Source of the DNA: Acidimicrobiia bacterium
GTDB taxonomy: Bacteria > Actinomycetota > Acidimicrobiia > Spongiisociales > ZC4RG35
DNA length: 64,000 nt
Assembly: GCA_036525795.1 (NCBI GenBank)
Contig: DATCZS010000123.1
Coordinates: 10,717-74,716 of the forward strand
Direction: 5' to 3'
Shown here: positions 1 through 64,000 of the stretch, piece after piece
How the letters are laid out: each line of letters begins with the position of its first letter
How positions within the stretch are numbered: position 1 is the stretch's first letter
Translations under genes and position numbers: made by a program
Notes under the pieces: model-generated
The model's input: only the letters and a program-made list of their open reading frames with translations
Databases searched by the model: none
What the model was told of the DNA's origin: nothing

Positions 1-528
1 ATGATCCCGCTGGTGTCCACGGTGCGTGAGCTCAGCCGGATGCGCGAGATGATCGAAGGCATCATGGACCGCGTGGCCAACGAGACCGGCCACGCACTCC
101 ACATTCCGATCGGCACGATGATCGAGCTTCCGAGGGCCGCATTGACCGCAGCGGAGATCGCCGGGGTGGCCGAGTTCTTCTCGTTCGGTACCAACGACCT
201 GACCCAGATGACCTTCGGTCTCAGCCGCGACGACGCAGAAGGCCTGTTCCTCGGCGACTACCTCGAACGCGGGATTCTGACCAGCGACCCCTTCCAGACC
301 ATCGACGTCGAAGGCGTCGGCCGTCTGATCCGGCTGGCTGTGGAAGAGGGGCGGCGCGCCAACCCTCTCATCCAGCTCGGCGTATGCGGCGAGCACGGGG
401 GTGACCCCGCTTCGATCGCCTTCTGCCGTGAGGTGGGCCTCGACTACGTGTCCTGCAGCCCTCCCCGCATCCATGTCGCCCGCCTCGCCGCCGCACAGGC
501 CGAGTTGCCGCCCCCCGAACGGGACTGA
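1..528 (+). CDS. ppdK: Pyruvate, phosphate dikinase, C-terminal fragment (5' end lies outside the window)
   Basis: PEP-utilising-enzyme C-terminal motifs ([25 protein letters not shown]). The ORF is open at the window start. Confidence 0.8.
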
Positions 529-644
529 ACGTCAGAGATGCGAAACGAGAGGCCCGGCCTGCGCCGCGGCGAGCCCGGTTTTTGGGAACCTCGGCTGCCG
601 CTGCGCCCCTCGACCTGACGTCGGACGCCTGACCGGGCGGTCCT

Positions 645-1604
645 CTACCCGAGTTCCCTCGCCGCCGTCCACGGATCGGTCGCCCGGTCGATGACGCGGG
701 AGACGATCTCCTCAGGGATGGGTCGCGAATGGATCTCGGCGGCCAGGCGAGCCGTGATCGCGCGGCGAATGGTGAGCTCGAGCTGTCGACGCCTCCGAAG
801 GGAACCCGCCGTCCCGGACAGGTGGATGCGATGGTCATCGATCGCTGCCAGCACCCCATCGACTCCCTCGCCGGTGACGGCCGAACACGCCACGGTCGGC
901 GGCTGCCAGGCGCGGTCCGGTCCCAGCTCCAGCATCTGCGCCAGTTCGCGCATCACCTGATCGGCCCCGCCGAGGTCGGCCTTGTTGACCGCGAACACGT
1001 CGCCGATTTCGAGGATCCCGGCCTTGGCTGCCTGGACCCCGTCACCCCATGCCGGTGTGAGCACCACGACGCAGGTGTCGGCGGTCTCGACCACCTCGAT
1101 CTCGCTCTGACCCACCCCCACCGTCTCTACCAGGATCGGGTCGAATCCGGCGGCATCGAAAAGCGCCACCACCTGTGCGGTGGCGTCTGCCAGGCCTCCG
1201 AGGTGGCCGCGGCTCGACATCGACCGGACGTACACCCCTTCGTCGCCCACGTGATCCTGCATACGGATGCGGTCACCGAGCAGCGCTCCTCCGGTGAACG
1301 GGCTTGCCGGGTCGACCGCCACCACCCCGACGAGTCGATCCGACGCGCGATATCCGGCGATCAACCGGTCGACCAGGGTGGACTTGCCTGCACCGGGCGA
1401 GCCGGTGATCCCCACGATGTGGGCACCCCCGCCGCGGGCGTACGCCTCTGCAACGATTGCGTCTGCCCCGGCCCGGCGGTCCTCCACCACAGAGATCGCC
1501 CGTGCCAGCGCCCGGCGGTCGCCACCGGCCAGCGCATCCACGAGCGAGCCGGGTTCGGTGGGGGCGGGCATCGCGGAGAGGGTAGTGACCGGCCGGCGTC
1601 CCAT
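645..1604 (-). CDS. meaB: Methylmalonyl-CoA mutase-associated GTPase MeaB/ArgK
   Basis: P-loop GITGSPGAGKST, NKAD motif, about 319 aa, overall MeaB-like layout. Confidence 0.8.
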   Translation of the reverse strand: MGRRPVTTLSAMPAPTEPGSLVDALAGGDRRALARAISVVEDRRAGADAIVAEAYARGGGAHIVGITGSPGAGKSTLVDRLIAGYRASDRLVGVVAVDPASPFTGGALLGDRIRMQDHVGDEGVYVRSMSSRGHLGGLADATAQVVALFDAAGFDPILVETVGVGQSEIEVVETADTCVVVLTPAWGDGVQAAKAGILEIGDVFAVNKADLGGADQVMRELAQMLELGPDRAWQPPTVACSAVTGEGVDGVLAAIDDHRIHLSGTAGSLRRRRQLELTIRRAITARLAAEIHSRPIPEEIVSRVIDRATDPWTAARELG

Positions 1605-1614
1605 CCGGAAGGGT

Positions 1615-1944
1615 TCAGGCCGAGGCGACGACCTCTTCGACCCCCGGCACCCGATCCTTGAGGATCCGCTCGATGCCCGCCTTCAAGGTCATCATCGACA
1701 TGGGGCATCCACCGCATGCGCCCACCATCTGCAGGCTCACGGTGCCGTCATCGACTCCCAGAAGGACGATGTCCCCTCCATCCATCTGCACCGCCGGGCG
1801 GATGTAGTCGAGGGTCGCCTCGAGCTTGGCGATGTCGATCTCACCGGCGGTCTCTTCCGAGCCGCGGGCGCTTGAGCTGATCTGAACGGGAGTCGTTGTC
1901 TGGTCCATTGGTATCTGGTCCGTTGGAATGGGGTCCGTCGGCAT
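1615..1944 (-). CDS. NifU/Nfu-like Fe-S cluster assembly scaffold (short form)
   Basis: C-terminal NifU-like domain with a GACGGC motif. The tool ORF is over-extended in the 5' direction; I trimmed it to the internal Met (MPTDPIPTDQ...). Confidence 0.6.
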   Translation of the reverse strand: MPTDPIPTDQIPMDQTTTPVQISSSARGSEETAGEIDIAKLEATLDYIRPAVQMDGGDIVLLGVDDGTVSLQMVGACGGCPMSMMTLKAGIERILKDRVPGVEEVVASA

Positions 1945-1997
1945 CGCGGATGGTAGTGCCGGTGCAGCGACTTCTCTCAACGCCCTTCCGGCTCCGT

Positions 1998-3611
1998 TCA
2001 TTCCGCCCGCGACAGCAGGCGCAGCCGGCCCCGGTCCGATCCGAGCGAGGATCGAGCCTCGACGGTGATCGTCACCGCCTGCTCGCCACCGAAGCCGAGG
2101 GCCTTCAAGTCGATGGTGATCACTCCTGCCTCCGACAGCGCGGCGCCCGAGTCGTACCTGCGCCCTCGATCGCCCACCACCAGCACCCGCACCTCGGCCG
2201 CCGTGGCCGAGTCGACCCTCACCTTCGCCACGCGGCCCGATGCGTCGAAATCGAGGCGCCACCCGCCGATCGACGGCGGGAGCCCGAGACCGATCGGCGG
2301 CGTGACCAGGACCCGGTCGTCGGTCGACGCCACCCTCCAAGAGCCGAGCTGATCCTCCGCCACGACGCGCCCGTCCACGACCACCCGGACCGGGCCGTCG
2401 GGGACGACGACCACCTCCTCGAGGTCCGTGGCGAGCCCCACGCGCACCCGGTCGGGAAGGACGTTCGACCCGAGCAGCGGACGCAGCCCGCCGTAGTAGT
2501 GGGCCAGGATCTCGTCGTATGAGGCTCCGGCGGCGGCCATCGCCTCGGCCCCGAACTGACTCATCCCCACCAGGTGCCCCCACCCGCCGCCCTGCACCTC
2601 GAACCGCGGCTCCCACTCCAGGGGATTGCGGTAGCGGGGTACCCCGTATCGGTACTCGTCGAAGGCGGCGAAGATCGTGGAGATGGTGAAGCCGGGCGAC
2701 ATGATCGTCTGCGGGTACCGGCGTCCCGATCCCGGCCGAAACGCCGGAAACCGGTCGGGGTAGAGCTCGGCCGCCGCCCGGTTGATTCGCGAGCGCAACG
2801 ACCAGGTGTCGATCGAGGAGGCGCCATCGGTCCCGACGATCGTCACCTCCCACGGACCCGGCCCCGAGCGCTCGGTCGAGATCCTCGCCAGCTCGCCGGA
2901 GACGAGCCCGGCATGGCGCAACAGCCGGTTCATCACCGCGTACGGCACCGAGAACGACCACTCCACGAACGGTGACGACTCACCAGGCGAATCCACAGAA
3001 CGCAGGTAGGGCACCGCAGGCGAACCCACGAACACGTCCTCGACATCGCGGGTCCGCCCGTCCGACGTGGAGCTGTAGAGCGCCTGAGCGGGCGCGCCCT
3101 CGAACAGGAGGACCTCGGAGCGGGTCGACTCGACCGCCGCGCGCCACCGGTCGCCGTCTGGGCCACCCACGGCGGCAAGCCCGGCATACACCTGGCAGGC
3201 GACGGTGGCGCAGATGTCGTATCCGAATCGACGGCCGTTGGCGCTCCTCCCCCGATCGAGGGTCCACGCCAGGTAGGTTCGGGCGGCGACCGCCTGGGCT
3301 CTGAGCGCTTCCGCCGGCCAGGAGAACGGCACCTCCCGGATCCCCAACAGGTAGCGGTCCACCGTGGTCTCCTCGACCATTGCGAGCCCGCCGACGTGGC
3401 CCTCGAGGCTGAGCTCACCGGCGTAGATGCGGTCGGCCACCCCGAGCCGGGTGTCACCGAGCGGCTCGATCACCACCTCGCGGGCGAGGATGCGATCGTC
3501 GTCGACCGTCTGGGCGACGGCGAGCGGCGGAGCGACGGCCATTGCCGCCGCCAGTACCACCACACCGGAGGCCTGACGCCTCCTGCGCCTACCGGCGGGT
3601 GATCTCGGCAC
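1998..3611 (-). CDS. SpoIID/LytB domain protein (secreted; signal peptide with an Arg-rich N-region)
   Basis: AARTYLAW and [13 protein letters not shown] motifs typical of SpoIID/LytB amidase-enhancer domains. The N-terminus is [26 protein letters not shown]. Confidence 0.75.
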
Positions 3612-4845
3612 CGAGCGAGGCGAGTCTCCCCACGAAATTCTCGTACCCCCTGTCGATGTGATGGGCGTCTCCGACCACGGTCTCCCCGTCCGCCCGCAAC
3701 CCGGCCAGGACCAGCGCCGCCCCCGCCCGGATGTCAGGAGCGAGCACGGGCGCCCCGGACAGCCGCTCCACCCCGCGGATCACGGCGTGCTGCCACTCGG
3801 TGGTGATGTCCGCCCCCATCCTCGCCAGCTCGCCGACGTAGCGGAACCGGGCGTCGTACAGGTTCTCGGTGACCACCGACGTGCCGTCGGCGGTGGCGAG
3901 ATAGGCGACCATCTGCGGCTGCATGTCCGTGTGGAAGCCAGGAAAGGGGAGGGTGGCCAGATCCACCGCCTTCGGCCGGTCCGGTCCGCGCACTCGCAGC
4001 CATCCGTCGCCGCGTTCGATCCCGGCACCCGTCTCCTCGAGTTTGATCAGCTCCATTCGCAGTAGATCGGGCTGACAACCCGTCACCGTCACATCACCAC
4101 GGGAGATGGCTCCCGCCACCGCATAGGTGCCGGCCTCGAGCCGGTCGGGGATGACCCGGTGTGCGGAAGGGCGCAGCTCCGACACTCCCTCGATGTGGAT
4201 GATGGCGGTGCCCTCCCCTGCGATCCGTGCCCCCATCCCCCTGAGCATCCGGCACAGGTCGACGATCTCCGGCTCGCGGGCGGCGTTGACGATCACCGTC
4301 TCCCCCTGGGCCAGGGTTGCGGCCAGGAGGACGTTCTCGGTGGCCCCCACGCTGGGAAACGGGAGTTCGACCTCTGATCCCCGCAGCCGTCCGTCGACGG
4401 CGCCATGCAACTCGCCGTGCACGAGTTCGAACGAGGCCCCCATCTGCTCCAGTCCGCCGAGGTGGAAGTCGATCGGCCGGGCGCCCAGATCGTCACCGCC
4501 GGGCAGGGCGACGCGCGCCTCGCCGCATCGGGCCAGCATCGGGCCGAGCACGACGATGGAGGCGCGCATCTGCCTGACGAGATCGATCGGGGCTTCCGGC
4601 GTGATGATCTGCGGCACGACGACGCTCAGTTCGTGGCCGGTGAGGTCGCAATGCGCACCGACGTGTCTGAGCACCTCGCCCATCAGCTCCACGTCGAGGA
4701 TGCCGGGGACGTTGTCGATCTTGTGACGTCCCGGGGCCAGCAATGTTGCCGCCATCACCTTGAGGACGGCGTTCTTGGCCCCGAGCACACCGACCGTCCC
4801 CCGGAGTGGGGCGCCACCGACGACGTGGATCTCGCTCACGTCCAT
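3589..4845 (-). CDS. murA: UDP-N-acetylglucosamine 1-carboxyvinyltransferase
   Basis: Full-length EPSP-synthase-fold protein of 418 aa that starts [16 protein letters not shown], typical of MurA. Confidence 0.85.
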
Positions 4846-4942
4846 GACGGTAGCGGTGGGGACCGCCAGTGCCGTCTACCCCGGCGGCCGGCCCGCGGCA
4901 GGCCGGTGACTCCGGCAGTTGCCGGCCACTACGCTCACCTGC

Positions 4943-5383
4943 ATGCGCGTCGCACTCGGATCGGATCACGCAGGCTATGCCCTCAAGCAGGTGCTCGCCG
5001 TGGCGCTGGCAGACGCCGGCCAGCCGGTGTTCGATCTCGGCACCCACGACGAGGAGTCGGTGGACTACCCCGACTATGCGGCCGCAGTCGGACGGGCCGT
5101 CGCCGATGGACGCGCCGACCGGGGGATCGTCGTGTGTGGATCGGGAGCGGGGGCGTGCATCGCCGCCAACAAGCTGAAGGGGATCAGGGCCGCCACCGCC
5201 CACGACACCTACACCGCCCACCAGATGGTCGAGCACGACGACGTCAACGTGCTGTGCCTCGGGAGCCGTGTGATCGGCGAAGCGGTGGCCCTGGAGGTCG
5301 TGACGACATTTCTCGCAGCCCGTTTCAGCAACGAGGAGCGCCACGTCCGTCGCCTGAACAAGGTGATTGCACTGGAGGGCTGA
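4943..5383 (+). CDS. rpiB: Ribose-5-phosphate isomerase B
   Basis: [16 protein letters not shown]-terminus and a CGSGAG motif, about 146 aa (RpiB/LacAB family). Confidence 0.85.
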
Positions 5384-5408
5384 GAGCCCTTTTCGGCGCC
5401 TCGTCAGG

Positions 5409-5984
5409 TCAGCGGGAGGCGGCGATGTCGAGCAACTGGAGGATGCCCTCTCGCCCGATCTCACCGGCAAGGCGCCCGGACACGACGCCATCGGAACCGA
5501 CCACCGCCCAGAACGGGAAGGACGTCACGCCATAGGCAGCGGCGGCGCTGTTCCGCTGGTCGTCGAAGATCAGCGGCGAACTCCATCCCTCGCGCTCCAG
5601 CCAGGCCCCCGGCGGGTAGTTGACCTGGGTCTCATTGGTGGAGGTCGCCACACCCACCACCCTGAGGTCCTGCGGCACCAGCCCTTCGTCGACGATCGCC
5701 TGCAGGACCGGGACCTCGTTGCGGCAATGGGAGCACCAGTGCGCCAGAAACACCAGCACGGTCGGCCCCTGGCCGGGCGTGAAGGTGTAGTCGTCGCCCT
5801 GGATCGACGGCGCCGGCATCCCGACCGCACCATCGGACCCGGCTTCGTATGCCGGCAGCGGGTCGCCGACGACGCCGACGGTTCCGAACGCCGTGCGGTT
5901 CGAGGTATCGCCGTCCGATCCTCCTCCACCTGCCAGCACGAGGGCGACCGCCACCACCGCCAACCCCACGACTCCCAACCACAT
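5409..5984 (-). CDS. TlpA/ResA-like thiol:disulfide oxidoreductase, membrane-anchored
   Basis: Thioredoxin-fold WCSHC active site and an N-terminal transmembrane helix. The tool ORF was trimmed to MWLGVVGLAVV. Confidence 0.7.
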   Translation of the reverse strand: MWLGVVGLAVVAVALVLAGGGGSDGDTSNRTAFGTVGVVGDPLPAYEAGSDGAVGMPAPSIQGDDYTFTPGQGPTVLVFLAHWCSHCRNEVPVLQAIVDEGLVPQDLRVVGVATSTNETQVNYPPGAWLEREGWSSPLIFDDQRNSAAAAYGVTSFPFWAVVGSDGVVSGRLAGEIGREGILQLLDIAASR

Positions 5985-5992
5985 CCAGTTCT

Positions 5993-6514
5993 TCACGGCT
6001 GCACCTCTTGGGTATCCAGCGCGGCCGCCAGCCACGCGAACGCCAGTATCGCCAGGAACCCGGCGAGCGCCATGAACGGGATCGTGACGAACCCGAACTC
6101 CTCCACATAGCGCACCGAGCAGGGGATGCCGAGGACGCACGCCCCGATGTCGACAGGCGTCCACTGTTCGATCAGGTGGATGATGCTGATCGTCGCTCCG
6201 ACTCCCGCCAGCGACGCCGCGTACCGAAACGCGCGGCCGTCTGCGAACACGATCGCCAGTCCGAAGACCAGCACCAACGGATACATGGCGATCCGCTGAT
6301 ACCAGCACAGGACGCACGGTTCCATGTTGTAGACCTCGGAATAGCCCAGGCTGCCCAGCGTCGAGGCGAGCGCAACCGCCAGTCCGCCGGAGAGGGCCAT
6401 GCGAACCGTGAACCCGCCTGCCAGGCGCCGGCGAAACACCACGACGACGAACGCCCCGGCCAGCGCCATCAGCGCCAACAGGGACGTGAAACGGGCGTAG
6501 GAAGCTGCACTCAT
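5993..6514 (-). CDS. Disulfide bond formation protein B (DsbB/BdbC family)
   Basis: Four-TM protein with CVLCWYQR and a second Cys pair (GACVLGIPC). The ORF was trimmed to MSAASYARF. It lies immediately upstream of the thioredoxin gene. Confidence 0.65.
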   Translation of the reverse strand: MSAASYARFTSLLALMALAGAFVVVVFRRRLAGGFTVRMALSGGLAVALASTLGSLGYSEVYNMEPCVLCWYQRIAMYPLVLVFGLAIVFADGRAFRYAASLAGVGATISIIHLIEQWTPVDIGACVLGIPCSVRYVEEFGFVTIPFMALAGFLAILAFAWLAAALDTQEVQP

Positions 6515-6530
6515 CGGTTCATCTCGGACA

Positions 6531-6580
6531 TCGGCAGCCCCGACCAGGTTCGAACCGACGTTTCCGGCTTGAAAGGCCGG
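6531..6580 (-). repeat. 50-nt direct repeat equal to the 3' half of tRNA-Glu (anticodon stem through CCA region). It has no 5' half, so it reads as a partial tRNA copy or att-like scar.
   Basis: 6531-6580 matches 8380-8429 at 48 of 50 positions. The upstream sequence cannot supply acceptor or D arms. Confidence 0.75.
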
Positions 6581-6816
6581 AGCAGGCCCGATCCAGACAT
6601 TCTGACCATGAGGGAGAACTCTAAACCGGCCTCGTAGACCCGATTCATTCCGCTCAGTCGTGGACACGGATTCGAGCGATGTTCAGACCTCACACGGCCC
6701 GGACCGCCAAACAAACCCGTTCCGACCGCCGCTCCGAAACAGCCATGGACACTGCCGCCACCCTCCGTGGTTCGCCGAGATCCGCGAACGCACGCGGACG
6801 GCTACGAGGTGGACAG

Positions 6817-8196
6817 TCAGCGGTCTACGGCGTAGACGCGCCACGACCCTGGCACGCCCCGCAGCTCGTGCTCGCCCCGGTCCACGAACGACACGCCCGA
6901 CCCGGCGCTGATGTCCCGCACCGAGCCCGACACCAGGATCTCCCCCGCTCCCGCCATCCCGGCGATCCGCGCCCCGATGTGCACCGCCAACCCGGCGATG
7001 TCGTCGCCAACCAACTCGACCTCGCCCGTGTGAACCCCCGCCCGCACCTCCAGCCCGTGGCGAACCGCCTCGTCGATGATCGCCTCCGCGCACCGGATCG
7101 CCCGCCCAGGCCCGTCGAACCGGGCGAGGAACCCGTCACCCGCCGACCCGACCTCGATCCCACGGTGGGCAGCGATCTCGCGTCTGGCGGCCGCATGGTG
7201 GGTTTCCAGCAGACCGCGCCACGCGGCGTCACCCATCCGGGCCGCCCGATCGGTCGAGCCCACGAGGTCGGTGAACAGCACGGTGGCCAGCACCCGCTCC
7301 GCCTCGGGCTCCATCCGTTCACCGGTGAGGAACTCCCGAATGTCGGGGACCACGGCCTCGGGCTTCATCCAGGCCAGGTGCTCGGTCCCCGACCGTTCGA
7401 CCAACCGGCCCCCGGGAATGTGCTCGGCGAGGTACCGGCCGCTCTCGATCGGCACCACCCGGTCACCGATGCAGTGGAGGACGAGCGCCGGGACGCGGAT
7501 ACTCGGAAGGACCGACCGGACGTCGATCTCACGGGACGCGAGCTGCCATGCGAGAGCCTCTCGGGGACTGGCGGCGTTGCGGAGCAGACGCGAGAGGTGC
7601 TCGGTCGCCCACGCCGGGTCGTCCAAATCCTCGCCGAAGAGGCCGATCGCCCACCCTTCGGACGCCGAGCCCCAGCGGTCCTTGAAGCTGGCGAGGTACT
7701 CCTCGAACCATTCGTCGTCGCCATCGCCCCAGGGCCATTCTTCGTCGGACCGCTCGCGGACTTCGGCGCCCTGGAGCACGAGATGGGTGACCCGCTCGGG
7801 GTGGGCGGCGGCGAAGAGCATCGAGAGCGGCCCACCCTCCGACTCGCCCATGACGGCAGCCCGCTCGATGCCGGCGTGGTCGAGGACGGCGCGGATGTCG
7901 TCCATGCGTGTCTCGAGCGGGGTGCCCGGGGTGCCACGCGACGAAAGACCCATGCCGCGCTTGTCGTAGACGATGAGCCGGCAGAACTCCCCCAGCGCCT
8001 CGGAGAAGCGACGGAAGAGCGGAAATGCCCAGTTGACGTCGAGATGGCTGACATACCCGAGGGTCCAGATGAGCGGGATGTCGCCCTCACCCGTGATCGT
8101 GTAGGCGATGTCGGCCTCATCGGCGGGCGCGTAGTGGATCTCGGGCATGGAGTCAGGGTACCCATTCGTCGCGATCGTCCTCATTGGTCGGTCCAC
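6817..8196 (-). CDS. Alpha/beta-hydrolase fused to a class III adenylate/guanylate cyclase catalytic domain (LipJ/Rv1900c-like)
   Basis: The N-terminal half is an alpha/beta hydrolase fold. The C-terminal half has cyclase-homology-domain motifs (VLFTDLVGST, GDGFLARF, RAGVHTGEVE). Confidence 0.8.
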   Translation of the reverse strand: MDRPMRTIATNGYPDSMPEIHYAPADEADIAYTITGEGDIPLIWTLGYVSHLDVNWAFPLFRRFSEALGEFCRLIVYDKRGMGLSSRGTPGTPLETRMDDIRAVLDHAGIERAAVMGESEGGPLSMLFAAAHPERVTHLVLQGAEVRERSDEEWPWGDGDDEWFEEYLASFKDRWGSASEGWAIGLFGEDLDDPAWATEHLSRLLRNAASPREALAWQLASREIDVRSVLPSIRVPALVLHCIGDRVVPIESGRYLAEHIPGGRLVERSGTEHLAWMKPEAVVPDIREFLTGERMEPEAERVLATVLFTDLVGSTDRAARMGDAAWRGLLETHHAAARREIAAHRGIEVGSAGDGFLARFDGPGRAIRCAEAIIDEAVRHGLEVRAGVHTGEVELVGDDIAGLAVHIGARIAGMAGAGEILVSGSVRDISAGSGVSFVDRGEHELRGVPGSWRVYAVDR

Positions 8197-8381
8197 TGGA
8201 TCTGCTTCTGCGGGCGGTTCGACGCCGCCTCATCGGATGCGTATGTCCGCGGAAGGAGAGACCAAACTCGGGGGCACCGCCAACCCGCGGCCAGCCGCCC
8301 AAAGCGGCCCGGCCGGGCGAATCCGGGGAATCGACGGAACGCAGGTCCGTGAAGCGCCCACCACAGCAGGCGATGTGAATC

Positions 8382-8456
8382 GGCAGCCCCGACCAGGTTC
8401 GAACTGGCGTTTCCGGCTTGAAAGGCCGGCGTCCTAGACCACTGGACGACGGGGCC
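8382..8456 (-). tRNA. tRNA-Glu (anticodon UUC)
   Basis: Hand-folded cloverleaf. Acceptor GGCCCCG/CGGGGCU, D arm GUCC..GGAC, anticodon stem CCGGC/GCCGG with loop CUUUCAA, T arm GCCAG-UUCGAAC-CUGGU, discriminator G, and CC encoded. Confidence 0.85.
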
Positions 8457-8464
8457 AGGTTGTA

Positions 8465-8482
8465 CGGGGGTCCGCCCCCGGG
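8465..8482 (-). terminator. GC-rich hairpin between gltX and tRNA-Glu, a candidate factor-independent terminator
   Basis: cgggggtccgcccccg forms a 6-bp G/C stem. There is no U-tract, which is common in high-GC actinobacteria. Confidence 0.3.
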
Positions 8483-8564
8483 ACAAGAGGCTAATCGGGC
8501 GGCAGGAGTGCCTCGACGCACCGGCGCTGCCGCGAACCCCGGTTCCGGTCGGTGACCTCCGAGG

Positions 8565-9986
8565 TCAGTCGAATCGCCGGCGGGCGGATCGGATCCGCTC
8601 CAGCGTACGGTCGGGGCCGAGAACGGCGATCGACTCGAACAGCGGCGGGCTGACCGTGGATCCGGTCACCGCCACCCGCACCGGCTGCAACCCCTTGCGG
8701 GCTCCGATCTGGAGTTGCTCGAGCATCGACCGCAGCGCCTGTTCCACCGACTCGTGATCGAAGGCCTCGAGCGCATCGAGCTTCTCGGCCGCCACGTCGA
8801 GCACCGCTCCCACCCCGTCGGCGGTCATCACCTTCTCCCACGACTCCTCCTCGATGGCGAGATCGTCCGTGTAGAGAAACGCCACCTGGGAGGGCACCTC
8901 GGTCAGCACCTTCGTCCGCTCCTGGACGAGAGGGGCGATGCGCTCGAACGTCGCCCGCTGGCCCTCGTCGGGAGGGTGGCCCAGCCCGGCGGCGAGGAAC
9001 GGCATCGCCTGTTCGATGAAGACGGCGGGCGGCATCGCCCGCAGATACTCGCCGTTCATCCACTGGAGCTTGTCCTCGTCGAAGATCGCCGGGTTCTTCG
9101 AGACCTTGTCGAGGTCGAACGCTCCAATCGCCTCGTCGACGGTGAAGATCGTGCGGTCCTCTCCCGGAGACCAGCCCAGCAGGGCGAGCGCGTTGAAGAT
9201 GGCGTCCCGGAGGTATCCCGCATCGATGTAGTGCCGCAACGAGGTATCGCCGTGGCGCTTCGACAGCTTCTTGCCGTCCGGGCCGAACAACAGCGGAAGG
9301 TGGGCGTAGACCGCCGGATCGGCGCCCATCGCCCGGGCGAGCAGGATGTGCTTGGGCGTCGACGACAGCAGGTCCTCGCCCCGCACCACGTGGGTGATGC
9401 CGTAGTCGACGTCGTCGACGGTGGACGCCAGGTGGTAGGTGGGCGTTCCGTCCGAGCGCAGGATCACGAAGTCGTCGACGCTGTCGGCCTCGAACCGCAT
9501 GTCGTCGCGAACCACATCGTGGAACTCGATGGCCTCATCTGCGGGGACCGCCATCCGAATGACCCCCGAGTCGGCCTCTTCTTCGAGACGGCGGATGTAG
9601 AAGCCGGGATGACGACCCTCCTTCTGCGCCTTGGTCCGCAACTCCTCGAGCAGCTCGGCGGGACGGTCGTCGTAGTAGGCGGCGCCCGACTCCACCAGGG
9701 ACTGTGCGACCTGGCGGTACCGCTCGAAACGATCCGACTGCCGGTACGTCCCGTGGGGACCGCCGACCTCCACCCCCTCGTCCCAGTCCAGCCCGAGCCA
9801 GCGGAGCGAGCCGAGGATGTCCTCCTCGAACCGGGCTTCGGACCGCTCGGTGTCGGTGTCGTCGATCCGAACGATGAAGGTGCCGCCGTGGTGGCGGGCG
9901 AAGAGCCAGTTGAACAGCGCCGAGCGGGCCGTGCCCACGTGCAGGAATCCGGTGGGCGACGGGGCGATGCGGACCCGCACGGTCAT
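8565..9986 (-). CDS. gltX: Glutamyl-tRNA synthetase
   Basis: Class I aaRS HIGH-like PSPTGFLHVGT and KLSKR (KMSKS) motifs. The ORF was trimmed to MTVRVRIAPSPTG. Its ATG overlaps the upstream gene's stop as ATGA. Confidence 0.9.
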   Translation of the reverse strand: MTVRVRIAPSPTGFLHVGTARSALFNWLFARHHGGTFIVRIDDTDTERSEARFEEDILGSLRWLGLDWDEGVEVGGPHGTYRQSDRFERYRQVAQSLVESGAAYYDDRPAELLEELRTKAQKEGRHPGFYIRRLEEEADSGVIRMAVPADEAIEFHDVVRDDMRFEADSVDDFVILRSDGTPTYHLASTVDDVDYGITHVVRGEDLLSSTPKHILLARAMGADPAVYAHLPLLFGPDGKKLSKRHGDTSLRHYIDAGYLRDAIFNALALLGWSPGEDRTIFTVDEAIGAFDLDKVSKNPAIFDEDKLQWMNGEYLRAMPPAVFIEQAMPFLAAGLGHPPDEGQRATFERIAPLVQERTKVLTEVPSQVAFLYTDDLAIEEESWEKVMTADGVGAVLDVAAEKLDALEAFDHESVEQALRSMLEQLQIGARKGLQPVRVAVTGSTVSPPLFESIAVLGPDRTLERIRSARRRFD

Positions 9987-10750
9987 GCCCGCGTGCCCAC
10001 GGCGTGGTTGGCCAGCACACCGATCCCGTCGATCTCCACCTCGACCAGATCCCCGGCGGTGATCGGGCCCACCCCCGATGGGGTGCCCGTGAGGATCACA
10101 TCTCCCGGAAGCAGCGTCATCACCGACGAGATGAACTCGAGCGACTCTGCCACCCCGAACACCATCTCGGAGGTGAAGCCGGCCTGGCGTATCTCGCCGT
10201 TCACCCTGCACATCACCGCCATCTTCTCCAGCGGGTCGAACTCGGTCTCGATGGCCGGACCGAGCGGGCAGAACGTGTCGAACCCCTTCGCCCGGGTCAG
10301 ATCGCGATCCTGGCGCTGCAGGTCACGGGCGGTCACGTCGTTGGCCGCCGTATAGCCGAGGATGTACTGCGACGCGTCCTCTGCGGCCACGTTCCGTGCG
10401 ATCTTGCCGACGACCACGGCCAACTCGGCCTCGTGATGCACTTCGCGGGACTGTGGAGGGAGGACGATGCGGGCGTCGGGACCGATCACGCTCGTCGCCG
10501 GCTTCAGGAAGATCTGGGGCTCCTCGGCGACCTCGCCCCCCATCTCGTCCGCGTGGTCGACGTAGTTGCGGCCCAGACACACCAGTTTGGAGGGAAGAAC
10601 CGGCGAGAGCAGCTGGACCCGTTCCCACGGAATCATCGTCTCGGTGGCCTCCCAGGCGAAGAAGGGGCTTCCGTGGTAGAGGGTGACACCCCCCCCTTCG
10701 GCCAGTCCGTAGGCAATGTCGTCGTCTGTGCGGAATCGAACGATCTTCAT
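9983..10750 (-). CDS. Fumarylacetoacetate hydrolase (FAH) family protein
   Basis: FAH-family fold of 255 aa with C-terminal ...GDVILTGTPSGVGP. Confidence 0.75.
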   Translation of the reverse strand: MKIVRFRTDDDIAYGLAEGGGVTLYHGSPFFAWEATETMIPWERVQLLSPVLPSKLVCLGRNYVDHADEMGGEVAEEPQIFLKPATSVIGPDARIVLPPQSREVHHEAELAVVVGKIARNVAAEDASQYILGYTAANDVTARDLQRQDRDLTRAKGFDTFCPLGPAIETEFDPLEKMAVMCRVNGEIRQAGFTSEMVFGVAESLEFISSVMTLLPGDVILTGTPSGVGPITAGDLVEVEIDGIGVLANHAVGTRA

Positions 10751-10807
10751 CGGAGAGGAGAGTAGGGAACCGGGCGACGAAGCGGCGAAGCGGCCCGCCG
10801 CCGCGCC

Positions 10808-11287
10808 TCAGTCCCGGGCGAGGCGACCGCTCAACTCGGTGGGGTCGAGGCGCAGCAGATCCGTTCCGACCTCGGCGACGGCCTTGCGGCCCCTGGGCTT
10901 TTCGTGGGCGGTGGCCTCTACCCAGCTCTGCCTGCGCTCGGCGAGGTCCTCGCGGGGAACCTCGCCCAAGCCGCAGAGCAGCCTGGCCACCTCGAGGTCC
11001 TCATTGGTGGGGGCACGGCCGAACAACGCCGCACGCGCCCCCATCAGCGCAGCGAGCACCTGCTCGAGCGGTTCGGTTCGATCAGGGAGGTCGGCTGCCC
11101 GGATGAGACGGTAGGCGAACCCGGTGTCCGGGCCGGGAGTGCCGAACCCGTCTCCGCGCGGGACCTGATCCGGGGCCGTGATGACACCGGGCTTGGAGCT
11201 CGGGGCCCAGCGCCGGGCGGCAGCAGGCCTGGGCTCGGATCTGGGTCGATCGCCGGGGGTCAGTTCGATGTTGGGCTGCTGAGCCAC
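10808..11287 (-). CDS. Hypothetical protein
   Basis: Clean 159-aa ORF with coding-like composition. I recognise no family. Confidence 0.4.
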   Translation of the reverse strand: MAQQPNIELTPGDRPRSEPRPAAARRWAPSSKPGVITAPDQVPRGDGFGTPGPDTGFAYRLIRAADLPDRTEPLEQVLAALMGARAALFGRAPTNEDLEVARLLCGLGEVPREDLAERRQSWVEATAHEKPRGRKAVAEVGTDLLRLDPTELSGRLARD

Positions 11288-11353
11288 CGTGCGGGTTCAC
11301 TCCGTGATGCGGGCCGCCTGATCATGCCGCCCGGCATTGGCTCAGGCAAGTCC

Positions 11354-11833
11354 TCATCCACCCAGTGCCAGCGTCACCAGCGCACCGGCCGCCAGCCCGT
11401 AGCCGCCCGCCACGAGATCGTCGGCCGTGATGCCCACGCCGCCGCCGAGCCGTTCCGCCGCGGCCACACCGGGAAATGCCGATTTGAAGATGTCCGCAGC
11501 CCGGAACACGGCCCACGCCACCAGGGCCGCCGGGACTCCCAGACCGATCGTCGCCACGAAGGTCCCGGCCGCCTCGTCGACGACCACCCAGCCGGGGTCA
11601 CCTTCCTTGCCTCCCTCCCGGGCCGGGTCGGAGGCAAAGGGCGAGCTGGCCCACACCGAGACGATCCCCACGACGACCGCCGCCGCCAGCTGCGCCCCCC
11701 ATCCGAGCCGACCGAGAAGAAGCGCCATCCCGAGCGCGAGGACCGACCCGACGGTGCCGGACCCCATGTCGGAGCCACGCCACCGCCGCAGGAGCAAACC
11801 TGTCCCGAACCACGAGGCGATGAGGCGGCGCAT
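11354..11833 (-). CDS. pgpA: Phosphatidylglycerophosphatase A
   Basis: PgpA-like membrane protein (DPGWVVVDE motif, about 159 aa). Confidence 0.7.
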   Translation of the reverse strand: MRRLIASWFGTGLLLRRWRGSDMGSGTVGSVLALGMALLLGRLGWGAQLAAAVVVGIVSVWASSPFASDPAREGGKEGDPGWVVVDEAAGTFVATIGLGVPAALVAWAVFRAADIFKSAFPGVAAAERLGGGVGITADDLVAGGYGLAAGALVTLALGG

Positions 11834-11886
11834 GCCAGGCAGCGTACCGATGGGCGGTATCGTCGGCGCTCAAACCTGGAGGAGCC

Positions 11887-13773
11887 TTGAAGCCAGCCGA
11901 TCTCGAACGCATCGTCACCGCCGGGTCCCCGGCCGTCCACGGCGATCGGATCGCGTATGTGGTCACCAGAATGGATCTGGAAGGTGACCGCTACGTCAGA
12001 GAGGTCTGGCTGGCCAGAGGCTCCCAGACCGCCCGGCTCACCGCCGGGCCCGGCGATGCTGCACCGGAGTGGAGCCCGGACGGCACCCGCCTCGCATTCC
12101 TCCGTCGCGTGGGAGACAAGCCCCAGGTGGCGGTGATACCCGTCGACGGCGGGGAGGCCGAGGTGCTCACGGACTTCGCATTGGGGGCGGAGGCGATTCG
12201 ATGGTCGCCGGCCGGCGACGCCATCGTGGCGGTCGGAGTCGAATGGATCGACGAGTGGTCCGGGATGGACGACGAGGAGCGCGCCAGACGCCCGAGGCGC
12301 GTGACGACGGTCCCCTACCGCTTCGACAACAAGGGATGGACCCACGACCGCAGGCGGCGGCTGTTCCTGGTGGATCCGGCAGGCGACGAGCCGCCCCGCC
12401 GGCTCACATCAGGCGATCACGACGAGGAGATGCCGTGCTGGTCGCCGGACGGGAATTCGGTGGCCTACCTGTCGGACCGGAGCAGGCACAAGGGCCTGGA
12501 GCGCGGCATCGACGTGTACGCCGTTGATGTCGCCTCGGGTGAGTCACATTCGATCGCGCCGCGCGGGAGGTGGACCGCCGCCGGATATCGACCGGACGGC
12601 GCGCTTCACCTGCTGGGCGAGGCCGGGCTGGAATGGCCCGGCGTGACCCGGGTGATCCGGGTGGAGGACGACGGAGACCTCACCGATCTCACCGGCCATC
12701 TCGACCGGGCCGCCGTCTCGATCTCGGCTGGACTCCCGACGCTTCGATTCGCAGGAGACGATGTCTACGCCGGGCTCGAGGACGCGGGCAGGTTCGGGAT
12801 CGTGCGCATTCGCCCCGACGGCGAGGTGGACCATCTCGTGTCGGACCGCCGGGTGGTGACCGGGTTCGACATCGACCAGACGGGCGCAACGATCGCCTTC
12901 ACGTCCACGACCGTCGACCGGCCTTCGGACCTGTTCGTGCTGGAGAACGACGAGGTACGCCAGGTCACCGAGCTGACGGCAGCCGGTGACCTCGACCTGG
13001 TCGCCGGTGAGTGGTTTCAGGTCTACTCGGAGGGCCACGAGATCGACGCCTGGGCCTACCTGCCGCCGGGCGCCGACCCGGTGCCGCTGCTCCTGAACAT
13101 CCACGGCGGGCCTGCCTCGCAATACGGGTTCGGCTTCTTCGACGAATTCCAGGTCTACGCCGCCGCCGGGTACGGCGTGATCGCCTGCAATCCCCGCGGA
13201 TCGTCGGGCCGGGGCGAGGACCACGTGCGAGCCGTGGCCGGCGACGGCTGGGGAGTGGTCGACCTCGCAGACGTCACCGCAGTCGTCGAAGAGGCCCTCA
13301 GCCGCTATCCGCGCCTCGACCCGAACCGGATGGGCGTGATGGGTGGGTCCTACGGGGGGTTCCTCGCCGCCTGGATCACCGGTCACGAGGATCGATGGCG
13401 CTCCGCCGTCGTCGAGCGCGCCCTCCTGTCGTGGCCGAGCTTCTCGGGCACGTCAGACATCGGAGGAACGTTTGCCGAGGACTACCTGAAGGTCGCCTAT
13501 CCGGAAGGATTCGACCGCTGGTGGCAGGCGAGTCCCCTGGCGCTCGCCTCCCGCGTCACCACGCCCACGCTGATCGTCCACGCCGAGAACGACCATCGCT
13601 GTCCGATCGAGCAAGCCGAACAGTATTTCATGGCCTTGATCCGCAACGGCACACCGGCAGAGATGGTCCGGTTCCCGAACGAGGGCCACGAGATGAGCCG
13701 CTCCGGTTCGCCCCGACACCGCCTGGAGCGGTTCGAGGCGATCCTCGACTGGCACGCCCGCCACCTGGGGTGA
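11887..13773 (+). CDS. S9 family peptidase (acylaminoacyl-peptidase/prolyl-oligopeptidase type)
   Basis: N-terminal beta-propeller region plus a C-terminal alpha/beta hydrolase domain with nucleophile elbow GGSYGGF and a His near the C-terminus. Confidence 0.8.
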   Translation: MKPADLERIVTAGSPAVHGDRIAYVVTRMDLEGDRYVREVWLARGSQTARLTAGPGDAAPEWSPDGTRLAFLRRVGDKPQVAVIPVDGGEAEVLTDFALGAEAIRWSPAGDAIVAVGVEWIDEWSGMDDEERARRPRRVTTVPYRFDNKGWTHDRRRRLFLVDPAGDEPPRRLTSGDHDEEMPCWSPDGNSVAYLSDRSRHKGLERGIDVYAVDVASGESHSIAPRGRWTAAGYRPDGALHLLGEAGLEWPGVTRVIRVEDDGDLTDLTGHLDRAAVSISAGLPTLRFAGDDVYAGLEDAGRFGIVRIRPDGEVDHLVSDRRVVTGFDIDQTGATIAFTSTTVDRPSDLFVLENDEVRQVTELTAAGDLDLVAGEWFQVYSEGHEIDAWAYLPPGADPVPLLLNIHGGPASQYGFGFFDEFQVYAAAGYGVIACNPRGSSGRGEDHVRAVAGDGWGVVDLADVTAVVEEALSRYPRLDPNRMGVMGGSYGGFLAAWITGHEDRWRSAVVERALLSWPSFSGTSDIGGTFAEDYLKVAYPEGFDRWWQASPLALASRVTTPTLIVHAENDHRCPIEQAEQYFMALIRNGTPAEMVRFPNEGHEMSRSGSPRHRLERFEAILDWHARHLG

Positions 13774-13779
13774 GCCCGG

Positions 13780-15357
13780 TCAGAGCTCGAGATACGTCGC
13801 TTCGATGATCCCCGGCAGCGAGCGAAGCGCCTCGACCTGGGTGTCGGTCATCGCCTCGTCGAGATTCAATCCCATGAGCGCCGATTCCCCGGTGATCACC
13901 GACCGGCCCACCACCATGTTGGCGATGTTGACGCGCTCCTGACCCAGGTAGGTACCGACCCGTCCGATCACCCCGGGGGTGTCTGCGTTGCGGACGATCG
14001 CCATGTGCTCGGAGAGCGGCAGCTCCACCTCGTGGCCCATGATGTCGACCAGCATCGGGCCCTTGCGCGCAATCGTGCCCGCCAGCGAGACCTCGTGGTC
14101 CTCGAAGGTGCCTGAGAGCCGGAGCACCGAGATGTACTCGTCGGTCTCGGACGACGCCTCGAGATCGATGCGCAGTCCGCGCTCCTCCGCGATCCTGCTC
14201 GCATTCACATACGTGACCGGTTCGGCCGACACGCCCGACAGGAGCCCCTTGACCACCGCAAGCCGGATGGGCTTGAGGTCGTAGTCGGCCAGGCGCCCCT
14301 CGGCCCTCAGCGTGATCGAGGCCGAGAGGTCGCGACCGAGGCCGACGAATGCCTTCCCGAGACGCTCTGCCAATGGGAGGAATGCCCGCACATCCTCCCC
14401 CACCTCACGTCCCAGGTCGACGTTGACCGCCGAGAGCACCAGCTCGCCCGCGAGGGCAGCGGCGACCGCAGCGGCGACATCGGTCCCCGCCTTGTCCTGG
14501 GCCTCGGTGGTCGACGCCCCCAGATGCGGGGTGAGCACCACCGAGGGAAGCTCGAACAGGCGGCTTTCGGTCAGCGGCTCGACTGCGAAGACATCGAGCG
14601 CCGCCCCGCCGACGTGGCCGGAGGCAACCGAGTCCGCCAGCGCGTCCTCGTCGATGATCCCCCCGCGGGACGTGTTGACGATCCGGACCCCCGGCTTCAA
14701 CTTCGCCAGGTTCTCCGCGCCGAGCAGGCCCTCGGTCTCTTTCGTCTTGGGCAGGTGGATGGTGATGAAGTCCGCCACCGCGAAGAGGTCGTCGAGAGCC
14801 AGGATGTCGACTCCCAGGCGACGCCCGCGCTCGTCGGAGACGAACGGGTCGTACGCGACCACTCGCATCCCGAAGGCGAGCGCACGTTGCGCGACCAGCG
14901 TCCCGATCTTGCCGAGCCCGATCACTCCCAGGGTCTTGCCGTGGAGCTCGACGCCCTGGTAGCTCTTCCTGTCCCACGACCCCCTCACGAGCGCGCCGTG
15001 GGCCTGGGGAATGTTGCGGGCCTGCGACAGCAGGAGGGCGAGCGTGTGCTCGGCGGCCGAAATGGTGTTGGCATGGGGGGCGTTCACCACCAGCACCCCG
15101 CGACTGGTGGCGACGGGGAGGTCGATGTTGTCGACGCCGATGCCGGCCCGGCCGATCACCCTGAGCTGAGGAGCGGCCTCGATCATCTGACGGTCCACCT
15201 GGGTGGCGGAGCGCACGACCAGTCCGTGAGCCCCGGCGAGGCGCCCGAGCAACTCCTCCCGATCCACGCCGACGGCGACATCCACCTCGCAGGAGGCTGC
15301 CAGGGCATCGATGCCGGCCGGGGCGATCGACTCGGCGACTACGACCTTCGGTTTCAC
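13780..15357 (-). CDS. serA: D-3-phosphoglycerate dehydrogenase with C-terminal ACT domain
   Basis: 2-hydroxyacid dehydrogenase motifs (GVIGLGKIG, the RGG..D region), 525 aa with ASB/ACT tail. Confidence 0.88.
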   Translation of the reverse strand: MKPKVVVAESIAPAGIDALAASCEVDVAVGVDREELLGRLAGAHGLVVRSATQVDRQMIEAAPQLRVIGRAGIGVDNIDLPVATSRGVLVVNAPHANTISAAEHTLALLLSQARNIPQAHGALVRGSWDRKSYQGVELHGKTLGVIGLGKIGTLVAQRALAFGMRVVAYDPFVSDERGRRLGVDILALDDLFAVADFITIHLPKTKETEGLLGAENLAKLKPGVRIVNTSRGGIIDEDALADSVASGHVGGAALDVFAVEPLTESRLFELPSVVLTPHLGASTTEAQDKAGTDVAAAVAAALAGELVLSAVNVDLGREVGEDVRAFLPLAERLGKAFVGLGRDLSASITLRAEGRLADYDLKPIRLAVVKGLLSGVSAEPVTYVNASRIAEERGLRIDLEASSETDEYISVLRLSGTFEDHEVSLAGTIARKGPMLVDIMGHEVELPLSEHMAIVRNADTPGVIGRVGTYLGQERVNIANMVVGRSVITGESALMGLNLDEAMTDTQVEALRSLPGIIEATYLEL

Positions 15358-15457
15358 AGTCTTCGGCTCCGTTCGAGGAAAGAGCCATTGTGCAGATTCG
15401 AACCGGCGTCGCCAAGACGACGCGTAGGGTTGAGGTCAACCGATCTCGGAGGACCGC

Positions 15458-15898
15458 ATGACATGGGACGCCAGCCACATCGTTGCCGCCGTCGACGGCT
15501 CCGATTCATCGCTCCGGGCGGCGCGGGCGGCGCTCGAGCTGGCTCGCTCGTCTGAGGGCGAAGTGACCCTGATCACCGTCGTCCGCCCTCCCGAGGGCTA
15601 CTGGGGAATCGACGGCGCCCCACCCAGCCCCGAGGCGATGGCGGCCGCCATCGTGCGAGCCAGGACCGAGGTCCTCGATGCCGCACTGAAGGCACTGGAA
15701 ACGGACGGGCTGACCGTGAACACGGTGGAAGAGATCGGCGATCCGGCCACGTCGATCCTCAACCACTGCGCCGAGGCGGGAACCACGGTGCTCTTCGTGG
15801 GCAGGCGGGGATCGGGATTCGTGGAGAGGCTGATGCTCGGGTCGGTGGCCGACAGGCTGGCCCACAACTCTCCGTGTCCGGTGGTGATCGTGCCGTGA
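15458..15898 (+). CDS. Universal stress protein (UspA family)
   Basis: 146 aa with C-terminal GSVADRLAHNSPCPVVIV typical of Usp. Confidence 0.75.
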   Translation: MTWDASHIVAAVDGSDSSLRAARAALELARSSEGEVTLITVVRPPEGYWGIDGAPPSPEAMAAAIVRARTEVLDAALKALETDGLTVNTVEEIGDPATSILNHCAEAGTTVLFVGRRGSGFVERLMLGSVADRLAHNSPCPVVIVP

Positions 15899-15935
15899 AC
15901 AGGGCCTCACGTCCGCCAGAGGACCGGGCCGCCCC

Positions 15936-16754
15936 GTGACGCTGGCGCGACCTCTCCGCGACGCCATCGAGCCTTTCCACAGGCTGTGCTACTTCGCTCC
16001 CGAGGTGCGCCGGCCATACATCGAAGGCCTCGGACTGCACCCGTGGACGGCGTACTTCGGCCAGCGGGCGGCACCCATGGGAAAGGTCGAGGCGCCCGTG
16101 GTCACCGCCACCTTCTACGGCTTCAGCCCCCGCCTCGTCGGTCGCTCCATTCCATCCGTGTGGGAGGTGATCTCCCCGACCGAGGCGACCCGGTTGCGCC
16201 TGTCCACGACCGCCGAAGCCCTGCGGCGGGTGCTGGGCGACCTCGACCCGCTGGTCATCGCAGAGGCGAATGATCTCGCCCAGACCGCCGTCGATGGCTG
16301 CGAGTTCGCCGGCCGGCCACTCGCGGCCGGTCACCACGCCATCCCGCCCGACGAGGATCCGCTGGCCGAACTCTGGAGGAACATCGCGGTGCTCCGCGAA
16401 TACCGGGGTGACGGCCACGTCACGGCCCTGGTCCACATCGGCCTCGGTCCGGTCGAATCACTGCTGACCTCCCGCGGCTTCGCCGATCTCGATCCGCACA
16501 GCTACCGCACCTCCCGGGGCTGGAGCGACGACGAGTGGGGGGCAGCCTTCGAACGGTGCCGGGAAGCCGGATGGCTCGACCGGGAAGGGCACCTCACCGA
16601 CGCAGGCACCGCCGTGCGCTGGGAGATCGAATCCGAGACCGACCGCCTGTTCGAGGGCCCGCTGGAGGCCATGGGGCCGACCGCAACCGGACGCCTCACC
16701 GAACTCGTCGGCGGCATGTCGGCGGCGGTGCTCGCCTCCGGAGAGATCGGATGA
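15936..16754 (+). CDS. Conserved hypothetical protein
   Basis: 272-aa ORF. Its stop overlaps the next gene's ATG. I could assign no family. Confidence 0.4.
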   Translation: MTLARPLRDAIEPFHRLCYFAPEVRRPYIEGLGLHPWTAYFGQRAAPMGKVEAPVVTATFYGFSPRLVGRSIPSVWEVISPTEATRLRLSTTAEALRRVLGDLDPLVIAEANDLAQTAVDGCEFAGRPLAAGHHAIPPDEDPLAELWRNIAVLREYRGDGHVTALVHIGLGPVESLLTSRGFADLDPHSYRTSRGWSDDEWGAAFERCREAGWLDREGHLTDAGTAVRWEIESETDRLFEGPLEAMGPTATGRLTELVGGMSAAVLASGEIG

Positions 16755-17650
16755 CGTACTCCGAGCGGGACGGCGAACCGATCGCCCGCGCCCCTGACTC
16801 CGACTCCATCGGCGACCGACTCGACGCCGTCAGCCGGCCCCTGGCAGAGCGCGTGCTCAAACGCGCCATCGAACTCCACCACGACGATGTCCACGGTCCC
16901 GATCGGATCGCACGCACCACCCTCGACGAGATCGCATCCGAACTGGGAGTGGCGCCGGAGTACGTCAGACGGGCCCTCGCCGACGAACTCGAGACCACGC
17001 GTCACCCACCTCGCTCGATCCGGGAGCGGATGCTCGCCCCGGTCCGGGTCACCGGCGGGCGCGTCGTCACGCTCGACGCCGCCGAGACCCGGGCGTCGAT
17101 CGTGGCGTGGATGGGCGGCCAGGAGGGTCTGCGGCCCAGGGCCCGGGTGGGAGATGGCGTGCGGTGGGAAAGAGACCGCCACTGGACGACCAAGCTCCGG
17201 ATCGGCATCGGACGATCAGACGCCACCGGGGGGCTGCGAACCATCCCGACGGTGACCCACCGCCAGACCGAGATCTCCGGGTCCGAGCAACTCGTCGAAC
17301 TCGATGCGGACACTCGCATCATCTCCCAGGTGGCGGCAGGGATCGGCGGCGGCCTCACGGGCGCCGGGGCGCTCGGCGGCATCATCACCGCGGCGGCGAT
17401 GTCCGGCGGATCCGACCTCCTCCAGTTCCTGATCCCCTTCGCCCCCGCTGCAGCGGTGGGCGTCGGCACCGCCGTCATCGTCGCCAAGTCGTGGCTGGCG
17501 GCAGTCCGAAAAGGCATCGCCCGCGCACTCGACGGCATCGCCAACCCGACCATCCACGAGGCTCGCAGACGGCGCCCCTCCGACCGCCGGAGCGGGTTCT
17601 CCCGGGTCCTCCAGGACATCGCAGACGCCCTCGACGACCTCGGCCGCTGA
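16751..17650 (+). CDS. Hypothetical protein with a Gly-rich hydrophobic C-terminal region
   Basis: Starts at an ATG that overlaps the upstream stop (ATGA). About 299 aa; residues about 200-260 are hydrophobic and Gly-rich. Confidence 0.4.
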   Translation: MTYSERDGEPIARAPDSDSIGDRLDAVSRPLAERVLKRAIELHHDDVHGPDRIARTTLDEIASELGVAPEYVRRALADELETTRHPPRSIRERMLAPVRVTGGRVVTLDAAETRASIVAWMGGQEGLRPRARVGDGVRWERDRHWTTKLRIGIGRSDATGGLRTIPTVTHRQTEISGSEQLVELDADTRIISQVAAGIGGGLTGAGALGGIITAAAMSGGSDLLQFLIPFAPAAAVGVGTAVIVAKSWLAAVRKGIARALDGIANPTIHEARRRRPSDRRSGFSRVLQDIADALDDLGR

Positions 17651-17682
17651 CGTCGAACCCTGGGTTCACCGACGCCCGACGG

Positions 17683-18675
17683 CTATGCCAGTGCCGGGAT
17701 GACGTCGCGGGCGAACCGCTCGAGGCCAGACGAGTCGTACGCCGATTCGGCGAAATAGCAGATGGCGTAGGACATCCCCGCCTCGGCCCACGGGCGCAGC
17801 CTGGCAACCAGTTGCTCGGGGGTCCCCGCCATCGCCCGATACTGCCGCGCCACCCGTTCGGCCCTGTCCTGTGGGACGAACTCCGCGAAGTGGTTCCGAA
17901 TCCAGGCGAGGCGGTCCTCAACCGCTGCCTCGGTCTCCTCACAGACCACGTTGAAGTTGGACGACCGCACGATCGACTCGAAATCGGTTCCCACGTCGTC
18001 GCAATGGCCGCGCAGCACCTCCGACTTGTGGGCGAACTCGTCGACCGTCACGGCGAAATTGGTGTAGCGGGCGTATCTGGCAGCGACGTTGAGGGTCAAC
18101 TGCTCTCCACCCCCGGCGACCCACAGAGGGATGTGCGGCTGCTGGACCGGCTTGGGCTGGCAGATGGCGCCCTTCAGCGAGTAGTGCTCGCCCTCGAAGT
18201 GGACTTCGTCCTCGGTCCACATCCGCTGCATGATCTCGACCGCTTCGCGCAGCATCCCGATCCGCACCGAGGGCGCCGGGAACTCGTAGCCGTAGCCGTC
18301 ATACTCGTGCTCGTACCAGCCGGCACCGATCCCCATCTCGAGGCGTCCGTTCGAGATGACGTCGATGGTGGCCGCCACCTTGGCGAGGTATGCCGGGGGC
18401 CGGTAGGAGTTGCAGGTGCACATCTGTCCGAGCCTCACCGTGTCGGTGACGGTGGCGAGCGCTCCCATCAAGGTCCACGCCTCGTAGGTGACCTGCTGGG
18501 TGGGGACGGGGACGGTGTGGAAGTGGTCGTAGACCCACAGGGACTCGTATCCGGCCCGTTCGATGGTCCGGGCGACCGACGCCATCGTCGGCCAATGCTG
18601 GGCCCGGTCGACGCCGACCAGGTCGAGACGCCACCCCTGGGGGACGAAGGCTCCGAAGCGCATGAACCCGACCAT
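17683..18675 (-). CDS. LLM-class (luciferase-like) F420-dependent oxidoreductase
   Basis: Luciferase-like monooxygenase TIM-barrel family; about 330 aa beginning MVGFMRFGAF. Confidence 0.7.
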   Translation of the reverse strand: MVGFMRFGAFVPQGWRLDLVGVDRAQHWPTMASVARTIERAGYESLWVYDHFHTVPVPTQQVTYEAWTLMGALATVTDTVRLGQMCTCNSYRPPAYLAKVAATIDVISNGRLEMGIGAGWYEHEYDGYGYEFPAPSVRIGMLREAVEIMQRMWTEDEVHFEGEHYSLKGAICQPKPVQQPHIPLWVAGGGEQLTLNVAARYARYTNFAVTVDEFAHKSEVLRGHCDDVGTDFESIVRSSNFNVVCEETEAAVEDRLAWIRNHFAEFVPQDRAERVARQYRAMAGTPEQLVARLRPWAEAGMSYAICYFAESAYDSSGLERFARDVIPALA

Positions 18676-18823
18676 ACCGCGCTCACGAGGATCCCATCGG
18701 GGGCGGGGCGTTCCCGCCGGGCGCGCCCGGCCGTTCGCGGCGGACCCGACGGCGGGCAGGGCCCCCGGTGCAGCCGGAGGGTCGCTCCGGGCCGATCGGA
18801 CGCCGGCGCTAGCCTCCGGCGCC

Positions 18824-19426
18824 GTGGCTCCACCCATCATCGCCATCCCCGTCAAGCCGTTCGACATCGCCAAACGGCGACTGGCGTCGGTGGTTCCACC
18901 ACACATCCGGGGAGCACTCAGCCGCGCCCTGGCCGAGCACACCGTGGAGGTGGTGGCCCGCACAGACGCCATCCCCCTGGTGCTGTCGGCGGACGACGGG
19001 GTGACCGCCTGGGCAGAGGGCCGGGGCACCGATGTGCTCACGGACGAGGGCTCGTCTCTCGACCGCGCCGCCCATGGCGCAGTCACCTGGGCAGCCGAGC
19101 GTTCCTCTCCGTGGGCCATCCTCCACGCCGACCTGCCCCTGCTCCAGCCGATCGATCTGGAACTCGTGATCGACCACCTGGCGGCAGGCCGTTACGTCCT
19201 CGCACCGTCATCGGACGGCGGCACGTCGCTCATCGGCGGCCACGATCGAGTTCGATTCGCGTTCGGTCCCGCAAGCTTCCACCGGCATCTCGCCCGGGTG
19301 GCGGCGGCATCGCCGGCGGTCGTCCACCGCACGGGACTCGCCCTCGACCTCGACGAGCCCGCAGACCTCGCCGCCGCGCTGGCCCACCCCCGCGGCCGCT
19401 GGCTGGAGACCGTTCTCAGTGGATAG
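18824..19426 (+). CDS. cofC: 2-phospho-L-lactate guanylyltransferase (F420 biosynthesis; CofC/FbiD)
   Basis: MobA-like nucleotidyltransferase with IIAIPVKPF...KRRL at the N-terminus, about 200 aa. A GTG start is inferred. Confidence 0.65.
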   Translation: MAPPIIAIPVKPFDIAKRRLASVVPPHIRGALSRALAEHTVEVVARTDAIPLVLSADDGVTAWAEGRGTDVLTDEGSSLDRAAHGAVTWAAERSSPWAILHADLPLLQPIDLELVIDHLAAGRYVLAPSSDGGTSLIGGHDRVRFAFGPASFHRHLARVAAASPAVVHRTGLALDLDEPADLAAALAHPRGRWLETVLSG

Positions 19427-19432
19427 CCTGGT

Positions 19433-20209
19433 GTGATGCCGAGCCGACCCGTCGATCTCTTCTCCGAGGCACGCCGCGAGCCGTCTGCGGTGCTCCCCAC
19501 CCCGCAGCGCGCGCTGGCGATCGGCGCCCACCCCGACGACGCCGAGTTCGGGGCGGGCGGAACGCTGGCGAAGTGGGCGGCCGCCGGGTGCGAGGTCTCG
19601 ATCCTCATCGCCACGGACGGTTCCAAGGGAAGCTGGGACCCGGGCCAGGATCCGGCGGAGTTGATCGCACAGCGCCGGGAGGAGACCGCCCGTGCCGCAG
19701 AGGTGCTCGGAGCGTCCGGGGAGATCGTGTTCCTCGATCACGTCGATGGTGAACTGGTCCATTCGATCCGGCTTCGCGAGCAGCTGTCGCTGTGGATACG
19801 GCGGCTCCGTCCCGAGGTGGTGCTCAGCTGGGATCCCTGGAAGCGCTACATGCTCCATCCGGACCATCGCGAGATCGGGTGGGGAGCAGTCGACGGAGTG
19901 GTGGCAGCGCGGGATCACCTGTTCTTCCCCCATCAGCTTGTCGACGGTGTCGAGAAGTGGCGGCCGGACGCGGTGCTGCTCTTCGCCGCCGACGAGCCCG
20001 ATCACTGGGAGGACATCACAGACAGCTTCGACACCAAGATCGACGCGCTCCTGTGCCACACCTCCCAGAGCCAGAGCACCATGCAGAACGCCGTCACCGA
20101 CGGGGAAGGCCTCGACCACTTCCGCGCCCGCATCCACGACTGGTGCACCGAGATGGGAGCCCCGGCCGGTCTGGAGCTGGCCGAAGCCTTCAAACTGGTG
20201 CGTCCCTAG
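19433..20209 (+). CDS. PIG-L/LmbE family deacetylase (MshB/Mca-like)
   Basis: HPDDAEFG motif and an LmbE-like fold of 258 aa. Confidence 0.75.
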   Translation: MMPSRPVDLFSEARREPSAVLPTPQRALAIGAHPDDAEFGAGGTLAKWAAAGCEVSILIATDGSKGSWDPGQDPAELIAQRREETARAAEVLGASGEIVFLDHVDGELVHSIRLREQLSLWIRRLRPEVVLSWDPWKRYMLHPDHREIGWGAVDGVVAARDHLFFPHQLVDGVEKWRPDAVLLFAADEPDHWEDITDSFDTKIDALLCHTSQSQSTMQNAVTDGEGLDHFRARIHDWCTEMGAPAGLELAEAFKLVRP

Positions 20210-20217
20210 ACAACCGG

Positions 20218-20718
20218 TCAGGCAGACGCGAGCAGACGGCGGTAAAGGTCGGTGGCGGCCTCGTCGAAGCCCACCAGCACCACCCGCTCCACCGAGGTGG
20301 GACTCAGCCCGGACAGCGCGTCGATCGCCACGGCTGCCGCCTCCGCCTTGGGGTACCCGTAGACACCCGTCGAGATCGCCGGAAAGGCGACGGTCTTCGC
20401 ACCGATGCGGTCCGCCTCCTCGATCGACCGGCGATAGCAGCTCGCCAGGAGCTCAGGTTCGCCGCTCGAGCCGCCCTGCCACACCGGGCCGACCGTGTGA
20501 ATCACCCACGTGGCCGGAAGACGGAACCCCGGGGTGGCCTTGGCGTCCCCCGTATCGCATCCGCCGAGCGGGCGGCACGCCTCGAGCAACTCCGGTCCTG
20601 CCGCCCGGTGGATGGCCCCGTCCACCCCGCCGCCCCCTCGCAGCGACGAATTGGCGGCGTTGACGATGGCATCCACCTCCAGAGTGGTGATGTCGGCGGT
20701 GATCGCCTCGAGCAGCAT
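20218..20718 (-). CDS. Macro domain protein (O-acetyl-ADP-ribose deacetylase-like)
   Basis: Macro domain motifs ([25 protein letters not shown]), 166 aa. Confidence 0.8.
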
Positions 20719-20764
20719 TCACCGGCTCCCGGAGAACGGAGGGAACTGCCCGGCGCCCCGGACG

Positions 20765-21262
20765 TCAGGCTGCCCCGACACGCAGCTCCTGAGCGATCTC
20801 CTCCGCCCACTCGCGGATCTCGTCCCACGGGCGGAAGTCGCCGTCGGGGGTCCTGACCGCCGCCACCACCGCCTTCTCTCCGAACGACAACCGCGAACGT
20901 TCGAGCTTGCCGGGGAACACGCGGTGCGCCCTGGCGCCGGTTCGATCCAGGATCCCGGCGATGTCGACCGGATCCTCCTCGGGTACCGGCGGGTCGCCGA
21001 TCGGACCGCTCGAAAACAGCCACACCTGGCGGGCTGCCAGCGCGTCGGCGCACCGGTCGACGAACTCGCGGGACGTCTCCAGCCAGCGCCCCATGTAGAC
21101 CGCACTTCCGATCACCACCGCGTCGTACTCCTCGATCGAACCGACCTGGCCTGGTTCGGCCAGATCGACGTCCGCTCCTTCGCCGGCCAGCACCTCACCG
21201 ATCATCCGGGCCATCTCGGTGGTGGCCCCGTGTTTCGATCCGGCGGTCACGAGGACCCGCAT
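20765..21262 (-). CDS. Flavodoxin-like fold protein
   Basis: MRVLVTAGSKHGATTE flavodoxin-type N-terminus. The tool ORF was trimmed to the internal Met. Confidence 0.55.
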   Translation of the reverse strand: MRVLVTAGSKHGATTEMARMIGEVLAGEGADVDLAEPGQVGSIEEYDAVVIGSAVYMGRWLETSREFVDRCADALAARQVWLFSSGPIGDPPVPEEDPVDIAGILDRTGARAHRVFPGKLERSRLSFGEKAVVAAVRTPDGDFRPWDEIREWAEEIAQELRVGAA

Positions 21263-21389
21263 ACGTCCGCTCCTTTCATCCCGACTGCCAACGTATCGGT
21301 CCGCGCCCGGGTCGAGCAGGGCCCATCGCCCCACCCACCGGCAGCCCGGCCGGCGGTAGCATCGATGGTATGCCGGGTCCTGTTCTCGG

Positions 21390-22322
21390 ATGAGTGGATG
21401 GCGCGCCGCCCTGGTGGCGCTCATCGTGGGCGCCGTCATCCTGGGAATCGGCTATCTCGTCCCCCGTCTGGGCGCCGACCCCGCTCCGCCAGACGAGGGC
21501 GACGCCGAAGACACCACGGGTGTGGTGCTGGTGTGCGTTCCGGTCCTCCAACAGGCATGCCAGGCCGTCGCAGACGAACTGGACCTCGACACCGCCCGCC
21601 TCGAGCCGGGCCGATCCCTCCCGGATCGGCACGTGCTGGTCGCCCCTGCGTCCGAACTGCCGGAGGGTTCCGAGCCCGGGCCCCCGCTGGTGAGGAGCCC
21701 GATCGTGATCGGGGCGTGGCTCGAGCGGTCGCAGATCCTCTCCGCGCGCTGCGGCACGATCGACCTCGACTGCCTGGCGGGCGCGGTCGGCGAACGCTGG
21801 GAGGACCTCGGCGGCAACGACACCTGGGGAGACTTCAAGCTGGGGCTGGCGAGCCCCGCAACGTCGGAGTCTGGCGTCCTGGCGCTGTCGCTGCTCACCC
21901 CCGTGGTGGAGCGATCGGATCTGGCCGCCAGCCTGCGTCTGGTCGCCCAAAACGACGCCCGTCTCACCGAGGACTTGGTCCTGTTCGGGGACTCCCGGGC
22001 AGACGTGGTGGTCACGACCGAGGTGTCGGTGTTCAACCAGATGGCGAATGCCATCGGCAGGGGCGGGCGGCTGGAGGTGTTCTACCCGGCGTCGTCCCCC
22101 TGGGTCGAATACGTGACGGTCGCGAAGGGATTCGGCGCAGGCAGGGTGGTCGATCGGCTCTCGGACCCCGCCATCCTGGGGCTGTTCGCCGGGTCCGGGG
22201 TACGGCCCGTCACCGGCACGTGGGACCTCCCGTCGGGACTCGGCACCGCCGGGGCGACGGCCGCACCGCCCGATTCCGGGACCCGTGCCACACTGCTGGA
22301 AGTATGGGAGCAACTCAGATGA
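21390..22322 (+). CDS. Membrane-anchored extracellular protein (substrate-binding-domain-like)
   Basis: N-terminal TM helix. Its stop overlaps the ATG of the vWA gene (ATGA). Confidence 0.45.
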   Translation: MSGWRAALVALIVGAVILGIGYLVPRLGADPAPPDEGDAEDTTGVVLVCVPVLQQACQAVADELDLDTARLEPGRSLPDRHVLVAPASELPEGSEPGPPLVRSPIVIGAWLERSQILSARCGTIDLDCLAGAVGERWEDLGGNDTWGDFKLGLASPATSESGVLALSLLTPVVERSDLAASLRLVAQNDARLTEDLVLFGDSRADVVVTTEVSVFNQMANAIGRGGRLEVFYPASSPWVEYVTVAKGFGAGRVVDRLSDPAILGLFAGSGVRPVTGTWDLPSGLGTAGATAAPPDSGTRATLLEVWEQLR

Positions 22323-24091
22323 AACGGATGGCACTCGTTCTGTCGGTCGCCATGCTGGCACCGGCCTGCACCTCATTCGACGATGCGGACACCGACGGGC
22401 CCATCACCGTTCCCTCCGACTGCCGGGAGATCCCGGCCCACGTGTCTTCCGAGAAGCTGACCCTCATCACCGATCTCGCCCAGGCCTTCAACGCCACCGG
22501 CCCCGAATTCGGCGGCGAGTGCGTTGCGGTGACCGTGTACCGGACGGCGTCAGGCCGCGGGGCGTCACTGCTGGCCGAAGGGTGGCCCACGGACGGCTCG
22601 GCCGGGCCGGAGCCGGTGCTGTGGAGCCCGGCCTCGGCGGCCTGGGGAGCGGTGGTCAACGAGCGACTGGGCCGGCGAGGACAGGCCCCGATCGCCAACG
22701 ACTTCCAGAGGATCATGCTGACTCCGCTGGTGCTGGCGATGCCCAGGCCGATGGCCGAGGCGCTTGGATGGCCGGAAGCCGAGATCGGCTGGTCGGATAT
22801 CCTCGAGCTGAGCCGGGCCGAGGACGGCTGGGGGGCGTACGGGCACCCCGAGTGGGGTCCGTTCAAACTCGGAAAGACCAACCCAAACTTCTCGACGTCT
22901 GGCCTTTCCGCCACCGTTGCGATCTACTACGCAGCCACGGGCAAGCGCACCCCGCTCACACTCGACGACGTCGGCAGCCAGAGCGTGGGCGAGTTCGTCC
23001 GCGGCGTCGAGGCGGCCACCGTGCACTACGGCGACACCACGCTGACGTTCCTCGAGAACATGCTGCGCGAGGACCTGGCCGGGAGACCACTCGTCTACGC
23101 CTCCGCCGTCGCCGTCGAGGAGGTCAGCGTGATCGCATACAACCGGGGCGACCCGGCCGATCGCGGGCTCGAGAACCCGACGCCCCCCAATGTCCCGCTG
23201 GTGGCGATCTACCCGAAGGAGGGGACGCTGTTCAGCGACAACCCGGCGTACATCCTCGACGCCGCCTGGGTGGATGAGACCGAGCGGCAGGCGGCGGAGG
23301 CCTTCCGCGAATTCGTGGTCGGCGACCCCGAGAACCAGCGCAAGGCACTCGACTTCGGGTTCCGTCCCGGGAACCCGTCTGTGGCGATCAGCGACCCGAT
23401 CTCGGCCGCGAACGGCCTCAACCCCTCACAGCCCGAGACCGAGCTGCAGGTGCCCGAGCCTGCGGTGCTGGCCGCCCTCATCGACTCGTGGGAGGTGTAC
23501 CGCAAGCCTGCCCGGGTGCTGATGGTGCTCGACGTGTCCGGCTCGATGGCGGAACTGGCCGGTGAGGGCTTCACCAAGCTCGATCTGGCCAAGCGGGCGG
23601 TGTTGTCGAGCCTCGACCAGTTCAAGCCAGAAGACGAGGTGGGGTTGTGGATCTTCTCCACCCGCCTGGCCGGCGACGACCAGGACTGGCTCGAACTGGT
23701 CCCACCGCAGCCTCTGTCCCAGGGAGCCTCCGCCATCCGCAGCAGCGTCCAGTCTCTGATCGCAGACGGGGGAACCGGCCTCTACGACACGACGACGGCG
23801 GCAGTCCGGGAGATCAGGGCGACGTTCGACACCTCCCGAATCAACGCCGTGGTGTTGTTGAGCGACGGCATGTGCGACGACTACGACGACGGGTGCGCCA
23901 TCGAGCCGCTGCTGCGTCTGCTGTCTTCCAACGAGCGGGACCCGGTACGGGTGTTCCCGGTCGCGTACGGAAGCGGAGCGGACATCGAGGCGCTGACTGC
24001 GATCGCCAACGCCTCCCAGGCCCGGGTCTACGACGCCTCCGACCCCCTCACGATCGAGCGGGTGTTCGAGGCGGTGATCTCCAACTTCTGA
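22319..24091 (+). CDS. Lipoprotein with a C-terminal von Willebrand factor type A (vWA) domain
   Basis: Lipobox MKRMALVLSVAMLAPAC. vWA motifs (VLMVLDVSGSM, GGTGLYD, VVLLSDG), 590 aa. Confidence 0.7.
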   Translation: MKRMALVLSVAMLAPACTSFDDADTDGPITVPSDCREIPAHVSSEKLTLITDLAQAFNATGPEFGGECVAVTVYRTASGRGASLLAEGWPTDGSAGPEPVLWSPASAAWGAVVNERLGRRGQAPIANDFQRIMLTPLVLAMPRPMAEALGWPEAEIGWSDILELSRAEDGWGAYGHPEWGPFKLGKTNPNFSTSGLSATVAIYYAATGKRTPLTLDDVGSQSVGEFVRGVEAATVHYGDTTLTFLENMLREDLAGRPLVYASAVAVEEVSVIAYNRGDPADRGLENPTPPNVPLVAIYPKEGTLFSDNPAYILDAAWVDETERQAAEAFREFVVGDPENQRKALDFGFRPGNPSVAISDPISAANGLNPSQPETELQVPEPAVLAALIDSWEVYRKPARVLMVLDVSGSMAELAGEGFTKLDLAKRAVLSSLDQFKPEDEVGLWIFSTRLAGDDQDWLELVPPQPLSQGASAIRSSVQSLIADGGTGLYDTTTAAVREIRATFDTSRINAVVLLSDGMCDDYDDGCAIEPLLRLLSSNERDPVRVFPVAYGSGADIEALTAIANASQARVYDASDPLTIERVFEAVISNF

Positions 24092-24861
24092 TGACGCTCC
24101 GGCACGATCCACGCGTTCGGCGAGGGAGGATCCTGGCAAAGGCAACGCTGTCGCCCGCCGGGGTGGTCACCGGAGGCGCCCTGGCCGGCATCGGGCTGGC
24201 AGCCGGGATCGCGCTGCCGTGGGTGATCGCCGCCGCCGTCGGAGCGTGGCTCACCTCGGCGGTGCTCCATCTCCGCGACCCCAAGCTGATCGGGGCACTG
24301 GTCGCCCCCGACTTCGGCAAAGACATGACCCGGCTGACCGGCGAGTACCGCCGGTCGATGGTGGCCGGCCTCGACGCCAGGGCCCGGTTCGAGGCGGCGA
24401 CCGCACAGCTCGACCAGGACGATGACGATTCGCTCGGGTCGGACGACTTCGGGGGGATGAGGGTTCGCATCATCAACGCCCTCGACCGGCTCTACGACTC
24501 GCTGGTGTGGGCGCAGCGGGCGGGCGAGTTCCTCGCCTCGGTGGATCCCGACGGTCTGCAGCGTCGGCTCCTCGACCTCCCGAAGACCTCTCCGATCGCC
24601 CGGGAGCTCGAGGCGCAACTCGAGGAGGCGAGGGACGTCGACCGGAAGCGCCGGGAGATCATGGCGCGCAGCTCGACCACCATCACCGGAATCGAGACGC
24701 TGGCCATCAAGGTCGGGTCGCTCGCCCTCGACGTGTCCGCCCCCGGGAGGCACGACCATCTCGACGACATCGGGGCGATCCGCCGCGAGCTCGACGGCTA
24801 CCTGCAGGGGTTGGAGGAGATTCAGTCGGCGCTCGAGATCCTTCCCCCGTCGACCGGTTGA
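24091..24861 (+). CDS. Hypothetical membrane protein (vWA-associated)
   Basis: ATG overlaps the vWA stop. One TM region is followed by a charged helical region. 256 aa. Confidence 0.4.
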   Translation: MTLRHDPRVRRGRILAKATLSPAGVVTGGALAGIGLAAGIALPWVIAAAVGAWLTSAVLHLRDPKLIGALVAPDFGKDMTRLTGEYRRSMVAGLDARARFEAATAQLDQDDDDSLGSDDFGGMRVRIINALDRLYDSLVWAQRAGEFLASVDPDGLQRRLLDLPKTSPIARELEAQLEEARDVDRKRREIMARSSTTITGIETLAIKVGSLALDVSAPGRHDHLDDIGAIRRELDGYLQGLEEIQSALEILPPSTG

Positions 24862-24919
24862 ACCCGACCGGTCCGGCATGCGGCGCCACCGGCCGCTTCC
24901 CGCCTGACAGAATCAGCCC

Positions 24920-26119
24920 ATGGACGGCGCGACCGTACGGGATCGGATGCTGGCGGCGTTTCGAGCGGCCACAGAGGCCGCCGACCCGTTCCGCGCCACC
25001 GTGGCTGCGCTGGCCTGCGAGCGGCTGCCTGACCGCGTCGCCGTGGTGGCACTGGGGAAGGCGTCGCCGGCGATGGCCCGCGGCGCCGCCCATGCACTGG
25101 GAGGAAGGCTGGCAGGCGGCCTGGTCGTGTGCGATCGCGAAGAGCCGGTGCCCGAACCTCTGCGTCTCGCCGTCGGCTCGCATCCGACGCCTGACGCCTC
25201 ATCGCTGCGCGCCGGGCGGCTGGTGATGGAGGAGGCGGCGCGAACCGACGTGGAACTGGTGCTCGTCCTCGTCTCGGGAGGGGGATCGTCCATGGCCGAG
25301 GTGCCGCGGGCCCCCGCCTCGATCGGAGACATCGCCGAGGTCGCCGATCGGCTCATGTCCAGGGGGGCGCCGATCGAAGACCTGAACACGGTCCGGCGTC
25401 ACCTGTCGAAGACGAAGAACGGCGGGTTGCTGCGCGTCGCCCGTGTCCCGGTGCTGACCCTGCTCATCAGCGACGTGGCCGGGGCAGCCGCCACGGCCAT
25501 CGCCTCCGGCCCGACGCTCCAGGACGGTTCGTCGCCGGCCACAGCCGCGGCGGTCCTCGCCCGGTACGGCATCGATCCCTCTCCCCGGATCCGGGAGGCG
25601 CTCACGTCGGAAGCCGACACCCGCCAGACCGGGGTTGCCCACCGGTGGAAGACGATCGCAGACGGGGAGACCGCCGCCCGGGCGGCCGCCTCGGTCCTCG
25701 ACGATGCCCCGATCCTCACCACCGACCTGCACGGCGAGGCGGCCGAGGCGGCGCTCGGATGGATTCGTCGCGCTCCGCCCGGCTTTGCGGTCCTCACCGG
25801 CGAGACGACGGTCACCGTGTCCGGCGACGGCCTCGGTGGCCGCAACCAGCACGCCGCCCTCGCGGTCTCGGACGCCATCGAAGGCACGGGAGTGAGCTTC
25901 GCGGCCCTCGGCACCGACGGCCGGGACGGCCCCACCGATGCCGCCGGGGCGATCGTGGACGGGCGCACCGCGGCTGCGATCCGGGCGGCGGGAGTCGATC
26001 CCCTGAGGTCGCTCTCCCGGCACGACTCGCATCGCGCCCTGGACGCCGGACGGGCCCTCGTGCGGACCGGACCGACAGGTACGAACGTCGGCGACCTCTG
26101 GATGGTCCATCGTCCGTGA
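24920..26119 (+). CDS. Glycerate 2-kinase (MOFRL family; GckA/TtuD-like)
   Basis: MOFRL family signatures GKASPAMA, SGGGS and GGRNQ, 399 aa. Confidence 0.75.
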   Translation: MDGATVRDRMLAAFRAATEAADPFRATVAALACERLPDRVAVVALGKASPAMARGAAHALGGRLAGGLVVCDREEPVPEPLRLAVGSHPTPDASSLRAGRLVMEEAARTDVELVLVLVSGGGSSMAEVPRAPASIGDIAEVADRLMSRGAPIEDLNTVRRHLSKTKNGGLLRVARVPVLTLLISDVAGAAATAIASGPTLQDGSSPATAAAVLARYGIDPSPRIREALTSEADTRQTGVAHRWKTIADGETAARAAASVLDDAPILTTDLHGEAAEAALGWIRRAPPGFAVLTGETTVTVSGDGLGGRNQHAALAVSDAIEGTGVSFAALGTDGRDGPTDAAGAIVDGRTAAAIRAAGVDPLRSLSRHDSHRALDAGRALVRTGPTGTNVGDLWMVHRP

Positions 26120-26137
26120 CCCGGCAGACCGCCGAAG

Positions 26138-26695
26138 TCAGTCGACGACGAGCCGGCCCTGATGCAGGACGACCGGCCGGATCCCGGTCACGTCGAGCAC
26201 CGTCGAGACCTCCCCCTCGGGGCAGGTGCCGGGGAGATACAGCGCGACGGAATCACCGAAGATCGCCCTGGCCTGTTCGTCCGAGGTCGCCGGAGACTCC
26301 CCCGAACGGCCGGCGGAGGCGACCGCCAGCGGACCCGTCTCGGAAACCAGGTCGAGGACGACGTCGCTGTCCGGCATCCGTACTCCCACCGTTCGGCCTC
26401 GATCTCCTATCCACTCGGGGAGCGGCCGGGCCGCCCGGGCGATCAGCGTGAGCGCGCCGGGCCAATGCGCCGCGGCCAGCGCCCAGGCGCCCACCCCGAG
26501 GGCGACGATTTCGGCCGCCTGGTCCACAGAGGCCACCAACAGACCGATCGCCCCCCGTTGCGGTTCACCCTTCAACGAGTGGAGCCGGGCCACCGCCTCC
26601 GGATTCTGCGGGTCTGCCGCCAACCCGTACACGGTGTCGGTCGGAAGCCCGATGACGTCTCCCCTCCTCAGCGCGTCGAGGGCGGCACCGTTCAC
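26138..26695 (-). CDS. tsaC: L-threonylcarbamoyladenylate synthase (TsaC/YrdC family)
   Basis: YrdC domain (GLPTDTVYGLAADP), 185 aa. Adjacent to prmC as in many genomes. Confidence 0.8.
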   Translation of the reverse strand: MNGAALDALRRGDVIGLPTDTVYGLAADPQNPEAVARLHSLKGEPQRGAIGLLVASVDQAAEIVALGVGAWALAAAHWPGALTLIARAARPLPEWIGDRGRTVGVRMPDSDVVLDLVSETGPLAVASAGRSGESPATSDEQARAIFGDSVALYLPGTCPEGEVSTVLDVTGIRPVVLHQGRLVVD

Positions 26696-27498
26696 CGGCG
26701 TCTCCCCACCACGAATCGGTCACGGCCCGTCAGATCGGTCATGATCTCCACCTCTGCCAGGGCGGTCGAGAAGAGCTCCCGGCACGCCCGGCCCTGGGTC
26801 TCCCCGATCTCGCACGCCACCCCGCCTCCCGGCGCCATCCACCGTTCGGCTCCTGCGACGATTCGCTCGAGCACCTCGAGACCGGTCGGTCCGGCCACAA
26901 GCGCCTCCCGCGGCTCCTGTCTGACGTCCGGAGGAAGCTCCTCCCATTCGTGCGCCGCGACGTAGGGAGGGTTGGAAACCACCAGGTCCACCCGCCCCTC
27001 CAGGTCCCGGTCGAGGGCCTCCCACAGGTCGCCGTGGCACCACTCGACCTCGATGCCCAGGCGGGCGCCATTGAGCCGGGCGACGTCGAGGGCGTCCGCG
27101 GAGAGGTCCACTCCGATCACACGGGCATCCGGATGATCGGCTTTCAACGCCAGCGCCATCGCCCCGGAACCCGTGCCGAGGTCGACGATGGTCGAGGGGC
27201 TCATCACCAGCCCGGTCGCGAGCTCCCACAGCTGCTCGGTCTCCGGTCGCGGAATCAGCACACGGTCGTCGACGACCAGCTCGAGCGGCCCGAACGCGGC
27301 AGAACCCTCGAGGTACTGGAGCGGACGGCCCCCCAGCCGTCTTGCTTCGAGGGAGCGGAAGGTCGCCTCCGGATCGGCCGACGCACACGCCACCGTCCAC
27401 AGCCGCGCCGCCTCGTGAACGGGGAGTCGGCTTTCCGGCACGGAGGCACGCATGTCCCCAGTCTCCCAGATCGCGCGTTCGGCTCGAGGCGGTGCCAC
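26692..27498 (-). CDS. prmC: Release factor glutamine N5-methyltransferase
   Basis: SAM-binding DLGTGSGA and the NPPY motif (VSNPPYV). Confidence 0.85.
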   Translation of the reverse strand: MAPPRAERAIWETGDMRASVPESRLPVHEAARLWTVACASADPEATFRSLEARRLGGRPLQYLEGSAAFGPLELVVDDRVLIPRPETEQLWELATGLVMSPSTIVDLGTGSGAMALALKADHPDARVIGVDLSADALDVARLNGARLGIEVEWCHGDLWEALDRDLEGRVDLVVSNPPYVAAHEWEELPPDVRQEPREALVAGPTGLEVLERIVAGAERWMAPGGGVACEIGETQGRACRELFSTALAEVEIMTDLTGRDRFVVGRRR

Positions 27499-27513
27499 CG
27501 AACCGGGTCGCCC

Positions 27514-28446
27514 TCACTCCAGGCCGGAGATCCGCTCGACGAGAAGCCGGGCGAACCGCTCCGAATCCACCGTCATCCCGACAGCCACGTTGGGCGGGCG
27601 TCCGGTGACGCGGAAGCGATCGACGAGCGTGCGGCCGGCGGAGGGCCCGTCGGTGGTGTCGATCTCGACCGCCAACGGCTCGGTCGAGACCAGGTCCGGC
27701 CAGATGACGTGGGCCACGGCCAGGGCGTCGTGGATCGGGGCGCCGTCGAATCCCATCCGCCTGCGGTAGTTCGGGAGGAAGTAGTCGAGGAGTTCGGCCA
27801 CGAAGCGCCCGCACCGACCGGTCTGGCGCAGGGCGTCTGCGTGCGCCGACCCCAGCCGGGCGTGATGGGTCACGTCGAGCCCGATCATGGTGACCGCGAT
27901 CGGGGAGCCGAACACCACCGCCGCCGCCTCGGGGTCCACGAAGATGTTGAACTCGGCCGCCGGGGTGATGTTGCCGAGTCCGATGGCTCCCCCCATCAGG
28001 ACGATCCGCTCGATGCGGTCCATCACCTCCGGGTGCCCGGTCAGCAGCCGGGCGATGTTGGTGAGAGGACCGACAGGGATCAACGTCACGGGGGTCTCGG
28101 CCGCCTCCAACAGCTCGGCGAGGAAGGGAACGGCGCCGTGCGCGTGCGTTGGTGTGGATGGGTCCGAGATGTGGGGGCCGTCGAGCCCGGTGGTCCCGTG
28201 CACGTGTTCGGCGGTGACCAGCGGCCGCCGCAGGGGCTGCTCGGAGCCGGCCGCGACCGGTACGTCCGACCGCCCGGCGAGTTCGAGGGTCGCCAGGGCG
28301 TTGCGCGTGGTCTTGTCGAGCGTCGTGTTGCCCGCCACCGTGGTCACCCCGAGCAGCTCGACCTCGGGGCTGGCCACCGCCAGCAGGAGGGCGATGGCGT
28401 CGTCGTGCCCCGGGTCGCAATCGATGATGATCGGCATCCGACTCAC
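27514..28446 (-). CDS. Nucleoside hydrolase (IunH/RihA-like)
   Basis: DCDPGHDDA N-terminal motif; 310 aa. Confidence 0.85.
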   Translation of the reverse strand: MSRMPIIIDCDPGHDDAIALLLAVASPEVELLGVTTVAGNTTLDKTTRNALATLELAGRSDVPVAAGSEQPLRRPLVTAEHVHGTTGLDGPHISDPSTPTHAHGAVPFLAELLEAAETPVTLIPVGPLTNIARLLTGHPEVMDRIERIVLMGGAIGLGNITPAAEFNIFVDPEAAAVVFGSPIAVTMIGLDVTHHARLGSAHADALRQTGRCGRFVAELLDYFLPNYRRRMGFDGAPIHDALAVAHVIWPDLVSTEPLAVEIDTTDGPSAGRTLVDRFRVTGRPPNVAVGMTVDSERFARLLVERISGLE

Positions 28447-29285
28447 AGCAGGTCCTCCACGGCGGCGAGCGTAGGCAGCGACGGCTGCGCCCCGTGGACC
28501 GTGGCGGCCAGGGCGCCGGCCACAACCGACCGCCTCAGCGACTCGGCTTCGTCGAATCCCGCCGCCAGCGAGGCGACCATGGCGCCGACGAAGGTGTCAC
28601 CGGCGCCCGTCGTGTCGACGACTTCCACCCTGGGGGGTCGGGCAGATGCGATCTGCCGACCGCCCCGGTACAGCTCGGCACCGTCCGCACCCCGGGTCAG
28701 CGCCACCATCCCGCCGGCACGATGGATGCGCGGACCGAGCTGGGAGGCCTCCACCTCGTTGACCACGAGCAGGTCGACGCGCTCGAGCACCGCGTCGGGG
28801 ATCGGCCGAACCGGAGCAGCATTCAGACAGAACATCCCCGTGCACGCAGTCGCTGCCGCCTCGACGACCTCGACGGGGATCTCCAACTGGCAGACGACGT
28901 AGCCGGCGCCGGCCACCTCGACGTGCGCCGGCAGCAGGGCCCGGTTGGCGCCGGGGGCCACGACGATCTGGTTCTCGCCGTCGTCCGCCACCACGATGAG
29001 GGCGACACCGGTGCCAGCCGATTCGTCCACCCCCACCCCGGCGAGGTCGACCGTGCTCTGACGCAGCAGTCGGAGTGCCAGGTCGGCGTTCGGGTCGGCA
29101 CCGACCCGACCCACCAGCGAGACATCGGCTCCCATCCTGGCCGCAGCCAGCGCCTGGTTGGCACCCTTTCCCCCCGGATGCTCGGAGAGCACCGCATCTG
29201 TGACGGTCTCGCCCGGACCGGGGAGCCGAGAGGCGCGGGCGACGATGTCGAGATTGATGCTGCCGACCACCGTCACCCGGTCCAT
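28443..29285 (-). CDS. rbsK: Ribokinase
   Basis: PfkB family motifs (GGKGANQA and the C-terminal DTTGAGDTF). Translationally coupled to the nucleoside hydrolase. Confidence 0.8.
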   Translation of the reverse strand: MDRVTVVGSINLDIVARASRLPGPGETVTDAVLSEHPGGKGANQALAAARMGADVSLVGRVGADPNADLALRLLRQSTVDLAGVGVDESAGTGVALIVVADDGENQIVVAPGANRALLPAHVEVAGAGYVVCQLEIPVEVVEAAATACTGMFCLNAAPVRPIPDAVLERVDLLVVNEVEASQLGPRIHRAGGMVALTRGADGAELYRGGRQIASARPPRVEVVDTTGAGDTFVGAMVASLAAGFDEAESLRRSVVAGALAATVHGAQPSLPTLAAVEDLL

Positions 29286-29407
29286 GGGAGAGACGGTAGA
29301 GGATCACCGGTGACGTCACACAGCCGGGGCGGACGCCGCGCCGGGCCTTCGACCCTCTCGCTGGGGGACGAAGCTGCCAGAGTGGTGATGTCGAACCCAA
29401 CACACCG

Positions 29408-30235
29408 ATGGACATGACCCCAGAAGACTCGGGGAGGCCCCGAAGCGAACTCCCGTCGGCAATCTCGTCATTCGGGGAGATTGCCGCTCGACTGCGAGGC
29501 GCCACCCCGGCGGTGTTCCTCGACTACGACGGCGTGCTGACCCCCATCGTCGCCCACCCCGATCTGGCGGTGATCCCCCCATCCATGCGCGACACGGTGA
29601 CCCGGCTCGCCACCCGGGTCACCGTCGCCGTGATCAGCGGACGAGACACCGAAGACGTACGGGCGAAGGTCGGGGTGGCGGGTGTCTACTACGCCGGGAG
29701 CCACGGCTTCGACATCGTCGATCCAGGGGGCCGCCCGGTGGGCGGCCTCGACCGCTTCAACCGGTACCTCGCCCCCCTGGGGGCGGCCGCAGACGCCATC
29801 GAGGACGCCACGCCGCAGTACCCCGGCACCCACGTCGAGCGCAAGCGATTCGCGGTGGCAGTCCACTTCCGGCAGGCGGATCCTGCGGCAGGGCCGGAGC
29901 TGGAGAAGCTCGTCCGCCAGGTGGCGCGCCGTACCCCGGGACTGACGGTCACCGGGGGGAAGAAGATCTTCGAGGTGCGGCCAGATGTCGACTGGGACAA
30001 GGGCCGAGCCCTCGTGTGGCTCCTCCGCGAACTGGACATGGATCGGCCCGATGTCATCCCCGTGTACCTGGGTGACGACGTCACCGACGAGGACGCCTTC
30101 CGGGCGATCCGCGCCTCGGGGATCGGAATCGTCGTCGGCCACGACGGGCCGCCGAGTCTCGCCCGGTACCGCCTCGACGACACGGCTGCCGTCGAGAGGT
30201 TGCTCACCCTCCTCCACGACGAGGCGGCTCCATGA
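29408..30235 (+). CDS. otsB: Trehalose-6-phosphate phosphatase
   Basis: HAD motif FLDYDGVLTPI and the overall OtsB layout. Confidence 0.75.
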   Translation: MDMTPEDSGRPRSELPSAISSFGEIAARLRGATPAVFLDYDGVLTPIVAHPDLAVIPPSMRDTVTRLATRVTVAVISGRDTEDVRAKVGVAGVYYAGSHGFDIVDPGGRPVGGLDRFNRYLAPLGAAADAIEDATPQYPGTHVERKRFAVAVHFRQADPAAGPELEKLVRQVARRTPGLTVTGGKKIFEVRPDVDWDKGRALVWLLRELDMDRPDVIPVYLGDDVTDEDAFRAIRASGIGIVVGHDGPPSLARYRLDDTAAVERLLTLLHDEAAP

Positions 30236-30265
30236 GCCGCCAGATGCCGGCCCGCCGGGCCCGCC

Positions 30266-32584
30266 TCAGAGCGCCATCCCCGCCTCCCGCAGCGCCCGCC
30301 ACACCCGCTCGGCGGTGAAGGGGGTCTCGGTCAGCCACACTCCGGTTGCGTCGTGGACGGCGTTGGCGATGGTGGGAATCGGGGCGTTGATGCCGATCTC
30401 GGAAATCGACTTCGCCCCCATCGGGCCGGTCGGCTCGAACGACTCGACGAGGACCACCCGCAGCGGGGGCATGTCGACGGTGCTGGGGATCTTGTACCGG
30501 GCGAAATCGGGCGTTCGGCACCGGCCGCTGTCGGTGAACACCATCTCCTCCATCAGGGCATAGCCGATCCCGTTGGCGATCGCCCCTTCCACCTGACCCT
30601 CGGCCAGGCGGGGGTTCACCGCCGTCCCGCAGTCGACCGCCGCCACGAAGTCGGCGATCTCCAGCCTGCCGGTGCGCAGGTCCACCCCCACCTCGGCGAA
30701 GCTCGCCAGGAACGGCGGCGGCGACAGTTCGGGCAGGAACGACGCCATCGCCCCGATCTGGCGCTGGTCCTCGCCGTACAGGCTGCGCAGCGCCACCTCC
30801 GAGAGGGTGACGCTCTCCCCCTCGGGGATCCCCACCCGCTCGTCGACCAGCTCGAGGTCTGCGGGATCGGCCTCCAGCATCGCCGCGGCCGCCTCCCTGA
30901 TCTGGACGGCGACCTGGCGCGCCGCCCGCTCGACCGCCATCCCCGAGACGTAGGTCGTCGACGAGGCGTATGCCCCGGTGTCGAACGGCGTCAGGTCGGT
31001 GTCGGATGACAGCACCACGATCTTCTCCAGCGGCACCCCCAGGACCTCGGCGGCGATCTGGGCCAGGATCGTGTCCGAACCGGTCCCGAGATCGGTGGCA
31101 CCGACCGCAAGGTTGAAGGAGCCGTCGTCGTTCATCTTGAGGTTCGCCGACCCCATGTCGATCATCGGGATCCCCGACCCCTGCATGTGGATCGACATCC
31201 CGACCCCGTACACGACGTCGCCCTCCCGCCGCCTGCTCCCCCGCTTCGCCGACCAGCCGATGTGATCGGCCCCGACGCGGATGCACTCGTCGAGAACGCA
31301 GGAGGTGATGGTCTGATCGACGCCTTCCCGTCCTTCCCCGAGCGCCCGGAACATGGGCGAGGTCTCGCCGCTGCGCACGTGGTTGATCCGCCGCAGCTCC
31401 AGGGCGTCCATCCCGATCGCTTCGGCCAGGCGGTCGATCGCCGTCTCGAGCGGGAAGTACCCCTGGGTGGCCCCGTACCCGCGATAAGCGCCGCCCACCG
31501 GGAGGTTGGTGTACACGGCCTCGCCCCAGAACCGGACGTGGGCCGCCTTGTTGTACAGGGGGAGCGTCTTCGAACCGACGTTGGACAGAACGGTCAGGGC
31601 GTGGGTGCCGTAGGCGCCGGTGTTGGACAGCACGTCCATGCCGATGGCGTTGATCTTCCCGTCGCGCGTGGCTCCGAGCCGGACCCTGATCCGCATGGGA
31701 TGGCGCGTCCGCGACGACACGAACTCCTCTTCCCGGTCGAACTCGAGCACGGCGGGACGTCCCGTGCGATGGGTCACCATCGCCACCAGGTCCTCGATGA
31801 GGATCTCCTGTTTCACTCCGAAGCCCCCGCCGATGCGCGGCTTCACGACCCGAATCCGGTGGACCGGGACCTCGAGAAGGCCGGCGACGATCCGCCTCAC
31901 GTGGAAGGGAACCTGGGTCGACGACACGATGACGAGCCGCTCCTCGGTGTCGAGGTAGCTCGTGGCCACGTGGGTCTCGAGCGGAGCGTGCTGGCCGTAG
32001 TGGGTCTCGCAGGTGACGTCCACCACCGCGTCCGCCTCGGCCAGGCCGGTTTCGATGTCTCCCGAAGTGGCCACCACGTGTGACGCACAGTTCCGCTCGG
32101 CGGCCCACACGTCCAATGCGTCGGTCTCGTCGTGGATCACCGGGGCGCCGTCGGCGACGGCCTGGTCGATGGACAGCACCGGCTCGAGCATCTCGTACTC
32201 GACTTCGATCGCCTGACAGGCTTCGCGTGCCGTCTCCGGCGAGTCGGCGGCCACCGCCGCCACCCGGTCGCCTACGAAGCGCACCTTGGTGTCGAACATG
32301 CGGGCGTCATAAGGAGACGGCTCGGGATACCCCTGTCCGGCGGTGGTGTATCGCCTGGAGGGAGTGTTCATGTGCGTGAGCACCAGGGCCACACCCTGCA
32401 TCTCCTCGGCCGCCGACACGTCGATCGACCTGATGCGGGCGTGGGCGTGGGGGCTCCTCAGCAGCGCAACGTGGAGGAGGCCCTGGCGTTCGGTCATGTC
32501 TGCGACGAACACCGGCCGGCCGGTGGCCAGTGCCCGGCCGTCCACCCGGCGCTCGCTCTGGCCGACGACCGCGTACTTCCCCAT
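30266..32584 (-). CDS. Xanthine dehydrogenase-family molybdopterin-binding large subunit (set 1)
   Basis: GGGFGVK and AYRGYGATQ motifs. 772 aa starting MGKYAVVGQ, whose ATG overlaps the stop of the 2Fe-2S subunit gene. Confidence 0.85.
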   Translation of the reverse strand: MGKYAVVGQSERRVDGRALATGRPVFVADMTERQGLLHVALLRSPHAHARIRSIDVSAAEEMQGVALVLTHMNTPSRRYTTAGQGYPEPSPYDARMFDTKVRFVGDRVAAVAADSPETAREACQAIEVEYEMLEPVLSIDQAVADGAPVIHDETDALDVWAAERNCASHVVATSGDIETGLAEADAVVDVTCETHYGQHAPLETHVATSYLDTEERLVIVSSTQVPFHVRRIVAGLLEVPVHRIRVVKPRIGGGFGVKQEILIEDLVAMVTHRTGRPAVLEFDREEEFVSSRTRHPMRIRVRLGATRDGKINAIGMDVLSNTGAYGTHALTVLSNVGSKTLPLYNKAAHVRFWGEAVYTNLPVGGAYRGYGATQGYFPLETAIDRLAEAIGMDALELRRINHVRSGETSPMFRALGEGREGVDQTITSCVLDECIRVGADHIGWSAKRGSRRREGDVVYGVGMSIHMQGSGIPMIDMGSANLKMNDDGSFNLAVGATDLGTGSDTILAQIAAEVLGVPLEKIVVLSSDTDLTPFDTGAYASSTTYVSGMAVERAARQVAVQIREAAAAMLEADPADLELVDERVGIPEGESVTLSEVALRSLYGEDQRQIGAMASFLPELSPPPFLASFAEVGVDLRTGRLEIADFVAAVDCGTAVNPRLAEGQVEGAIANGIGYALMEEMVFTDSGRCRTPDFARYKIPSTVDMPPLRVVLVESFEPTGPMGAKSISEIGINAPIPTIANAVHDATGVWLTETPFTAERVWRALREAGMAL

Positions 32585-33054
32585 CAGGCCCCACCCCCTT
32601 CGATGCGTTCGGCGGCGAGAAGGACGCCCTCGACGATCTTGACGTAGCCGGTGCAGCGGCACAGGTTCCCGGCCAGAGCCTCTCGCACCTCGCGTTCGGT
32701 TGGATGTGGAACGCGATCGAGCAGCTCGGCCGCCGTCAGGATGATCCCGGGGGTGCAGAACCCGCATTGGATCCCGCCGGTGTCGAGCAGCGCCGACTGC
32801 AGCGGATGCAGCCCTTCGTCGCCCGCCAGTGATTCGACCGTCGTCACCCGGCGACCATCGACCTGGGCGGCGAACAGCAAACACGAGGTCACGGCCCGGC
32901 CGTCGACCAGCACCGCACACGTCCCGCAGTCGCCGTGGGCACACCCGTTCTTGACCCCGGCGAAGCCGCGCTCGCGCAACATCTCCATGAGCGTGGCACC
33001 CGGATGCACCTCGGCCTCGATGGCCAGTCCGTTGACCGTCAGCGAGATCCTCAT
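32584..33054 (-). CDS. Xanthine dehydrogenase-family (2Fe-2S)-binding small subunit (set 1)
   Basis: Plant-type ferredoxin Cys cluster CAHGDCGTC plus QCGFCTPG and CRCTGY. Confidence 0.88.
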   Translation of the reverse strand: MRISLTVNGLAIEAEVHPGATLMEMLRERGFAGVKNGCAHGDCGTCAVLVDGRAVTSCLLFAAQVDGRRVTTVESLAGDEGLHPLQSALLDTGGIQCGFCTPGIILTAAELLDRVPHPTEREVREALAGNLCRCTGYVKIVEGVLLAAERIEGGGA

Positions 33055-33896
33055 GCGCCACCTCCCAGCCGGTCCCTTGCCACCCTCAGGCACCGGTCGA
33101 CGAGGGTGACCGCCAGATGCGATCGGTATTCGGCCGAGGCGGTCCAGCTGGAATGGGTGGGGAGGTCGCCCGCCAGCCTGGCGGCATCCGCAATCGCCTC
33201 GTCGTCGAGGGTCGATCCGACCAGCCTGCCGGCGGCCTCGGCCAGCACCCGGGCGACACCGGGGCCGGCCCCGACGGCGAGCCTCGCCTCGTCGACGATG
33301 CCGTCGACGGCCCGCACGCGACAGGCCGTGTTGGCGAGGGCGTGGTCGAAACCCGAGCGCGAGAACCGCAGAAATGCGGCCACCTCCTCCGCCGGCGGAG
33401 GGAGGAACACGGCGGTGACGACGTGAAGCGTGTCGTGCACCGAGTCGTGGTAGTAGGAGTCGAGCGGCAGCCGGCGGGTCTGCCCGTCGAAGACCTCGAT
33501 CTCGGCATCGAGGGCCAGCAGGACGGGAACCACATCCGACAGGTACCCCCGGGCGAGATGACCGCCGATGGTTGCGGCGTTGCGCAACAGCGGCGATCCG
33601 ACCTGCACGAGCATCTCGGGGATCACCCCCGAGGCCATCCGGCGGAGCTCGGGGTGCTCGAGCATTCCGGTGAGCGTCGCCATCGCCCCGATCCGGATCG
33701 TTCCGTCGCTCTCGACGTCGATCCCCTCGATACCCAGATGCGACAGGTCCACCAGCACTCGCACCTCGGCCGGACAGTGGATCGTCAGGTCGGTGCCCCC
33801 TCCCACGAGCCTCACCTGAGGGCCTTCCTGCAGGAGATGCCACACCTGCATGATCCGGTCCGGGCGGTGGAAGGCGCGGATCTGACTCACCGGCAT
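33051..33896 (-). CDS. Xanthine dehydrogenase-family FAD-binding subunit (set 1)
   Basis: CoxM/XdhB-like FAD-binding domain (LVGGGTDL, AATIGG), 281 aa. Confidence 0.8.
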   Translation of the reverse strand: MPVSQIRAFHRPDRIMQVWHLLQEGPQVRLVGGGTDLTIHCPAEVRVLVDLSHLGIEGIDVESDGTIRIGAMATLTGMLEHPELRRMASGVIPEMLVQVGSPLLRNAATIGGHLARGYLSDVVPVLLALDAEIEVFDGQTRRLPLDSYYHDSVHDTLHVVTAVFLPPPAEEVAAFLRFSRSGFDHALANTACRVRAVDGIVDEARLAVGAGPGVARVLAEAAGRLVGSTLDDEAIADAARLAGDLPTHSSWTASAEYRSHLAVTLVDRCLRVARDRLGGGA

Positions 33897-33899
33897 CGT

Positions 33900-35387
33900 T
33901 CATCCTCCTCGCACACGCCGATTGAACTCGCCGATCAGATGGTCGATCTCGTCGACCTGACCCTGCACGGTGGTCCAGTAGTCGGGGTCGTGCCACTGGG
34001 CGTCGAGCTCGGCCGTCTCGCGCCCCTGCTGCTCGATCCACGTGAAGTACTTGAGATCGTGGATGCGTCTGCGGTCCCAGTGATCGAGCTCCCGCATGTG
34101 ATCCGTGCTCAGACCCATCACCCAACGACCATATGCCACCTCGGCATCGGTGGCGGTGAATTCCCCGCGGTCGGCGTTCATCTCGGCGAGCCTGCTCCGG
34201 TACATGTCGATGGAATCCGTCGCCATCGTCAGGACCACGTCGGTCGGGCCGAGCTCGAACCACCGTGCGAACTTGATGGCGCCGATCAGGTTGGCCACCG
34301 ACGAGATCCCCAGCTCGGGCAGCCGGGCGATCACCTCGTCGCCGACACCGTGACTCGCGAGGCACTCGACGCCGGCAGGCTCGTTGAACAGCCGGACCAG
34401 CGACATCGGACCTTCGTCGTCGATGGCGATCACGACGTCGGTGTTCTTGACGTTGTGGATCCAGGGCACGTGCTTGTCGCCGATGCCCTCGATCCGATGG
34501 TCGCCGTGTCCCGAATAGAGGAGGGTCGGACACTGGAGGGCCTCACCGGCGGCGATCAGCGATCCCGGCCAGCGTTGCTTGAGCCGGTCACCCGATCCGA
34601 TCGTGCCGGCCGAACCGGTCGTCAGCACCACCCCCCGGTAGCGGTCACCGGGGCGCATCGCCTCCTCGACCACCTCGATCATGGCGCTCCCCGTGACCTC
34701 GTAGTGCCACAGGTAGTTCCCCAGTTCGTCGAACTGGTTGAAGATCACGACGTCCTCCCCGGAGACCCGCATCCGGTTGCACTCGTCGAAGATCTCCTTC
34801 ACGTTGGACTCGGTGCCCGGGGTGGTCACGATCTCTCCCGCCACCGACTCGAGCCAGTCGAATCGCTCCCGGCTCATGCCTTCGGGAAGAATCGCGACGG
34901 ACTCGCACGCCAGCAGATTCGCGTCGTACGCCCCGCCCCGGCAGTAGTTGCCGGTCGACGGCCACACCGACTTCTGACTCGTCGGATCGAACTGCCCCGT
35001 CACGAGCCGGGGAACCAGACAGCCGAAGGCGGCGCCCACCTTGTGGGCGCCCGTGGGGAACCACTTGCCGACCAGGGTGATGATCCTCGCATCCACCCCG
35101 GTGAGAGAGGGGGGAAACTCGATGGTGTTGACCGGCCCGAACGCGCCGCCGGTGGCGACCGGCTCGTTGTGCCAGTTGATGCGGAACAGGTTGAGCGGAT
35201 CCAGATCCCACAAGCCCAGTCCACCCAGCCTCCCGGTCACCTCTGGCGGAATCGACGCGGGGTCGCGCATCTGCTCGAACGTCGGGACCACGATGTCGCG
35301 TTCGCCTGCCCGCCGGACGGCACGGTCGAGTGCGTCGGGTCTGATCGTCAGGTCGATCCCCCGGTTCCATCGGGCGGCGGCGGTCAT
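33900..35387 (-). CDS. PLP-dependent fold-type II enzyme (Trp-synthase-beta-like, GAHK lysine motif), specificity unknown
   Basis: 495 aa. PTGAHKVGAAF resembles the TrpB HTGAHK PLP-lysine region, and a Gly-rich GSAGTIGSG loop is present. Its ATG overlaps the stop of the upstream threonine-synthase-like gene. Confidence 0.6.
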   Translation of the reverse strand: MTAAARWNRGIDLTIRPDALDRAVRRAGERDIVVPTFEQMRDPASIPPEVTGRLGGLGLWDLDPLNLFRINWHNEPVATGGAFGPVNTIEFPPSLTGVDARIITLVGKWFPTGAHKVGAAFGCLVPRLVTGQFDPTSQKSVWPSTGNYCRGGAYDANLLACESVAILPEGMSRERFDWLESVAGEIVTTPGTESNVKEIFDECNRMRVSGEDVVIFNQFDELGNYLWHYEVTGSAMIEVVEEAMRPGDRYRGVVLTTGSAGTIGSGDRLKQRWPGSLIAAGEALQCPTLLYSGHGDHRIEGIGDKHVPWIHNVKNTDVVIAIDDEGPMSLVRLFNEPAGVECLASHGVGDEVIARLPELGISSVANLIGAIKFARWFELGPTDVVLTMATDSIDMYRSRLAEMNADRGEFTATDAEVAYGRWVMGLSTDHMRELDHWDRRRIHDLKYFTWIEQQGRETAELDAQWHDPDYWTTVQGQVDEIDHLIGEFNRRVRGG

Positions 35388-36655
35388 GGGTGTCCTCCTG
35401 TCGTCGTTCCGAACACCGCCTCCACCGCGTCGAGGCGGGGACTCACGTGGTGGGCGACGTCTCCGGCGGCCTCCACTGCCCGGATCGCGGCGGGAACGTC
35501 CTTGAGTCCGGTGCCGGTGCTGACCAGCACGATGCGGTCGCGATTCAACACGAGCCCCATTGCGGCCGCCCGCACCAGCCCGGCGTATGCCGCCGCCGCG
35601 GCCGGCTCGGCGAACACCCCCGAGGCCCTGGCCAGGAGCGGGATGGAGGCAAGGATCTCCTCGTCGGTGACCGTGACGAACGCCCCGTCGGTGTCGTGCA
35701 CCGCCCGCATCGCCTTGAGCCGGTCCCTCGGCAGCCCGGCCGAGATCGAGTCGGCGACCGTGTGGGCGGCGATCGCCGGTTTGGTGAGGACGTCCTCTCC
35801 CCGGCGCCACGCCTCGGCGAGGAACGCCGAGCCCTCTGCCTGCACGCCGATCAGCCGGGGGACGTGGGTGATCCATCCCAGGGCGACGAGGTCGCGAAAG
35901 CCCTTGTGCAGGCCGCCGATGATGCACCCGTCCCCCACGGAGACGAAGACCACGTCGGGTGCCTGCCAGCCGAGTTGCTCGACGATCTCCACCGCCGCCG
36001 TCTTCTTGCCCTCCGACATGTACGGGTTGAAGCCGGTCGTGCGGTTGTACCACCCGAAGCGGTCCGCCGCCTGGAGGCACAGCTCCACCGCGTCGTCGTA
36101 CGAGCCGTCCACGAGCAGCACGGTCGAGCCGTATGCCAGCAGTTGCGCCACCTTGGCCTGGGGGGCGTCCGCCGGAACGAAGATCACGTTGGGTTGCTTC
36201 ACGGAGGCGCACACCCCGGCGAGGGCGGCTGCGGCGTTCCCGGTGGAAGCGGTCGTGACGACCGACGCGCCCCGTTCGGTGGCCTTCACCACCGCCACGG
36301 CACTCGCCCGGTCCTTGAGCGACCCCGTGGGCTGGACTCCCTCGTCCTTGACCCACACGTCCCGGAGACCGAGGCTCGCTGCGAGCCTCGGCGTCTCGTA
36401 CAGGGGAGTCCACCCGACCCTGAGCGGAGGCACCGCAGAGGCCTGTCCGATGGGCAGCAGAGCCCGGTACCGCCACATCGACTCGATCCCCGATTGCGCC
36501 ACTCCGCCGCGGCTGAAGCCTGACTCGATGCGGTCGTAGTCGTAGGCCACGTCGAGGGTCCCGTCTGCGCCGTGGTCGGGACACACGTAGTCCACTTCAT
36601 CTGCGGCGTAGCGCGATCCGCAGATCATGCAGTCGAGCCCCAGCACGTGGTTCAT
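35384..36655 (-). CDS. Threonine synthase-like PLP enzyme with an N-terminal Zn-ribbon
   Basis: CxxC...C N-terminus (CMICGSRYAADEVDYVCPDHG) and a SLKDR PLP-lysine motif. 423 aa after trimming to MNHVLG. Confidence 0.7.
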   Translation of the reverse strand: MNHVLGLDCMICGSRYAADEVDYVCPDHGADGTLDVAYDYDRIESGFSRGGVAQSGIESMWRYRALLPIGQASAVPPLRVGWTPLYETPRLAASLGLRDVWVKDEGVQPTGSLKDRASAVAVVKATERGASVVTTASTGNAAAALAGVCASVKQPNVIFVPADAPQAKVAQLLAYGSTVLLVDGSYDDAVELCLQAADRFGWYNRTTGFNPYMSEGKKTAAVEIVEQLGWQAPDVVFVSVGDGCIIGGLHKGFRDLVALGWITHVPRLIGVQAEGSAFLAEAWRRGEDVLTKPAIAAHTVADSISAGLPRDRLKAMRAVHDTDGAFVTVTDEEILASIPLLARASGVFAEPAAAAAYAGLVRAAAMGLVLNRDRIVLVSTGTGLKDVPAAIRAVEAAGDVAHHVSPRLDAVEAVFGTTTGGHP

Positions 36656-36674
36656 GCCGGCTCCTTCGCCCGTC

Positions 36675-37622
36675 TCATGGCGTGATCCGCGTCCCGGTGT
36701 GGCCGGCCAGGGCTCTGTCGATCTGATCGGGACTGGTGATGATGGCCTGAGACCCCCCGCCTTCCAGGAAGTCGACGACCGCCTCGATCTTGGGGGCCAT
36801 GCTTCCCGGACGGAAGTGCCGCCCTTCCGCCAGGCGACGCTTCGCCTCGTCGAGGGTGAGGTGGTCGACCCACCGCTGATCGGGGGTCCCGAAGTCGAGC
36901 GCAACGCGTTCCACCGAGGTCGAGATCAACAGGAGGTCTGCGGCGATCTCCCTGGCGAGCAAGGCAGAGGCCCGGTCTTTGTCGATCACGGCCGGAACTC
37001 CCCGCAGGTTGCCTGCCCCGTCGGACACGACCGGAATGCCGCCGCCCCCACAGGCGATCACCACGAACCCGCCGTCGAGAAGGAACCGGATCGCCTCGAT
37101 CTCCACGATTCTCATCGGCAGCGGAGATGCGACCACGCGCCGCCATCCCCGCCCCGCGTCCTCCACCACCTCCCAGCCGTCCATCCGGGCCCTCGTCTCG
37201 GCCTCTTGGGCCGTCAGGAACGAGCCGATCGGCTTGGACGGCAGACGGAAGGCCGGATCGTCCGGGTCGACCTCCACCTGGGTGACGACGGTGACGGCCT
37301 CCTTGGCGATGCCAAGACGCCGAAAGTCACCGACCAGGTTCTGCTGAAGCAGATAGCCGATCGCCCCTTGTGTGTCCGCCCCGCACACGTCGAGCGGCAC
37401 CTCGTGCAGCTCGTTGCGCGCCAGTTCCGAGCGGCGCAGGATGAATCCGATCTGGGGCCCGTTGCCGTGGGTGATCACCACCTCACATCCGTGGGCAACG
37501 AGATTGGCGATGTGATGATCCGTCTCGGCCGCGGCCAGGTACTGGTCCTCGACCGTCTGGTGCTCCGGATCGGTGATGAGGCTGTTGCCTCCGATCGCCA
37601 CCACCACCCGCTGATGTTCCAT
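36675..37622 (-). CDS. arcC: Carbamate kinase
   Basis: MEHQRVVVAIGGN N-terminus and an amino-acid-kinase fold of 315 aa with GGGGIPVV. Confidence 0.85.
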   Translation of the reverse strand: MEHQRVVVAIGGNSLITDPEHQTVEDQYLAAAETDHHIANLVAHGCEVVITHGNGPQIGFILRRSELARNELHEVPLDVCGADTQGAIGYLLQQNLVGDFRRLGIAKEAVTVVTQVEVDPDDPAFRLPSKPIGSFLTAQEAETRARMDGWEVVEDAGRGWRRVVASPLPMRIVEIEAIRFLLDGGFVVIACGGGGIPVVSDGAGNLRGVPAVIDKDRASALLAREIAADLLLISTSVERVALDFGTPDQRWVDHLTLDEAKRRLAEGRHFRPGSMAPKIEAVVDFLEGGGSQAIITSPDQIDRALAGHTGTRITP

Positions 37623-37681
37623 CTCCTCGCTCGCTCCCTCCTCTTCTCCGACACCCGACACCGCCCGCCTCCGGAGCGGGC

Positions 37682-38656
37682 TCACATGGTGAGGGCCATC
37701 ACGGCCTTCTGGACGTGGAGGCGGTTCTCCGCCTGGTCGTAGACGGCGCTCTGCGGGCCGTCGATCACGGTGTCGGTCACCTCGATGTTGCGGTCGGCGG
37801 GCAGCGGGTGCATGTAGATCGCGCCCGGGTCGGCCAGCGCCATCCGCTCCGTGTCGGTGATCCAGTCCTGGTATCTCGCACCGATCGCGGCGGACTCGGC
37901 CTCGTCGGCGGTGGCGAGCATCGCTCCCCACGACTTGGCGTAGACGACGTCTGCGCCCCGCATCCCCGCTGCGAAGTCCTCCACGACCTCGAACCCCCCT
38001 CCTGCCCGTTTGGCGTTCTCGGCCGCCTGATCCATGACGTCGTCCATGAGCGCGAACTCGGGAGGCCGGGTGAGGCGCACATCCATTCCGAACCGCGTGG
38101 CGAGGAGGATCAGGCTCTGCGGCACCGAGAGCGGCTTCTGGTAGCTGGAGGCGTACGCATAGCTGACGTCCAGCGTCACCCGGCGGGGATCCCCCTTCTT
38201 CTCGATGATCGTCATCAGGTCGGCCAGCGCCTGGAACGGATGGAACCAATCGCACTGCATGTTGAGGACCGGGACGCGCGACGCCGCCGCCACGTCCCGG
38301 ATGTACCCGTTTCCCACCCCCCAGTCGACCTGTCGTATGGCGATGCCGTCGTTGTAACGGCCGAGGATCTCTCCGATCTCCTTGGCGGTGTCGCCATGAG
38401 CGATCTGGGTCGTCTTCGACTCGATGAACTGGGCGTGACCGCCCAGCTGTGCCATGCCCGCCTCGAAGCTGGCCCTCGTCCGCGTCGACGAGAAGAAGAA
38501 CAGCATTGCGAGCACCTTGTCACGAAGGATCGGGTGGGCCTCGCCGAGAGCCCTCCGGCGCTTGAGATCGAATGCCACCTCCAGAACCGAGTCGAGCTCG
38601 TCCTTGGTCCACTCCTGGGTGGTGATCATGTCGCGCCCGCGCAAGCCGGTCTGCAT
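37682..38656 (-). CDS. YgeW-type carbamoyltransferase (unknown-substrate branch of the OTC/ATC superfamily)
   Basis: STRTR, HPFQ and HPLP motifs. Extended identity to E. coli YgeW segments from memory (SYQKPLSVPQ...TRFGMDV, VVYAKSWG, YMHPLPAD). Confidence 0.75.
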   Translation of the reverse strand: MQTGLRGRDMITTQEWTKDELDSVLEVAFDLKRRRALGEAHPILRDKVLAMLFFFSSTRTRASFEAGMAQLGGHAQFIESKTTQIAHGDTAKEIGEILGRYNDGIAIRQVDWGVGNGYIRDVAAASRVPVLNMQCDWFHPFQALADLMTIIEKKGDPRRVTLDVSYAYASSYQKPLSVPQSLILLATRFGMDVRLTRPPEFALMDDVMDQAAENAKRAGGGFEVVEDFAAGMRGADVVYAKSWGAMLATADEAESAAIGARYQDWITDTERMALADPGAIYMHPLPADRNIEVTDTVIDGPQSAVYDQAENRLHVQKAVMALTM

Positions 38657-38664
38657 CGCTCACC

Positions 38665-39621
38665 TCACTCCATCGCGCCCATGATCAGGGCGAGGAGGCC
38701 CATTCGCATGACGACCCCGTAGTACGCCTCCTGCCAGTAGCGGGCGTGCCGGGTGGCATCGACGTCCGGGGGAAGCTCGTCCATCCGCGGGAGCGAATGG
38801 AGGATGATCGAGTGGCTCTGGGCCTTCTCGGAGAGGAGTGCCCGCGTGACCCGATAGTTGTCCGGGGTGTTCCCCACCGAGCCGTCGCCGCGTTCTTCGC
38901 GGCTCGCCGTGTAATCGGCCTGGACGACCGGCTCCATGTAGATGACGTCGGCTTCTCCGATGGCATCGGCCACGTGCTCGGCCCGCTCGATCCGCACGTT
39001 GAGGGCGTCCATCTCGGCCAGGAACTCCTCGGTCGGCCCCATGTCGTCGGGACACACATAGATGATCTTCGAGTCGAACTGGCTCATCGCGTAGCCGAGA
39101 GAATGCATCGTGCGCATGCGCCAGTCGCCGACCGCCAGGAAGGTGAGCCCGTCGACCGTGCCCAGTTCCCGGCGTGTCGTGTACAGGTCGGTGAGCACCT
39201 GGGTGGGATGCTCTCCCCACCCGTCCCCTCCGTTGATCACGGGAACACTCGACCAGCGGGCGGCTTCGTGAGGCGCTCCCTGCTGGAAATGGCGCATCAC
39301 GATCGCATCCCCGTAGAACTCGAGCATGTGGACGGTGTCCTTGATCGACTCCTGGTAGAAGTCGCCTGCCCTGGTCATCTTCGGGTCGGCGAACCCGCAC
39401 ACGTGCCCGCCCAGCCGGTGCATCGCCGCCTCGTGGGCAAGGCGGGTCCGGGTGGATGGCTGATAGAAGGCGGTGACCAGCGTCTTCTCGGCGAGCAGAT
39501 CCGTGTTCCGCCGTTCCCGCGCGATCGGCTCGAGCTCGTCGCACGCCTCGAAGACGTGTTCGAACTCGGCCCGCTCGAAGCCGTTCAGCGACAGGATGTC
39601 CCGCCCGGCGAAGCTCCTCAT
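38665..39621 (-). CDS. Aspartate-carbamoyltransferase-like (PyrB-like) carbamoyltransferase
   Basis: STRTR, HPTQ and HSLPR motifs; 318 aa. It sits in a catabolic gene context rather than a pyr operon. Confidence 0.7.
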   Translation of the reverse strand: MRSFAGRDILSLNGFERAEFEHVFEACDELEPIARERRNTDLLAEKTLVTAFYQPSTRTRLAHEAAMHRLGGHVCGFADPKMTRAGDFYQESIKDTVHMLEFYGDAIVMRHFQQGAPHEAARWSSVPVINGGDGWGEHPTQVLTDLYTTRRELGTVDGLTFLAVGDWRMRTMHSLGYAMSQFDSKIIYVCPDDMGPTEEFLAEMDALNVRIERAEHVADAIGEADVIYMEPVVQADYTASREERGDGSVGNTPDNYRVTRALLSEKAQSHSIILHSLPRMDELPPDVDATRHARYWQEAYYGVVMRMGLLALIMGAME

Positions 39622-39766
39622 GATCCTCCCTCAACTGTCTCCGCGAACAAGGGTTTGCCCGCCGAAGCGGGCCATCAACACAGGCTGCGCAATCGCTGGC
39701 CCACCGGGTAGAGACGAACGGCCACAACCCCTGGGCCCCTGACCTCTCTGCGGTCGCCGGCCGAAT

Positions 39767-40615
39767 GTGACGCTTGACCCCGCAACCGGGGACCTGTTGG
39801 GAGTAGGTTCCCTTGCGATGGACATCGCCAGACCGAGGGGCCTCGACGAGGCCCTGGCCGCCCTCGCCGCCTCTCCCTCAGCGACGTTGCTGGCGGGAGG
39901 AACCGACCTGATGGTCGACGTCAACCTCGCGCACCGCCGCCCTGAAGAGGTGATCGCACTCCGCAGGGTGCCCGAACTGGCCGAGATGGCCCCTGCGTTC
40001 ATCGGGGCGGGGGTCACGTTTGCCCGCCTGGAGGGCTCGCCCCATGCCGCCCTCGCCGAACTCGCCCGCACGGTCGGGTCGCCGCAGATCCGGGCGGCGG
40101 GCACCATCGGGGGGAACCTGGGCACGGCCAGCCCGGCCGGCGACTCGCTGCCCTGGCTGGCGGCGCTCGACGCCACCGTCGTGCTCGCCTCGGTCGACGG
40201 TGAGCGCCGGGCGAGATGGGACGAGTTCTTCGTCGGCCCCAAGCGGACGGCGAGGCGCCCCGGCGAGTTGATCGTCGGCGTCGAACTGCCGGATCGCCGC
40301 CCCGTGCGCGAGGCGTTTGCGAAGGTCGGGATACGCCAGGCGATGGTCATCGCCACCGTGTCGTGCTGTGTGGCCCGATTCGACGACGGCGAGATCCGGG
40401 TGGCGCTCGGAGCCGTCGGACCCACCGTGCTCCGTGCCCGGCGGGCAGAGGCCTTCCTCGCCGACCGGGCCATCACATCAGACGAGGACCTCGCCGCCTT
40501 CGCCCGAATGGTCGCAGACGAAGTCCGGCCGATCACAGACCACCGATCGACGGAGGCCTACCGCCGCCACGCGGCAGGGGTGATCGCCCGGCGAACACTG
40601 GAGCGAGTGATGTGA
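39767..40615 (+). CDS. Xanthine dehydrogenase-family FAD-binding subunit (set 2)
   Basis: LLAGGTDL and GTIGGNL motifs. The true start may be the internal Met. Confidence 0.8.
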   Translation: MTLDPATGDLLGVGSLAMDIARPRGLDEALAALAASPSATLLAGGTDLMVDVNLAHRRPEEVIALRRVPELAEMAPAFIGAGVTFARLEGSPHAALAELARTVGSPQIRAAGTIGGNLGTASPAGDSLPWLAALDATVVLASVDGERRARWDEFFVGPKRTARRPGELIVGVELPDRRPVREAFAKVGIRQAMVIATVSCCVARFDDGEIRVALGAVGPTVLRARRAEAFLADRAITSDEDLAAFARMVADEVRPITDHRSTEAYRRHAAGVIARRTLERVM

Positions 40616-41082
40616 TCATCGAACTCACCGTCAACGGGGAACGGAGGTCCGTCCAGGTGGACGGCTGGGAGAGCCTCCTGTGGGTGCTGCGTGAGCAGCT
40701 CGGTCTGCCCGGATCCAAGCCTGCCTGCGAGCAGGGTGAGTGCGGAGCCTGCTCGGTGATCCTGGACGGCGACCTGGTGTGCAGCTGTCTCGTGATGGCC
40801 GCGGACGCCGAAGCCGGCACGGTCGTCACCGTGGAAGGCCTCGGGACCGCAGAGGACCTGCATCCGGTGCAGGCGGCGTTTCACGCCCACGGCGCGGTGC
40901 AGTGCGGGTTCTGCACGCCCGGGCTGGTCGTCGCCGCCGCCCACCTGCTCGAGCATGCCAGGAACCCTTCGATGGAGGACATCCGCGAGGCGCTGTCAGG
41001 CAACATCTGTCGATGCACCGGGTACGGCTCGGTGCTCAGGGCGGTCGCCTCGGTCGTCGCCGACCGGGAGGAGACGCCGTGA
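40612..41082 (+). CDS. Xanthine dehydrogenase-family (2Fe-2S)-binding subunit (set 2)
   Basis: GTG start overlapping the upstream stop (GTGA). Motifs CEQGECGAC, QCGFCTPG and CRCTGY. Confidence 0.85.
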   Translation: MIIELTVNGERRSVQVDGWESLLWVLREQLGLPGSKPACEQGECGACSVILDGDLVCSCLVMAADAEAGTVVTVEGLGTAEDLHPVQAAFHAHGAVQCGFCTPGLVVAAAHLLEHARNPSMEDIREALSGNICRCTGYGSVLRAVASVVADREETP

Positions 41083-43304
41083 CCACGTCGGTCGGCGAGC
41101 GGCGAAAGGTGTCCGGCGGGGTCGGCGAGCCGGTGCTCCGACCAGATGGCATCCCCAAGGTCACCGGGGCCTTCGAGTATGTGAACGACCTCCATGCGGA
41201 CGGGATGCTGTGGGCCGTGACGCGTCGGGCACACGCCGCTCACGCCCGCATCGTCCGCCTCGACACCACTGCGGCGAGGACCATGCCGGGGGTTGTCGAC
41301 GTCATCACCGTCGACGACGTGGCCGGTCACCGCTATCAGGGCCAGATCGTCACCGACCAGCCCGTGCTCGCCGAAGCCGAGATCCGCCATTGGGGTGAGG
41401 CGGTGGCGGTGGTGGCCGCCGAGACACGGGAACAGGCGCGGCGGGCCGCCGAGGCGATAGATCTCGAACTCGAGGCCCTGCCCGCCGTCACCGACCTCGA
41501 GGCCGCGCTCGAGCAGGGGGCGATCTTCCGGGCGATCACGGTCCGTCACGGCGACCAGGACCGCCACGGCGAGGTGGTGGTGGAAGGACGCTACGAGGTG
41601 GGGATCCAGGACCAGGCCCCGCTGGGGACCGAGGCGGGGCTGGCCGTTCCGGACGGCGTCGGTGGTGTCGACGTCTGGGGTCCCACCCAGTGGACACACG
41701 TCGACCGCCGTCAACTCGCGGCCTGTCTCGGCCTCGACGAGTCGGCGGTCCGCGTCCACTCGGTGGGCCTGGGCGGAGCGTTTGGCGCCCGCGAGGATCT
41801 CTCGGTCCAGACCCACCTGGCCATGCTCGCCCTCCGCACGGGACGTCCGGTCAAGATGGCGTTCGACCGCACCGAGAGCTTCGCCGCCCACGTCAAGCGA
41901 CACGGAGCGGTGATGGAGTACCGCCACGAGGCAGACGCCGACGGGACGCTGGTGCGGGTCGACGCCCGGCTGCTGCTCGATTCGGGGGCCTACCACATGA
42001 CCTCCGACGCCGTGATCGCCAACTCCGCCTACTTCGCGGTCGGCCCCTACCGCTGTGAGACCACCTCCGTCGACGCCTGGGCACTGCGCACCAACCATCC
42101 ACCCGCTGGAGCCATGCGCGGGTTCGGGGCCAACCAGCCGTGCTTCGCGGCCGAGGCCCAGATGGACCGCCTTGCAGCCGCCCTCGGAATGGATCCGGTC
42201 GAACTGCGCCTGCGCAACGCCTTGGGCCGTGGAGACACCCTCCCGACCACCGGCCAGCTCATCGAATACCCGCTCCCCACCGCCGAGGTGATCCGCTCGG
42301 TGGCCGCCATCCCGCTACCCGACCCCGAGGACCGGAGCGACGTACGCCTCCTCCCTGGAGGCACGGGCCGGACCACCGGCCGCGGCCACGTCCGGCGCGG
42401 CGTGGGCTACGCCGTCGGCATCAAGAACCTCGAGTTCTCGGAGGGTTTCGACGACTTCGCCGAGGCCGAAGTCGAGCTCACCGCCGCAGGGGCGGTGATC
42501 CACACCGCCGCCATCGAGGTCGGTCAGGGCCTGGTGACCGCCCTCACCCAGATCGCCCGGTCGGCGCTTGGCATCGAGTCGGTGACCGTGGACTTCGACC
42601 ACACGGGCCGGATCGGGTCGGCCGGATCGACGTCGGCATCCCGTCAAACCCAGATGAGCGGCGGTGCCGTGCTGCGGGCGGCGCAGGCGGTGCGGGCGGC
42701 CGTCCTCGACCGCCACGGCGCCGACGACCTCACAGACGAAGGCGTGTGGCGGAACGGGGAGCTGGTGGCATCGCTCGCCGCCGTCGTCGGCGACGGTCCG
42801 GTCGCCGAGCGAGTGCGGTTCAGGCACCCCGGGACCGATACCCCAGACGAGTTCGGACAGGGCAAGCTCCACGTCGACTTCTGCGTTGCGGCCCACAGGG
42901 CGATCGTCGACGTCGACCCCGAGCTCGGGCTGGTGCGGGTGGTACGAATCGACACCGCCCAGGACGTCGGCCGGGCGCTCAACCCCCTCTCCGTGCTCGG
43001 CCAGATCGAAGGCGGCATCGCCCAGGGCATGGGCCTGGCCATCATGGAGGAGCTGGTCGTCGACGGCGGCATCGTCCGCAACCCCACGTTCACCGACTAC
43101 CTGCTGCCCACCACCCTCGACATGCCAGACGTCGAGGCGGTGCTGGTCGAGGAACCCAGCCCCTGGGGGCCGTTCGGGGCCAAGGGTTTCGCCGAGCTCC
43201 CGACCGTCTCATCGACGCCGGCGGTGGTGGCGGCGCTGCGGGCCGCCACGGGCATGGCGCTGAACCGGGTGCCGGTTCGACCCCAGGACATCGTCGGTCT
43301 CTGA
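41079..43304 (+). CDS. Xanthine dehydrogenase-family molybdopterin-binding subunit (set 2)
   Basis: GTG start overlapping the upstream stop. GGAFGARE and AMRGFGANQ motifs; about 741 aa. Confidence 0.82.
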   Translation: MTTSVGERRKVSGGVGEPVLRPDGIPKVTGAFEYVNDLHADGMLWAVTRRAHAAHARIVRLDTTAARTMPGVVDVITVDDVAGHRYQGQIVTDQPVLAEAEIRHWGEAVAVVAAETREQARRAAEAIDLELEALPAVTDLEAALEQGAIFRAITVRHGDQDRHGEVVVEGRYEVGIQDQAPLGTEAGLAVPDGVGGVDVWGPTQWTHVDRRQLAACLGLDESAVRVHSVGLGGAFGAREDLSVQTHLAMLALRTGRPVKMAFDRTESFAAHVKRHGAVMEYRHEADADGTLVRVDARLLLDSGAYHMTSDAVIANSAYFAVGPYRCETTSVDAWALRTNHPPAGAMRGFGANQPCFAAEAQMDRLAAALGMDPVELRLRNALGRGDTLPTTGQLIEYPLPTAEVIRSVAAIPLPDPEDRSDVRLLPGGTGRTTGRGHVRRGVGYAVGIKNLEFSEGFDDFAEAEVELTAAGAVIHTAAIEVGQGLVTALTQIARSALGIESVTVDFDHTGRIGSAGSTSASRQTQMSGGAVLRAAQAVRAAVLDRHGADDLTDEGVWRNGELVASLAAVVGDGPVAERVRFRHPGTDTPDEFGQGKLHVDFCVAAHRAIVDVDPELGLVRVVRIDTAQDVGRALNPLSVLGQIEGGIAQGMGLAIMEELVVDGGIVRNPTFTDYLLPTTLDMPDVEAVLVEEPSPWGPFGAKGFAELPTVSSTPAVVAALRAATGMALNRVPVRPQDIVGL

Positions 43305-43319
43305 GCGAAAGGATCCGCA

Positions 43320-44528
43320 TTGGATTTCTCGATCACGCCCGAACTGCACGAGACGCTGCGCGCGGTCCGCGAGTTCATCGACAGAGAGGTGATCCCCCTC
43401 GAGGCCCGGCTCCTGACCGAGGGGTTCGAGGCGACGGCGGGGGACCTGGGGCATCTGAGGGAGCGGGCGAAGACCCTGGGACTGTGGGCCCCTGCCATCC
43501 CCCGCGAGGCGGGCGGAGCCGGACTGGGGCTGATCGACTTCGCCCATCTCAGTGAAGAACTGGGGCGGACGCCGGCCGGCCACTACGTGTTCAACGCCCA
43601 GGCGCCCGACATCGGCAACATGGAGCTGCTGCTGCGCCACGGGTCCGATGCGCAGCGTCGCCGATGGCTCGAGCCCCTCGTGGCCGGCGAGATCCGGAGC
43701 TGTTTCTCGATGACCGAGCCGGGGCGGGCCGGGTCGAACCCCGCCTGGCTCTCTGCCACCGCCGAACGGGACGGCGACCAGTACGTGCTCAACGGCGACA
43801 AGTGGTTCACCTCGGCCGCCGACGGGGCCGCCTTCACCATCGCCATGATGGTCACGAACCCCCAGGCGGAGAGCCGCTACGCCCGCGCCAGCCAGATCAT
43901 CGTCCCCACCGACACTCCCGGGTTCACCCGCGTTCGCAACACCCCGGTGATGGGCGAGGCGGGTTCTGGTTGGGCCAGCCACTCCGAGGTGAGCTTCACC
44001 GACTGTCGGGTCCCGGTCACCAACCGGATCGGCGATGAGGGCGCCGGATTCGTCCTCGCCCAGGAGCGCCTGGGCCCGGGTCGCATCCACCACTGCATGC
44101 GATGGCTGGGCATCTGCGAACGGTCGCTCGACCTGATGTGCGAGTACGCGGTCAATCGGGAGCTGGCGCCGGGCCGGCCACTGGCGGATCAGCAGGTGGT
44201 GCAGCACTGGATCGCCGACAGCCGGACCGAGATCGACGCCGCCCGGCTCATGGTGCTGCGTGCCGCATGGAAGATCGAGCGGGAAGGCAACCACGCCGCC
44301 CGCACCGAGGTCTCGCAGATCAAGTTCTTCGTGGCCAACACGCTCCAGCGGGTGATCGACCGGGCGCTCCAGGTGCACGGCGGCATGGGGATGACCGACT
44401 ACACGCCGCTGGCGTGGTGGTACCGGCACGAACGGGCCGCCCGGATCTACGACGGCGCCGACGAGGTCCACCGCAACGTCGTCGCCCGTCACGAGCTCGG
44501 CAGGCACGGGTACGGGCGGAAGAGCTGA
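43320..44528 (+). CDS. Acyl-CoA dehydrogenase family protein
   Basis: ACAD fold of 402 aa with C-terminal YDGADEVHR. Confidence 0.75.
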   Translation: MDFSITPELHETLRAVREFIDREVIPLEARLLTEGFEATAGDLGHLRERAKTLGLWAPAIPREAGGAGLGLIDFAHLSEELGRTPAGHYVFNAQAPDIGNMELLLRHGSDAQRRRWLEPLVAGEIRSCFSMTEPGRAGSNPAWLSATAERDGDQYVLNGDKWFTSAADGAAFTIAMMVTNPQAESRYARASQIIVPTDTPGFTRVRNTPVMGEAGSGWASHSEVSFTDCRVPVTNRIGDEGAGFVLAQERLGPGRIHHCMRWLGICERSLDLMCEYAVNRELAPGRPLADQQVVQHWIADSRTEIDAARLMVLRAAWKIEREGNHAARTEVSQIKFFVANTLQRVIDRALQVHGGMGMTDYTPLAWWYRHERAARIYDGADEVHRNVVARHELGRHGYGRKS

Positions 44529-44532
44529 ACCG

Positions 44533-45477
44533 GTGCCGATTCCCCTCCTGTTGCTCCTCGCCCTGCCTGCGTCCGGCAAGTCGGAGCTCCGCCGCTATCT
44601 CGACCTGCTGGACGAGCACGACCGTCTCGAGCTGGGGCTGGGACCCACCGTGCAGCTCGACGACTACCCGTACGTGGCGCTGATGCGGGCGATCTCCCGG
44701 AGATTGCTGGCCGGCGGGCGCCACCCGGTGTTCTTCGCCTCGGACGATCTGCCGTTCGCCGACCCGCGGGATTGGCTCACGCTGATCCACCTGCTCAACG
44801 AGGACCACCAATCGGTCGTCCAGGGAGCGACACTGCCAGACGATCCGGGCCGGTGGATCCTCGACCGTCTGGACAGGGCCCGGACCCTCGCCGGGGCTCC
44901 GGCCCTGACCGATGGGCTCCCCGGAGACGCAACGGCTGTCCTGGTCGACGCGTGCAGGTCGCCAGGATCCGACATCGCCGCCGCCCTCGTCAGCCGGCGA
45001 TGCACCGAGGGTTCGACGATCGTCGTGGAATTCGCCCGGGGTGGCCCCCGGGGCTCGGCGATGCCGCTCCCCCATCCCCACGGGTACGTTCACTCGCTCG
45101 CCGCGCTCTCGCCGGCGATCCTCGACCACGCCGCGGCCCTCTACATCCGGGTTACCCCCGAACAGAGCCGCGCGAAGAACCTGGAGCGGGCGCGCCCGGA
45201 CGGCGAAGGATCGATTCTCCACCACGGCGTACCCGAGACCGTCATGGACCGCGACTACGGCACCGACGACTTCGTCTGGCTGCTCGAGACGTCCGATCGG
45301 CGCGGCACGATCCGCATCGAGAGGGACGAACGCGCCTTTCGCCTGCCCGCCGCAGTGTTCGACAACCGGGAGGACCTCACGACCTTCCTGCGCGACGACC
45401 CTGAGACCTGGCCTGCGGAAATGGTGACAGCACTGCATGCCAGGCTGCGGGCGGCACTCGCAGCCCTTCGGCCGTGA
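44533..45477 (+). CDS. Hypothetical P-loop protein (Walker A-like ALPASGKS)
   Basis: The N-terminus LLLALPASGKSELRRYL resembles kinase P-loops. 314 aa, no family assigned. Confidence 0.4.
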   Translation: MPIPLLLLLALPASGKSELRRYLDLLDEHDRLELGLGPTVQLDDYPYVALMRAISRRLLAGGRHPVFFASDDLPFADPRDWLTLIHLLNEDHQSVVQGATLPDDPGRWILDRLDRARTLAGAPALTDGLPGDATAVLVDACRSPGSDIAAALVSRRCTEGSTIVVEFARGGPRGSAMPLPHPHGYVHSLAALSPAILDHAAALYIRVTPEQSRAKNLERARPDGEGSILHHGVPETVMDRDYGTDDFVWLLETSDRRGTIRIERDERAFRLPAAVFDNREDLTTFLRDDPETWPAEMVTALHARLRAALAALRP

Positions 45478-45492
45478 CGGGGCGACGGGCGA

Positions 45493-46866
45493 TCAACCGT
45501 CGACCAGCGAGCGGGATGCGGCGTTGTGCAGGACCGTCAGCCGTTCGGGGTCGATCGTCTCCACCTGTCCGGCGGTGACCACCGCCCGCCCGTGCACCCA
45601 GGTCTCGTCGACCTGAACAGGGGCGCACAGCATCAGCGCCGCCACGGGATCATGGAGCGCACCGGCGAATTCCACCCGGTCGAGCTTCACGGCGAAGAAA
45701 TCGGCCGCCTTCCCCACCTCGAGCGAGCCGATATCGGGACGGCCCAGCACCGCCGCCCCTCCCCGGGTGGCGATCTCCAGTGCCTCGCGTGCCGGCATCA
45801 CCACTCCCGGTCCCCGGTCAGGCGCGGGCGCCGCCGCCAGCCGGGCGAGCAGCATCGCCTGCCGTGCCTCGCCCAGCAGGTGGCTGCCGTCGTTGGAGGC
45901 AGAACCGTCGACACCCAGACCGGTTCGCACGCCGGCGTCTCTGTACGCCCGCACCGGGGCGATGCCGGAAGAAAGGCGCATGTTGGACGAGGGGCAGTGC
46001 GCCACCCCGGTCCCGCTGGACGCCATCCGTCGGATGCCGCCGGCATCGACCCACACGCCGTGGGCGAACCACACCTCGTCGCCCAGCCAGCCCACCGACT
46101 CGGCGTAGTCGAGAGGCCGCATGCCGAACGACTCGAGGCAGAACCGCTCCTCGTCGATCGTCTCGGCGAGGTGGGTGTGCATCGTCACCCCGAAGGATCT
46201 GGCCACTTCGGCGGACGCGGCCATCACCTCGCGGGTCACCGAGAACGGCGAACAGGGAGCCACGACGATGCGGGTCATCGCCCCCGGTGCAGGATCGTGG
46301 AACTCGGTGATCACCCGAACGGTGTCGGCGAGGATGGCGTCTGCCTCCTCCACGACCGAGTCCGGCGGAAGACCGCCGTCGCTCTCCCCCAGGCTCATCG
46401 ACCCCCGGGATGCGTGAAGACGCAGACCCACCTGGCGGGCGGCCTCGATCTGGTCATCCAGCCGCGACCCGTTGGGAAACAGATACAGGTGGTCGGACGC
46501 GGTGGTGCAGCCGGACCGGGCCAGCTCGACCAGACCGAGCTGGGTCGACAGACGGATGTGATCGGGCGTCATCCGCGCCCAGATGGGATAGAGCGCCTTC
46601 AACCACTCGAACAGGCCGGCGTCCTGGGCGGCGGGAACCGCCCTCGTGAGCGTCTGGTAGAGGTGATGGTGGGTGTTGACGAGCCCGGGAGCCGCAACGT
46701 GGCCGGAGAGGTCGAGGACTTCGTCGGCAGAGGCGGGGAGCTCCGAAGTCGGTCCGACCGCTTCGATCCAGCCGTCACGGGCGAACAGCCCTCCGTCGAC
46801 GATCTCCCGACGATCGGCGTCCATCGTGACGAGGACGGCGGCATTCTTCACCAGCAGCGTCGACAT
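45493..46866 (-). CDS. Amidohydrolase, COG0402 type (guanine/8-oxoguanine deaminase/SsnA-like)
   Basis: HHHLYQT metal-binding motif near the N-terminus and an overall 457-aa amidohydrolase layout (MSTLLVKNAAVLVTMD...). Confidence 0.7.
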   Translation of the reverse strand: MSTLLVKNAAVLVTMDADRREIVDGGLFARDGWIEAVGPTSELPASADEVLDLSGHVAAPGLVNTHHHLYQTLTRAVPAAQDAGLFEWLKALYPIWARMTPDHIRLSTQLGLVELARSGCTTASDHLYLFPNGSRLDDQIEAARQVGLRLHASRGSMSLGESDGGLPPDSVVEEADAILADTVRVITEFHDPAPGAMTRIVVAPCSPFSVTREVMAASAEVARSFGVTMHTHLAETIDEERFCLESFGMRPLDYAESVGWLGDEVWFAHGVWVDAGGIRRMASSGTGVAHCPSSNMRLSSGIAPVRAYRDAGVRTGLGVDGSASNDGSHLLGEARQAMLLARLAAAPAPDRGPGVVMPAREALEIATRGGAAVLGRPDIGSLEVGKAADFFAVKLDRVEFAGALHDPVAALMLCAPVQVDETWVHGRAVVTAGQVETIDPERLTVLHNAASRSLVDG

Positions 46867-46968
46867 GGAGCCACGGTATGGCCCGGCTGTCCGGGCGGGG
46901 AGGGACCGACGGCCCTTCCGGCCGAAGCCCTCGTGCGAGACAGGGTCGACCGGGGACGGCGGGCGCAG

Positions 46969-47451
46969 CTACAGCTTGTACCCGAACTGGCGGAGCAGGC
47001 CCTTCCGGGCCACGACATCCTCTTCGGTCTCGACCCCGAGCGGGGACCCGCCGTCGACCACCCCGATGATCCCCCTGCCCTGGTCGGTCTCGGCCACCAG
47101 CACCTCCACAGGATTGGCGGTGGCGCAGAAGATCCGACACACCTCCGGCACGGCTTTCACCGCGTTGAGCACGGACACCGGGAACCCGTTGCGAAGGAAG
47201 ACGATGAAGCTGTGGCCGGATCCGACGGCTACGGCATTGCGGACCGCCAGTTCGACGAGGTCGTCGGCGTTGCCCGAACGGCGCACCAGGCGCGGGCCGG
47301 ACGCCTCGCAGAAGGCGAGCCCGAATTCGAGCGAGCCGGACGATTGGGCGAGCACCTCGTGCAGGTCCTCCACCGTCTTGATGAAGTGGCTCTGCCCCAG
47401 GATCAGGTTGAGCTCTTCGGGGTTCTCGATCGGGACGGATTGGATCTCCAT
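46969..47451 (-). CDS. Adenosine-specific-kinase-like small protein (PF04008-like), tentative
   Basis: 160 aa. GQSHFIKTVEDLHE matches my recollection of this family. The family call is uncertain; the ORF itself is clean. Confidence 0.45.
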   Translation of the reverse strand: MEIQSVPIENPEELNLILGQSHFIKTVEDLHEVLAQSSGSLEFGLAFCEASGPRLVRRSGNADDLVELAVRNAVAVGSGHSFIVFLRNGFPVSVLNAVKAVPEVCRIFCATANPVEVLVAETDQGRGIIGVVDGGSPLGVETEEDVVARKGLLRQFGYKL

Positions 47452-47548
47452 GGCCCAAACGTAGTCCCTGCCGGTACCCGGCCATGGGTCATGGGTCCCT
47501 GGTCATCTGACCACCGGCCCTGCCGCGTGTGCGGGACTGCGCATAGGG

Positions 47549-48607
47549 TTGAGCCGAGAGACACAGAGCGGAGGTGTGTGCGTGGAGTCGTTTGCACGCG
47601 GGCTGCCGAAGGCCGAGTTGCACGTTCACATCGAGGGGACCCTCGAGCCGGAGATGGTGTTCGATCTGGCACGACGGAACCGGATGGAGCTCCGGTACGA
47701 CTCGATCGAGGCACTGCGGGCGGCATACGAGTTCACCGACCTCCAATCGTTCCTCGACGTCTACTACGAGGCGGCCGGCGTGCTGTTCGACACCGAGGAC
47801 TTCCACGACATGACGTGGGCGTATCTTCGGCGGGCGGCGGCAGACGGGGTCGCTCGCGCCGAGGTCTTCTTCGACCCCCAGACGCACACGGAGCGAGGGG
47901 TGCCGTTCGCCACGGTGGTCGAGGGGATCGGGTCGGCGCTCGACCGGGCCGAACTCGAGCTGGGCATGTCGACCGGCCTGATCCTGTGTTTCCTCCGCCA
48001 CCTTCCCGCCGAGAAGGCGATGGAGACCCTCCAACAGGCGGAGCCGCACCTGGACCGCCTCCTGGGGGTTGGACTCGACTCGTCCGAAGTGGGGTTCCCA
48101 CCCGAGTTGTTCGTCGATGCGTTCGGCCGGGCCCGTTCGCTCGGGCTCCGGGTGGTGGCCCACGCCGGGGAAGAGGGTCCTCCGGAGTACGTGTGGCAGG
48201 CCCTCGACCTCCTCGGCGCCGAACGGATCGAACACGGCGTCAGGAGCATGGAGGATCCGGCGCTCGTCGAACGGCTGGCACGGGACCGAGTTCCGCTCAC
48301 CGTATGTCCGCTCTCGAACGTGCGGCTGAAGGTGGTCGACCGCGCCGAGGACCACCCGCTGCGCAAGATGCTCGAGGCCGGGCTCAACGTCTCGATCAAC
48401 TCGGATGATCCCGCCTACTTCGGTGGCTACATCGGCGACGCCTACCTCCAAACCGCCCGGGCGCTGGATCTGTCGGAGGGACAACTGGCGACGGTCGCAC
48501 GCAACTCGCTCGAGGCCTGTTTCGTCTCCGACGCCGAACGGGCCGCCCTGACTGCGCGCCTCGACGACTACCTGGGCGCCCGCCCGGCGGGTGCCGAAGG
48601 GGAGTAG
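47549..48607 (+). CDS. add: Adenosine deaminase
   Basis: ELHVHIEG and SINSDDPA motifs. The true start may be a few codons downstream. Confidence 0.85.
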   Translation: MSRETQSGGVCVESFARGLPKAELHVHIEGTLEPEMVFDLARRNRMELRYDSIEALRAAYEFTDLQSFLDVYYEAAGVLFDTEDFHDMTWAYLRRAAADGVARAEVFFDPQTHTERGVPFATVVEGIGSALDRAELELGMSTGLILCFLRHLPAEKAMETLQQAEPHLDRLLGVGLDSSEVGFPPELFVDAFGRARSLGLRVVAHAGEEGPPEYVWQALDLLGAERIEHGVRSMEDPALVERLARDRVPLTVCPLSNVRLKVVDRAEDHPLRKMLEAGLNVSINSDDPAYFGGYIGDAYLQTARALDLSEGQLATVARNSLEACFVSDAERAALTARLDDYLGARPAGAEGE

Positions 48608-48609
48608 CG

Positions 48610-49635
48610 ATGTCTGCGATCACTCCGGGACTGGTGTGCGCCCATCATCACCTCTACTCGACGCTGGCCAGAGGCATGCCGCCTCCGCCGCGCACACCGC
48701 ATGGCTTCGGCGAGATCCTCGAACTCGTCTGGTGGAGGCTCGATACGGCCCTCGACCTCGAGATGATCAGATGGTCGGCGATGCTCGGGGCGCTGGAGGC
48801 TCTCGAACACGGGACCACCGCCATCGTCGACCACCACGAGTCCCCCAACGCCATCGAAGGGAGCCTGGAGGTGATTGCGGACGCCTGCGCCGAGGTCGGT
48901 GTGCGGGTCGTGTGCGCCTACGGAGTCACCGATCGTCACGGGCCAAACGGGGCACTGCGCGGACTCGAAGAGAACCGGCGGTTCATCGCAGGCGGAGGCC
49001 GGGGCCTGGTGGGGGTTCACGCCGCCTTCACCTGCACCGATGACACGCTGGTCGCAGCCGCCGAGATGGCGGCCGGGCTCGGAGTCGGGGTGCACATCCA
49101 TGTGTGCGAGGGCGAAATCGATCGAGAGGCCCCCGACCGCCTCCGGCGGCTCACCACAGACGATTGGGTGCTCGCCCACGGTGTCCACCTCTCCGAGGAG
49201 TCCGGACTGGCCGGGACCGTCGTGCACAACCCTCGATCGAACCTGAACAACGCCGTGGGCTACGCCCACCCTTCGCGATTCGCCAACCCCGTCGCCCTCG
49301 GATCGGACGGGATCGGCGCGGCGATGCTCGAGGAGTTCGGACTGGCCTACGTCCTGGCGCGCAGCCACGACATCACCACCGAACCCTCCACCGCCTGGCA
49401 GTGGCTCGAGAACGGCTGGCTCCTCGTCCCTGAGGCCCGGTCAGACGTCGTCGAATGGGGCTATGCGCCGATGGACCCCTGGCACGTGGCGTTCACCCCG
49501 GGGATCAGACCGCTGCGGATCACCGTCGACGAAGAAGTGGTGTTCGAGAACGGGCGTCCGACCCGCGTCGACGCATCCGAGATCAGGGCGAAGGCCGCCG
49601 AACAGGCCAGACGGCTGCATGCCCGACTGCTGTGA
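48610..49635 (+). CDS. Amidohydrolase family protein (short SsnA/chlorohydrolase-like, N-terminally truncated form)
   Basis: AHHHLYSTL metal-binding motif, 341 aa. Starts 3 nt after add. Confidence 0.6.
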   Translation: MSAITPGLVCAHHHLYSTLARGMPPPPRTPHGFGEILELVWWRLDTALDLEMIRWSAMLGALEALEHGTTAIVDHHESPNAIEGSLEVIADACAEVGVRVVCAYGVTDRHGPNGALRGLEENRRFIAGGGRGLVGVHAAFTCTDDTLVAAAEMAAGLGVGVHIHVCEGEIDREAPDRLRRLTTDDWVLAHGVHLSEESGLAGTVVHNPRSNLNNAVGYAHPSRFANPVALGSDGIGAAMLEEFGLAYVLARSHDITTEPSTAWQWLENGWLLVPEARSDVVEWGYAPMDPWHVAFTPGIRPLRITVDEEVVFENGRPTRVDASEIRAKAAEQARRLHARLL

Positions 49636-49645
49636 GGAGATCACG

Positions 49646-51454
49646 ATGAACCCGATGCATCGCGGCCCGCTGTCCCCCTATCCGCTCGAGGTCCTGCTCG
49701 GGCGGGTGGCGCATGAATGGGGGACCAGGCATCGGATCTTCGACCTCCCCACCGGCCGCTTCTACCACGCCGACCCGGCCCACGACCTCTCGATCCACCT
49801 CGGTGCTCGCAGCGCTTCCACCCCCCTGGGTCCGGCCGCAGGGCCCCACACCCAGCTCGCCCAGAACTTCGTGCTTGGGTGGCTGGCAGGCGCCCGGGTG
49901 TTCGAGGCCAAGACCGTGCAGGTCCTCGACGAGCTCGACATCGAACGACCGTGCATCGACATGGAGGCCGAAGGCTACAACGTCGAATGGAGCCAGGAGC
50001 TCACCCTCGAACAGTCGCTCCTGGAGTACGTCAAGGCCTGGATGATGCTCGATATCCTGCGCCGCTGGCCGGAGCTGTGGCCGATCGTGGGCCGCGTGCC
50101 GGGACCACACGTCTTCGACATGTCGGTGGGCTACGACCTCGCAGGGATCCGTTCGCCGCGGGTGGCCGAATTCATCAGGGGCATGCTGGATGCATCGGCG
50201 GTGATCGACGGGCTGCGATCGCACATCCCTGAGCCCTTCCAGCTCTTCCACGACCACTCCTTCGAGACCCAGCTCGTCACGGCCGCCACCGTCTCGACGT
50301 TCCACGGTTGCCCCCCTGACGAGATCGAGGCGATCGCCCGTCACCTGATGGACGACTACGGCCTTGACGTCGTCGTCAAGCTCAACCCGACCCTGCTCGG
50401 ATTCGACGACACGGCCCGCATCCTCCACGACAGGCTCGGATACGCCGGCGTCGAGCTCGACCCCGGCGCCTTCGCGGCCGATCTCCAGTTCGATCGCGCC
50501 ATCGCGATGATCCCCTCCCTCGCCGCCCACGCCGCCGAGCGGGGGCTCCGCTTCGGAATCAAGCTCACCAACACGCTCGTGGTGGCGAACCATCGCGGCA
50601 GGCTGCCAGGCGACCGGATGTACCTTTCCGGTCCGCCTCTCCACGTCATCGCCATGACGCTGCTCGACCGTCTCGTGGATGCCCTGCCCGGCGTCTTCGA
50701 CCTCGGCGAAGGCGACGGCGGCGTGGACGTGTCGTGGTCGGCCGGAGTCGACGCCGACAACTTCGCCGCGACCGCCGGTCTGGGACTCGGCCCGATCACT
50801 GCCTGCTCCCAGCTGCTCAAGCCGGGCGGCTACGGCCACCTGTCGGCGATGCTGAGGAAGCTCAACGAGGAGATGACGGCCGCCGCCATCCCCGACCTCG
50901 CCGGCTGGGTCGGCCATCAGCACGCCAGTGCCCGGCTGGCAGGTCATCGCGACGCCGTCGCCGCGTACGTCGCCTCCCTGGCCACCGCCGAAGGGGCGGC
51001 TCGATACGGCTCGACACGGGTGGCCCGCAGGCTCCGCCAGGTCGACCACGCCCTGGAGCTGTGGGGATGCGTGGCATGCAACGTGTGCGTGACGGTGTGC
51101 CCGAACGATGCCGTGCTCCACATCCGCACCCCCGAGACTCTGGGCGGCGTGTCAGACGCCAACTGGCAATACGTCGTGCTGGCCGAACTGTGCAACGAAT
51201 GCGGAAACTGCACGACCTTCTGCCCCGAAGACGGCGAACCCTGGCTGGTCAAGCCGAGGCTGTTCCTCGACGAGGGCCGCTTTGCGGCCGACCCGGACGG
51301 GAGACCGGCGTTCCTGGTGGAGGCCGGTGCCGGAGGCTTCGCGGTGACGGCCTCCGACGGGTTCGATTCCCACGCCGGCTCCCTGACCGCCCTCCTCAAC
51401 GACGATGAGGGATTGCCGTTCCGCCCGGAGACGCTGGAGGCGATCCTGGCCTGA
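49646..51454 (+). CDS. Dihydroorotate/dihydropyrimidine-dehydrogenase-family TIM-barrel flavoenzyme with C-terminal 2x[4Fe-4S] ferredoxin domain (PreA-like), about 100-aa N-terminal extension
   Basis: VVVKLNPTL and GIKLTNT DHOD-family motifs. Two CxxCxxCxxxCP clusters (CVACNVCVTVCP, CNECGNCTTFCP). A GAGGAG Shine-Dalgarno sits 6 nt before the ATG. Confidence 0.65.
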   Translation: MNPMHRGPLSPYPLEVLLGRVAHEWGTRHRIFDLPTGRFYHADPAHDLSIHLGARSASTPLGPAAGPHTQLAQNFVLGWLAGARVFEAKTVQVLDELDIERPCIDMEAEGYNVEWSQELTLEQSLLEYVKAWMMLDILRRWPELWPIVGRVPGPHVFDMSVGYDLAGIRSPRVAEFIRGMLDASAVIDGLRSHIPEPFQLFHDHSFETQLVTAATVSTFHGCPPDEIEAIARHLMDDYGLDVVVKLNPTLLGFDDTARILHDRLGYAGVELDPGAFAADLQFDRAIAMIPSLAAHAAERGLRFGIKLTNTLVVANHRGRLPGDRMYLSGPPLHVIAMTLLDRLVDALPGVFDLGEGDGGVDVSWSAGVDADNFAATAGLGLGPITACSQLLKPGGYGHLSAMLRKLNEEMTAAAIPDLAGWVGHQHASARLAGHRDAVAAYVASLATAEGAARYGSTRVARRLRQVDHALELWGCVACNVCVTVCPNDAVLHIRTPETLGGVSDANWQYVVLAELCNECGNCTTFCPEDGEPWLVKPRLFLDEGRFAADPDGRPAFLVEAGAGGFAVTASDGFDSHAGSLTALLNDDEGLPFRPETLEAILA

Positions 51455-51462
51455 TCCCGGGA

Positions 51463-52407
51463 TCAGGCCAGCGAGAAACCCTTGCGGTGGGGATGGAGCA
51501 GGCGGTCCTCGACGAAGCCGAGCGAACGGTACAGGGCGCGGGCCGGGTCATTCGACTCTCTCACCGAGAGGTGGACCCAGGTCGCACCGCGTGACAGGCC
51601 TTCCTGGATGGCCGCCGTCACCAACGCGCTCCCGAGGCCTCTACGCCGCGCCGACGGATCCACACCGAGGAAATCGATGTAGAGCGACCGGTCGTGCTGG
51701 AGTTCGGTGGCGACGTATCCGGCAATGCCGCGCTCTGTCCGGGCCACCAGGATCGCCCTTCGCCCGTCTGCCAGGGAGACCAGCCGATCGCCGGTGGTGT
51801 GGGTGCCGGGGAACAGCTCGTCGTGGAGGATCCCCACCGGCTCCCGGTCGGACTCCTCCATCGGGCGGATGACATGGTGCCGCTCGCGCCGGGCGGACAC
51901 ATCACGCAAGGACAGAAGTGCCGACCCCTCTTCGCGATGGAAGCCGTGCCGCTCGGCGAAGGCGGCCAGGATCGTCGACCGCGAATCGGAGACCATCTCC
52001 TCCTGCGGGTAGGCCAGCCCGGAAGCGGCGGCGTGATAGAGCAGGTCCGCTGCCTGGTCCCAGGCCGATCCGTGCTCGACGAATGGACCCCACCACCACA
52101 CCCGGCCCAGGTCGGGATCGGTCTCTCCCAGAAGCCAACCAACCACCCGGTCGCCCGACCACGCCGTCCACGTCCGGTCCGTCCAGTTGTCGACGTCGCC
52201 GATCTCGGCGGCGATCACCGTTGCGCGCACGCCGACATAGGCGATGTGGCGCTGAGGGTCGGACTGGCAGGCAGAGGCGAGCTCGGAGAGCGCTTCGATC
52301 TGGTCTTCGACCGCGGGTTGAACGCGCATCCGCCAAGGATGCCATCTCGGGTCCGACCGGACAGCGGACGCCCGGGCGAGGATTCGGACGATCCCCGGTT
52401 CGCCCAC
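51463..52407 (-). CDS. Tandem-GNAT N-acetyltransferase (mycothiol synthase MshD-like)
   Basis: Two GNAT domains (the C-terminal one carries RRRGLGSAL), 314 aa. Confidence 0.6.
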   Translation of the reverse strand: MGEPGIVRILARASAVRSDPRWHPWRMRVQPAVEDQIEALSELASACQSDPQRHIAYVGVRATVIAAEIGDVDNWTDRTWTAWSGDRVVGWLLGETDPDLGRVWWWGPFVEHGSAWDQAADLLYHAAASGLAYPQEEMVSDSRSTILAAFAERHGFHREEGSALLSLRDVSARRERHHVIRPMEESDREPVGILHDELFPGTHTTGDRLVSLADGRRAILVARTERGIAGYVATELQHDRSLYIDFLGVDPSARRRGLGSALVTAAIQEGLSRGATWVHLSVRESNDPARALYRSLGFVEDRLLHPHRKGFSLA

Positions 52408-52431
52408 CCTGAGCAGATAGGCTCACCCGCC

Positions 52432-52623
52432 ATGTTCTGCAGGTGGTGCGGCGCGACGATGGGCTACGTGCACGGCCATGCCGCCTGTCTCGACGGCGCT
52501 TGCGCGATGTTCGGGCTCAACCAGGACGAGTGCTGCTCCGGCGACACGGCCGCCACCTGTCCCACTCCGACATCCGCCGTCGCCTCGCGCATCCCCTCGG
52601 GCACCTCCTCGCCCGCCCGCTGA
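52432..52623 (+). CDS. Small Cys-rich hypothetical protein (63 aa)
   Basis: MFCRWCGATMGYVHGHAACLDGACAMFGLNQDECCSGD: eight Cys in the first 40 residues. Low support. Confidence 0.25.
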   Translation: MFCRWCGATMGYVHGHAACLDGACAMFGLNQDECCSGDTAATCPTPTSAVASRIPSGTSSPAR

Positions 52624-52665
52624 CCGCCATCGAACGCCAGAACGGACCGATAGGCTGGTGTCAGC

Positions 52666-53457
52666 ATGGACCAACCCCGCGGCGGATTCACTGACGAATG
52701 GCGGTCGATGGACCGGTGGCAGCAGGTCGTGCTGGTCTCGCTTGGCGCACTCGTCGTGGCGCTCGCCGCCATCGCCCTGGCGCTGGCCGGTGGCGGCGAC
52801 GAACAGACCGCAGCTCCCGGGAGCACCGTGACCACCACCACGACCGCCACCTCGACGACCGCCACACCGTCGACCACGACCACCACGGAACCGCCCACCA
52901 CCACCTCCACGGAACCGCCCACCACCACCACGATCGCCACGACCACCACGACCGTCGCTCCCGAGTCGGTCCTGACGATGCGGCCAGACGGGTTGGGTGA
53001 GGTTCTGTTCGGCGACGACGCAGACGCCGCGGTCGCCGCCCTATCCGCAGTGCTCGGCGAGCCTTCCGACGACACGGGATGGCTGACAGACGCCGAGACC
53101 TGCATCGGGTCCGAAGTGCGATTCGTCACGTGGGGGTCGCTGCGGGCGTTCTTCTCCGACGGCCCCAGCGATTGGGCTCCGGCGGGGGTGAGGCACTTCG
53201 CCAGCTACGACCAGTCCCCCGCCATCGGCAGTCCGCTGCTCGAACTGCAGACCACCGAGGGGGTCGGAATCGGAAGTCCGGTGGGCGACGTCCGTGCCAT
53301 CTACGGCGATGACGCCGTGATCACGGGCGACCCGCTCTTCGGGGACCTGTTCCAGGTGGTCACCTCCGGGGCGGGCTACCTGTGGGGCCTGCTCACCGGA
53401 CCGGATGCCACCGACACGGTTGCCTCGATCAGCGGTGGGTTCTCCTGCGGGGAGTGA
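52666..53457 (+). CDS. Membrane-anchored protein with a poly-Thr/Pro linker
   Basis: TM helix, then a TVTTTTTATSTTATPSTTTTTEPPTTTSTEPPTTTT linker, then a globular domain. Confidence 0.5.
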   Translation: MDQPRGGFTDEWRSMDRWQQVVLVSLGALVVALAAIALALAGGGDEQTAAPGSTVTTTTTATSTTATPSTTTTTEPPTTTSTEPPTTTTIATTTTTVAPESVLTMRPDGLGEVLFGDDADAAVAALSAVLGEPSDDTGWLTDAETCIGSEVRFVTWGSLRAFFSDGPSDWAPAGVRHFASYDQSPAIGSPLLELQTTEGVGIGSPVGDVRAIYGDDAVITGDPLFGDLFQVVTSGAGYLWGLLTGPDATDTVASISGGFSCGE

Positions 53458-53515
53458 TCCGGGCCGTCGCATCGCCCCGGATCGACATCCACCGATCTTT
53501 CCTACACTGCGCTGC

Positions 53516-54565
53516 GTGTCCAGGACCCCGAGACTCCTTCTCGCGCTCGCGTTGATCGCAGCCGCCTGCGGCGAGGCCGTCGCCGAGACGACGACCACCA
53601 CGACGACCACCACGACGACCACCGCTCCCACCACGACGACCACCACGACGACAACCACGACCACCACCCTGCCCGTCGACCCGGTGTCGCCGATCTCGGG
53701 GCTCCCGGTCGAAGACATCTCCATGCTCGACCAGCGGGCGTACCTGATCAAGGTCGACAACTCTCCCCCCGCCCGGCCCCAGACGGGCATCCTCGAGGCG
53801 GACGGCGTCATCGAACTCTCGGTCGAAGGCATCACGCGTCTGGCGGTGGTCCTCCACATGGGGAGCCCCGACGTGCTGGGTCCCGTCAGGTCGGCTCGAC
53901 CCACCGACTACCAGCTCGCCCGTCTGATCGGTGCGCCCCTGGTGGTGTCCGGCGGACAGGATTGGGTCCTCGAAGACAACAGGCAGGGGGGCGCAGCCAT
54001 CATCGGCGACCTCGGCCGCCCGCTCACCTTCCGCAGTTCCTCCCGGCGCGCACCGCACAACCTGTACCTCCGCACCGCCGAACTGCGAGACCTCGCCGAC
54101 CGTCTCGACCTCCCGGCCGAAGCTCCCCAGGCGCTGTGGACATTCGGCCCTCTCCCCGCCGGGGCCGAGGACGCGACGGCCATCACCATGGACTTCTCTC
54201 CGTCGCTGGTGGCAGGGTGGACCTGGGACGGGACGAGATACCTGCGCACAACCAATGGGGTCGAGCACAAATGGGTCGACTCGGAGGGCGTCGTCGACCA
54301 GATCGCAGCAGACACCCTCGTCGTGTTGTTCACAGGGACGTTCCTGCAGAGCGACCCGTCCGGGGGCCCTGCGCAGGCCGTCATCTCGATCGGCAGCGGG
54401 AGAGCGCTGGTGTTCGCCGGTGGTTCGGTCGTCGAGGGGCACTGGCAGCGACGCCGGGCAACCGACCCGTTCACGCTCACCACCGAGGACGGCGAAACCC
54501 TCGAGGTCCCGCCCGGGTTCCCCTGGATCTCGCTGTTCCCTCGCAACGGCGAGGTGTCGTGGTGA
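53516..54565 (+). CDS. Lipoprotein with a poly-Thr linker
   Basis: GTG start. Lipobox LLLALALIAAAC followed by about 30 Thr. 349 aa. From memory it may be DUF3048-like; I could not confirm this. Confidence 0.5.
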   Translation: MSRTPRLLLALALIAAACGEAVAETTTTTTTTTTTTAPTTTTTTTTTTTTTLPVDPVSPISGLPVEDISMLDQRAYLIKVDNSPPARPQTGILEADGVIELSVEGITRLAVVLHMGSPDVLGPVRSARPTDYQLARLIGAPLVVSGGQDWVLEDNRQGGAAIIGDLGRPLTFRSSSRRAPHNLYLRTAELRDLADRLDLPAEAPQALWTFGPLPAGAEDATAITMDFSPSLVAGWTWDGTRYLRTTNGVEHKWVDSEGVVDQIAADTLVVLFTGTFLQSDPSGGPAQAVISIGSGRALVFAGGSVVEGHWQRRRATDPFTLTTEDGETLEVPPGFPWISLFPRNGEVSW

Positions 54566-55956
54566 GCCTCGAGGCCTCCCGGCTCGCCCGCGAGATCCGG
54601 ACCGCCGACCGGACCGCCCGGGACACGGTCGCCGGCGCCGTCACGGCCGCCCTGGCGCAACAGGAGCGCCTCAACGCCTCTGTCATGGTGGACGCCGACC
54701 GGGCCATAGAGAGAGCCGAGGAGATCGACGCCCTCATCGCCCGCGGCACCGACCCGGGACCTCTCGCAGGCGTCCCGATCGCCCTCAAAGACCTGATCGA
54801 TCACGCCGGAAGGGTCACGACGTGCGGGTCGGCGTTCTACCGGCACGAAGCCGACCGTTCCGCCACCGTCGTCGAGCGCCTCGAAGGAGCCGGCGCGGTC
54901 ATCATCTCGCGAACCGGCCTCCACGAATTCGCATACGGGTTCTCCTCGGAGAACGACTGGTTCGGCCCTGTGCGCAACCCTCTCGATCCGACGCTCTCCC
55001 CGGGAGGCTCGAGCGGCGGATCGGCCGCGGCCGTCGGCGGCGGGCAGGTGCCGATCGCCATCGGGACCGACACGGGCGGATCCGTTCGAGTCCCCGCTGC
55101 ACTCTGCGGCGTGTTCGGCCTCAAGGTGACGCATGGCAGGGTTCCGCTCACCGGGGTGTTCCCCCTGGCGCCGTCGCTGGACACCGTGGGCCCGATCGCC
55201 GGGTCGGTGGCCGATCTCGCGCTGGCATATGGGGTGATGGCGGGCCACGACCCCGCCGATCCCTGGTCGCGCCCCCAGCCCGTGGTCTCCCCCGGACCTG
55301 CCCGGGACGACCTCCGCGGGCTCCGGGTGGCCATCCCCGTTCCCTGGATCGACGAGGCGCCGGTCGACGATCACGTGGCGACCGCCTTCGTCCGGGCGAT
55401 GGCCGCGTTGACCGAACTGGGGGCGACCGTCGAGGAGTTCGACGACCCCCAGCTCGCTCCTCCCGGCATGATCCACGCTCTGGTCGCCGGGGAGGCCGCC
55501 TCTGTCCACCGGGAGTGGCTCGGCGAAGAGCGCCCGTACGGCGACGAGGTTCGCAGCCGCCTGGAGGAGGCCATGGCGGTGACCCTCGACGAATACGTGG
55601 CTGCAACCGCCTGGCGAGCCGGAGTTCAGGCCCGGGCGGCCTCCGCGTTCGGAACGTTCGACCTGTTCGCCACCCCGGCAACGGGTGCGACCCGCAAGGT
55701 CATCGGTGAGCCGACCATCCCGGTCCAGGATCGAGACGTCTCCTACCGGCCCGTGCTGTCCTACTTCTCCGCACTGGTGAACTCGATGGCGTGCCCCGCC
55801 ATCGTCGGGCCACTCGACGCTCCGTCCGTACCCCCGCCGGCCCTCCAGTTGATCGGTCCCCGGTGGTCCGAGCACCGCCTCCTCGAGGTCGCCGCCACCC
55901 TGGAGCGGCACGGAATCATGGTCAGGCCGGGCGCAGCGCCGGAAGCGCCTGCCTAG
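54562..55956 (+). CDS. Amidase (amidase-signature family)
   Basis: GGSSGGSAAAV AS signature and a Ser-cisSer-Lys layout. The GTG start overlaps the upstream stop. Confidence 0.8.
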   Translation: MSLEASRLAREIRTADRTARDTVAGAVTAALAQQERLNASVMVDADRAIERAEEIDALIARGTDPGPLAGVPIALKDLIDHAGRVTTCGSAFYRHEADRSATVVERLEGAGAVIISRTGLHEFAYGFSSENDWFGPVRNPLDPTLSPGGSSGGSAAAVGGGQVPIAIGTDTGGSVRVPAALCGVFGLKVTHGRVPLTGVFPLAPSLDTVGPIAGSVADLALAYGVMAGHDPADPWSRPQPVVSPGPARDDLRGLRVAIPVPWIDEAPVDDHVATAFVRAMAALTELGATVEEFDDPQLAPPGMIHALVAGEAASVHREWLGEERPYGDEVRSRLEEAMAVTLDEYVAATAWRAGVQARAASAFGTFDLFATPATGATRKVIGEPTIPVQDRDVSYRPVLSYFSALVNSMACPAIVGPLDAPSVPPPALQLIGPRWSEHRLLEVAATLERHGIMVRPGAAPEAPA

Positions 55957-56096
55957 CCCCGAGAGTGTTTACACTGGCCGTCGCCGGAGGTTCGATGGTA
56001 CGGGTGGAGCCCGGCGCAGTCGACTGCCAGGACGGCCTTCAACACACATCCGATATCGCCCCGGGTTCACACGCGCATGTATCCACAAGGAAGTGA

Positions 56097-57971
56097 TTGG
56101 AAGTGAGTGACAACACCGTCACCATCGACACGCCAACCGACGTCGAGGAGATCGACAAGGTCGTAATTCGACTGGCCGGGGACTCGGGCGACGGAATGCA
56201 GCTCGCCGGCAGCCGGTTCACAGATGCCTCGGCGGCGTTCGGCAACGATCTCGCCACCCTTCCGAGCTTCCCCGCCGAGATCCGGGCCCCTGCCGGCACC
56301 TTGCCGGGCGTGAGCTCGTTCCAGGTGCAGATCGCCGACTTCGACATCCTCACCGCAGGGGACCAGCCGGACTGTCTCGTGGCCATGAATCCGGCCGCGT
56401 TGAAGGCGAATCTCGCCGACCTCCGTCAGGGCGGCACGCTGATCGTCAACGAAGACGCCTTCGAGGAGCGCAACCTCACCAAGGCCGGGTACGAGGCAAA
56501 CCCCCTCGAGGACGGAACGCTCACCGGCTACAAGGTCATCTCGGTGCCGATGGAACGGCTCACCAAGGAGGCAGTGAAGGACAGCGGCGTCTCCGGGCGC
56601 GACGTCCTGCGCTCGAAGAACATGTTCGCGCTCGGTCTCCTCGCCTGGCTCTACCAACGGCCCCAGGATCCGACCATCAAATGGGTCGAGAGCAAGTTCG
56701 GCAAGCGCCCCGAGGTGGCCGAGGCGAACATCCTCGCCTTCAAGGCCGGATACACATACGGACTGGCCACCGAGGCCATCAAGACGACATACATTGTCAA
56801 GCCCGCCGCTCTGGAGCCGGGTACCTACACCAACGTCACGGGGAACACCGCGCTGGCCTGGGGGCTCGTCGCCGCCGCCCAGGCGGCCAACCTGCCGCTC
56901 TTCTACGGCACCTATCCGATCACCCCGGCGTCGGACATCCTGCACGAGCTGTCCAGACACAAGAACTTCGGCGTGAGGACGTTCCAGGCCGAAGACGAGA
57001 TCGCGGGCGTGGGTGCGGCGATCGGCGCCTCGTTCGGAGGGAGCCTGGCAGTCACCGGTTCATCCGGTCCGGGAATCGCGCTGAAGAGCGAGGCGATCAG
57101 CCTGGCGCTCATGACCGAACTGCCTCTCATCGTGATCAACGTCCAGCGCGGCGGCCCATCCACCGGCCTCCCCACCAAGCCGGAGCAATCGGATCTTCTC
57201 TTCTCCCTGTTCGGACGCCACGGCGAATCACCCCTTCCGGTGCTCGCCGCCGCCTCGCCCTCCGATGCGTTCGACATCGCCATCGAGGCGGCCCGCATCG
57301 CCCTGAAGTACATGACCCCGGTGATCCTGCTGTCGGACAACCTGATCGCCAACGGATCCGAGCCGTGGCGTCTCCCCGATCTCGAGGCGTTGCCTGACAT
57401 CAGCGTTCCCTTCGCCACCAGGCCCAACGGCCCCAACGGGACGTTCCTGCCGTACCTGCGCGATCCCGAGACCTTCGCCCGGCCATGGGCCGTGCCAGGC
57501 ACGGCGGGGCTCGAGCATCGTATCGGTGGTCTCGAGAAGGCCGAAGTCACCGGAAACGTGTCGTACAACCCGGACAACCACCAGCTGATGACGGACACGA
57601 GGGCCTGGAAGATCGATCACATCGCCGCCGACATTCCCCCGGTGGAGATCGTCGGAGACGAGGACGCCAAACTCCTCGTCCTGGGCTGGGGATCCCAGCT
57701 CGGCGTCATCCGGGCGGCGGCGCGGCGAGTGAGGAATCGCGGCGAGAAGGTTGCCACCGCCCATCTGCGTCACCTCCACCCCCTCCCCGCCAATCTCGGC
57801 GAGGTTCTCGCTCGCTTCGAGCGAGTCCTCATTCCCGAACTCAACAGCGGGCAGTTGCGGTTCCTGATTCGCGCCAGATACCTGGTTCCGGCGGAAGGCC
57901 TCAACAAGGTCGCCGGCGTTCCGTTCAAGATCCACGAACTCGAAGAAAAGATCCTGGAGATGTTGAAATGA
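56097..57971 (+). CDS. korA: 2-oxoglutarate:ferredoxin oxidoreductase alpha subunit (fused gamma-alpha type)
   Basis: OFOR family: N-terminal gamma-like region followed by the TPP-binding alpha region. 624 aa. AAGGAAG Shine-Dalgarno; TTG or GTG start. Confidence 0.8.
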   Translation: MEVSDNTVTIDTPTDVEEIDKVVIRLAGDSGDGMQLAGSRFTDASAAFGNDLATLPSFPAEIRAPAGTLPGVSSFQVQIADFDILTAGDQPDCLVAMNPAALKANLADLRQGGTLIVNEDAFEERNLTKAGYEANPLEDGTLTGYKVISVPMERLTKEAVKDSGVSGRDVLRSKNMFALGLLAWLYQRPQDPTIKWVESKFGKRPEVAEANILAFKAGYTYGLATEAIKTTYIVKPAALEPGTYTNVTGNTALAWGLVAAAQAANLPLFYGTYPITPASDILHELSRHKNFGVRTFQAEDEIAGVGAAIGASFGGSLAVTGSSGPGIALKSEAISLALMTELPLIVINVQRGGPSTGLPTKPEQSDLLFSLFGRHGESPLPVLAAASPSDAFDIAIEAARIALKYMTPVILLSDNLIANGSEPWRLPDLEALPDISVPFATRPNGPNGTFLPYLRDPETFARPWAVPGTAGLEHRIGGLEKAEVTGNVSYNPDNHQLMTDTRAWKIDHIAADIPPVEIVGDEDAKLLVLGWGSQLGVIRAAARRVRNRGEKVATAHLRHLHPLPANLGEVLARFERVLIPELNSGQLRFLIRARYLVPAEGLNKVAGVPFKIHELEEKILEMLK

Positions 57972-58978
57972 CGGCCTCCACCTACACCCGCTCCGACTTC
58001 CAGACCGATCAAGAGGTCCGGTGGTGTCCCGGATGCGGCGACTACACGATCCTCGCCTCGGTACAGAACTTCCTCGCCGGACTGGGGGTGGAGCGCGAGA
58101 AGATGGTGTTCGTCAGCGGCATCGGGTGTTCCTCGCGTTTCCCGTACTACGTGAACACCTACGGGATGCACTCCATCCACGGCCGGGCACCGGCGATCGC
58201 ATCCGGCCTCGCCTCCAGTCGGCCGGACCTGTCGGTGTTCGTGATCACCGGCGACGGCGATGCCCTCTCGATCGGCGGGAACCACCTCATCCACGCCCTG
58301 CGGCGCAACGTCAATCTGAAGATCCTGTTGTTCAACAACCAGATCTACGGCCTCACCAAGGGTCAGTACTCGCCGACGTCCGAAGTCGGGAAGCGCACCA
58401 AGTCCACCCCGCTCGGTTCGATCGACTACCCGTTCAACCCGGTCAGTCTGGCGATCGGCGCCGAGGCCTCCTTCATCGCCAGGACCATCGACATGGATCG
58501 ACCCCACACCCAGGAGATGCTGGAGGCGGCATATCGCCACCGGGGTTCGGCATTCATCGAGATCTACCAGAACTGCAACGTGTTCAACGACAAGGCGTTT
58601 CTCCAGCTCACGGGCAAGGCAGAGCGCGTGGTCAATCGGATCGACCTCGAGCCTGGGAAGCCGATCGTGTTCGGACCGGACGACTCGAAGGCCGTCGTGT
58701 TCCGCGACGGCAGTGCGCAGATCGTGGATCGGGCATCGGTGGCGGACTCCGAGATCCTGGTTCACGACCCCAGCCGCCCCGACCCGACCGTCGCGTTCGC
58801 GTTGAGCCGGCTCTCCCACGGCCCGTACGGCCCAACCCCGATCGGCGTGTTCCGGGACGTCCCCCGCCCGACCTACGAGGACACGATGCAGCACCAGCTG
58901 GTCGATGCCCAGGCCAAGAAGGGGCCGGGCGACCTCGCAGCGCTCATCCGGTCCCAAGGGACCTGGGAAGTCTCCTGA
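57968..58978 (+). CDS. korB: 2-oxoglutarate:ferredoxin oxidoreductase beta subunit
   Basis: WCPGCGDY motif and TPP-binding GDGD. ATG overlaps the korA stop. Confidence 0.85.
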   Translation: MTASTYTRSDFQTDQEVRWCPGCGDYTILASVQNFLAGLGVEREKMVFVSGIGCSSRFPYYVNTYGMHSIHGRAPAIASGLASSRPDLSVFVITGDGDALSIGGNHLIHALRRNVNLKILLFNNQIYGLTKGQYSPTSEVGKRTKSTPLGSIDYPFNPVSLAIGAEASFIARTIDMDRPHTQEMLEAAYRHRGSAFIEIYQNCNVFNDKAFLQLTGKAERVVNRIDLEPGKPIVFGPDDSKAVVFRDGSAQIVDRASVADSEILVHDPSRPDPTVAFALSRLSHGPYGPTPIGVFRDVPRPTYEDTMQHQLVDAQAKKGPGDLAALIRSQGTWEVS

Positions 58979-59082
58979 ACGCCGCTCTCTGAGGCGAGCC
59001 GGACCCGGCTTCCAACCGGCGCCGATTGCGCGTCATCCGCCCCTCCCGGGTGCTTGGATGACAGCAACGAGACGGAGGAAGC

Positions 59083-59610
59083 ATGGACTTCAACGCCATC
59101 TGGGCGAGGGTGCAACGGGCGATCCGACTGGAGCCGGGGGTGTACGCCGAGATAGGAGGCGACCAGAAGGCCACCGCTGAAGCACTGGCCGTCGCCATCG
59201 GCGCGTCTCTGATCAGCGGTCTTGGGTCCATCCTCCCCGGGGGGGCCGCATTCGGCTTCGGTTCGTGGGTATTCGCCGGGGTGGTCGGCGTTCCCATCGG
59301 CCTCGCCATCGGCACAGGCTTTCTCTGGCTGGTCTCGCGGCTGTTCGGAGCGAGAGGCGAGTACATCAACCTGTTCAGAGGGCTCGGATATGCCTCGGCT
59401 CCCCAGGCACTCGGCTTCATCCCGTTGATCGGGATCGTGGGCTCCATCTGGTCGCTGGTTCTCGCGATCCGGGCGGTGAAGGAGACCCAGAGCGTCAGCG
59501 ACGGTCAGGCGATCGCGATCGTTCTCATCCCGGTGGTGATCAGCGTCATCCTCTTCGTCCTGATCGCCGCCGCCGCCTTCGTCGCGTTCCTCGGGTTCGC
59601 CGACTCGTGA
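59083..59610 (+). CDS. Yip1-family integral membrane protein
   Basis: Five predicted TM segments, 175 aa, Yip1-like topology. Confidence 0.5.
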   Translation: MDFNAIWARVQRAIRLEPGVYAEIGGDQKATAEALAVAIGASLISGLGSILPGGAAFGFGSWVFAGVVGVPIGLAIGTGFLWLVSRLFGARGEYINLFRGLGYASAPQALGFIPLIGIVGSIWSLVLAIRAVKETQSVSDGQAIAIVLIPVVISVILFVLIAAAAFVAFLGFADS

Positions 59611-59617
59611 CCTGATC

Positions 59618-61228
<1,611 letters not shown>

Positions 61229-61270
61229 GGTACTCGGATGCCGCCGCCGGAATGCTGGAGGCGGAGGCGG

Positions 61271-62482
61271 CTACGCCAGCGCCTCGGCCAACGCGTCGAT
61301 GGTCTTGTCGATCTGTGCGTCGGTGATGACCAATGGGGGGCACATGGCGAGCGCGTTGCCGAGCGGCCTCACGATCACGCCACTGTCGAGGAGCGCATTG
61401 CGCACCGCAGCCGCGTTCTTCGACTCGGGCAACTCGACGGCCCACACCGCCCCTTCTCCCCGCACCTCCGTCACGAGGTCGTCACCCGCCAGGCTGTCGA
61501 GTCCCGCTTTCAGACGGCTCCCCACGTGGGTCGCGCGATCGAGCAGTCCGTCCCGTTCCTGGATCTCGATGGCGGTGAGGCCTGCGGTCGCGGCGAGAGG
61601 ATGACCCGAATAGGTGTAGCCGTGACGGAGCAAGAACTCGTCGTCGGATTCGAGCGGCTCGACCACGGTCGGTCCGAGGATCACCCCGCCCAGTGGGATG
61701 TACCCCGAGCTGACGGCCTTGGCGAAGGTGATCATGTCCGGGGTCACGCCGTAGTGCTGGGCTCCGAACCACTTCCCCAATCGACCGAACCCGCATATCA
61801 CCTCGTCGAAGATCAGGAATGCCCCATGCTCGTCGCACAGGCGCCGCACTCCTTCGAGGAATCCTTCCGGCGGTGGGTAGACGCCACCGGCACCCTGGAG
61901 CGGTTCGGTCAGGACGGCTGCGATCCGGTCACCGTGCTGGGTGAATTCCCGGGTGATCGCCTCGAGATCGCCCACCGCCACAGGGGTGACATCGCCCACC
62001 ACCGGACCCCAGCCCTCCCGGTTGGGGGCGATGCCCTGAGCAGACGTGCCACCGAAGTTGGTCCCGTGATAGCCGCGCTCGCGGCTGAGCACGATCGTCT
62101 TCTCGGGATGTCCGGCAAGCCGCTGGGCAGCCCGCGCCAGCTTGATGGCGGTGTCCACCGCCTCAGATCCGGAACACCCGAAGAACACCCGGGAGCGATC
62201 GAACGGGGAGAGCTCTGCAATCCGGGAGGCGAGGCGGTCGCTCGGCTCGTTGGTGAAGGGGGAGAACGTGTGATACGAGGCGAGTGTCGCTGCCTGCGCC
62301 GAGATCGCCTCGACCATCTCGCGGCGACCGTGCCCCACATTCATGTACCAGAGACTCGCCATGGCATCGACGTAGCGGTTGCCCTGGTCGTCCCAGATCT
62401 CGGCTCCCTCGCCGCCCACGATGTTGATGAAGGAGGTCTGCGTCGGAGGACTGAAAGGATGCAGGAAGGCCGGAGTCGTCAT
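61271..62482 (-). CDS. Class III (omega) aminotransferase
   Basis: Aspartate-aminotransferase fold I, subfamily III (DEVICGFGRLG, the TFAK Lys region), 403 aa. Confidence 0.8.
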   Translation of the reverse strand: MTTPAFLHPFSPPTQTSFINIVGGEGAEIWDDQGNRYVDAMASLWYMNVGHGRREMVEAISAQAATLASYHTFSPFTNEPSDRLASRIAELSPFDRSRVFFGCSGSEAVDTAIKLARAAQRLAGHPEKTIVLSRERGYHGTNFGGTSAQGIAPNREGWGPVVGDVTPVAVGDLEAITREFTQHGDRIAAVLTEPLQGAGGVYPPPEGFLEGVRRLCDEHGAFLIFDEVICGFGRLGKWFGAQHYGVTPDMITFAKAVSSGYIPLGGVILGPTVVEPLESDDEFLLRHGYTYSGHPLAATAGLTAIEIQERDGLLDRATHVGSRLKAGLDSLAGDDLVTEVRGEGAVWAVELPESKNAAAVRNALLDSGVIVRPLGNALAMCPPLVITDAQIDKTIDALAEALA

Positions 62483-62521
62483 GCGCGCAGCATAGGCCTG
62501 GCACGCCTGCGGGGACCGACT

Positions 62522-63334
62522 TCAGGGCACTCGCCACCAGATGGTCACGAGCTCACGCTGTTCGTCCCCCACGTAGAGCCGGCCGTCGACCTCGGTGAGG
62601 TCGAGCACCGCGTCGAGCTCCGTCCAGCGGTCGCGGGGAAGGACCAAGCGCCGCCCGAACACCTCCCTCAGCTCGTCCATGCTCTCGAAGTACAGCCCGC
62701 CCTGTCTGGTCCACCGATCGACATTGGGCGAACGCCCGATCAGGGCAGCCACCACCTCCGCGAGGAGGTCGGCGGTCGGACCGCTGGGGCGGTCGAGCCC
62801 GTGAAGGATCCGGTAGTACGGTGCCAAACCGGCCCACGGGTGCCGATCGCTCAACTCGAGCGCCACGCCCACCCCGGCACGGTCGATCATGGCCTCCAGG
62901 AAGGGAACGATGTCCCAGACGTCGTACACCACGTGGGCGCTCATCACGACGTCGGCGGGTTCCACCGTCTCCGCAGCCTCCGGCCACGGCAGCGGCACCA
63001 CCTCGACTGCGACCCCCAGCGCGGCCGCCTCCTCGGCCAGTCCGGCCGCCATGCCCGGATCGGGCTCGACTGCCGTCACACGACATCCGGCCACGGCGAG
63101 CGGCAGCGATGCCCTCCCCCGCCCGGCCCCGACGTCGAGCACCGATCCCGCCGCCCCGACCAGGGATCTGACCACCTTGGTGGTGTGCGGCTCGGGAGCG
63201 TCGGCCGCCACCGCCGAGCGCCGCTTCCAGAACCGTTGTGGCCAGCCATACGGCGACTCGTCGACACCGGCCAGGAGCTCGTCGGGAATCCGCCACGCCT
63301 CCAGCTCCGATCGCCAGCGTTCCGCCGGCGTCAT
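62522..63334 (-). CDS. Class I SAM-dependent methyltransferase
   Basis: Motif I VLDVGAGRGR. The tool ORF was trimmed to MTPAERW, whose ATG overlaps the ferritin stop (ATGA). Confidence 0.6.
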   Translation of the reverse strand: MTPAERWRSELEAWRIPDELLAGVDESPYGWPQRFWKRRSAVAADAPEPHTTKVVRSLVGAAGSVLDVGAGRGRASLPLAVAGCRVTAVEPDPGMAAGLAEEAAALGVAVEVVPLPWPEAAETVEPADVVMSAHVVYDVWDIVPFLEAMIDRAGVGVALELSDRHPWAGLAPYYRILHGLDRPSGPTADLLAEVVAALIGRSPNVDRWTRQGGLYFESMDELREVFGRRLVLPRDRWTELDAVLDLTEVDGRLYVGDEQRELVTIWWRVP

Positions 63335-63840
63335 TCCCCCTCTGCCCCGGCCGTGCGCCCCCCCAGCTCGCGGTCGAGCAACAGCAGAGCGGCGCCGTTG
63401 CCTTCGATCATCCGCAGCTGTGCGAGCAACTCCGAGATGGCAGCCTCCTCTTCGACCTGCTCCGCGAGGAACCATTGGAGCAGCGGGAAACTGGCGGCGT
63501 CCGCCGCGGCCGACGCCTCCTGGTACAACTCGCCGATGGCCTGAGTCACCCGGCGCTCCTGCTCCAGGGCGACGGCGAACACATCTGCCGGCGATTCGAA
63601 CCCGCCCGCCGGGGCGGGAAGAGGCCCGAGCTGCACCACGTTTCCGCGATCCAGGACATAGTCGAAGAACTTGAGGGCGTGCACCCGCTCCTCTTCGGAC
63701 TGGACCCGCATCCACGACGCAAACCCCGACAGACTCCGATCCTCGAAATAGGCGGCCATCTGCAGGTAGGCATTCGACGATTCGAGTTCCAGGTCGATCT
63801 GGGTGTTGAAGGCGTGGGCGAGAGATTGGGGCATTTCCAT
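63331..63840 (-). CDS. Ferritin (non-haem bacterial ferritin-like)
   Basis: Ferritin four-helix-bundle diiron residues (E..H in EEERVHALKFF). Trimmed to MEMPQSL. Confidence 0.7.
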   Translation of the reverse strand: MEMPQSLAHAFNTQIDLELESSNAYLQMAAYFEDRSLSGFASWMRVQSEEERVHALKFFDYVLDRGNVVQLGPLPAPAGGFESPADVFAVALEQERRVTQAIGELYQEASAAADAASFPLLQWFLAEQVEEEAAISELLAQLRMIEGNGAALLLLDRELGGRTAGAEGE

Positions 63841-63906
63841 GGGACCCACGATATCCCGTGGCGATCGGCAGGGCGCCTGCCGAGCCGGGCTCTGCACTCA
63901 GCCATC

Positions 63907-63990
63907 AGCCTCAGGACTCAGGACTCGAGACTCGAGACTCAAGACTCAAGACTCGAGACTCGAGACTCGAGACTCGAGACTCAGAACTCG
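63907..63990. repeat. Heptanucleotide tandem repeat (GACTCRR)x12, immediately upstream of the ferritin start
   Basis: Direct reading gives gactcag gactcag gactcga gactcga gactcaa gactcaa gactcga x4 gactcag aactcgg. A 7-nt unit cannot keep a reading frame. Confidence 0.8.
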
Positions 63991-64000
63991 GGATCAGCCG

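Follow-up and report, generated by a model that had tools for sequence, protein, structure and literature searches.

Two unlike carbamoyltransferases and a carbamate kinase at the putative energy-conserving end of a reductive urate pathway variant

Three consecutive genes encoding two unlike carbamoyltransferases, referred to here as CTase-A and CTase-B, and a carbamate kinase probably make up the closing, energy-conserving stage of a variant reductive urate (2,8-dioxopurine) pathway, in which both ureido groups would be phosphorolysed and two ATP generated. We hold this reading with moderate confidence. The genes exactly fill positions 36675-39621, on the minus strand, of the 64-kb stretch of DNA that was analysed, which is referred to as the window. 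The anaerobic pathway itself is known, from recent work, and the variant appears to be new; the gain from this widespread variant may be two ATP per purine, versus one. Consistent with such a role, homologues of XdhD, YgfM, YgfK, SsnA, YgeW and YqeA are present in the window and the transferases and kinase are apparently co-transcribed with the XdhD-like enzyme. The ureidoglycine carbamoyltransferase (UGTCase) of Rubrobacter is a precedent for a catabolic pseudo-ATCase.

In E. coli, YgeW and YqeA generate ATP from 2,3-diureidopropionate in vitro, with YgeW acting phosphorolytically and YgeY hydrolysing the second ureido group (Li et al. 2025, PMC12507026; Liu et al. 2025, bioRxiv 10.1101/2025.04.24.650524). 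In the variant proposed here, adenosine deaminase, an 8-oxoguanine-deaminase-like enzyme and a PucD-like xanthine dehydrogenase would channel purines to urate, which the XdhD-like enzyme of the operon would reduce to 2,8-dioxopurine. A YgfK-like reductase and then an SsnA-like hydrolase would dearomatise 2,8-dioxopurine and open the ring, and a hydantoinase encoded outside the window would lead to 2,3-diureidopropionate. CTase-B, as the YgeW equivalent, would phosphorolyse the side-chain 3-ureido group and CTase-A, which is ATCase-derived, the alpha 2-ureido group. Each transferase would consume phosphate and release carbamoyl phosphate, two in all, which carbamate kinase would convert to ATP, CO2 and NH3, yielding 2 ATP per urate rather than 1. 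A threonine-synthase-like (ThrC-like) and a cysteine-synthase-like (CysK-like) PLP enzyme would replace YgeX in turning 2,3-diaminopropionate into pyruvate and ammonia, and its removal by both would pull the unfavourable phosphorolyses forward. Directly observed, and described below, are the identities of the genes, the structure of the operon, the patterns of residues, the conservation of synteny and the displacements of genes; the substrates and regiochemistry of the transferases, the yield of two ATP and the part played by the PLP enzymes are what we infer.

The original prediction for these genes is partly supported. Its order of ring reduction, opening to a ureido compound, phosphorolysis and then ATP fits all of the evidence and is that of the published urate pathway. 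It had invoked a PreA-like reductase and dihydropyrimidinase-class amidohydrolases; the XdhD, YgfK and SsnA homologues indicate purine (urate) degradation, not such a pyrimidine-type route. Its statement that the YgeW substrate is unsettled has been outdated since 2025; the regiochemistry alone remains disputed. Li et al. 2025 (PMC12507026) take the 2-ureido group to be the one on which E. coli YgeW acts, and this would be at odds with the positions proposed above for CTase-A and CTase-B.

The eight-gene operon

The three minus-strand genes are confirmed at the position that the original prediction gave, and their third-codon-position GC is 0.87-0.90. They are the first three genes of an eight-gene operon: CTase-A (38665-39621; 318 aa), CTase-B (37682-38656; 324 aa) and a carbamate kinase of the YqeA/ArcC type (36675-37622). 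CTase-A and CTase-B are separated by 8 nt and CTase-B and the kinase by about 20-60 nt, and there are ATGA overlaps between operon genes 3' of the kinase. A scan of the minus strand from 39621 to 30266 revealed no terminator-like site. The intergenic sequence between this operon and a divergent second xanthine-dehydrogenase operon (39622-39766) was read and searched for a sigma-70-like promoter and an Rfam family, and neither was found.

The product of the gene at 36675-37622 is a bona fide carbamate kinase, as had been predicted. It scores above the cut-offs of both TIGR00746 (369.1 bits; cut-off 358.25) and NF009007 (388.6 bits; cut-off 266) and shares 49% identity with E. coli YqeA. Its ATG at 37622 has a GGAGG-rich stretch just 5'; public gene calls use a start at 37661, which gives 328 aa.

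The next two minus-strand genes encode the PLP enzymes. The ThrC-like enzyme (35384-36655; 423 aa; PALP, E 3.8e-76) scores 306.4 with NF006050, against a cut-off of 303, and its best solved relatives are threonine synthases. The CysK-like enzyme (33900-35387; 495 aa) is divergent, with a weak PALP match (E 1.2e-10), 74 bits with the cysK model versus a cut-off of 351, and cysteine synthases as its best solved relatives (E ~1e-13). The start of its gene overlaps the stop of the ThrC-like gene (ATGA). The ThrC-like gene was found in 27/39 and 13/16 related loci, and the CysK-like gene is conserved with the carbamoyltransferase module. Where four loci (L007, L011, L021 and L026) have this pair, two others (L008 and L014) have ygeX in the same slot; these two loci also carry the two transferases, and YgeY is absent from the stretch fetched.

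The operon ends with an XdhD-like molybdenum enzyme. Its YgfM/XdhB-like FAD subunit (33051-33896, minus strand) has FAD_binding_5 and CO_deh_flav_C domains and tblastn matches to YgfM and XdhB. The gene for the [2Fe-2S] subunit (32584-33054, minus strand; Fer2_2 and Fer2), which matches XdhD residues 1-151, has an ATGA overlap with that of the FAD subunit. The molybdopterin subunit (30266-32584, minus strand) matches E. coli XdhD at 41-43% identity and XdhA at 36%, and has the GEG insertion containing XdhD Glu606; its TIGR03313 score is 687 bits (cut-off 1101.9).

Purine-catabolic neighbours

The reductase and amidohydrolases that were predicted to be adjacent in fact belong to other transcription units, at a distance of 6-10 kb. 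The amidohydrolases had been called dihydropyrimidinase-class; they are of the SsnA/guanine-deaminase type instead, and no HyuA-type hydantoinase or dihydropyrimidinase was found in the whole 64 kb. Closest to the operon is a second molybdenum hydroxylase (39767-43304, plus strand), which by domain content has FAD, 2Fe-2S and PucD-like molybdenum subunits (TIGR03196 pucD, 726.7 bits; cut-off 783.65) and is probably a xanthine dehydrogenase supplying urate. It is followed by an 8-oxoguanine-deaminase-like amidohydrolase on the minus strand (45493-46866; NF006055, 673.4 bits, above the cut-off of 532) and by three genes on the plus strand. These encode an adenosine deaminase (47549-48607; NF006850, 514.1 bits, above the cut-off of 419), a short SsnA-like aminohydrolase (48610-49635; 341 aa) and a truncated-type YgfK-like reductase (49646-51454). 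The SsnA-like protein shows 32% identity to residues 37-438 of E. coli SsnA and matches NF005540 over profile positions 57-341, with 243.7 bits (cut-off 444). The YgfK-like reductase, whose start codon was determined, shares 40% identity with residues 5-405 of YgfK, with a second match to residues 892-979, and scores 424 bits with TIGR03315 (cut-off 835.3). It comprises an N-terminal catalytic part and a C-terminal 4Fe-4S ferredoxin part with Fer4 domains.

As in the case of E. coli YgeW and YqeA, a carbamoyltransferase, here with the knotted-class sequence signature, is beside a carbamate kinase and linked to XdhD, YgfK and SsnA homologues. Unlike the E. coli pathway, the window has a second, ATCase-derived transferase and the ThrC-like and CysK-like enzymes for YgeX, the central ~490-residue domain of E. 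coli YgfK is missing from the reductase and HyuA is not in the window. Neither YgeY nor YgeX was found within the 64 kb.

Conservation and displacement across loci

Synteny was counted in 39 full-flank loci seeded with CTase-A and 45 loci seeded with CTase-B. CTase-B is present in 37/39 of the former and carbamate kinase in 36/39, while CTase-A is present in 42/45 of the latter. The pairing is conserved across phyla and the two genes are immediate neighbours in most loci of several phyla. The three CTase-B-seeded loci without CTase-A have a YgeY homologue directly upstream of CTase-B, which is the usual CTase-A slot. An 8-oxoguanine-deaminase-like homologue is present in 28/39 full-flank loci and is directly upstream of CTase-A in most Chloroflexota loci; in many Chloroflexota the module is beside this gene, a GntR regulator and a transporter. 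Complete clusters, containing HyuA-like, SsnA and XDH genes with both transferases, are found in an Atribacteria locus (L062) and an Anaerolineae locus (L065), and XDH, SsnA, YgfK or HyuA is within 10 kb in only 18/39 full-flank loci. The closest relative, L002, does carry a HyuA-type hydantoinase.

Does CTase-A act on the same ureide as CTase-B? CTase-B alone might serve the urate pathway, with CTase-A phosphorolysing a different ureido acid for the same carbamate kinase, such as allantoate, a hydantoin-derived N-carbamoyl-amino acid or carbamoyl-aspartate, and with the second ureido group hydrolysed by an enzyme encoded elsewhere. We consider this unlikely. In its favour, the window is only part of a genome and the characterised pseudo-ATCase, Rubrobacter xylanophilus UGTCase (Rxyl_2847), phosphorolyses one ureido group of allantoate (diureidoacetate) in vitro. 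Likewise, YgeY occurs together with both transferases in ~8 Chloroflexota loci and CTase-A is without CTase-B in L015, L016 and L019, of which L016 has CTase-A and carbamate kinase only; two Verrucomicrobiota loci have YgeY and CTase-A without CTase-B. A scheme of one enzyme per ureido group is therefore not universal, and the scheme needs a regio-flexible YgeY. Against a different ureide are the adjoining positions of the two transferases, the replacement of CTase-A by YgeY in place and the lack of any allantoinase, uricase or allantoate-pathway gene in the operon and among the annotated neighbours. UGTCase is like CTase-A in being ATCase-derived and catabolic, with H(S/T)LP and without RxQ, and in having an adjoining carbamate kinase in a purine-degradation cluster. 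However, the two are only 35.6% identical, and their specificity-loop motifs and their 80s-loop and 240s-loop sequences differ. UGTCase also lacks a YgeW-like partner and works in the oxidative (uricase/allantoinase) pathway.

It is very unlikely that the transferases act as one unit, either as a mixed trimer or with one non-catalytic partner, and release one carbamoyl phosphate per substrate. The genes are 8 nt apart and nearly always co-occur, and the active sites of carbamoyltransferases are at subunit interfaces. However, both proteins have the full carbamoyl-phosphate-binding set, invariant across orthologues, the known family members are all homotrimers, some loci contain only one or only the other of the two transferase genes and CTase-A and CTase-B are only ~25-28% identical.

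The two carbamoyltransferases

On the favoured reading, that each transferase acts on one ureido group of 2,3-diureidopropionate, CTase-A would be the enzyme for the alpha position. Profile searches identify its OTCace_N (E 2.6e-43) and OTCace (E 7.4e-24) domains, and the predicted STRTR, HPTQ and HSLPR motifs are present. Its description as PyrB-like is correct as to resemblance, as it has 36% identity to E. coli PyrB and, among solved structures, matches Pyrococcus ATCase best, but it is not PyrB: it is a member of the Nocardioides-type "pseudo-ATCases" (Barba et al. 2013). The Nocardioides sp. JS614 protein (UniProt A1SH59), which that paper's text calls 'subgroup 2' (PMC4016543), has 64% identity to CTase-A, with KMTRAG.FYQES, GDGWGEHPTQ, IYMEPVVQADYT and HSLPR in common; its gene adjoins a ygeW homologue, xdhABC and hyuA. 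In 2013 this group was known from a single genome and a function was never assigned (PMC4016543), whereas here the family is present in at least ~580 species-representative genomes with a consistent set of partners.

CTase-A looks catalytically competent from its residues, as every carbamoyl-phosphate-binding residue and the alpha-carboxylate Arg167 are kept. The RxQxxER aspartate motif and Lys83/Lys84 are absent. K83->D, K84->Y, R229->P and P266->S occur without exception in 80/80 orthologues; the acidic replacements, K83D together with T228E and Q133E, are equally invariant there. Arg241, kept in 78/80 orthologues within a 240s loop whose alignment is ambiguous, could stand in for Arg229. 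These losses and acidic replacements would fit an N-carbamoyl-alpha-amino acid with a side chain that is not acidic. We give almost no credence to CTase-A being an ordinary PyrB for pyrimidine synthesis, perhaps fed with carbamoyl phosphate by CTase-B. ATCase is its best family match and public databases label its relatives 'aspartate carbamoyltransferase', and STRTR, HPTQ and R167 would agree, but it falls short of both ATCase equivalog cut-offs (231.6 vs 236.95; 205.5 vs 263), RxQxxER is missing and K83/K84 are D/Y. In addition, no pyr genes lie close by, contig L076 carries a canonical pyrB (TRxQxER) as well as CTase-A and Barba et al. set the pseudo-ATCase group apart from the genuine ATCases of the same organisms (PMC4016543).

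CTase-B also has OTCace_N (E 1.3e-38) and OTCace (E 1.1e-37) domains by profile search. Of the predicted YgeW type, the matching segments are borne out, with 34% identity to E. coli YgeW residues 14-396 and signature stretches common to both. However, CTase-B is 72 residues shorter, lacks both YgeW's terminal helices and its insert in the 240s loop, and is below the cut-offs of the YgeW equivalog models (185 vs 453 bits; 175 vs 500 bits), as it is below every NCBIfam cut-off. It is YgeW-like but no YgeW equivalog. The proline-rich loop YQKPLSVPQ, extended 120s loop and YAKSWGA motif suggest a knotted-class carbamoyltransferase. Of the proposed YgeW substrate residues 7/8 are conserved, and Q98, Q160, S200, K203, K270, D334 and E344 of YgeW are conserved in 62/62 CTase-B orthologues.

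In the arginine deiminase pathway, the catabolic OTCase ArcB runs backwards and carbamate kinase, ArcC, completes a substrate-level phosphorylation. The proposed module is similar in coupling a backwards carbamoyltransferase to carbamate kinase; the arginine deiminase pathway differs in having one transferase, one carbamoyl phosphate and citrulline as the substrate. That CTase-B and the kinase are ArcB and ArcC of such a pathway, or CTase-B an anabolic ornithine or acetylornithine carbamoyltransferase, is exceedingly improbable: the top HMM scores of CTase-B are to OTCase/AOTCase models and databases label its relatives ornithine or N-acetylornithine carbamoyltransferase, but those scores (261, 252 and 250 bits) are all below the cut-offs (306, 280.85 and 288), the ornithine-binding DxxxSMG is absent, HPLP is in place of HCLP, YgeW-specific residues are conserved, the annotated neighbours include no arginine deiminase or arg genes and the conserved partners are purine-catabolic.

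Also on the OTCase branch is the L-2,3-diaminopropionate carbamoyltransferase (DPTCase) of zwittermicin/viomycin biosynthesis, which interconverts 2,3-diaminopropionate plus carbamoyl phosphate and beta-ureidoalanine (albizziin). DPTCase differs from CTase-B in being an anabolic, unknotted enzyme, and its HDLP and (T/S)RWQTTG motifs are both missing from CTase-B; its chemistry in reverse is that proposed for the 3-ureido step.

Gene content of the operon and its neighbourhood

The G+C content of the window is approximately 69%, and as a result raw ORF lists are full of spurious frames. Picked out by third-position GC, three consecutive minus-strand genes fill the interval 36675–39621 exactly, and here the original prediction is borne out by the domains and by a kinase that passes its cut-offs. 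The first gene encodes an ATCase-like carbamoyltransferase, CTase-A (38665–39621, minus strand, 318 aa), which carries the motifs STRTR, HPTQ and HSLPR that had been quoted for it. The second, 8 nt away, encodes a YgeW-like carbamoyltransferase, CTase-B (37682–38656, minus strand, 324 aa); both proteins have two carbamoyltransferase domains. The third is a carbamate kinase (36675–37622, minus strand; public annotations begin it further upstream, at 37661, for a product of 328 aa), which scores 369.1 on TIGR00746 (cut-off 358.25), has a PF00696 domain and is 49% identical to YqeA.

They are the first of eight closely spaced genes that form a minus-strand operon. The fourth and fifth encode a threonine-synthase-like PLP enzyme (ThrC-like; 35384–36655, minus strand) and a divergent cysteine-synthase-like PLP enzyme (CysK-like; 33900–35387, minus strand), and the last three, from 33896 down to 30266 on the same strand, encode the FAD, 2Fe-2S and molybdopterin subunits of an XdhD-like enzyme. 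ATGA-type overlaps are present at three of the junctions. A scan of 29900–40000 found no promoter-like site and no minus-strand terminator-like site within the operon; the sole terminator-like site is on the plus strand and is no more than chance would produce. Scanned against Rfam over its full length, the window shows no purine, xanthine or other riboswitch, and the single match is a tRNA gene (8384–8456, minus strand).

Divergent from the operon is a PucD-like xanthine dehydrogenase (39767–43304, plus strand), and XDH-family genes lie on both sides of the CTase-A/CTase-B pair. Beyond it are genes for an 8-oxoguanine-deaminase-like amidohydrolase, an adenosine deaminase, a short SsnA-like hydrolase and a YgfK-like reductase, and on the other flank of the operon are a nucleoside hydrolase and a ribokinase. 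Following the PucD-like enzyme in the same direction (43320–45477, plus strand) are an acyl-CoA-dehydrogenase-like flavoprotein (402 aa) and a 314-aa protein. The ORF of the latter (44533–45477) has no Pfam, NCBIfam or PDB match, and neither gene has a counterpart among 80 related genome loci.

The corresponding cluster of E. coli and Clostridium was solved by two studies in 2025 (Li et al., PMC12507026; Liu et al., bioRxiv 10.1101/2025.04.24.650524). In this pathway urate is reduced by XdhD to 2,8-dioxopurine, ring reduction and opening are the work of YgfK and SsnA, and HyuA forms 2,3-diureidopropionate. One ureido group is then phosphorolysed by YgeW, which gives ATP in vitro with YqeA, ADP and Mg, the second is hydrolysed by YgeY, and YgeX converts 2,3-diaminopropionate to pyruvate. 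The original prediction had proposed ring reduction, ring opening to an N-carbamoyl compound, phosphorolysis and then ATP; that core anticipated a real pathway and is supported, although the scheme was imprecise and is now partly outdated, as is its statement that the substrate of YgeW-type enzymes is unsettled. An ATCase-like partner is not mentioned in either 2025 paper, and in the genome neighbourhoods surveyed by Li et al. the criterion for 'YgeW' was simply PF00185 (PMC12507026).

When the proteins of the E. coli ygeW–xdhD region were used as tblastn queries, matches were present in the window for XdhD (41–43%), YgfM, YgfK (40%, to the N-terminal 400 residues and the C-terminal ferredoxin part), SsnA (32%), YgeW (34%, this being CTase-B) and YqeA (49%). 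YgeX aligned only in part, at 26%, with the ThrC-like gene. HyuA and YgeY had none at E ≤ 1e-5, and relaxing the search to E up to 10 gave nothing credible in the window for HyuA (best E = 0.003), YgeY (best E = 0.18), YqeB or YqeC. The XdhD, YgfK and SsnA homologues are all under their equivalog cut-offs. The insertion bearing Glu606 of XdhD, singled out by Li et al. as discriminating XdhD from XdhA (PMC12507026), is also found in the Mo subunit of the operon.

Several of these neighbours differ in form from their E. coli relatives. The YgfK-like reductase (49646–51454, plus strand) matches only residues 5–405 and 892–979 of YgfK; the central stretch of approximately 490 residues is missing, which implies a different electron donor, perhaps ferredoxin. 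A 2-oxoacid:ferredoxin oxidoreductase pair is located at 56097–58978. In some relatives (L064 and L067) YgfK is apparently split into two genes. Li et al. suggested an F420-dependent enzyme of the luciferase-like superfamily as the YgfK replacement in Chloroflexota (PMC12507026); an F420-dependent luciferase-like oxidoreductase (17683–19119, minus strand; 284.7 bits on TIGR03560, cut-off 231.4), with an N-terminal extension of approximately 165 residues, sits 11 kb from the cluster. The SsnA-like gene (48610–49635, plus strand), which starts 3 nt past the adenosine deaminase stop codon, encodes 341 aa against the 442 aa of SsnA and covers only positions 57–341 of the SsnA model, yet its gapped tblastn alignment spans residues 37–438 of the E. 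coli protein. The closest relative of the window, L002, has a HyuA homologue (2964–4334, 42% to E. coli HyuA) between its adenosine deaminase and 8-oxoguanine deaminase genes. In the window this slot is taken by a 177-aa 'adenosine-specific kinase' domain protein (PF04008; 46969–47502, minus strand), and a hydantoinase is found nowhere in the 64 kb. An identical CTase-A protein with the same gene order is present on at least 10 contigs from several ENA metagenome assemblies of the ZHEN15-1 series and one Logan run (among them L083–L086), which indicates that this organism has been sampled repeatedly.

The two carbamoyltransferases

CTase-A is slightly under the ATCase equivalog cut-offs, scoring 231.6 against 236.95 on TIGR00670 and 205.5 against 263 on NF002032. 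Its identity to E. coli PyrB is 36%, and among solved structures the Pyrococcus ATCase is its best match. The carbamoyl-phosphate motifs STRTR, HPTQ and HSLPR and residue R110, the equivalent of R105, are invariant in 80 of 80 orthologues. In E. coli numbering, S52, T53, R54, T55, R105, H134, Q137, L267, P268 and R167 are kept in all 80, and all 80 have the replacements K83 to D, K84 to Y, Q133 to E, T228 to E, R229 to P and P266 to S. The 240s loop reads EPVVQxDYT with an 8-residue insertion, and the motif RxQxxER, whose R229 and Q231 bind aspartate in PyrB together with K84 of the neighbouring chain, is gone. A conserved arginine downstream, Arg241, may substitute for the aspartate-site Arg, the alignment of the 240s loop being ambiguous. 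There are no pyr genes near CTase-A. A related contig that holds both CTase-A and CTase-B (L076) has a canonical pyrB with TRxQxER 8 kb from CTase-A (1016–1930, 44% to E. coli PyrB); the contig is labelled Gammaproteobacteria, and since its gene content is Acidimicrobiia-like this bin label may be wrong. Is CTase-A then simply a true PyrB? We reject this, because it falls under the ATCase cut-offs, its aspartate site is replaced and a separate canonical pyrB is present on L076.

Barba et al. (2013) described 'pseudo-ATCases', and their supplementary alignment includes A1SH59 of Nocardioides sp. JS614, whose gene adjoins a ygeW homologue, xdhABC and hyuA and for which no function was proposed (PMC4016543). 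A1SH59 is 64% identical to CTase-A and all of the CTase-A signature stretches are common to both. CTase-A also has the traits of the Nocardioides type, namely a place on the ATCase branch nearest the archaeal ATCases, HSLP for HPLP and no RxQ, and it shares the gene context, beside a ygeW homologue and xanthine-dehydrogenase genes. Judged from these likenesses, CTase-A is a member of the already described pseudo-ATCase family and not PyrB. Its placement follows the supplementary alignment and tree labels of Barba et al., as Table 1 of that paper is inconsistent with the text and tree (PMC4016543). The motif rows of the table (HPLA, H[ST]LP and HSLP) do not match the subgroup numbers in the text; the labels on the tree assign HPLA to the marine group, HTLP/HSLP to Rubrobacter/Clostridium and HSLP to Nocardioides (PMC4016543).

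A different pseudo-ATCase group contains the Rubrobacter UGTCase, which phosphorolyses allantoate in vitro and whose gene is next to a carbamate kinase. This enzyme (Rxyl_2847) is 35.6% identical to CTase-A, no closer than true ATCases, and has GCS in the 240s loop where CTase-A has PVV. The allantoinase and uricase of the UGTCase context were not found in the gene annotation of the window. In a library of 50%-identity cluster representatives, the CTase-A family consists of two full-length clusters, 70–72% identical to the query; the next matches, at 49% or less, are other ATCase-like proteins that are also without TRxQ.

The highest HMM scores of CTase-B are on OTCase and AOTCase models, all under their cut-offs (251.8 against 280.85 and 261.1 against 306 for the OTCase models). 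The YgeW equivalog models give 175.2 against a cut-off of 500 (TIGR03316) and 185 against 453 (NF005538). The OTCase DxxxSMG loop is absent, the sequence there being AKSWGAM, and HPLP is present rather than HCLP; with scores under the cut-offs as well, a role as an OTCase or in an arginine-deiminase pathway is rejected. CTase-B matches YgeW at all but one of the eight residues proposed for the second substrate (Q98*, D124, Q160, S200, K203, K270, D334 and E344; Shi et al. 2015), and these seven do not vary in 62 of 62 orthologues; the exception is D124, which is Q, H or N. The alignment has gaps at the extra N- and C-terminal helices and the two 240s-loop helices of YgeW (324 aa against 396 aa), and the missing terminal helices and 240s-loop insert account for the low scores on the YgeW models. 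The context is also that of YgeW, with the carbamate kinase directly downstream and XdhD-, SsnA- and YgfK-like genes in the window.

CTase-B has the proline-rich and extended 120s loops that are the signature of the knotted carbamoyltransferases AOTCase, SOTCase and YTCase (Shi et al. 2015): YQKPLSVPQ and IR-QVDWGVGNGY align with the loops of YgeW and AOTCase. With a mean pLDDT of 70.5, the AlphaFold2 model, made from a shallow alignment (27 sequences, 80–93% identical), is a poor guide to the knot. In a Foldseek search of the PDB it matched OTCase, PTCase and AOTCase equally well, knotted and unknotted alike (TM 0.65–0.71), and singled out no nearest subfamily.

Distribution of the module

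Scanning species-representative genomes with CTase-A peptide patterns identified at least 583 relatives. The best 80 of these are 72–85% identical and comprise 41 loci from Chloroflexota (including the cultured Pelolinea submarina), 19 from Acidimicrobiia, 7 from Nitriliruptoria, 6 from other Actinomycetota, 2 from Verrucomicrobiota and 5 single loci, labelled Atribacteria, Zixibacteria, Acidobacteriota, Gammaproteobacteria and one unclassified. The same 72–85% identity extends across Chloroflexota, Actinomycetota, Verrucomicrobiota and Atribacteria in loci with GC contents of 36% to 70% (L002–L081). Such unusually high conservation between phyla points to a module that is transferred laterally, kept under very strong constraint, or both.

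Partners were counted in the 39 loci that have at least 8 kb on either side of CTase-A. CTase-B is present in 37 and carbamate kinase in 36, followed by the 8-oxoguanine-deaminase-like (28), ThrC-like (27) and CysK-like (19) genes, an XDH-family enzyme (15), SsnA (8), YgeY (7), YgfK (6) and HyuA (4). Many Chloroflexota have the module without XDH, SsnA or YgfK genes within 10 kb, and HyuA, YgeY or YgeX is present in some related loci. The Atribacteria locus has HyuA-like, CTase-B, ThrC-like, M20 peptidase, CysK-like, CTase-A, XDH, 8-oxoguanine-deaminase-like and SsnA genes in one operon, and a similar cluster is found in an Anaerolineae locus.

Metagenome contigs scanned reciprocally, with CTase-B as the seed, are free of the bias that comes from seeding with CTase-A. 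Here CTase-A was present in 42 of 45 flanked loci. The three that lack it (L111, L114 and L158, two of them near-duplicates) have a YgeY homologue directly upstream, in the usual CTase-A slot, in the order YgeY–CTase-B–kinase (or CysK-like) with no pseudo-ATCase. At other loci YgeY accompanies both transferases or CTase-A alone, and CTase-A also occurs with just the kinase. In Nitriliruptoraceae from soda-lake sediment, two loci that have both transferases (L008 and L014) contain a YgeX homologue (39–40% to E. coli) at the place where four others (L007, L011, L021 and L026) have the ThrC-like and CysK-like genes, which suggests that this pair acts as diaminopropionate ammonia-lyase. No YgeY was found in the fetched stretch of the two ygeX-bearing loci.

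A candidate route with two phosphorolytic steps

The operon thus combines a YgeW-like enzyme, a carbamate kinase and a second carbamoyltransferase that, by its residues, seems catalytically intact with an altered second-substrate site. There is no YgeY in the window, and at other loci YgeY and CTase-A replace each other in place. We propose that phosphate would remove both ureido groups, giving two carbamoyl phosphates and from these two ATP.

Which group would each transferase remove? CTase-A would take the 2-ureido group, because enzymes of the ATCase branch act on an alpha-amino group with the alpha-carboxylate held by R167, which is kept. The positive residues that hold the beta-carboxylate of aspartate are neutral or acidic in CTase-A, and this would suit a side chain with a 3-amino or 3-ureido group. 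The 3-ureido group would fall to CTase-B, which agrees with Liu et al.: side-chain amines are the substrates of OTCase-branch and knotted enzymes, and DPTCase is already a link between diaminopropionate and beta-ureidoalanine. Li et al. and Liu et al. disagree on the ureido group attacked by YgeW, and a commentary lists the question as open. Were the scheme correct, the natural pairing of a YgeW-like enzyme with an alpha-N enzyme of the ATCase branch would point to the 3-ureido group as the target of YgeW-type enzymes.

Phosphorolysis is thermodynamically unfavourable (PMC12507026; UGTCase literature), so it makes sense for the transferases to be co-transcribed with the kinase and with two PLP enzymes proposed to break down diaminopropionate. 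The mixed combinations of YgeY and transferases fit only if YgeY hydrolyses either mono-ureido isomer, as the two 2025 papers together suggest.

By its gene content the system is a variant of the known reductive urate pathway, and new as such: in the literature searched, no link of the CTase-A family to the 2,8-dioxopurine pathway and no proposal of double phosphorolysis was found. The chances are about even, in our judgement, that in a widespread environmental form of the pathway (Anaerolineae, Acidimicrobiia, Nitriliruptoria and Atribacteria) the ATCase-derived transferase replaces YgeY and both ureido groups become carbamoyl phosphate, for two ATP per purine ring. If so, the ATP that anaerobes draw from purine ureido groups would be doubled, and a function would be assigned to an orphan family in at least about 580 species-representative genomes. 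Its members are labelled 'aspartate carbamoyltransferase' in public databases, and the partner 'ornithine' or 'N-acetylornithine carbamoyltransferase'. The gut-bacterial urate pathway of 2025 would reach lineages of sediment, groundwater, soda lakes and soil, including cultured Pelolinea submarina MO-CFX1. A natural two-enzyme system would also be a clean test of which ureido group YgeW-type enzymes target, bearing directly on the dispute between the 2025 papers, and a fully phosphorolytic route may be of interest for engineering urate-degrading probiotics.

Pelolinea submarina MO-CFX1 is a cultured strict anaerobe that has the module (L022; NZ_AP018437.1, 2567222–2588172). Two EamA transporters, the 8-oxoguanine-deaminase-like gene, a GntR/UTRA regulator, CTase-A, CTase-B and the kinase, then an ABC transporter (BPD_transp_2 permeases) and the ThrC-like gene, follow each other in one direction, and the strain could serve for experiments.

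Follow-up and report, generated by a model that had tools for sequence, protein, structure and literature searches.

Our analysis of a 64-kb stretch of DNA from an Acidimicrobiia MAG, referred to as the window, points to a short form of the oxopurine reductase YgfK, here called mini-YgfK. We consider it likely, with a probability of about 60%, that short-form YgfK represents the catalytic core of a 2,8-dioxopurine (isoxanthine) reductase, which is coupled to SsnA and takes its electrons from an external donor such as ferredoxin. The parts of this statement differ in strength: a YgfK-type oxopurine reductase working together with SsnA is very probable, its substrate being deduced from conserved residues and gene context, the electrons probably come from a source other than intrinsic NAD(P)H, and for ferredoxin as the specific donor, which we propose by analogy, we put the chances somewhat below even. 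The 2,8-dioxopurine pathway for oxygen-independent breakdown of uric acid was established as recently as 2025; the YgfK of the gut bacteria concerned has 1032 aa and depends on NAD(P)H. The E. coli protein is an NAD(P)H:2,8-dioxopurine (isoxanthine) reductase of this reductive urate pathway and needs coupling to SsnA (PMC12507026; bioRxiv 10.1101/2025.04.24.650524).

Gene and domain architecture

The open reading frame of mini-YgfK is a real gene encoding 602 aa. It starts with an ATG preceded by GGAG, its GC content over the codon positions is coding-like (GC3 0.86), and the identical product is found in the public annotation GCA_041563225.1. A sequence-only reading of this DNA had placed the gene 10 nt behind the stop of an SsnA-like amidohydrolase gene, with an adenosine deaminase gene upstream of the latter, and both positions were confirmed (Table 1). 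A longer reading frame starting at position 49463 was rejected, as the 61 additional aa overlap the 3' end of the SsnA gene, are rich in Arg and Pro and have no counterpart in homologues or in the public gene call. Scans for riboswitches, promoters and terminators around the operon found none.

Table 1. Features of the window around the mini-YgfK gene, in order of position, followed by the domains of its product.
Feature	Position	Strand	Evidence or remark
XdhD-like fused [2Fe-2S]/Mo subunit (30266-33061) and YgfM-like FAD subunit (33051-33896)	30266..33896	-	Pfam domains, tblastn
CysK/CBS-like PLP enzyme	33900-35387	-	Downstream-pathway gene
ThrC-like PLP enzyme	35384-~36690	-	Downstream-pathway gene
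Carbamate kinase	~36684-37649	-	Downstream-pathway gene
YgeW-like carbamoyltransferase	37682-38656	-	Downstream-pathway gene
ATCase-like carbamoyltransferase	38665-39621	-	Downstream-pathway gene
Three-subunit XDH: FAD (39818-40615), [2Fe-2S] (40612-41082), PucD-like Mo (41079-43304)	39818..43304	+	
8-Oxoguanine deaminase-type amidohydrolase (product would be urate)	45493..46866	-	NF006055, 673 bits, above the cut-off of 532
Adenosine deaminase (ADA), first gene of the co-directional ADA-SsnA-miniYgfK run	47582..48607	+	Directly upstream of the SsnA-like gene
Short SsnA-like amidohydrolase, 341 aa, probable partner hydrolysing the reduced purine	48610..49635	+	NCBIfam SsnA E=3e-72, below cut-off
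Short-form YgfK (mini-YgfK), 602 aa	49646..51454	+	ORF, RBS, public annotation, TIGR03315, tblastn with E. coli YgfK
YgfK-type catalytic domain, aa 1-406, predicted FMN-binding (beta/alpha)8 barrel of DPD/DHOD fold with 42-aa N-terminal extension	49646..50863	+	AF2, Foldseek, hhalign, conservation
Helical linker, 62 aa, aa 407-468	50864..51049	+	Gap between two tblastn segments; model helices 397-459; no Pfam domain
2x[4Fe-4S] ferredoxin-type domain, aa 469-530 (motifs at nt 51068-51103 and 51191-51226)	51050..51235	+	Pfam Fer4 aa 475-529
C-terminal small alpha/beta domain, aa 531-602	51236..51451	+	pLDDT around 90; part inside the YgfK C-terminal match

The protein exceeds E. coli PreA (411 aa) by 191 aa, in agreement with the surplus of about 200 aa noticed earlier. 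The DHOD-family motifs VVVKLNPTL and GIKLTNT, also recognised in that reading, lie at aa 242-250 and 304-310, and its two C-terminal [4Fe-4S] motifs were located as CxxCxxCxxxCP at C475-P486 and C516-P527, with all eight Cys invariant in 59 homologues. The proposed N-terminal extension of roughly 100 aa had to be shortened to about 42 aa, because PreA residue 1 corresponds to residue 43 of mini-YgfK in the global profile alignment; barrel insertions, the helical linker and a C-terminal domain of about 70 aa make up the rest of the added length. The same extension is present in full-length YgfK, where the alignment runs from residue 5, and a motif scan detected no dinucleotide-binding motif in it. 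Therefore, it cannot replace PreT by providing an FAD/NAD site, a possibility raised in that reading.

The AlphaFold (AF2) model of mini-YgfK reached a pLDDT of 91 and a pTM of 0.93 and is confident across the linker junction. Its best Foldseek matches are pig DPD and DHODHs (prob 1.0, E 4e-9 to 1e-6) at an identity of 12-15%, and since these are dihydropyrimidine and dihydroorotate dehydrogenases, the earlier fold call holds. Hhalign against PreA gave a collinear alignment (E about 1e-4 to 2e-5, probability about 55%), and the motifs K of FKT/LKT, KxxPN, xNT, SG and GG/AG are collinear with PreA. By sequence, Pfam DHO_dh (PF01180) did not match mini-YgfK even at E<=1, and a PDB profile search found ferredoxin domains only and no DPD/DHOD. 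The kinship to DHOD/DPD is therefore seen only via fold and profile alignment, and for the same reason the predicted FMN binding draws on the fold together with a weak profile similarity. Based on the model, a DPD/DHOD-fold Fe-S flavoenzyme with the PreA-like order of barrel and 2x[4Fe-4S] is supported.

Assignment to the YgfK family

Judged by homology, mini-YgfK is a member of the YgfK family and not an orthologue of PreA or PyrD, so that the initial description as a PreA-like DHOD/DPD enzyme remains valid for fold and domain order but not for orthology. The protein matches TIGR03315 with E=5.5e-127 over profile positions 5-398 and the C-terminus, at a score of 424.6 bits, which is about half of the curated equivalog cut-off of 835.3. 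In tblastn, E. coli YgfK aligned over its aa 5-405 at 39.6% identity and over its aa 892-979 at 40%, and no match in mini-YgfK was obtained for its aa 406-891. Where full-length YgfK carries a GltD-like Fer4_20/FAD/NAD(P)H module of about 486 aa, mini-YgfK has the 62-aa helical linker, and it contains neither a Pfam match to Fer4_20 or Pyr_redox_2 nor a matching Rossmann motif. Within the catalytic domain, 61 columns are at least 90% conserved in short and full-length proteins alike, and a single column is class-specific. The catalytic loop of PreA, NFSCP (134-138), contrasts with T215-V-S217-T-F-H-G-C222-P in mini-YgfK (consensus T-L-S-T), where the loop is shorter.

These data bear on the possibility that the protein is a PreA-type dihydropyrimidine or PyrD-type dihydroorotate dehydrogenase acting on pyrimidines. 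DPD and DHODH as best structural matches and the collinear PreA motifs would fit such an enzyme; however, DHO_dh is not matched, the low identity to DPD/DHODH compares with 40% to YgfK, the NxSCP loop is replaced by TxSTFHGCP throughout the whole YgfK family, and the context in the window and in relatives is purine-catabolic, all of which renders this reading highly improbable. Instead of a PyrD-like enzyme in a pyrimidine-biosynthesis setting, which the sequence-only reading had named as the counter-evidence to look for, we found a YgfK-family protein among purine genes.

Distribution of the short form

The best 120 matches of mini-YgfK are all 580-628 aa long, and relatives are encoded in at least 595 genomic stretches of species-representative genomes. 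Among the matches listed, they occur mainly in Acidimicrobiia and other environmental phyla. Cultured bacteria with mini-YgfK include Pleomorphomonas carboxyditropha SVCO-16, which has XDH and SsnA at the locus, and Rhodoplanes sp. SY1, and the gene is also present in OZ242000.1 and in the 4.87-Mb contig JAWPMS010000001.1. Out of 150 YgfK-family representatives chosen at 50% identity, 58 combine the barrel with two Fe-S motifs and have no GltD module, and 64 carry the module. A neighbour-joining (NJ) tree of the N-domain separated a short clade with 56 members from a clade of 63 full-length and 6 short proteins. In this sampling, short forms account for about half of the representatives and make up a clade that is both deep and diverse. 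Longer variants of the short form (640-790 aa) contain no added domains, except for a DHDPS fusion in P0144.

In public databases, close homologues and short forms are named "glutamate synthase", "putative selenate reductase" or "4Fe-4S protein". Together with the score below the TIGR03315 cut-off, the first two names could be taken to mean that we deal with a decayed or truncated ygfK, either a pseudogene or an assembly artefact, or with a selenate reductase or glutamate synthase. Yet the reading frame is intact, its length is the same across hundreds of genomes, the short form branches as a separate clade and the AF2 model is confident through the junction. Besides, selenate is neither needed by E. 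coli YgfK nor does it stimulate the enzyme, and Pfam and tblastn found no GltD domains as expected for glutamate synthase. We therefore regard the chance of any of these readings as close to negligible. Because the short form scores below the family cut-off and is misnamed, surveys based on IPR017701/TIGR03315 or on BLAST with 80% coverage would miss it.

A purine-catabolic neighbourhood

By its gene content, the neighbourhood of mini-YgfK is a full purine-catabolic island (Table 1). Reductive degradation of either a purine or a pyrimidine ring had been proposed; a purine is most likely. The short SsnA-like protein, a ring-opening amidohydrolase whose gene shares the operon, is 33% identical to aa 54-438 of E. 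coli SsnA and keeps the HxH motif, but lacks the N-terminal stretch of about 53 aa. As a tblastn match ran 14 codons 5' of the SsnA ATG, a frameshift between the adenosine deaminase and SsnA genes was considered, and it was rejected because the 341-aa form with its own RBS is kept in 15 cluster members and relatives. The XdhD-like protein shares 41% identity with E. coli XdhD over the full length, including the Glu at the Glu606-equivalent position. The downstream-pathway genes span 33900..39621 on the reverse strand. HyuA and YgeY were not found in the 64-kb window. Therefore, the downstream steps deviate from those of the characterised pathway, and another intermediate may be involved.

The context recurs in 85 related mini-YgfK loci: SsnA was found in 57, an XDH-type Mo subunit in 59, an XDH-type [2Fe-2S] subunit in 53-54, YgeW in 27-28, carbamate kinase in 22 and YgeY in 21 of them. 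In about 25 of the 85, mini-YgfK directly follows an SsnA homologue, and where the cluster is compact, the Fer2-Mo, SsnA and mini-YgfK genes adjoin one another and overlap in part. Across many phyla, mini-YgfK thus lies in purine-catabolic clusters that encode SsnA, XDH-type molybdoenzymes, carbamoyltransferases and carbamate kinase, and some loci (e.g. L046, L066, L087) have no recognisable pathway neighbour.

Electron supply

Since the GltD-like FAD/NAD(P)H module is missing, mini-YgfK should be unable to oxidise NAD(P)H by itself and would require an external low-potential carrier. For PydAc of C. chromiireducens, which is FAD-less, feeding by external ferredoxin or viologen was shown; UacX, likewise without an FAD domain, was assayed with reduced methyl viologen, and reduced ferredoxin was proposed as its physiological donor.

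One alternative is a split enzyme, in which short YgfK would correspond to PreA and form a two-subunit NAD(P)H-dependent reductase with a PreT/GltD-like half encoded elsewhere in the genome. E. coli PreT/PreA and fused YgfK indicate that this type of barrel normally goes with a GltD-like module, and in one locus (L070) a divergent GltD/YgfT-like gene lies about 300 nt upstream of mini-YgfK. However, this is one of only two among the 85 loci with a GltD-like gene within +/-10 kb, and the sequence in the other (L017) is a separate full-length YgfK. The absence of an adjacent GltD/PreT-like partner, already noted from the sequence, extends to the entire 64-kb window, where tblastn with the middle module of E. 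coli YgfK and with YgfT detected no such sequence and a motif scan found neither a second ferredoxin motif nor a GltD-class Rossmann GxGxxG-type motif. The other pathway genes are tightly clustered. Hence, we regard a split enzyme as unlikely.

A second alternative is direct coupling, in which electrons from hypoxanthine/xanthine hydroxylation by an XDH-type enzyme, or from a YgfM/XdhB FAD subunit, pass through Fe-S clusters to short YgfK with no free NAD(P)H involved. Apart from the XDH-type Mo and [2Fe-2S] subunits, which in places belong to the compact clusters described above, no redox protein recurs beside mini-YgfK, and the arithmetic would balance: the conversion of hypoxanthine to urate should yield 4 e- and that of urate to dihydro-2,8-dioxopurine should consume 4 e-. 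On the other hand, a shared pathway explains the co-location equally well, and in separate assays E. coli YgfK and XdhD-YgfM were each active with their own donor, which leaves direct coupling rather improbable.

For an external carrier such as ferredoxin, which we prefer, no conserved ferredoxin, flavodoxin or GltD-like neighbour emerged from the window and the 85 loci using tblastn, motif scans and de novo clustering of unassigned ORFs, and 82 of the 85 loci have no co-located ferredoxin gene. KorAB had been read as a hint to ferredoxin from its distance of about 5 kb. KorA indeed starts about 4.6 kb downstream of mini-YgfK, but KorA/KorB had no match in any of the 85 loci; the adjacency is unique to the window, this proximity is weak evidence for a ferredoxin link, and KorAB was rejected as a linked donor system. 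Consequently, genomic context lends no support to ferredoxin as the donor. Several hosts of mini-YgfK come from groups generally taken as aerobic or facultative, and a low-potential ferredoxin pool is less obvious there.

Proposed pathway and implications

In the pathway that we propose, adenosine deaminase, nucleoside hydrolase, 8-oxoguanine deaminase and the PucD-like XDH would convert purine nucleosides and bases to urate, which the XdhD-type molybdoenzyme would turn into 2,8-dioxopurine by removing the 6-oxo group. Short YgfK would be supplied by an external low-potential carrier, most likely ferredoxin, as shown for PydAc and proposed for UacX. Electrons would travel one at a time via the two C-terminal [4Fe-4S] clusters to the FMN in the DPD-like barrel, where the purine would be reduced and thereby dearomatised, the proton probably coming from a conserved Cys, either C222 or C103. 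Immediate hydrolysis of the reduced ring by the co-transcribed short SsnA may then pull the otherwise unfavourable reduction forward, and the two carbamoyltransferases and carbamate kinase would harvest the ureido groups.

A more far-reaching idea, which we put forward as speculation with a low chance of being correct, is that short YgfK joins with FAD-less XDH-type molybdoenzymes in a redox-self-balancing module that dearomatises purines independently of NAD(P)H. Fe-S clusters, with or without one dedicated carrier in between, would pass on the four electrons set free when hypoxanthine is oxidised to urate, and these would drive both 6-dehydroxylation of urate and reduction of 2,8-dioxopurine. 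In a branch free of HyuA, YgeY and YgeX, the two carbamoyltransferases and the pair of ThrC-like and CysK-like PLP enzymes would take the place of these proteins. If true, widespread environmental bacteria, among them Acidimicrobiia, Gemmatimonadota, Acidobacteriota and Myxococcota, would possess a "gut-anaerobe" purine pathway, with carbamoyl phosphate as a source of ATP. Apart from this idea, recognition of short YgfK would extend the reductive urate pathway to many phyla from soil, sediment and water and raises a concrete question about the electron donor. With about 600 aa, the protein is also a smaller catalytic core that could be of use in structural studies or in the engineering of strains that degrade urate.

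Comparison with known systems

E. coli PreA, which works with PreT, and domains IV-V of mammalian DPD resemble mini-YgfK in the barrel followed by 2x[4Fe-4S], in the collinear FMN-site motifs and as best PDB fold matches. Mini-YgfK differs from them by an identity of only 12-15%, another catalytic loop, the 42-aa N-terminal extension, barrel insertions, the 62-aa linker and the 70-aa C-terminal domain, and from PreA also by a purine instead of a pyrimidine context without a PreT partner. C. difficile UacX and C. chromiireducens PydAc likewise combine a barrel, for which FMN is predicted in mini-YgfK, with Fe-S clusters and have no FAD/NAD(P)H domain, and UacX, next to SsnA, fills the same pathway step that is proposed for mini-YgfK. 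In contrast to mini-YgfK, which belongs to the YgfK lineage and is undetected by PF01180, both are PF01180 (PydA/DHO_dh) proteins of strict anaerobes. With E. coli YgfK (DOPOR; TIGR03315/IPR017701), mini-YgfK shares a homologous catalytic domain (40% identity, 61 near-invariant columns), the C-terminal 2x[4Fe-4S] domain, the adjacent ssnA gene and co-located xdhD-type genes, whereas it lacks the GltD-like module of about 486 aa, and with it the intrinsic NAD(P)H site, and forms a deep clade of its own.

Short YgfK, a family member without the NAD(P)H module

The ORF at 49646..51454 (+), in a window of about 69% G+C, encodes a 602-aa member of the YgfK lineage and not a PreA orthologue. A GGAG precedes its ATG, which lies 10 nt past the stop of the upstream ORF, and its codon-position GC follows the typical coding pattern. 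The identical product is annotated in GCA_041563225.1 (contig JBFFNK010000004.1), and one identical or near-identical public protein has an Acidimicrobiia MAG as its named origin. All motifs listed by the sequence-only reading (VVVKLNPTL, GIKLTNT, two CxxCxxCxxxCP) were found in the protein, the latter two being the sole ferredoxin-type motifs in the 64-kb window.

The Pfam scan returned only a 4Fe-4S dicluster domain (aa 475-529) and no DHO_dh domain, and the single strong NCBIfam match was TIGR03315 ‘YgfK’ (E=5.5e-127, 424.6 bits). The match is confined to profile positions 5-398 and the C-terminus, which keeps the score below the cut-off of 835 bits. When proteins of the E. coli ygf/xdh region were compared against the window, YgfK aa 5-405 and 892-979 matched with 39.6% and 40% identity, respectively, and no match in the window was found for aa 406-891, the GltD-like Fer4_20/FAD/NAD(P)H module; 62 residues (aa 407-468), modelled as helices, stand in for it.

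A confident AlphaFold2 model (59 homologues as input, pLDDT 91, pTM 0.93) places pig dihydropyrimidine dehydrogenase (DPD) first in the Foldseek ranking of the PDB, with class 1 and class 2 dihydroorotate dehydrogenases next (prob 1.0, E 4e-9 to 1e-6, identity 12-15%); a PDB search with the family profile, using sequence alone, found ferredoxin domains only. A profile comparison with E. coli PreA gave a weak, collinear alignment (short YgfK/PreA: LGPAAGP/FCLSSSP, EAKTV/VFKTI, VVKLNPT/LAKMTPN, KLTNT/AAINT, YLSGPP/GYSGKA, SWSAGV/SGIGGI). It pairs residue 43 with PreA residue 1, so that the N-terminal extension, initially put at about 100 aa, shrinks to about 42 aa; insertions in the barrel, the linker and a C-terminal domain of 70 aa account for the other ~150 additional residues. 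Apart from this size the earlier observation is real, and its proposal of a DHOD/DPD-family Fe-S flavoenzyme with PreA-like order holds at the level of fold, but not of orthology.

A purine-catabolic island

The window holds a purine-catabolic island, in which short YgfK closes a co-directional run with adenosine deaminase and a short SsnA. No Rfam element, promoter-like or terminator-like site was detected around this operon. In the comparison with the E. coli proteins, HyuA and YgeY were absent from the window and YgeX gave only a weak match.

Features in and around the purine-catabolic island of the window
Feature	Position	Strand	Remark
Nucleoside hydrolase	27514-28446		
XdhD-like fused [2Fe-2S]/Mo subunit	30266-33061	-	41% identity to XdhD; Glu at XdhD Glu606 position (LGEG)
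YgfM-like FAD subunit	33051-33896	-	
CysK/CBS-like PLP enzyme	33900-35387	-	
ThrC-like PLP enzyme	35384-~36690	-	
Carbamate kinase	~36684-37649	-	49% identity to YqeA
YgeW-like carbamoyltransferase	37682-38656	-	
ATCase-like carbamoyltransferase	38665-39621	-	
Three-subunit PucD-like XDH	39818-43304	+	molybdoenzyme 41079-43304
Acyl-CoA dehydrogenase-family gene and 314-aa ORF	43320-45477	+	
8-oxoguanine deaminase	45493-46866	-	
PF04008 protein (‘adenosine-specific kinase’)	46969-47451	-	divergent from ADA-SsnA-YgfK operon
Adenosine deaminase, short SsnA, short YgfK	47582-51454	+	gaps 2 and 10 nt

The SsnA-like protein (48610-49635 (+), 341 aa) shows 33% identity to E. coli SsnA aa 54-438 and keeps the HxH metal motif, but misses the N-terminal ~53 residues and consequently the N-terminal strands of the accessory beta-sandwich. 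Its score of 243.7 bits is below the family cut-off of 444 bits, and this short form is conserved (relatives of 318-356 aa).

Two XDH-family molybdoenzymes are present, and the Glu606 equivalent occurs in the XdhD-like but not in the PucD-like one. The Mo enzyme encoded beside short YgfK is similar to the PucD-like type in most related loci and usually lacks a FAD subunit. The acyl-CoA dehydrogenase-family gene and the 314-aa ORF, which has no Pfam or NCBIfam match, recur in none of the 85 related loci.

Distribution of the short form

The best 120 matches in a collection of 5.8 billion proteins are all 580-628 aa long with Fer4 Pfam domains only, and carry public names such as ‘putative selenate reductase’, ‘glutamate synthase’ or ‘4Fe-4S binding protein’. 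Relatives are encoded by at least 595 matching stretches of species-representative genomes, the best 80 being Acidimicrobiia (50-63% identity). Among the matches listed, those with 37-45% identity come from Elusimicrobiota, Gemmatimonadota, Acidobacteriota, Myxococcota, Planctomycetota, Verrucomicrobiota, Calditrichota, Bacteroidota and Alphaproteobacteria, the last including the cultured Pleomorphomonas carboxyditropha SVCO-16 and Rhodoplanes sp. SY1.

With the catalytic domain alone as query, an exhaustive phmmer search gave 436 cluster representatives (50% identity, E<=1e-30). Among the best 150, 64 possess the GltD-like module and 58 combine the barrel and two Fe-S motifs without it; the remainder, mostly <560 aa or lacking both Fe-S motifs, are probably fragments. 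In short-form variants of 640-790 aa the linkers or tails are longer and contain no recognisable domain, and one protein (P0144, 1046 aa) carries a C-terminal fusion to a DHDPS-family (dihydrodipicolinate synthase-like) domain. In a midpoint-rooted NJ tree built on the catalytic domain, 56 short forms make up a pure clade, and the clade opposite contains 63 full-length and 6 short forms. Since 61 alignment columns are conserved (>=90%) in both classes and only one is class-specific, the sequences speak for an active site and a type of substrate shared by both.

Gene neighbourhood and the partner question

Occurrence of E. coli and window proteins in 85 related loci (each +/-10 kb)
Protein	Loci
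SsnA	57 (immediately upstream in ~25)
XDH-type Mo subunit	59
[2Fe-2S] subunit	53-54
FAD subunit	14-19
CysK-like PLP enzyme	40
ThrC-like PLP enzyme	29
YgeW	27-28
Carbamate kinase	22
YgeY	21
YgeX	9
HyuA	7
GltD-like sequence	2 (L017, L070)

One of the two GltD-like sequences, in Acidimicrobiia BS2bin.4 (L017), belongs to a separate full-length YgfK that follows a short SsnA (7121-11478 (-)), while the short YgfK adjoins XDH (3972-5708 (+)); both forms can therefore coexist. In the other locus, from Verrucomicrobiia (L070), a GltD/YgfT-like ORF (4354-6837 (-)) lies divergently ~300 nt upstream of short YgfK (7141-9066 (+)), the sole PreT/PreA-like split arrangement among the 85 loci. A GltD-like partner encoded elsewhere is one of two less likely alternatives to a ferredoxin donor. 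De novo clustering of the unassigned ORFs yielded no redox partner in the 85 loci, a further CxxCxxCxxxCP ORF is present in only three, and KorAB in none.

The recurrent clusters comprise a CN-hydrolase (N-carbamoylputrescine amidase/carbamoylase-like; 21 loci, often directly downstream of short YgfK, e.g. L015 10-972) and an M20 carbamoyl-amino-acid amidohydrolase (allantoate-amidohydrolase-like; 12 loci), which are probably alternative decarbamoylases, as well as parts of a BMP-type ABC transporter and a small putative regulator. The CysK/CBS-like and ThrC-like PLP enzymes recur far more often than YgeX-type diaminopropionate ammonia-lyase and may replace YgeX or process albizziin/diaminopropionate differently. 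The Acidimicrobiia clusters (window 36684-39621 (-), L004, L005, L008, L033) combine two OTCase-family carbamoyltransferases, YgeW-like and ATCase-like, with carbamate kinase and have neither HyuA nor YgeY, which suggests phosphorolytic cleavage of both ureido groups.

Comparison with known systems

Two studies from 2025 report that E. coli YgfK reduces 2,8-dioxopurine (isoxanthine), which XdhD makes by 6-dehydroxylation of urate; selenate plays no role in this reduction, and in one of the studies product appeared only with SsnA added, which hydrolyses the reduced ring (PMC12507026 / bioRxiv 10.1101/2025.05.19.654654; bioRxiv 10.1101/2025.04.24.650524). The earlier guess of reductive purine ring degradation without PreT-type partner was essentially right, with YgfK instead of PreA as the family.

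Judging from the order of the domains and by analogy to DPD, an external one-electron donor would reduce the distal [4Fe-4S] cluster, from which electrons would pass via the proximal cluster to FMN. The purine would then receive a hydride from FMN and a proton from a conserved Cys, either C222 in the shortened active-site loop or C103, and the co-translated short SsnA would hydrolyse the reduced ring at once. Genomic context supports no specific donor. A direct relay from the XDH-type enzymes is an attractive alternative, as the way from urate to dihydro-2,8-dioxopurine consumes four electrons, exactly the number set free between hypoxanthine and urate. Ferredoxin is the most likely donor by analogy: in C. 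difficile the YgfK step is done by UacX, a PF01180 protein without FAD domain assayed with reduced methyl viologen (PMC12507026 / bioRxiv 10.1101/2025.05.19.654654; bioRxiv 10.1101/2025.04.24.650524), and reduced ferredoxin serves the related PydAc (PMC7332683).

In the literature searched, both 2025 studies included, we found no mention of a YgfK without NAD(P)H module. The pathway has been described before; the short form, as a major, ancient branch of the family, apparently has not. In the window it is paired with an SsnA that is itself shortened, and the set of downstream genes is altered. In contrast to the NxSCP catalytic loop of PreA/DPD, short YgfK carries T-x-S-T-(F/M)-H-G-C-P-P, which is conserved throughout the whole YgfK family.

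Follow-up and report, generated by a model that had tools for sequence, protein, structure and literature searches.

The last 100 bases of the window (the whole 64-kb stretch of DNA analyzed here) contain a tandem array of 7-nt units, located between a ferritin gene and a divergently transcribed gene for a radical SAM enzyme. We consider it fairly probable that this array is a heptanucleotide VNTR, driven by slippage and located in a promoter spacer under weak constraint, that reflects a general bias toward 7-nt repeats and exerts at most a modest tuning effect. The array belongs to the known class of heptanucleotide SSRs and is documented here in uncultured Acidimicrobiia.

Array structure and genomic setting

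The features referred to below are listed in window coordinates.

63331..63840, minus strand: ferritin gene (ATG at 63840, 169 aa, PF00210), product identical to HEY5685727.1
63848..63853, minus strand: putative ferritin -10 element TATCGT, 7 nt upstream of the ATG, from a comparative motif scan
63865..63883, no strand: 19-bp palindrome TCGGCAGG-CGC-CCTGCCGA, centred ~34 nt upstream of the ferritin ATG
63884..63905, minus strand: degenerate heptamer-like tail (ATGGCTG AGTGCAG AGCCCGG ...) on the ferritin side of the array
63906..63991, no strand: heptanucleotide tandem array, from sequence reading, Tandem Repeats Finder (TRF), shuffles and allele comparison
63990..64000, no strand: conserved distal flank GGGATCAGCCG, matching the contigs that extend further

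Direct reading of the sequence revealed 12 units arranged head-to-tail, GACTCRR on the plus strand or GAGTCYY in the ferritin sense. They span 84 nt, at 63906-63989 when parsed as GAGTCYY or at 63908-63991 when parsed as GACTCRR; beyond the array, 9-11 nt of the window remain, according to how the units are parsed. In the ferritin sense the window allele reads GAGTTCT, (GAGTCTC)4, (GAGTCTT)2, (GAGTCTC)2, (GAGTCCT)2, GAGGCTG, with an exact GACTC core in 10 of the 12 units and six CTCGAG sites. TRF assigned a period of 7 with 8.7 copies, 96% matches and a score of 108, as well as a period-21 superstructure with a score of 117. When (GACTCRR)3 was searched with at most one mismatch, 10 overlapping matches were found at 63908-63991 and zero elsewhere in the 64 kb, compared to a chance expectation of 0.00 in 100 dinucleotide-preserving shuffles of the window. 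The array is also the only period-7 array with at least 3 copies in the window, and it forms an AT-richer island (56% GC versus 69% for the window). These results confirm the first-pass annotation, which had described 12 copies over 84 nt about 65 nt upstream of the ferritin start, with CTCGAG in half of the units and the window ending inside or just after the array; the array-to-ATG gap is indeed 65 nt, and the end falls just after the array. Whole-spacer lag-7 autocorrelation in the window lineage was 0.57, and the tail at 63884..63905 may represent decayed repeat units. The window also contains ACC-rich tandem repeats with periods of 3, 12 and 24 (52831-52958 and 53588-53668), which encode poly-threonine linkers near the N-termini of the adjacent plus-strand ORFs 52666-53457 and 53405-54565; unlike the heptamer array, these repeats are coding.

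The record for the identical ferritin is named 'MAG TPA: ferritin [Acidimicrobiia bacterium]', and the relatives of the window ferritin are Acidimicrobiia MAGs. Contigs running past base 64000, a step that the first-pass annotation had recommended, were obtained by exact-protein look-up of the window ferritin. Beyond GGGATCAGCCG they continue for 35 nt up to the GTG start of the divergent gene, placing the array ~46 nt from that GTG. The divergent gene encodes an AmmeMemoRadiSam-system radical SAM enzyme (TIGR04337, 617.9 bits versus a cutoff of 220), and its neighbor encodes Memo-like protein B of the same system (TIGR04336). In related contigs the array fills a spacer of 180-220 bp between the ferritin and radical-SAM genes; the full set of values is 181-252 bp, the two longest containing scaffold gaps. 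The array is therefore bounded on both sides and is not the edge of an extended low-complexity stretch belonging to a gene upstream, the outcome that had been named as evidence against a promoter repeat.

We also considered the array as a coding low-complexity part of an upstream gene, or as an assembly artefact, and rejected both; we give this reading practically no credence. In favor of a coding stretch, the 84 nt are open in every plus-strand frame. However, no minus-strand frame is free of stop codons, the radical-SAM GTG is preceded by an in-frame TAG at a distance of four codons, and the radical-SAM protein spans TIGR04337 end to end (1-349 of 349) from its own residue 13. In addition, 7 nt, the length by which the alleles described below differ, is not divisible by 3. 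Together these observations establish the array as non-coding, as had been called almost certain from the window itself. An assembly artefact is ruled out because over 20 independent assemblies, drawn from the four sources NCBI, ENA, JGI and Logan, contain the array.

Allelic variation among strains and lineages

Contigs with ferritin identical or 99% identical to that of the window showed 3-4 mismatches per 10.6 kb outside the array (flanks ~99.97% identical). Six complete alleles were recovered from these near-identical strains, and all six were mutually different. They are listed below by the last two bases of successive interior units, in the ferritin sense.

Window, 12 units: TC4 TT2 TC2 CT2 between GAGTTCT and GAGGCTG
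L093, 12 units: TC3 TT4 TC1 CT2 between GAGTTCT and GAGGCTG
L002, 11 units: TT1 TC3 TT2 TC1 CT2, last unit AAGGCTG
L004, 11 units: TT5 GT1 CT3 between GAGTTCT and GAGGCTG
L096, 11 units: TC CT TT TC3 CT3 between GAGTTCT and GAGGCTG
L005, 10 units: TC2 TT3 TC1 CT2 between GAGTTCT and GAGGCTG

Partial contigs added at least two further proximal unit patterns. The alleles differ in runs of adjacent identical units, and both end units are fixed: GAGTTCT is conserved distally and GAGTCCT GAGTCCT GAGGCTG proximally, with the strain variation confined to the interior. Differences in whole-unit runs between fixed ends are the pattern expected from slippage with local homogenization. The slipped-strand mispairing suggested in the first-pass annotation thus predicted what was observed, and the strain comparison that it proposed revealed 10-12 units at ~99.97% flank identity and 4-15 units in sister lineages; an invariant copy number, which would have spoken against the proposal, was not found. 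With 7-nt copies exceeding chance, an intergenic non-coding site and whole-unit copy-number polymorphism, the array shows the properties of a heptanucleotide SSR/VNTR.

Assemblies frequently break at the array. Two ENA scaffolds contain N gaps inside it, and 69 of the 86 collection blocks consist of 2-5 kb contigs, of which those sampled begin inside the array. Such breaks would arise at any repeat that exceeds the assembly k-mer in length, and contig ends and gaps by themselves therefore do not prove heterogeneity within a population. There appears to be a second recurrent break point at ~60640-60650 in the ABC-F ATPase gene; many independent short-read contigs begin in the array and all end ~3.3 kb downstream at almost the same place, and these shared ends occur in contigs from different runs (L006-L010, L094, L229 and L230).

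Close relatives were reached by exact-protein look-ups. In three sister lineages with 90-91% nucleotide identity, the synteny is unchanged and an array is located at the same site, composed of GAGTC followed by GT, TC, TT or CT. The unit counts were 15, 15, 14, 13, 14, 11 and apparently 4, the 4-unit allele (L228) coming from a k=31 assembly and possibly being collapsed. An identical 15-unit allele was present in two different samples (L220 and L222), with 14 units in a third, which indicates that the array is variable and not wildly unstable.

In lineages at ~80% ferritin identity (~80% flank identity where measured), the same spacer is filled with other 7-nt units, as follows.

L091 spacer: AGTCCCA-type units and (CCTGCGA)3
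L092 spacer: (GTCRTGG)3 and (CGTGCCR)4
L217 spacer: ~20 GGGACKT units, reaching the -10
L218 spacer: ACGTGNN and ACTTGCC units

Lag-7 autocorrelation in these spacers was 0.43-0.66, compared to ~0.25 at other lags. An array, with turnover of its unit sequence, was thus present in all lineages sampled from the clade at ~80% flank identity or above. Set against a background of 7 arrays in 158 kb of Acidimicrobiia-labelled loci, this presence points to persistence or a locus-specific propensity and not to chance. It could be that persistence in all sampled lineages, despite a background of ~1 array per 22 kb, reflects selection rather than drift. Among ferritin relatives with up to 75% identity, no array was found upstream of the ferritin gene. 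Likewise, a ferritin-profile scan of a genome collection in which the window species is absent gave a best match of 68% identity, and the relatives at or below this value carried no array upstream of ferritin; synteny in the P0003 relative differs from that of the window locus. Elsewhere in the clade, L091 has (ACGTTGA)4.6 at 7614-7645 in the aminotransferase/ABC-F spacer, and TRF reported none at the orthologous position in the window lineage (L002), which indicates that heptamer arrays are gained and lost in further spacers within the clade.

In the reading that we favor, the array would gain, lose and homogenize whole 7-bp units by replication slippage, and a general mutational bias toward 7-nt repeats would act in the weakly constrained divergent spacer. 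The near-palindromic unit may let either strand fold back and could aid slippage by stabilizing slipped intermediates. The interior unit consists of CTCGAG plus one base, and (GAGTCTC)n is 6/7 self-complementary, the maximum for a 7-nt unit. The predicted single-strand fold is a hairpin of CTCGAG blocks with T-T mismatches at -19.9 kcal/mol; compared to dinucleotide shuffles, the fold energy was not significantly better (z = -1.8 and -1.3). A link to methylation or restriction through GANTC (CcrM/HinfI-type), GAGTC or CTCGAG gave no signal in the window, with observed/expected ratios of 0.87-1.0.

The same folding data bear on the idea that the array is a structural or protein-binding element, either a cruciform or hairpin that buffers or insulates under the supercoiling of divergent promoters, or a platform with multiple sites for a protein with affinity for the repeat or for AT-richer DNA. 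The maximal self-complementarity, the predicted CTCGAG-block hairpin and the local GC dip at the array are all consistent with it, and about one-third of the arrays in other phyla form inverted pairs, which suggests that fold-back is recurrent in this class. Nevertheless, the fold does not stand out from shuffled sequence, and the units AGTCCCA, CCTGCGA, CGTGCCR and GGGACTT of the ~80%-identity lineages are by eye not self-complementary, so the property is not conserved. Copy number is unconstrained, the 7-bp spacing is unlike that of known heptamer-binding regulators, and IdeR, Fur and PerR boxes were not found in the spacer. We therefore regard a structural or binding role as the basis of the array as quite improbable.

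Putative promoters flanking the array and possible effects on transcription

On the radical-SAM side, a (C)TGACA-17 nt-TAGGTT-6 nt-GTG arrangement is located just outside the window (L002 4447-4482). It is kept in three lineages, i.e., the window lineage and two at ~80% identity, with a differing sequence in the 17-nt spacer. On the ferritin side, TANNNT was present 6-8 nt before the ATG in 16 of the 27 Acidimicrobiia-type ferritin loci, including all five array-bearing lineages scanned, which have no Shine-Dalgarno-like sequence; ferritin loci without TANNNT generally have an AGGAG-type site instead. A TANNNT element 7 nt before the ferritin ATG, in combination with the absence of a Shine-Dalgarno sequence, fits a leaderless transcript. 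These comparative signatures suggest that both genes are leaderless with core promoters outside the array, and that the array is probably untranscribed DNA between them. A scan of the spacer for E. coli-type promoters and terminators gave 0 matches, its consensus being unsuited to actinobacterial TANNNT promoters, so the promoter positions rest on comparative conservation.

Relative to the putative leaderless starts, the array extends from about -47 to -130 for the radical-SAM gene and from about -66 to -150 for ferritin. It is thus nearer to the radical-SAM promoter (from about -47) than to the ferritin promoter (about -66), and its edges are 11 nt from the putative radical-SAM -35 and ~57 nt from the putative ferritin -10. 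Contingency SSRs are sited between the -35 and -10 elements, in the leader or in the ORF; by the comparatively deduced promoter positions, the array occupies none of these places. Its location outside the putative core promoters speaks against a switch that turns expression on or off through -35/-10 spacing. The earlier suggestion that copy number changes spacer length or operator number therefore lacks positional support, since the terminal units are constant as well. With the core promoters and constant end units outside the variable interior, unit number would alter only the distance and rotation between the promoters, each copy-number change shifting their separation in 7-bp steps of ~240 degrees. 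The -10 to -10 distances were 159, 162, 166, 169, 176, 191 and 198 bp, a spread which indicates that promoter-to-promoter helical phase is not conserved.

The 19-bp palindrome at 63865-63883 falls at least partly where the -35 region of the ferritin promoter would be expected. Iron-storage genes may carry 19-bp palindromic iron boxes upstream, for example the tandem boxes of M. tuberculosis bfrB. No IdeR/DtxR, Fur or PerR box above background was found in the spacer; the best matches were 9/19 for IdeR and 8/19 for Fur, compared to mean background maxima per 260 nt of 9.4 and 9.3. In sister lineages with an identical ferritin protein, the palindrome is present in some and replaced in others by the heptamer-like GATCGCT GATTGCT GATTGAC, reaching the -10 region. 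Because it is replaced in some lineages, the palindrome is not an essential operator, and its replacement by heptamer-like units indicates that the whole stretch between the core promoters is plastic. L218 contains CCTGCC-N9-GGCAGG at a similar site. Operators of the SARP/OmpR type consist of heptamers spaced 11 or 22 nt apart and overlap the -35; in contrast, the array units are contiguous with a period of 7 nt and are not adjacent to a -35.

The closest functionally studied analogue of the array is the (ATCTTTC)n repeat of H. influenzae hmw1A/hmw2A, which shares a 7-nt unit upstream of the gene, a varying copy number and breaks in short-read assemblies (PMC12721329). In hmw, the 7-nt units form part of the transcribed 5'-UTR, base-pair with a G-rich arm and are cleaved by RNase III; the repeat determines the adhesin level, higher copy number leading to lower expression (PMC12721329). 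The array, by comparison, appears to be upstream of leaderless promoters in a free-living host and adjoins housekeeping genes. Following the hmw precedent, the array might be transcribed from an upstream promoter and act as a 5'-UTR hairpin, and the repeat could self-pair as RNA. The leaderless signatures at ferritin and radical-SAM make such a transcribed hairpin unlikely, the ~46 nt between the array and the radical-SAM start are taken up by the putative radical-SAM promoter, and an Rfam search of L002 4200-4900 gave no family match at E <= 1. We judge this possibility to be highly improbable.

It is also possible, although unlikely in our view, that the array is a contingency or rheostat locus, as the first-pass annotation proposed, in which unit number tunes transcription of ferritin and/or the radical-SAM gene via the distance or phase between an element and a promoter, with evolvability under selection. 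Polymorphism of copy number and unit order at ~99.97% flank identity, the range of 4-15 units across the genus and the retention of the array in all sampled lineages despite unit-sequence turnover would fit such a locus, as would the near edge of the array at ~-47 relative to the radical-SAM promoter, where upstream elements are typically located, and the decrease of hmw expression with copy number (PMC12721329). However, the array is outside the putative core promoters, sequence up to ~-60 on both sides is unaffected by copy number, and all helical phases occur. The identical 15-unit allele of L220 and L222 shows that the switching rate is not extreme. Furthermore, iron storage and a housekeeping-type radical-SAM system are atypical contingency functions, heptamer arrays are generic in related genomes, and a regulatory role was not found for the comparable Xanthomonas repeats (PMC4692102).

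The VNTR reading therefore remains the one we favor, with a functional effect that would be weak. Modest tuning, supercoil buffering or binding by a protein are possible. Three features count against a reading based on mutational bias alone, namely that this is the sole period-7 array with at least 3 copies in 64 kb, that its unit has maximal self-complementarity, and that it forms an AT-richer island where upstream activating elements for the putative radical-SAM promoter would usually be located.

Heptanucleotide arrays in other genomes and significance of the locus

To our knowledge, neither the GAGTCYY unit nor a repeat of this kind in an uncultured Acidimicrobiia host has been described before. 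Period-7 repeats as such are common. In 27 Acidimicrobiia-labelled loci (158 kb), period 7 was the commonest tandem-repeat period, with 7 arrays or ~1 per 22 kb, and in 458 kb around the ferritin genes of 80 other genomes TRF identified 56 period-7 arrays with at least 3 copies, compared to 13 for the second-ranking period. According to the accounts of Mrázek 2007 given in PMC4692102 and PMC4679880, no other class of long SSR is as abundant in many bacteria as the heptanucleotide repeats, the genomes richest in them include Actinobacteria, and polymerase slippage was proposed as their cause. Both our counts and this literature, as far as those accounts convey it, speak against the first-pass view that such repeats are rare in high-GC actinobacteria.

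As summarized there, the long SSRs of Mrázek resemble the array in being intergenic tandem 7-nt units beyond chance, in constituting the dominant class and in their proposed slippage origin; the difference, within the scope of those summaries, is that strain-level alleles are documented directly for the Acidimicrobiia array. The Xanthomonas GGGAATC and Nostoc GGGGAYT repeats are similar in that the gene pair is kept while length and sequence vary; in Xanthomonas the heptamer repeats are located between the same gene pairs across species, and no regulatory role was found (PMC4692102). The Acidimicrobiia array shows this pattern at 99.9%, 90% and 80% identity. The Xanthomonas and Nostoc units are G-rich, adopt G-quadruplex or i-motif structures and occur less often than expected between divergent genes (PMC4692102), whereas the Acidimicrobiia array has no G-tracts, is quasi-palindromic and is located between divergent genes. 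Cyanobacterial STRR and Beggiatoaceae TAACTGA repeats are likewise intergenic tandem heptamers of environmental bacteria, with different units and taxa (PMC4679880). Most TAACTGA repeats are located within a few nt of start codons, suggesting a translational role (PMC4679880); the array, in contrast, is 65 nt from the ferritin start codon without a leader. The GGTGCCC hot spot of P. fluorescens pflu0185 shares 7-nt gain and loss as a local hypermutable switch, although it is in coding sequence and acts by frameshift (bioRxiv 10.1101/2024.05.01.592015) and the Acidimicrobiia array is non-coding.

Arrays of (GAGTCYY) with at least 4 copies were present in at least 120 public metagenome contigs, of which the 80 examined span 34-73% GC. 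A tblastn search of the ferritin and radical-SAM proteins against the examined contigs gave no matches, so these arrays are unrelated loci and not further alleles. Four of the loci (L109, L122, L157 and L168) apparently represent one orthologous locus of an unrelated mid-GC organism, with (GAGTCCT)n of 12, 11, at least 10 and 9 units, and provide a second example of copy-number variation for this unit type. At L102 189-683, two inverted (GAGTCCY)4 arrays surround a small 23S_rRNA_IVP/four-helix-bundle gene (PF05635, 131 bits), the first array overlapping the 3' end of the PF05635 ORF; this layout suggests that an inserted gene cassette can be enclosed by heptamer arrays on either side. The high-GC L152 (376-538) carries (GAGTCYY)5 with the same TT-to-TC-to-CT progression as in the window and an inverted (GACTCAT)6 85 nt later, both intergenic after the stop codon of the upstream gene, in an unrelated locus without a ferritin or radical-SAM gene.

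Inverted pairs, in which two arrays with mutually reverse-complementary units are separated by 2-430 nt, could form long hairpins. We identified 35 pairs among 215 arrays (~1/3 of arrays) in contigs of Gemmatimonadota, Chloroflexota and others. Examples include L046 10-127; L047 957-1037; L071 100-239 and 2850-2953; L072 207-275, 2851-2949, 4113-4260 and 6323-6488; and L088 167-279 and 4434-4518, among others. In some genomes an inverted pair is present in nearly every intergenic spacer of the fetched locus; the window array has no inverted partner. Units related to ACGTGAA/TTCACGT were found in L033, L036, L044, L045, L056, L072, L042 and L218, which represent Acidimicrobiia, Chloroflexia and Gemmatimonadales, and some heptamer unit families may be shared across phyla.

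Reports since 2007 rank heptanucleotide repeats first in abundance among the long SSRs of bacteria, and the available account describes their role in free-living bacteria as unknown (PMC4692102). The locus offers a clean natural allelic series, with 4 to 15 units, several unit orders and an adjacent palindrome that is present or absent, and its simple architecture of two back-to-back, apparently leaderless promoters is well suited for asking whether heptamer repeats affect transcription. The array is also a strain-typing marker for this uncultured Acidimicrobiia population and a recurrent break point of short-read assemblies. It is unlikely, on present sequence evidence, that the array was selected as an evolvable tuning element whose quasi-palindromic units respond to supercoiling and whose unit number (4-15) sets the coupling or output of the ferritin and Fe-S radical-SAM genes. 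If this were true, a contingency-type locus would have been kept across a genus-level clade of Acidimicrobiia, in an environmental bacterium that is free-living and non-pathogenic.
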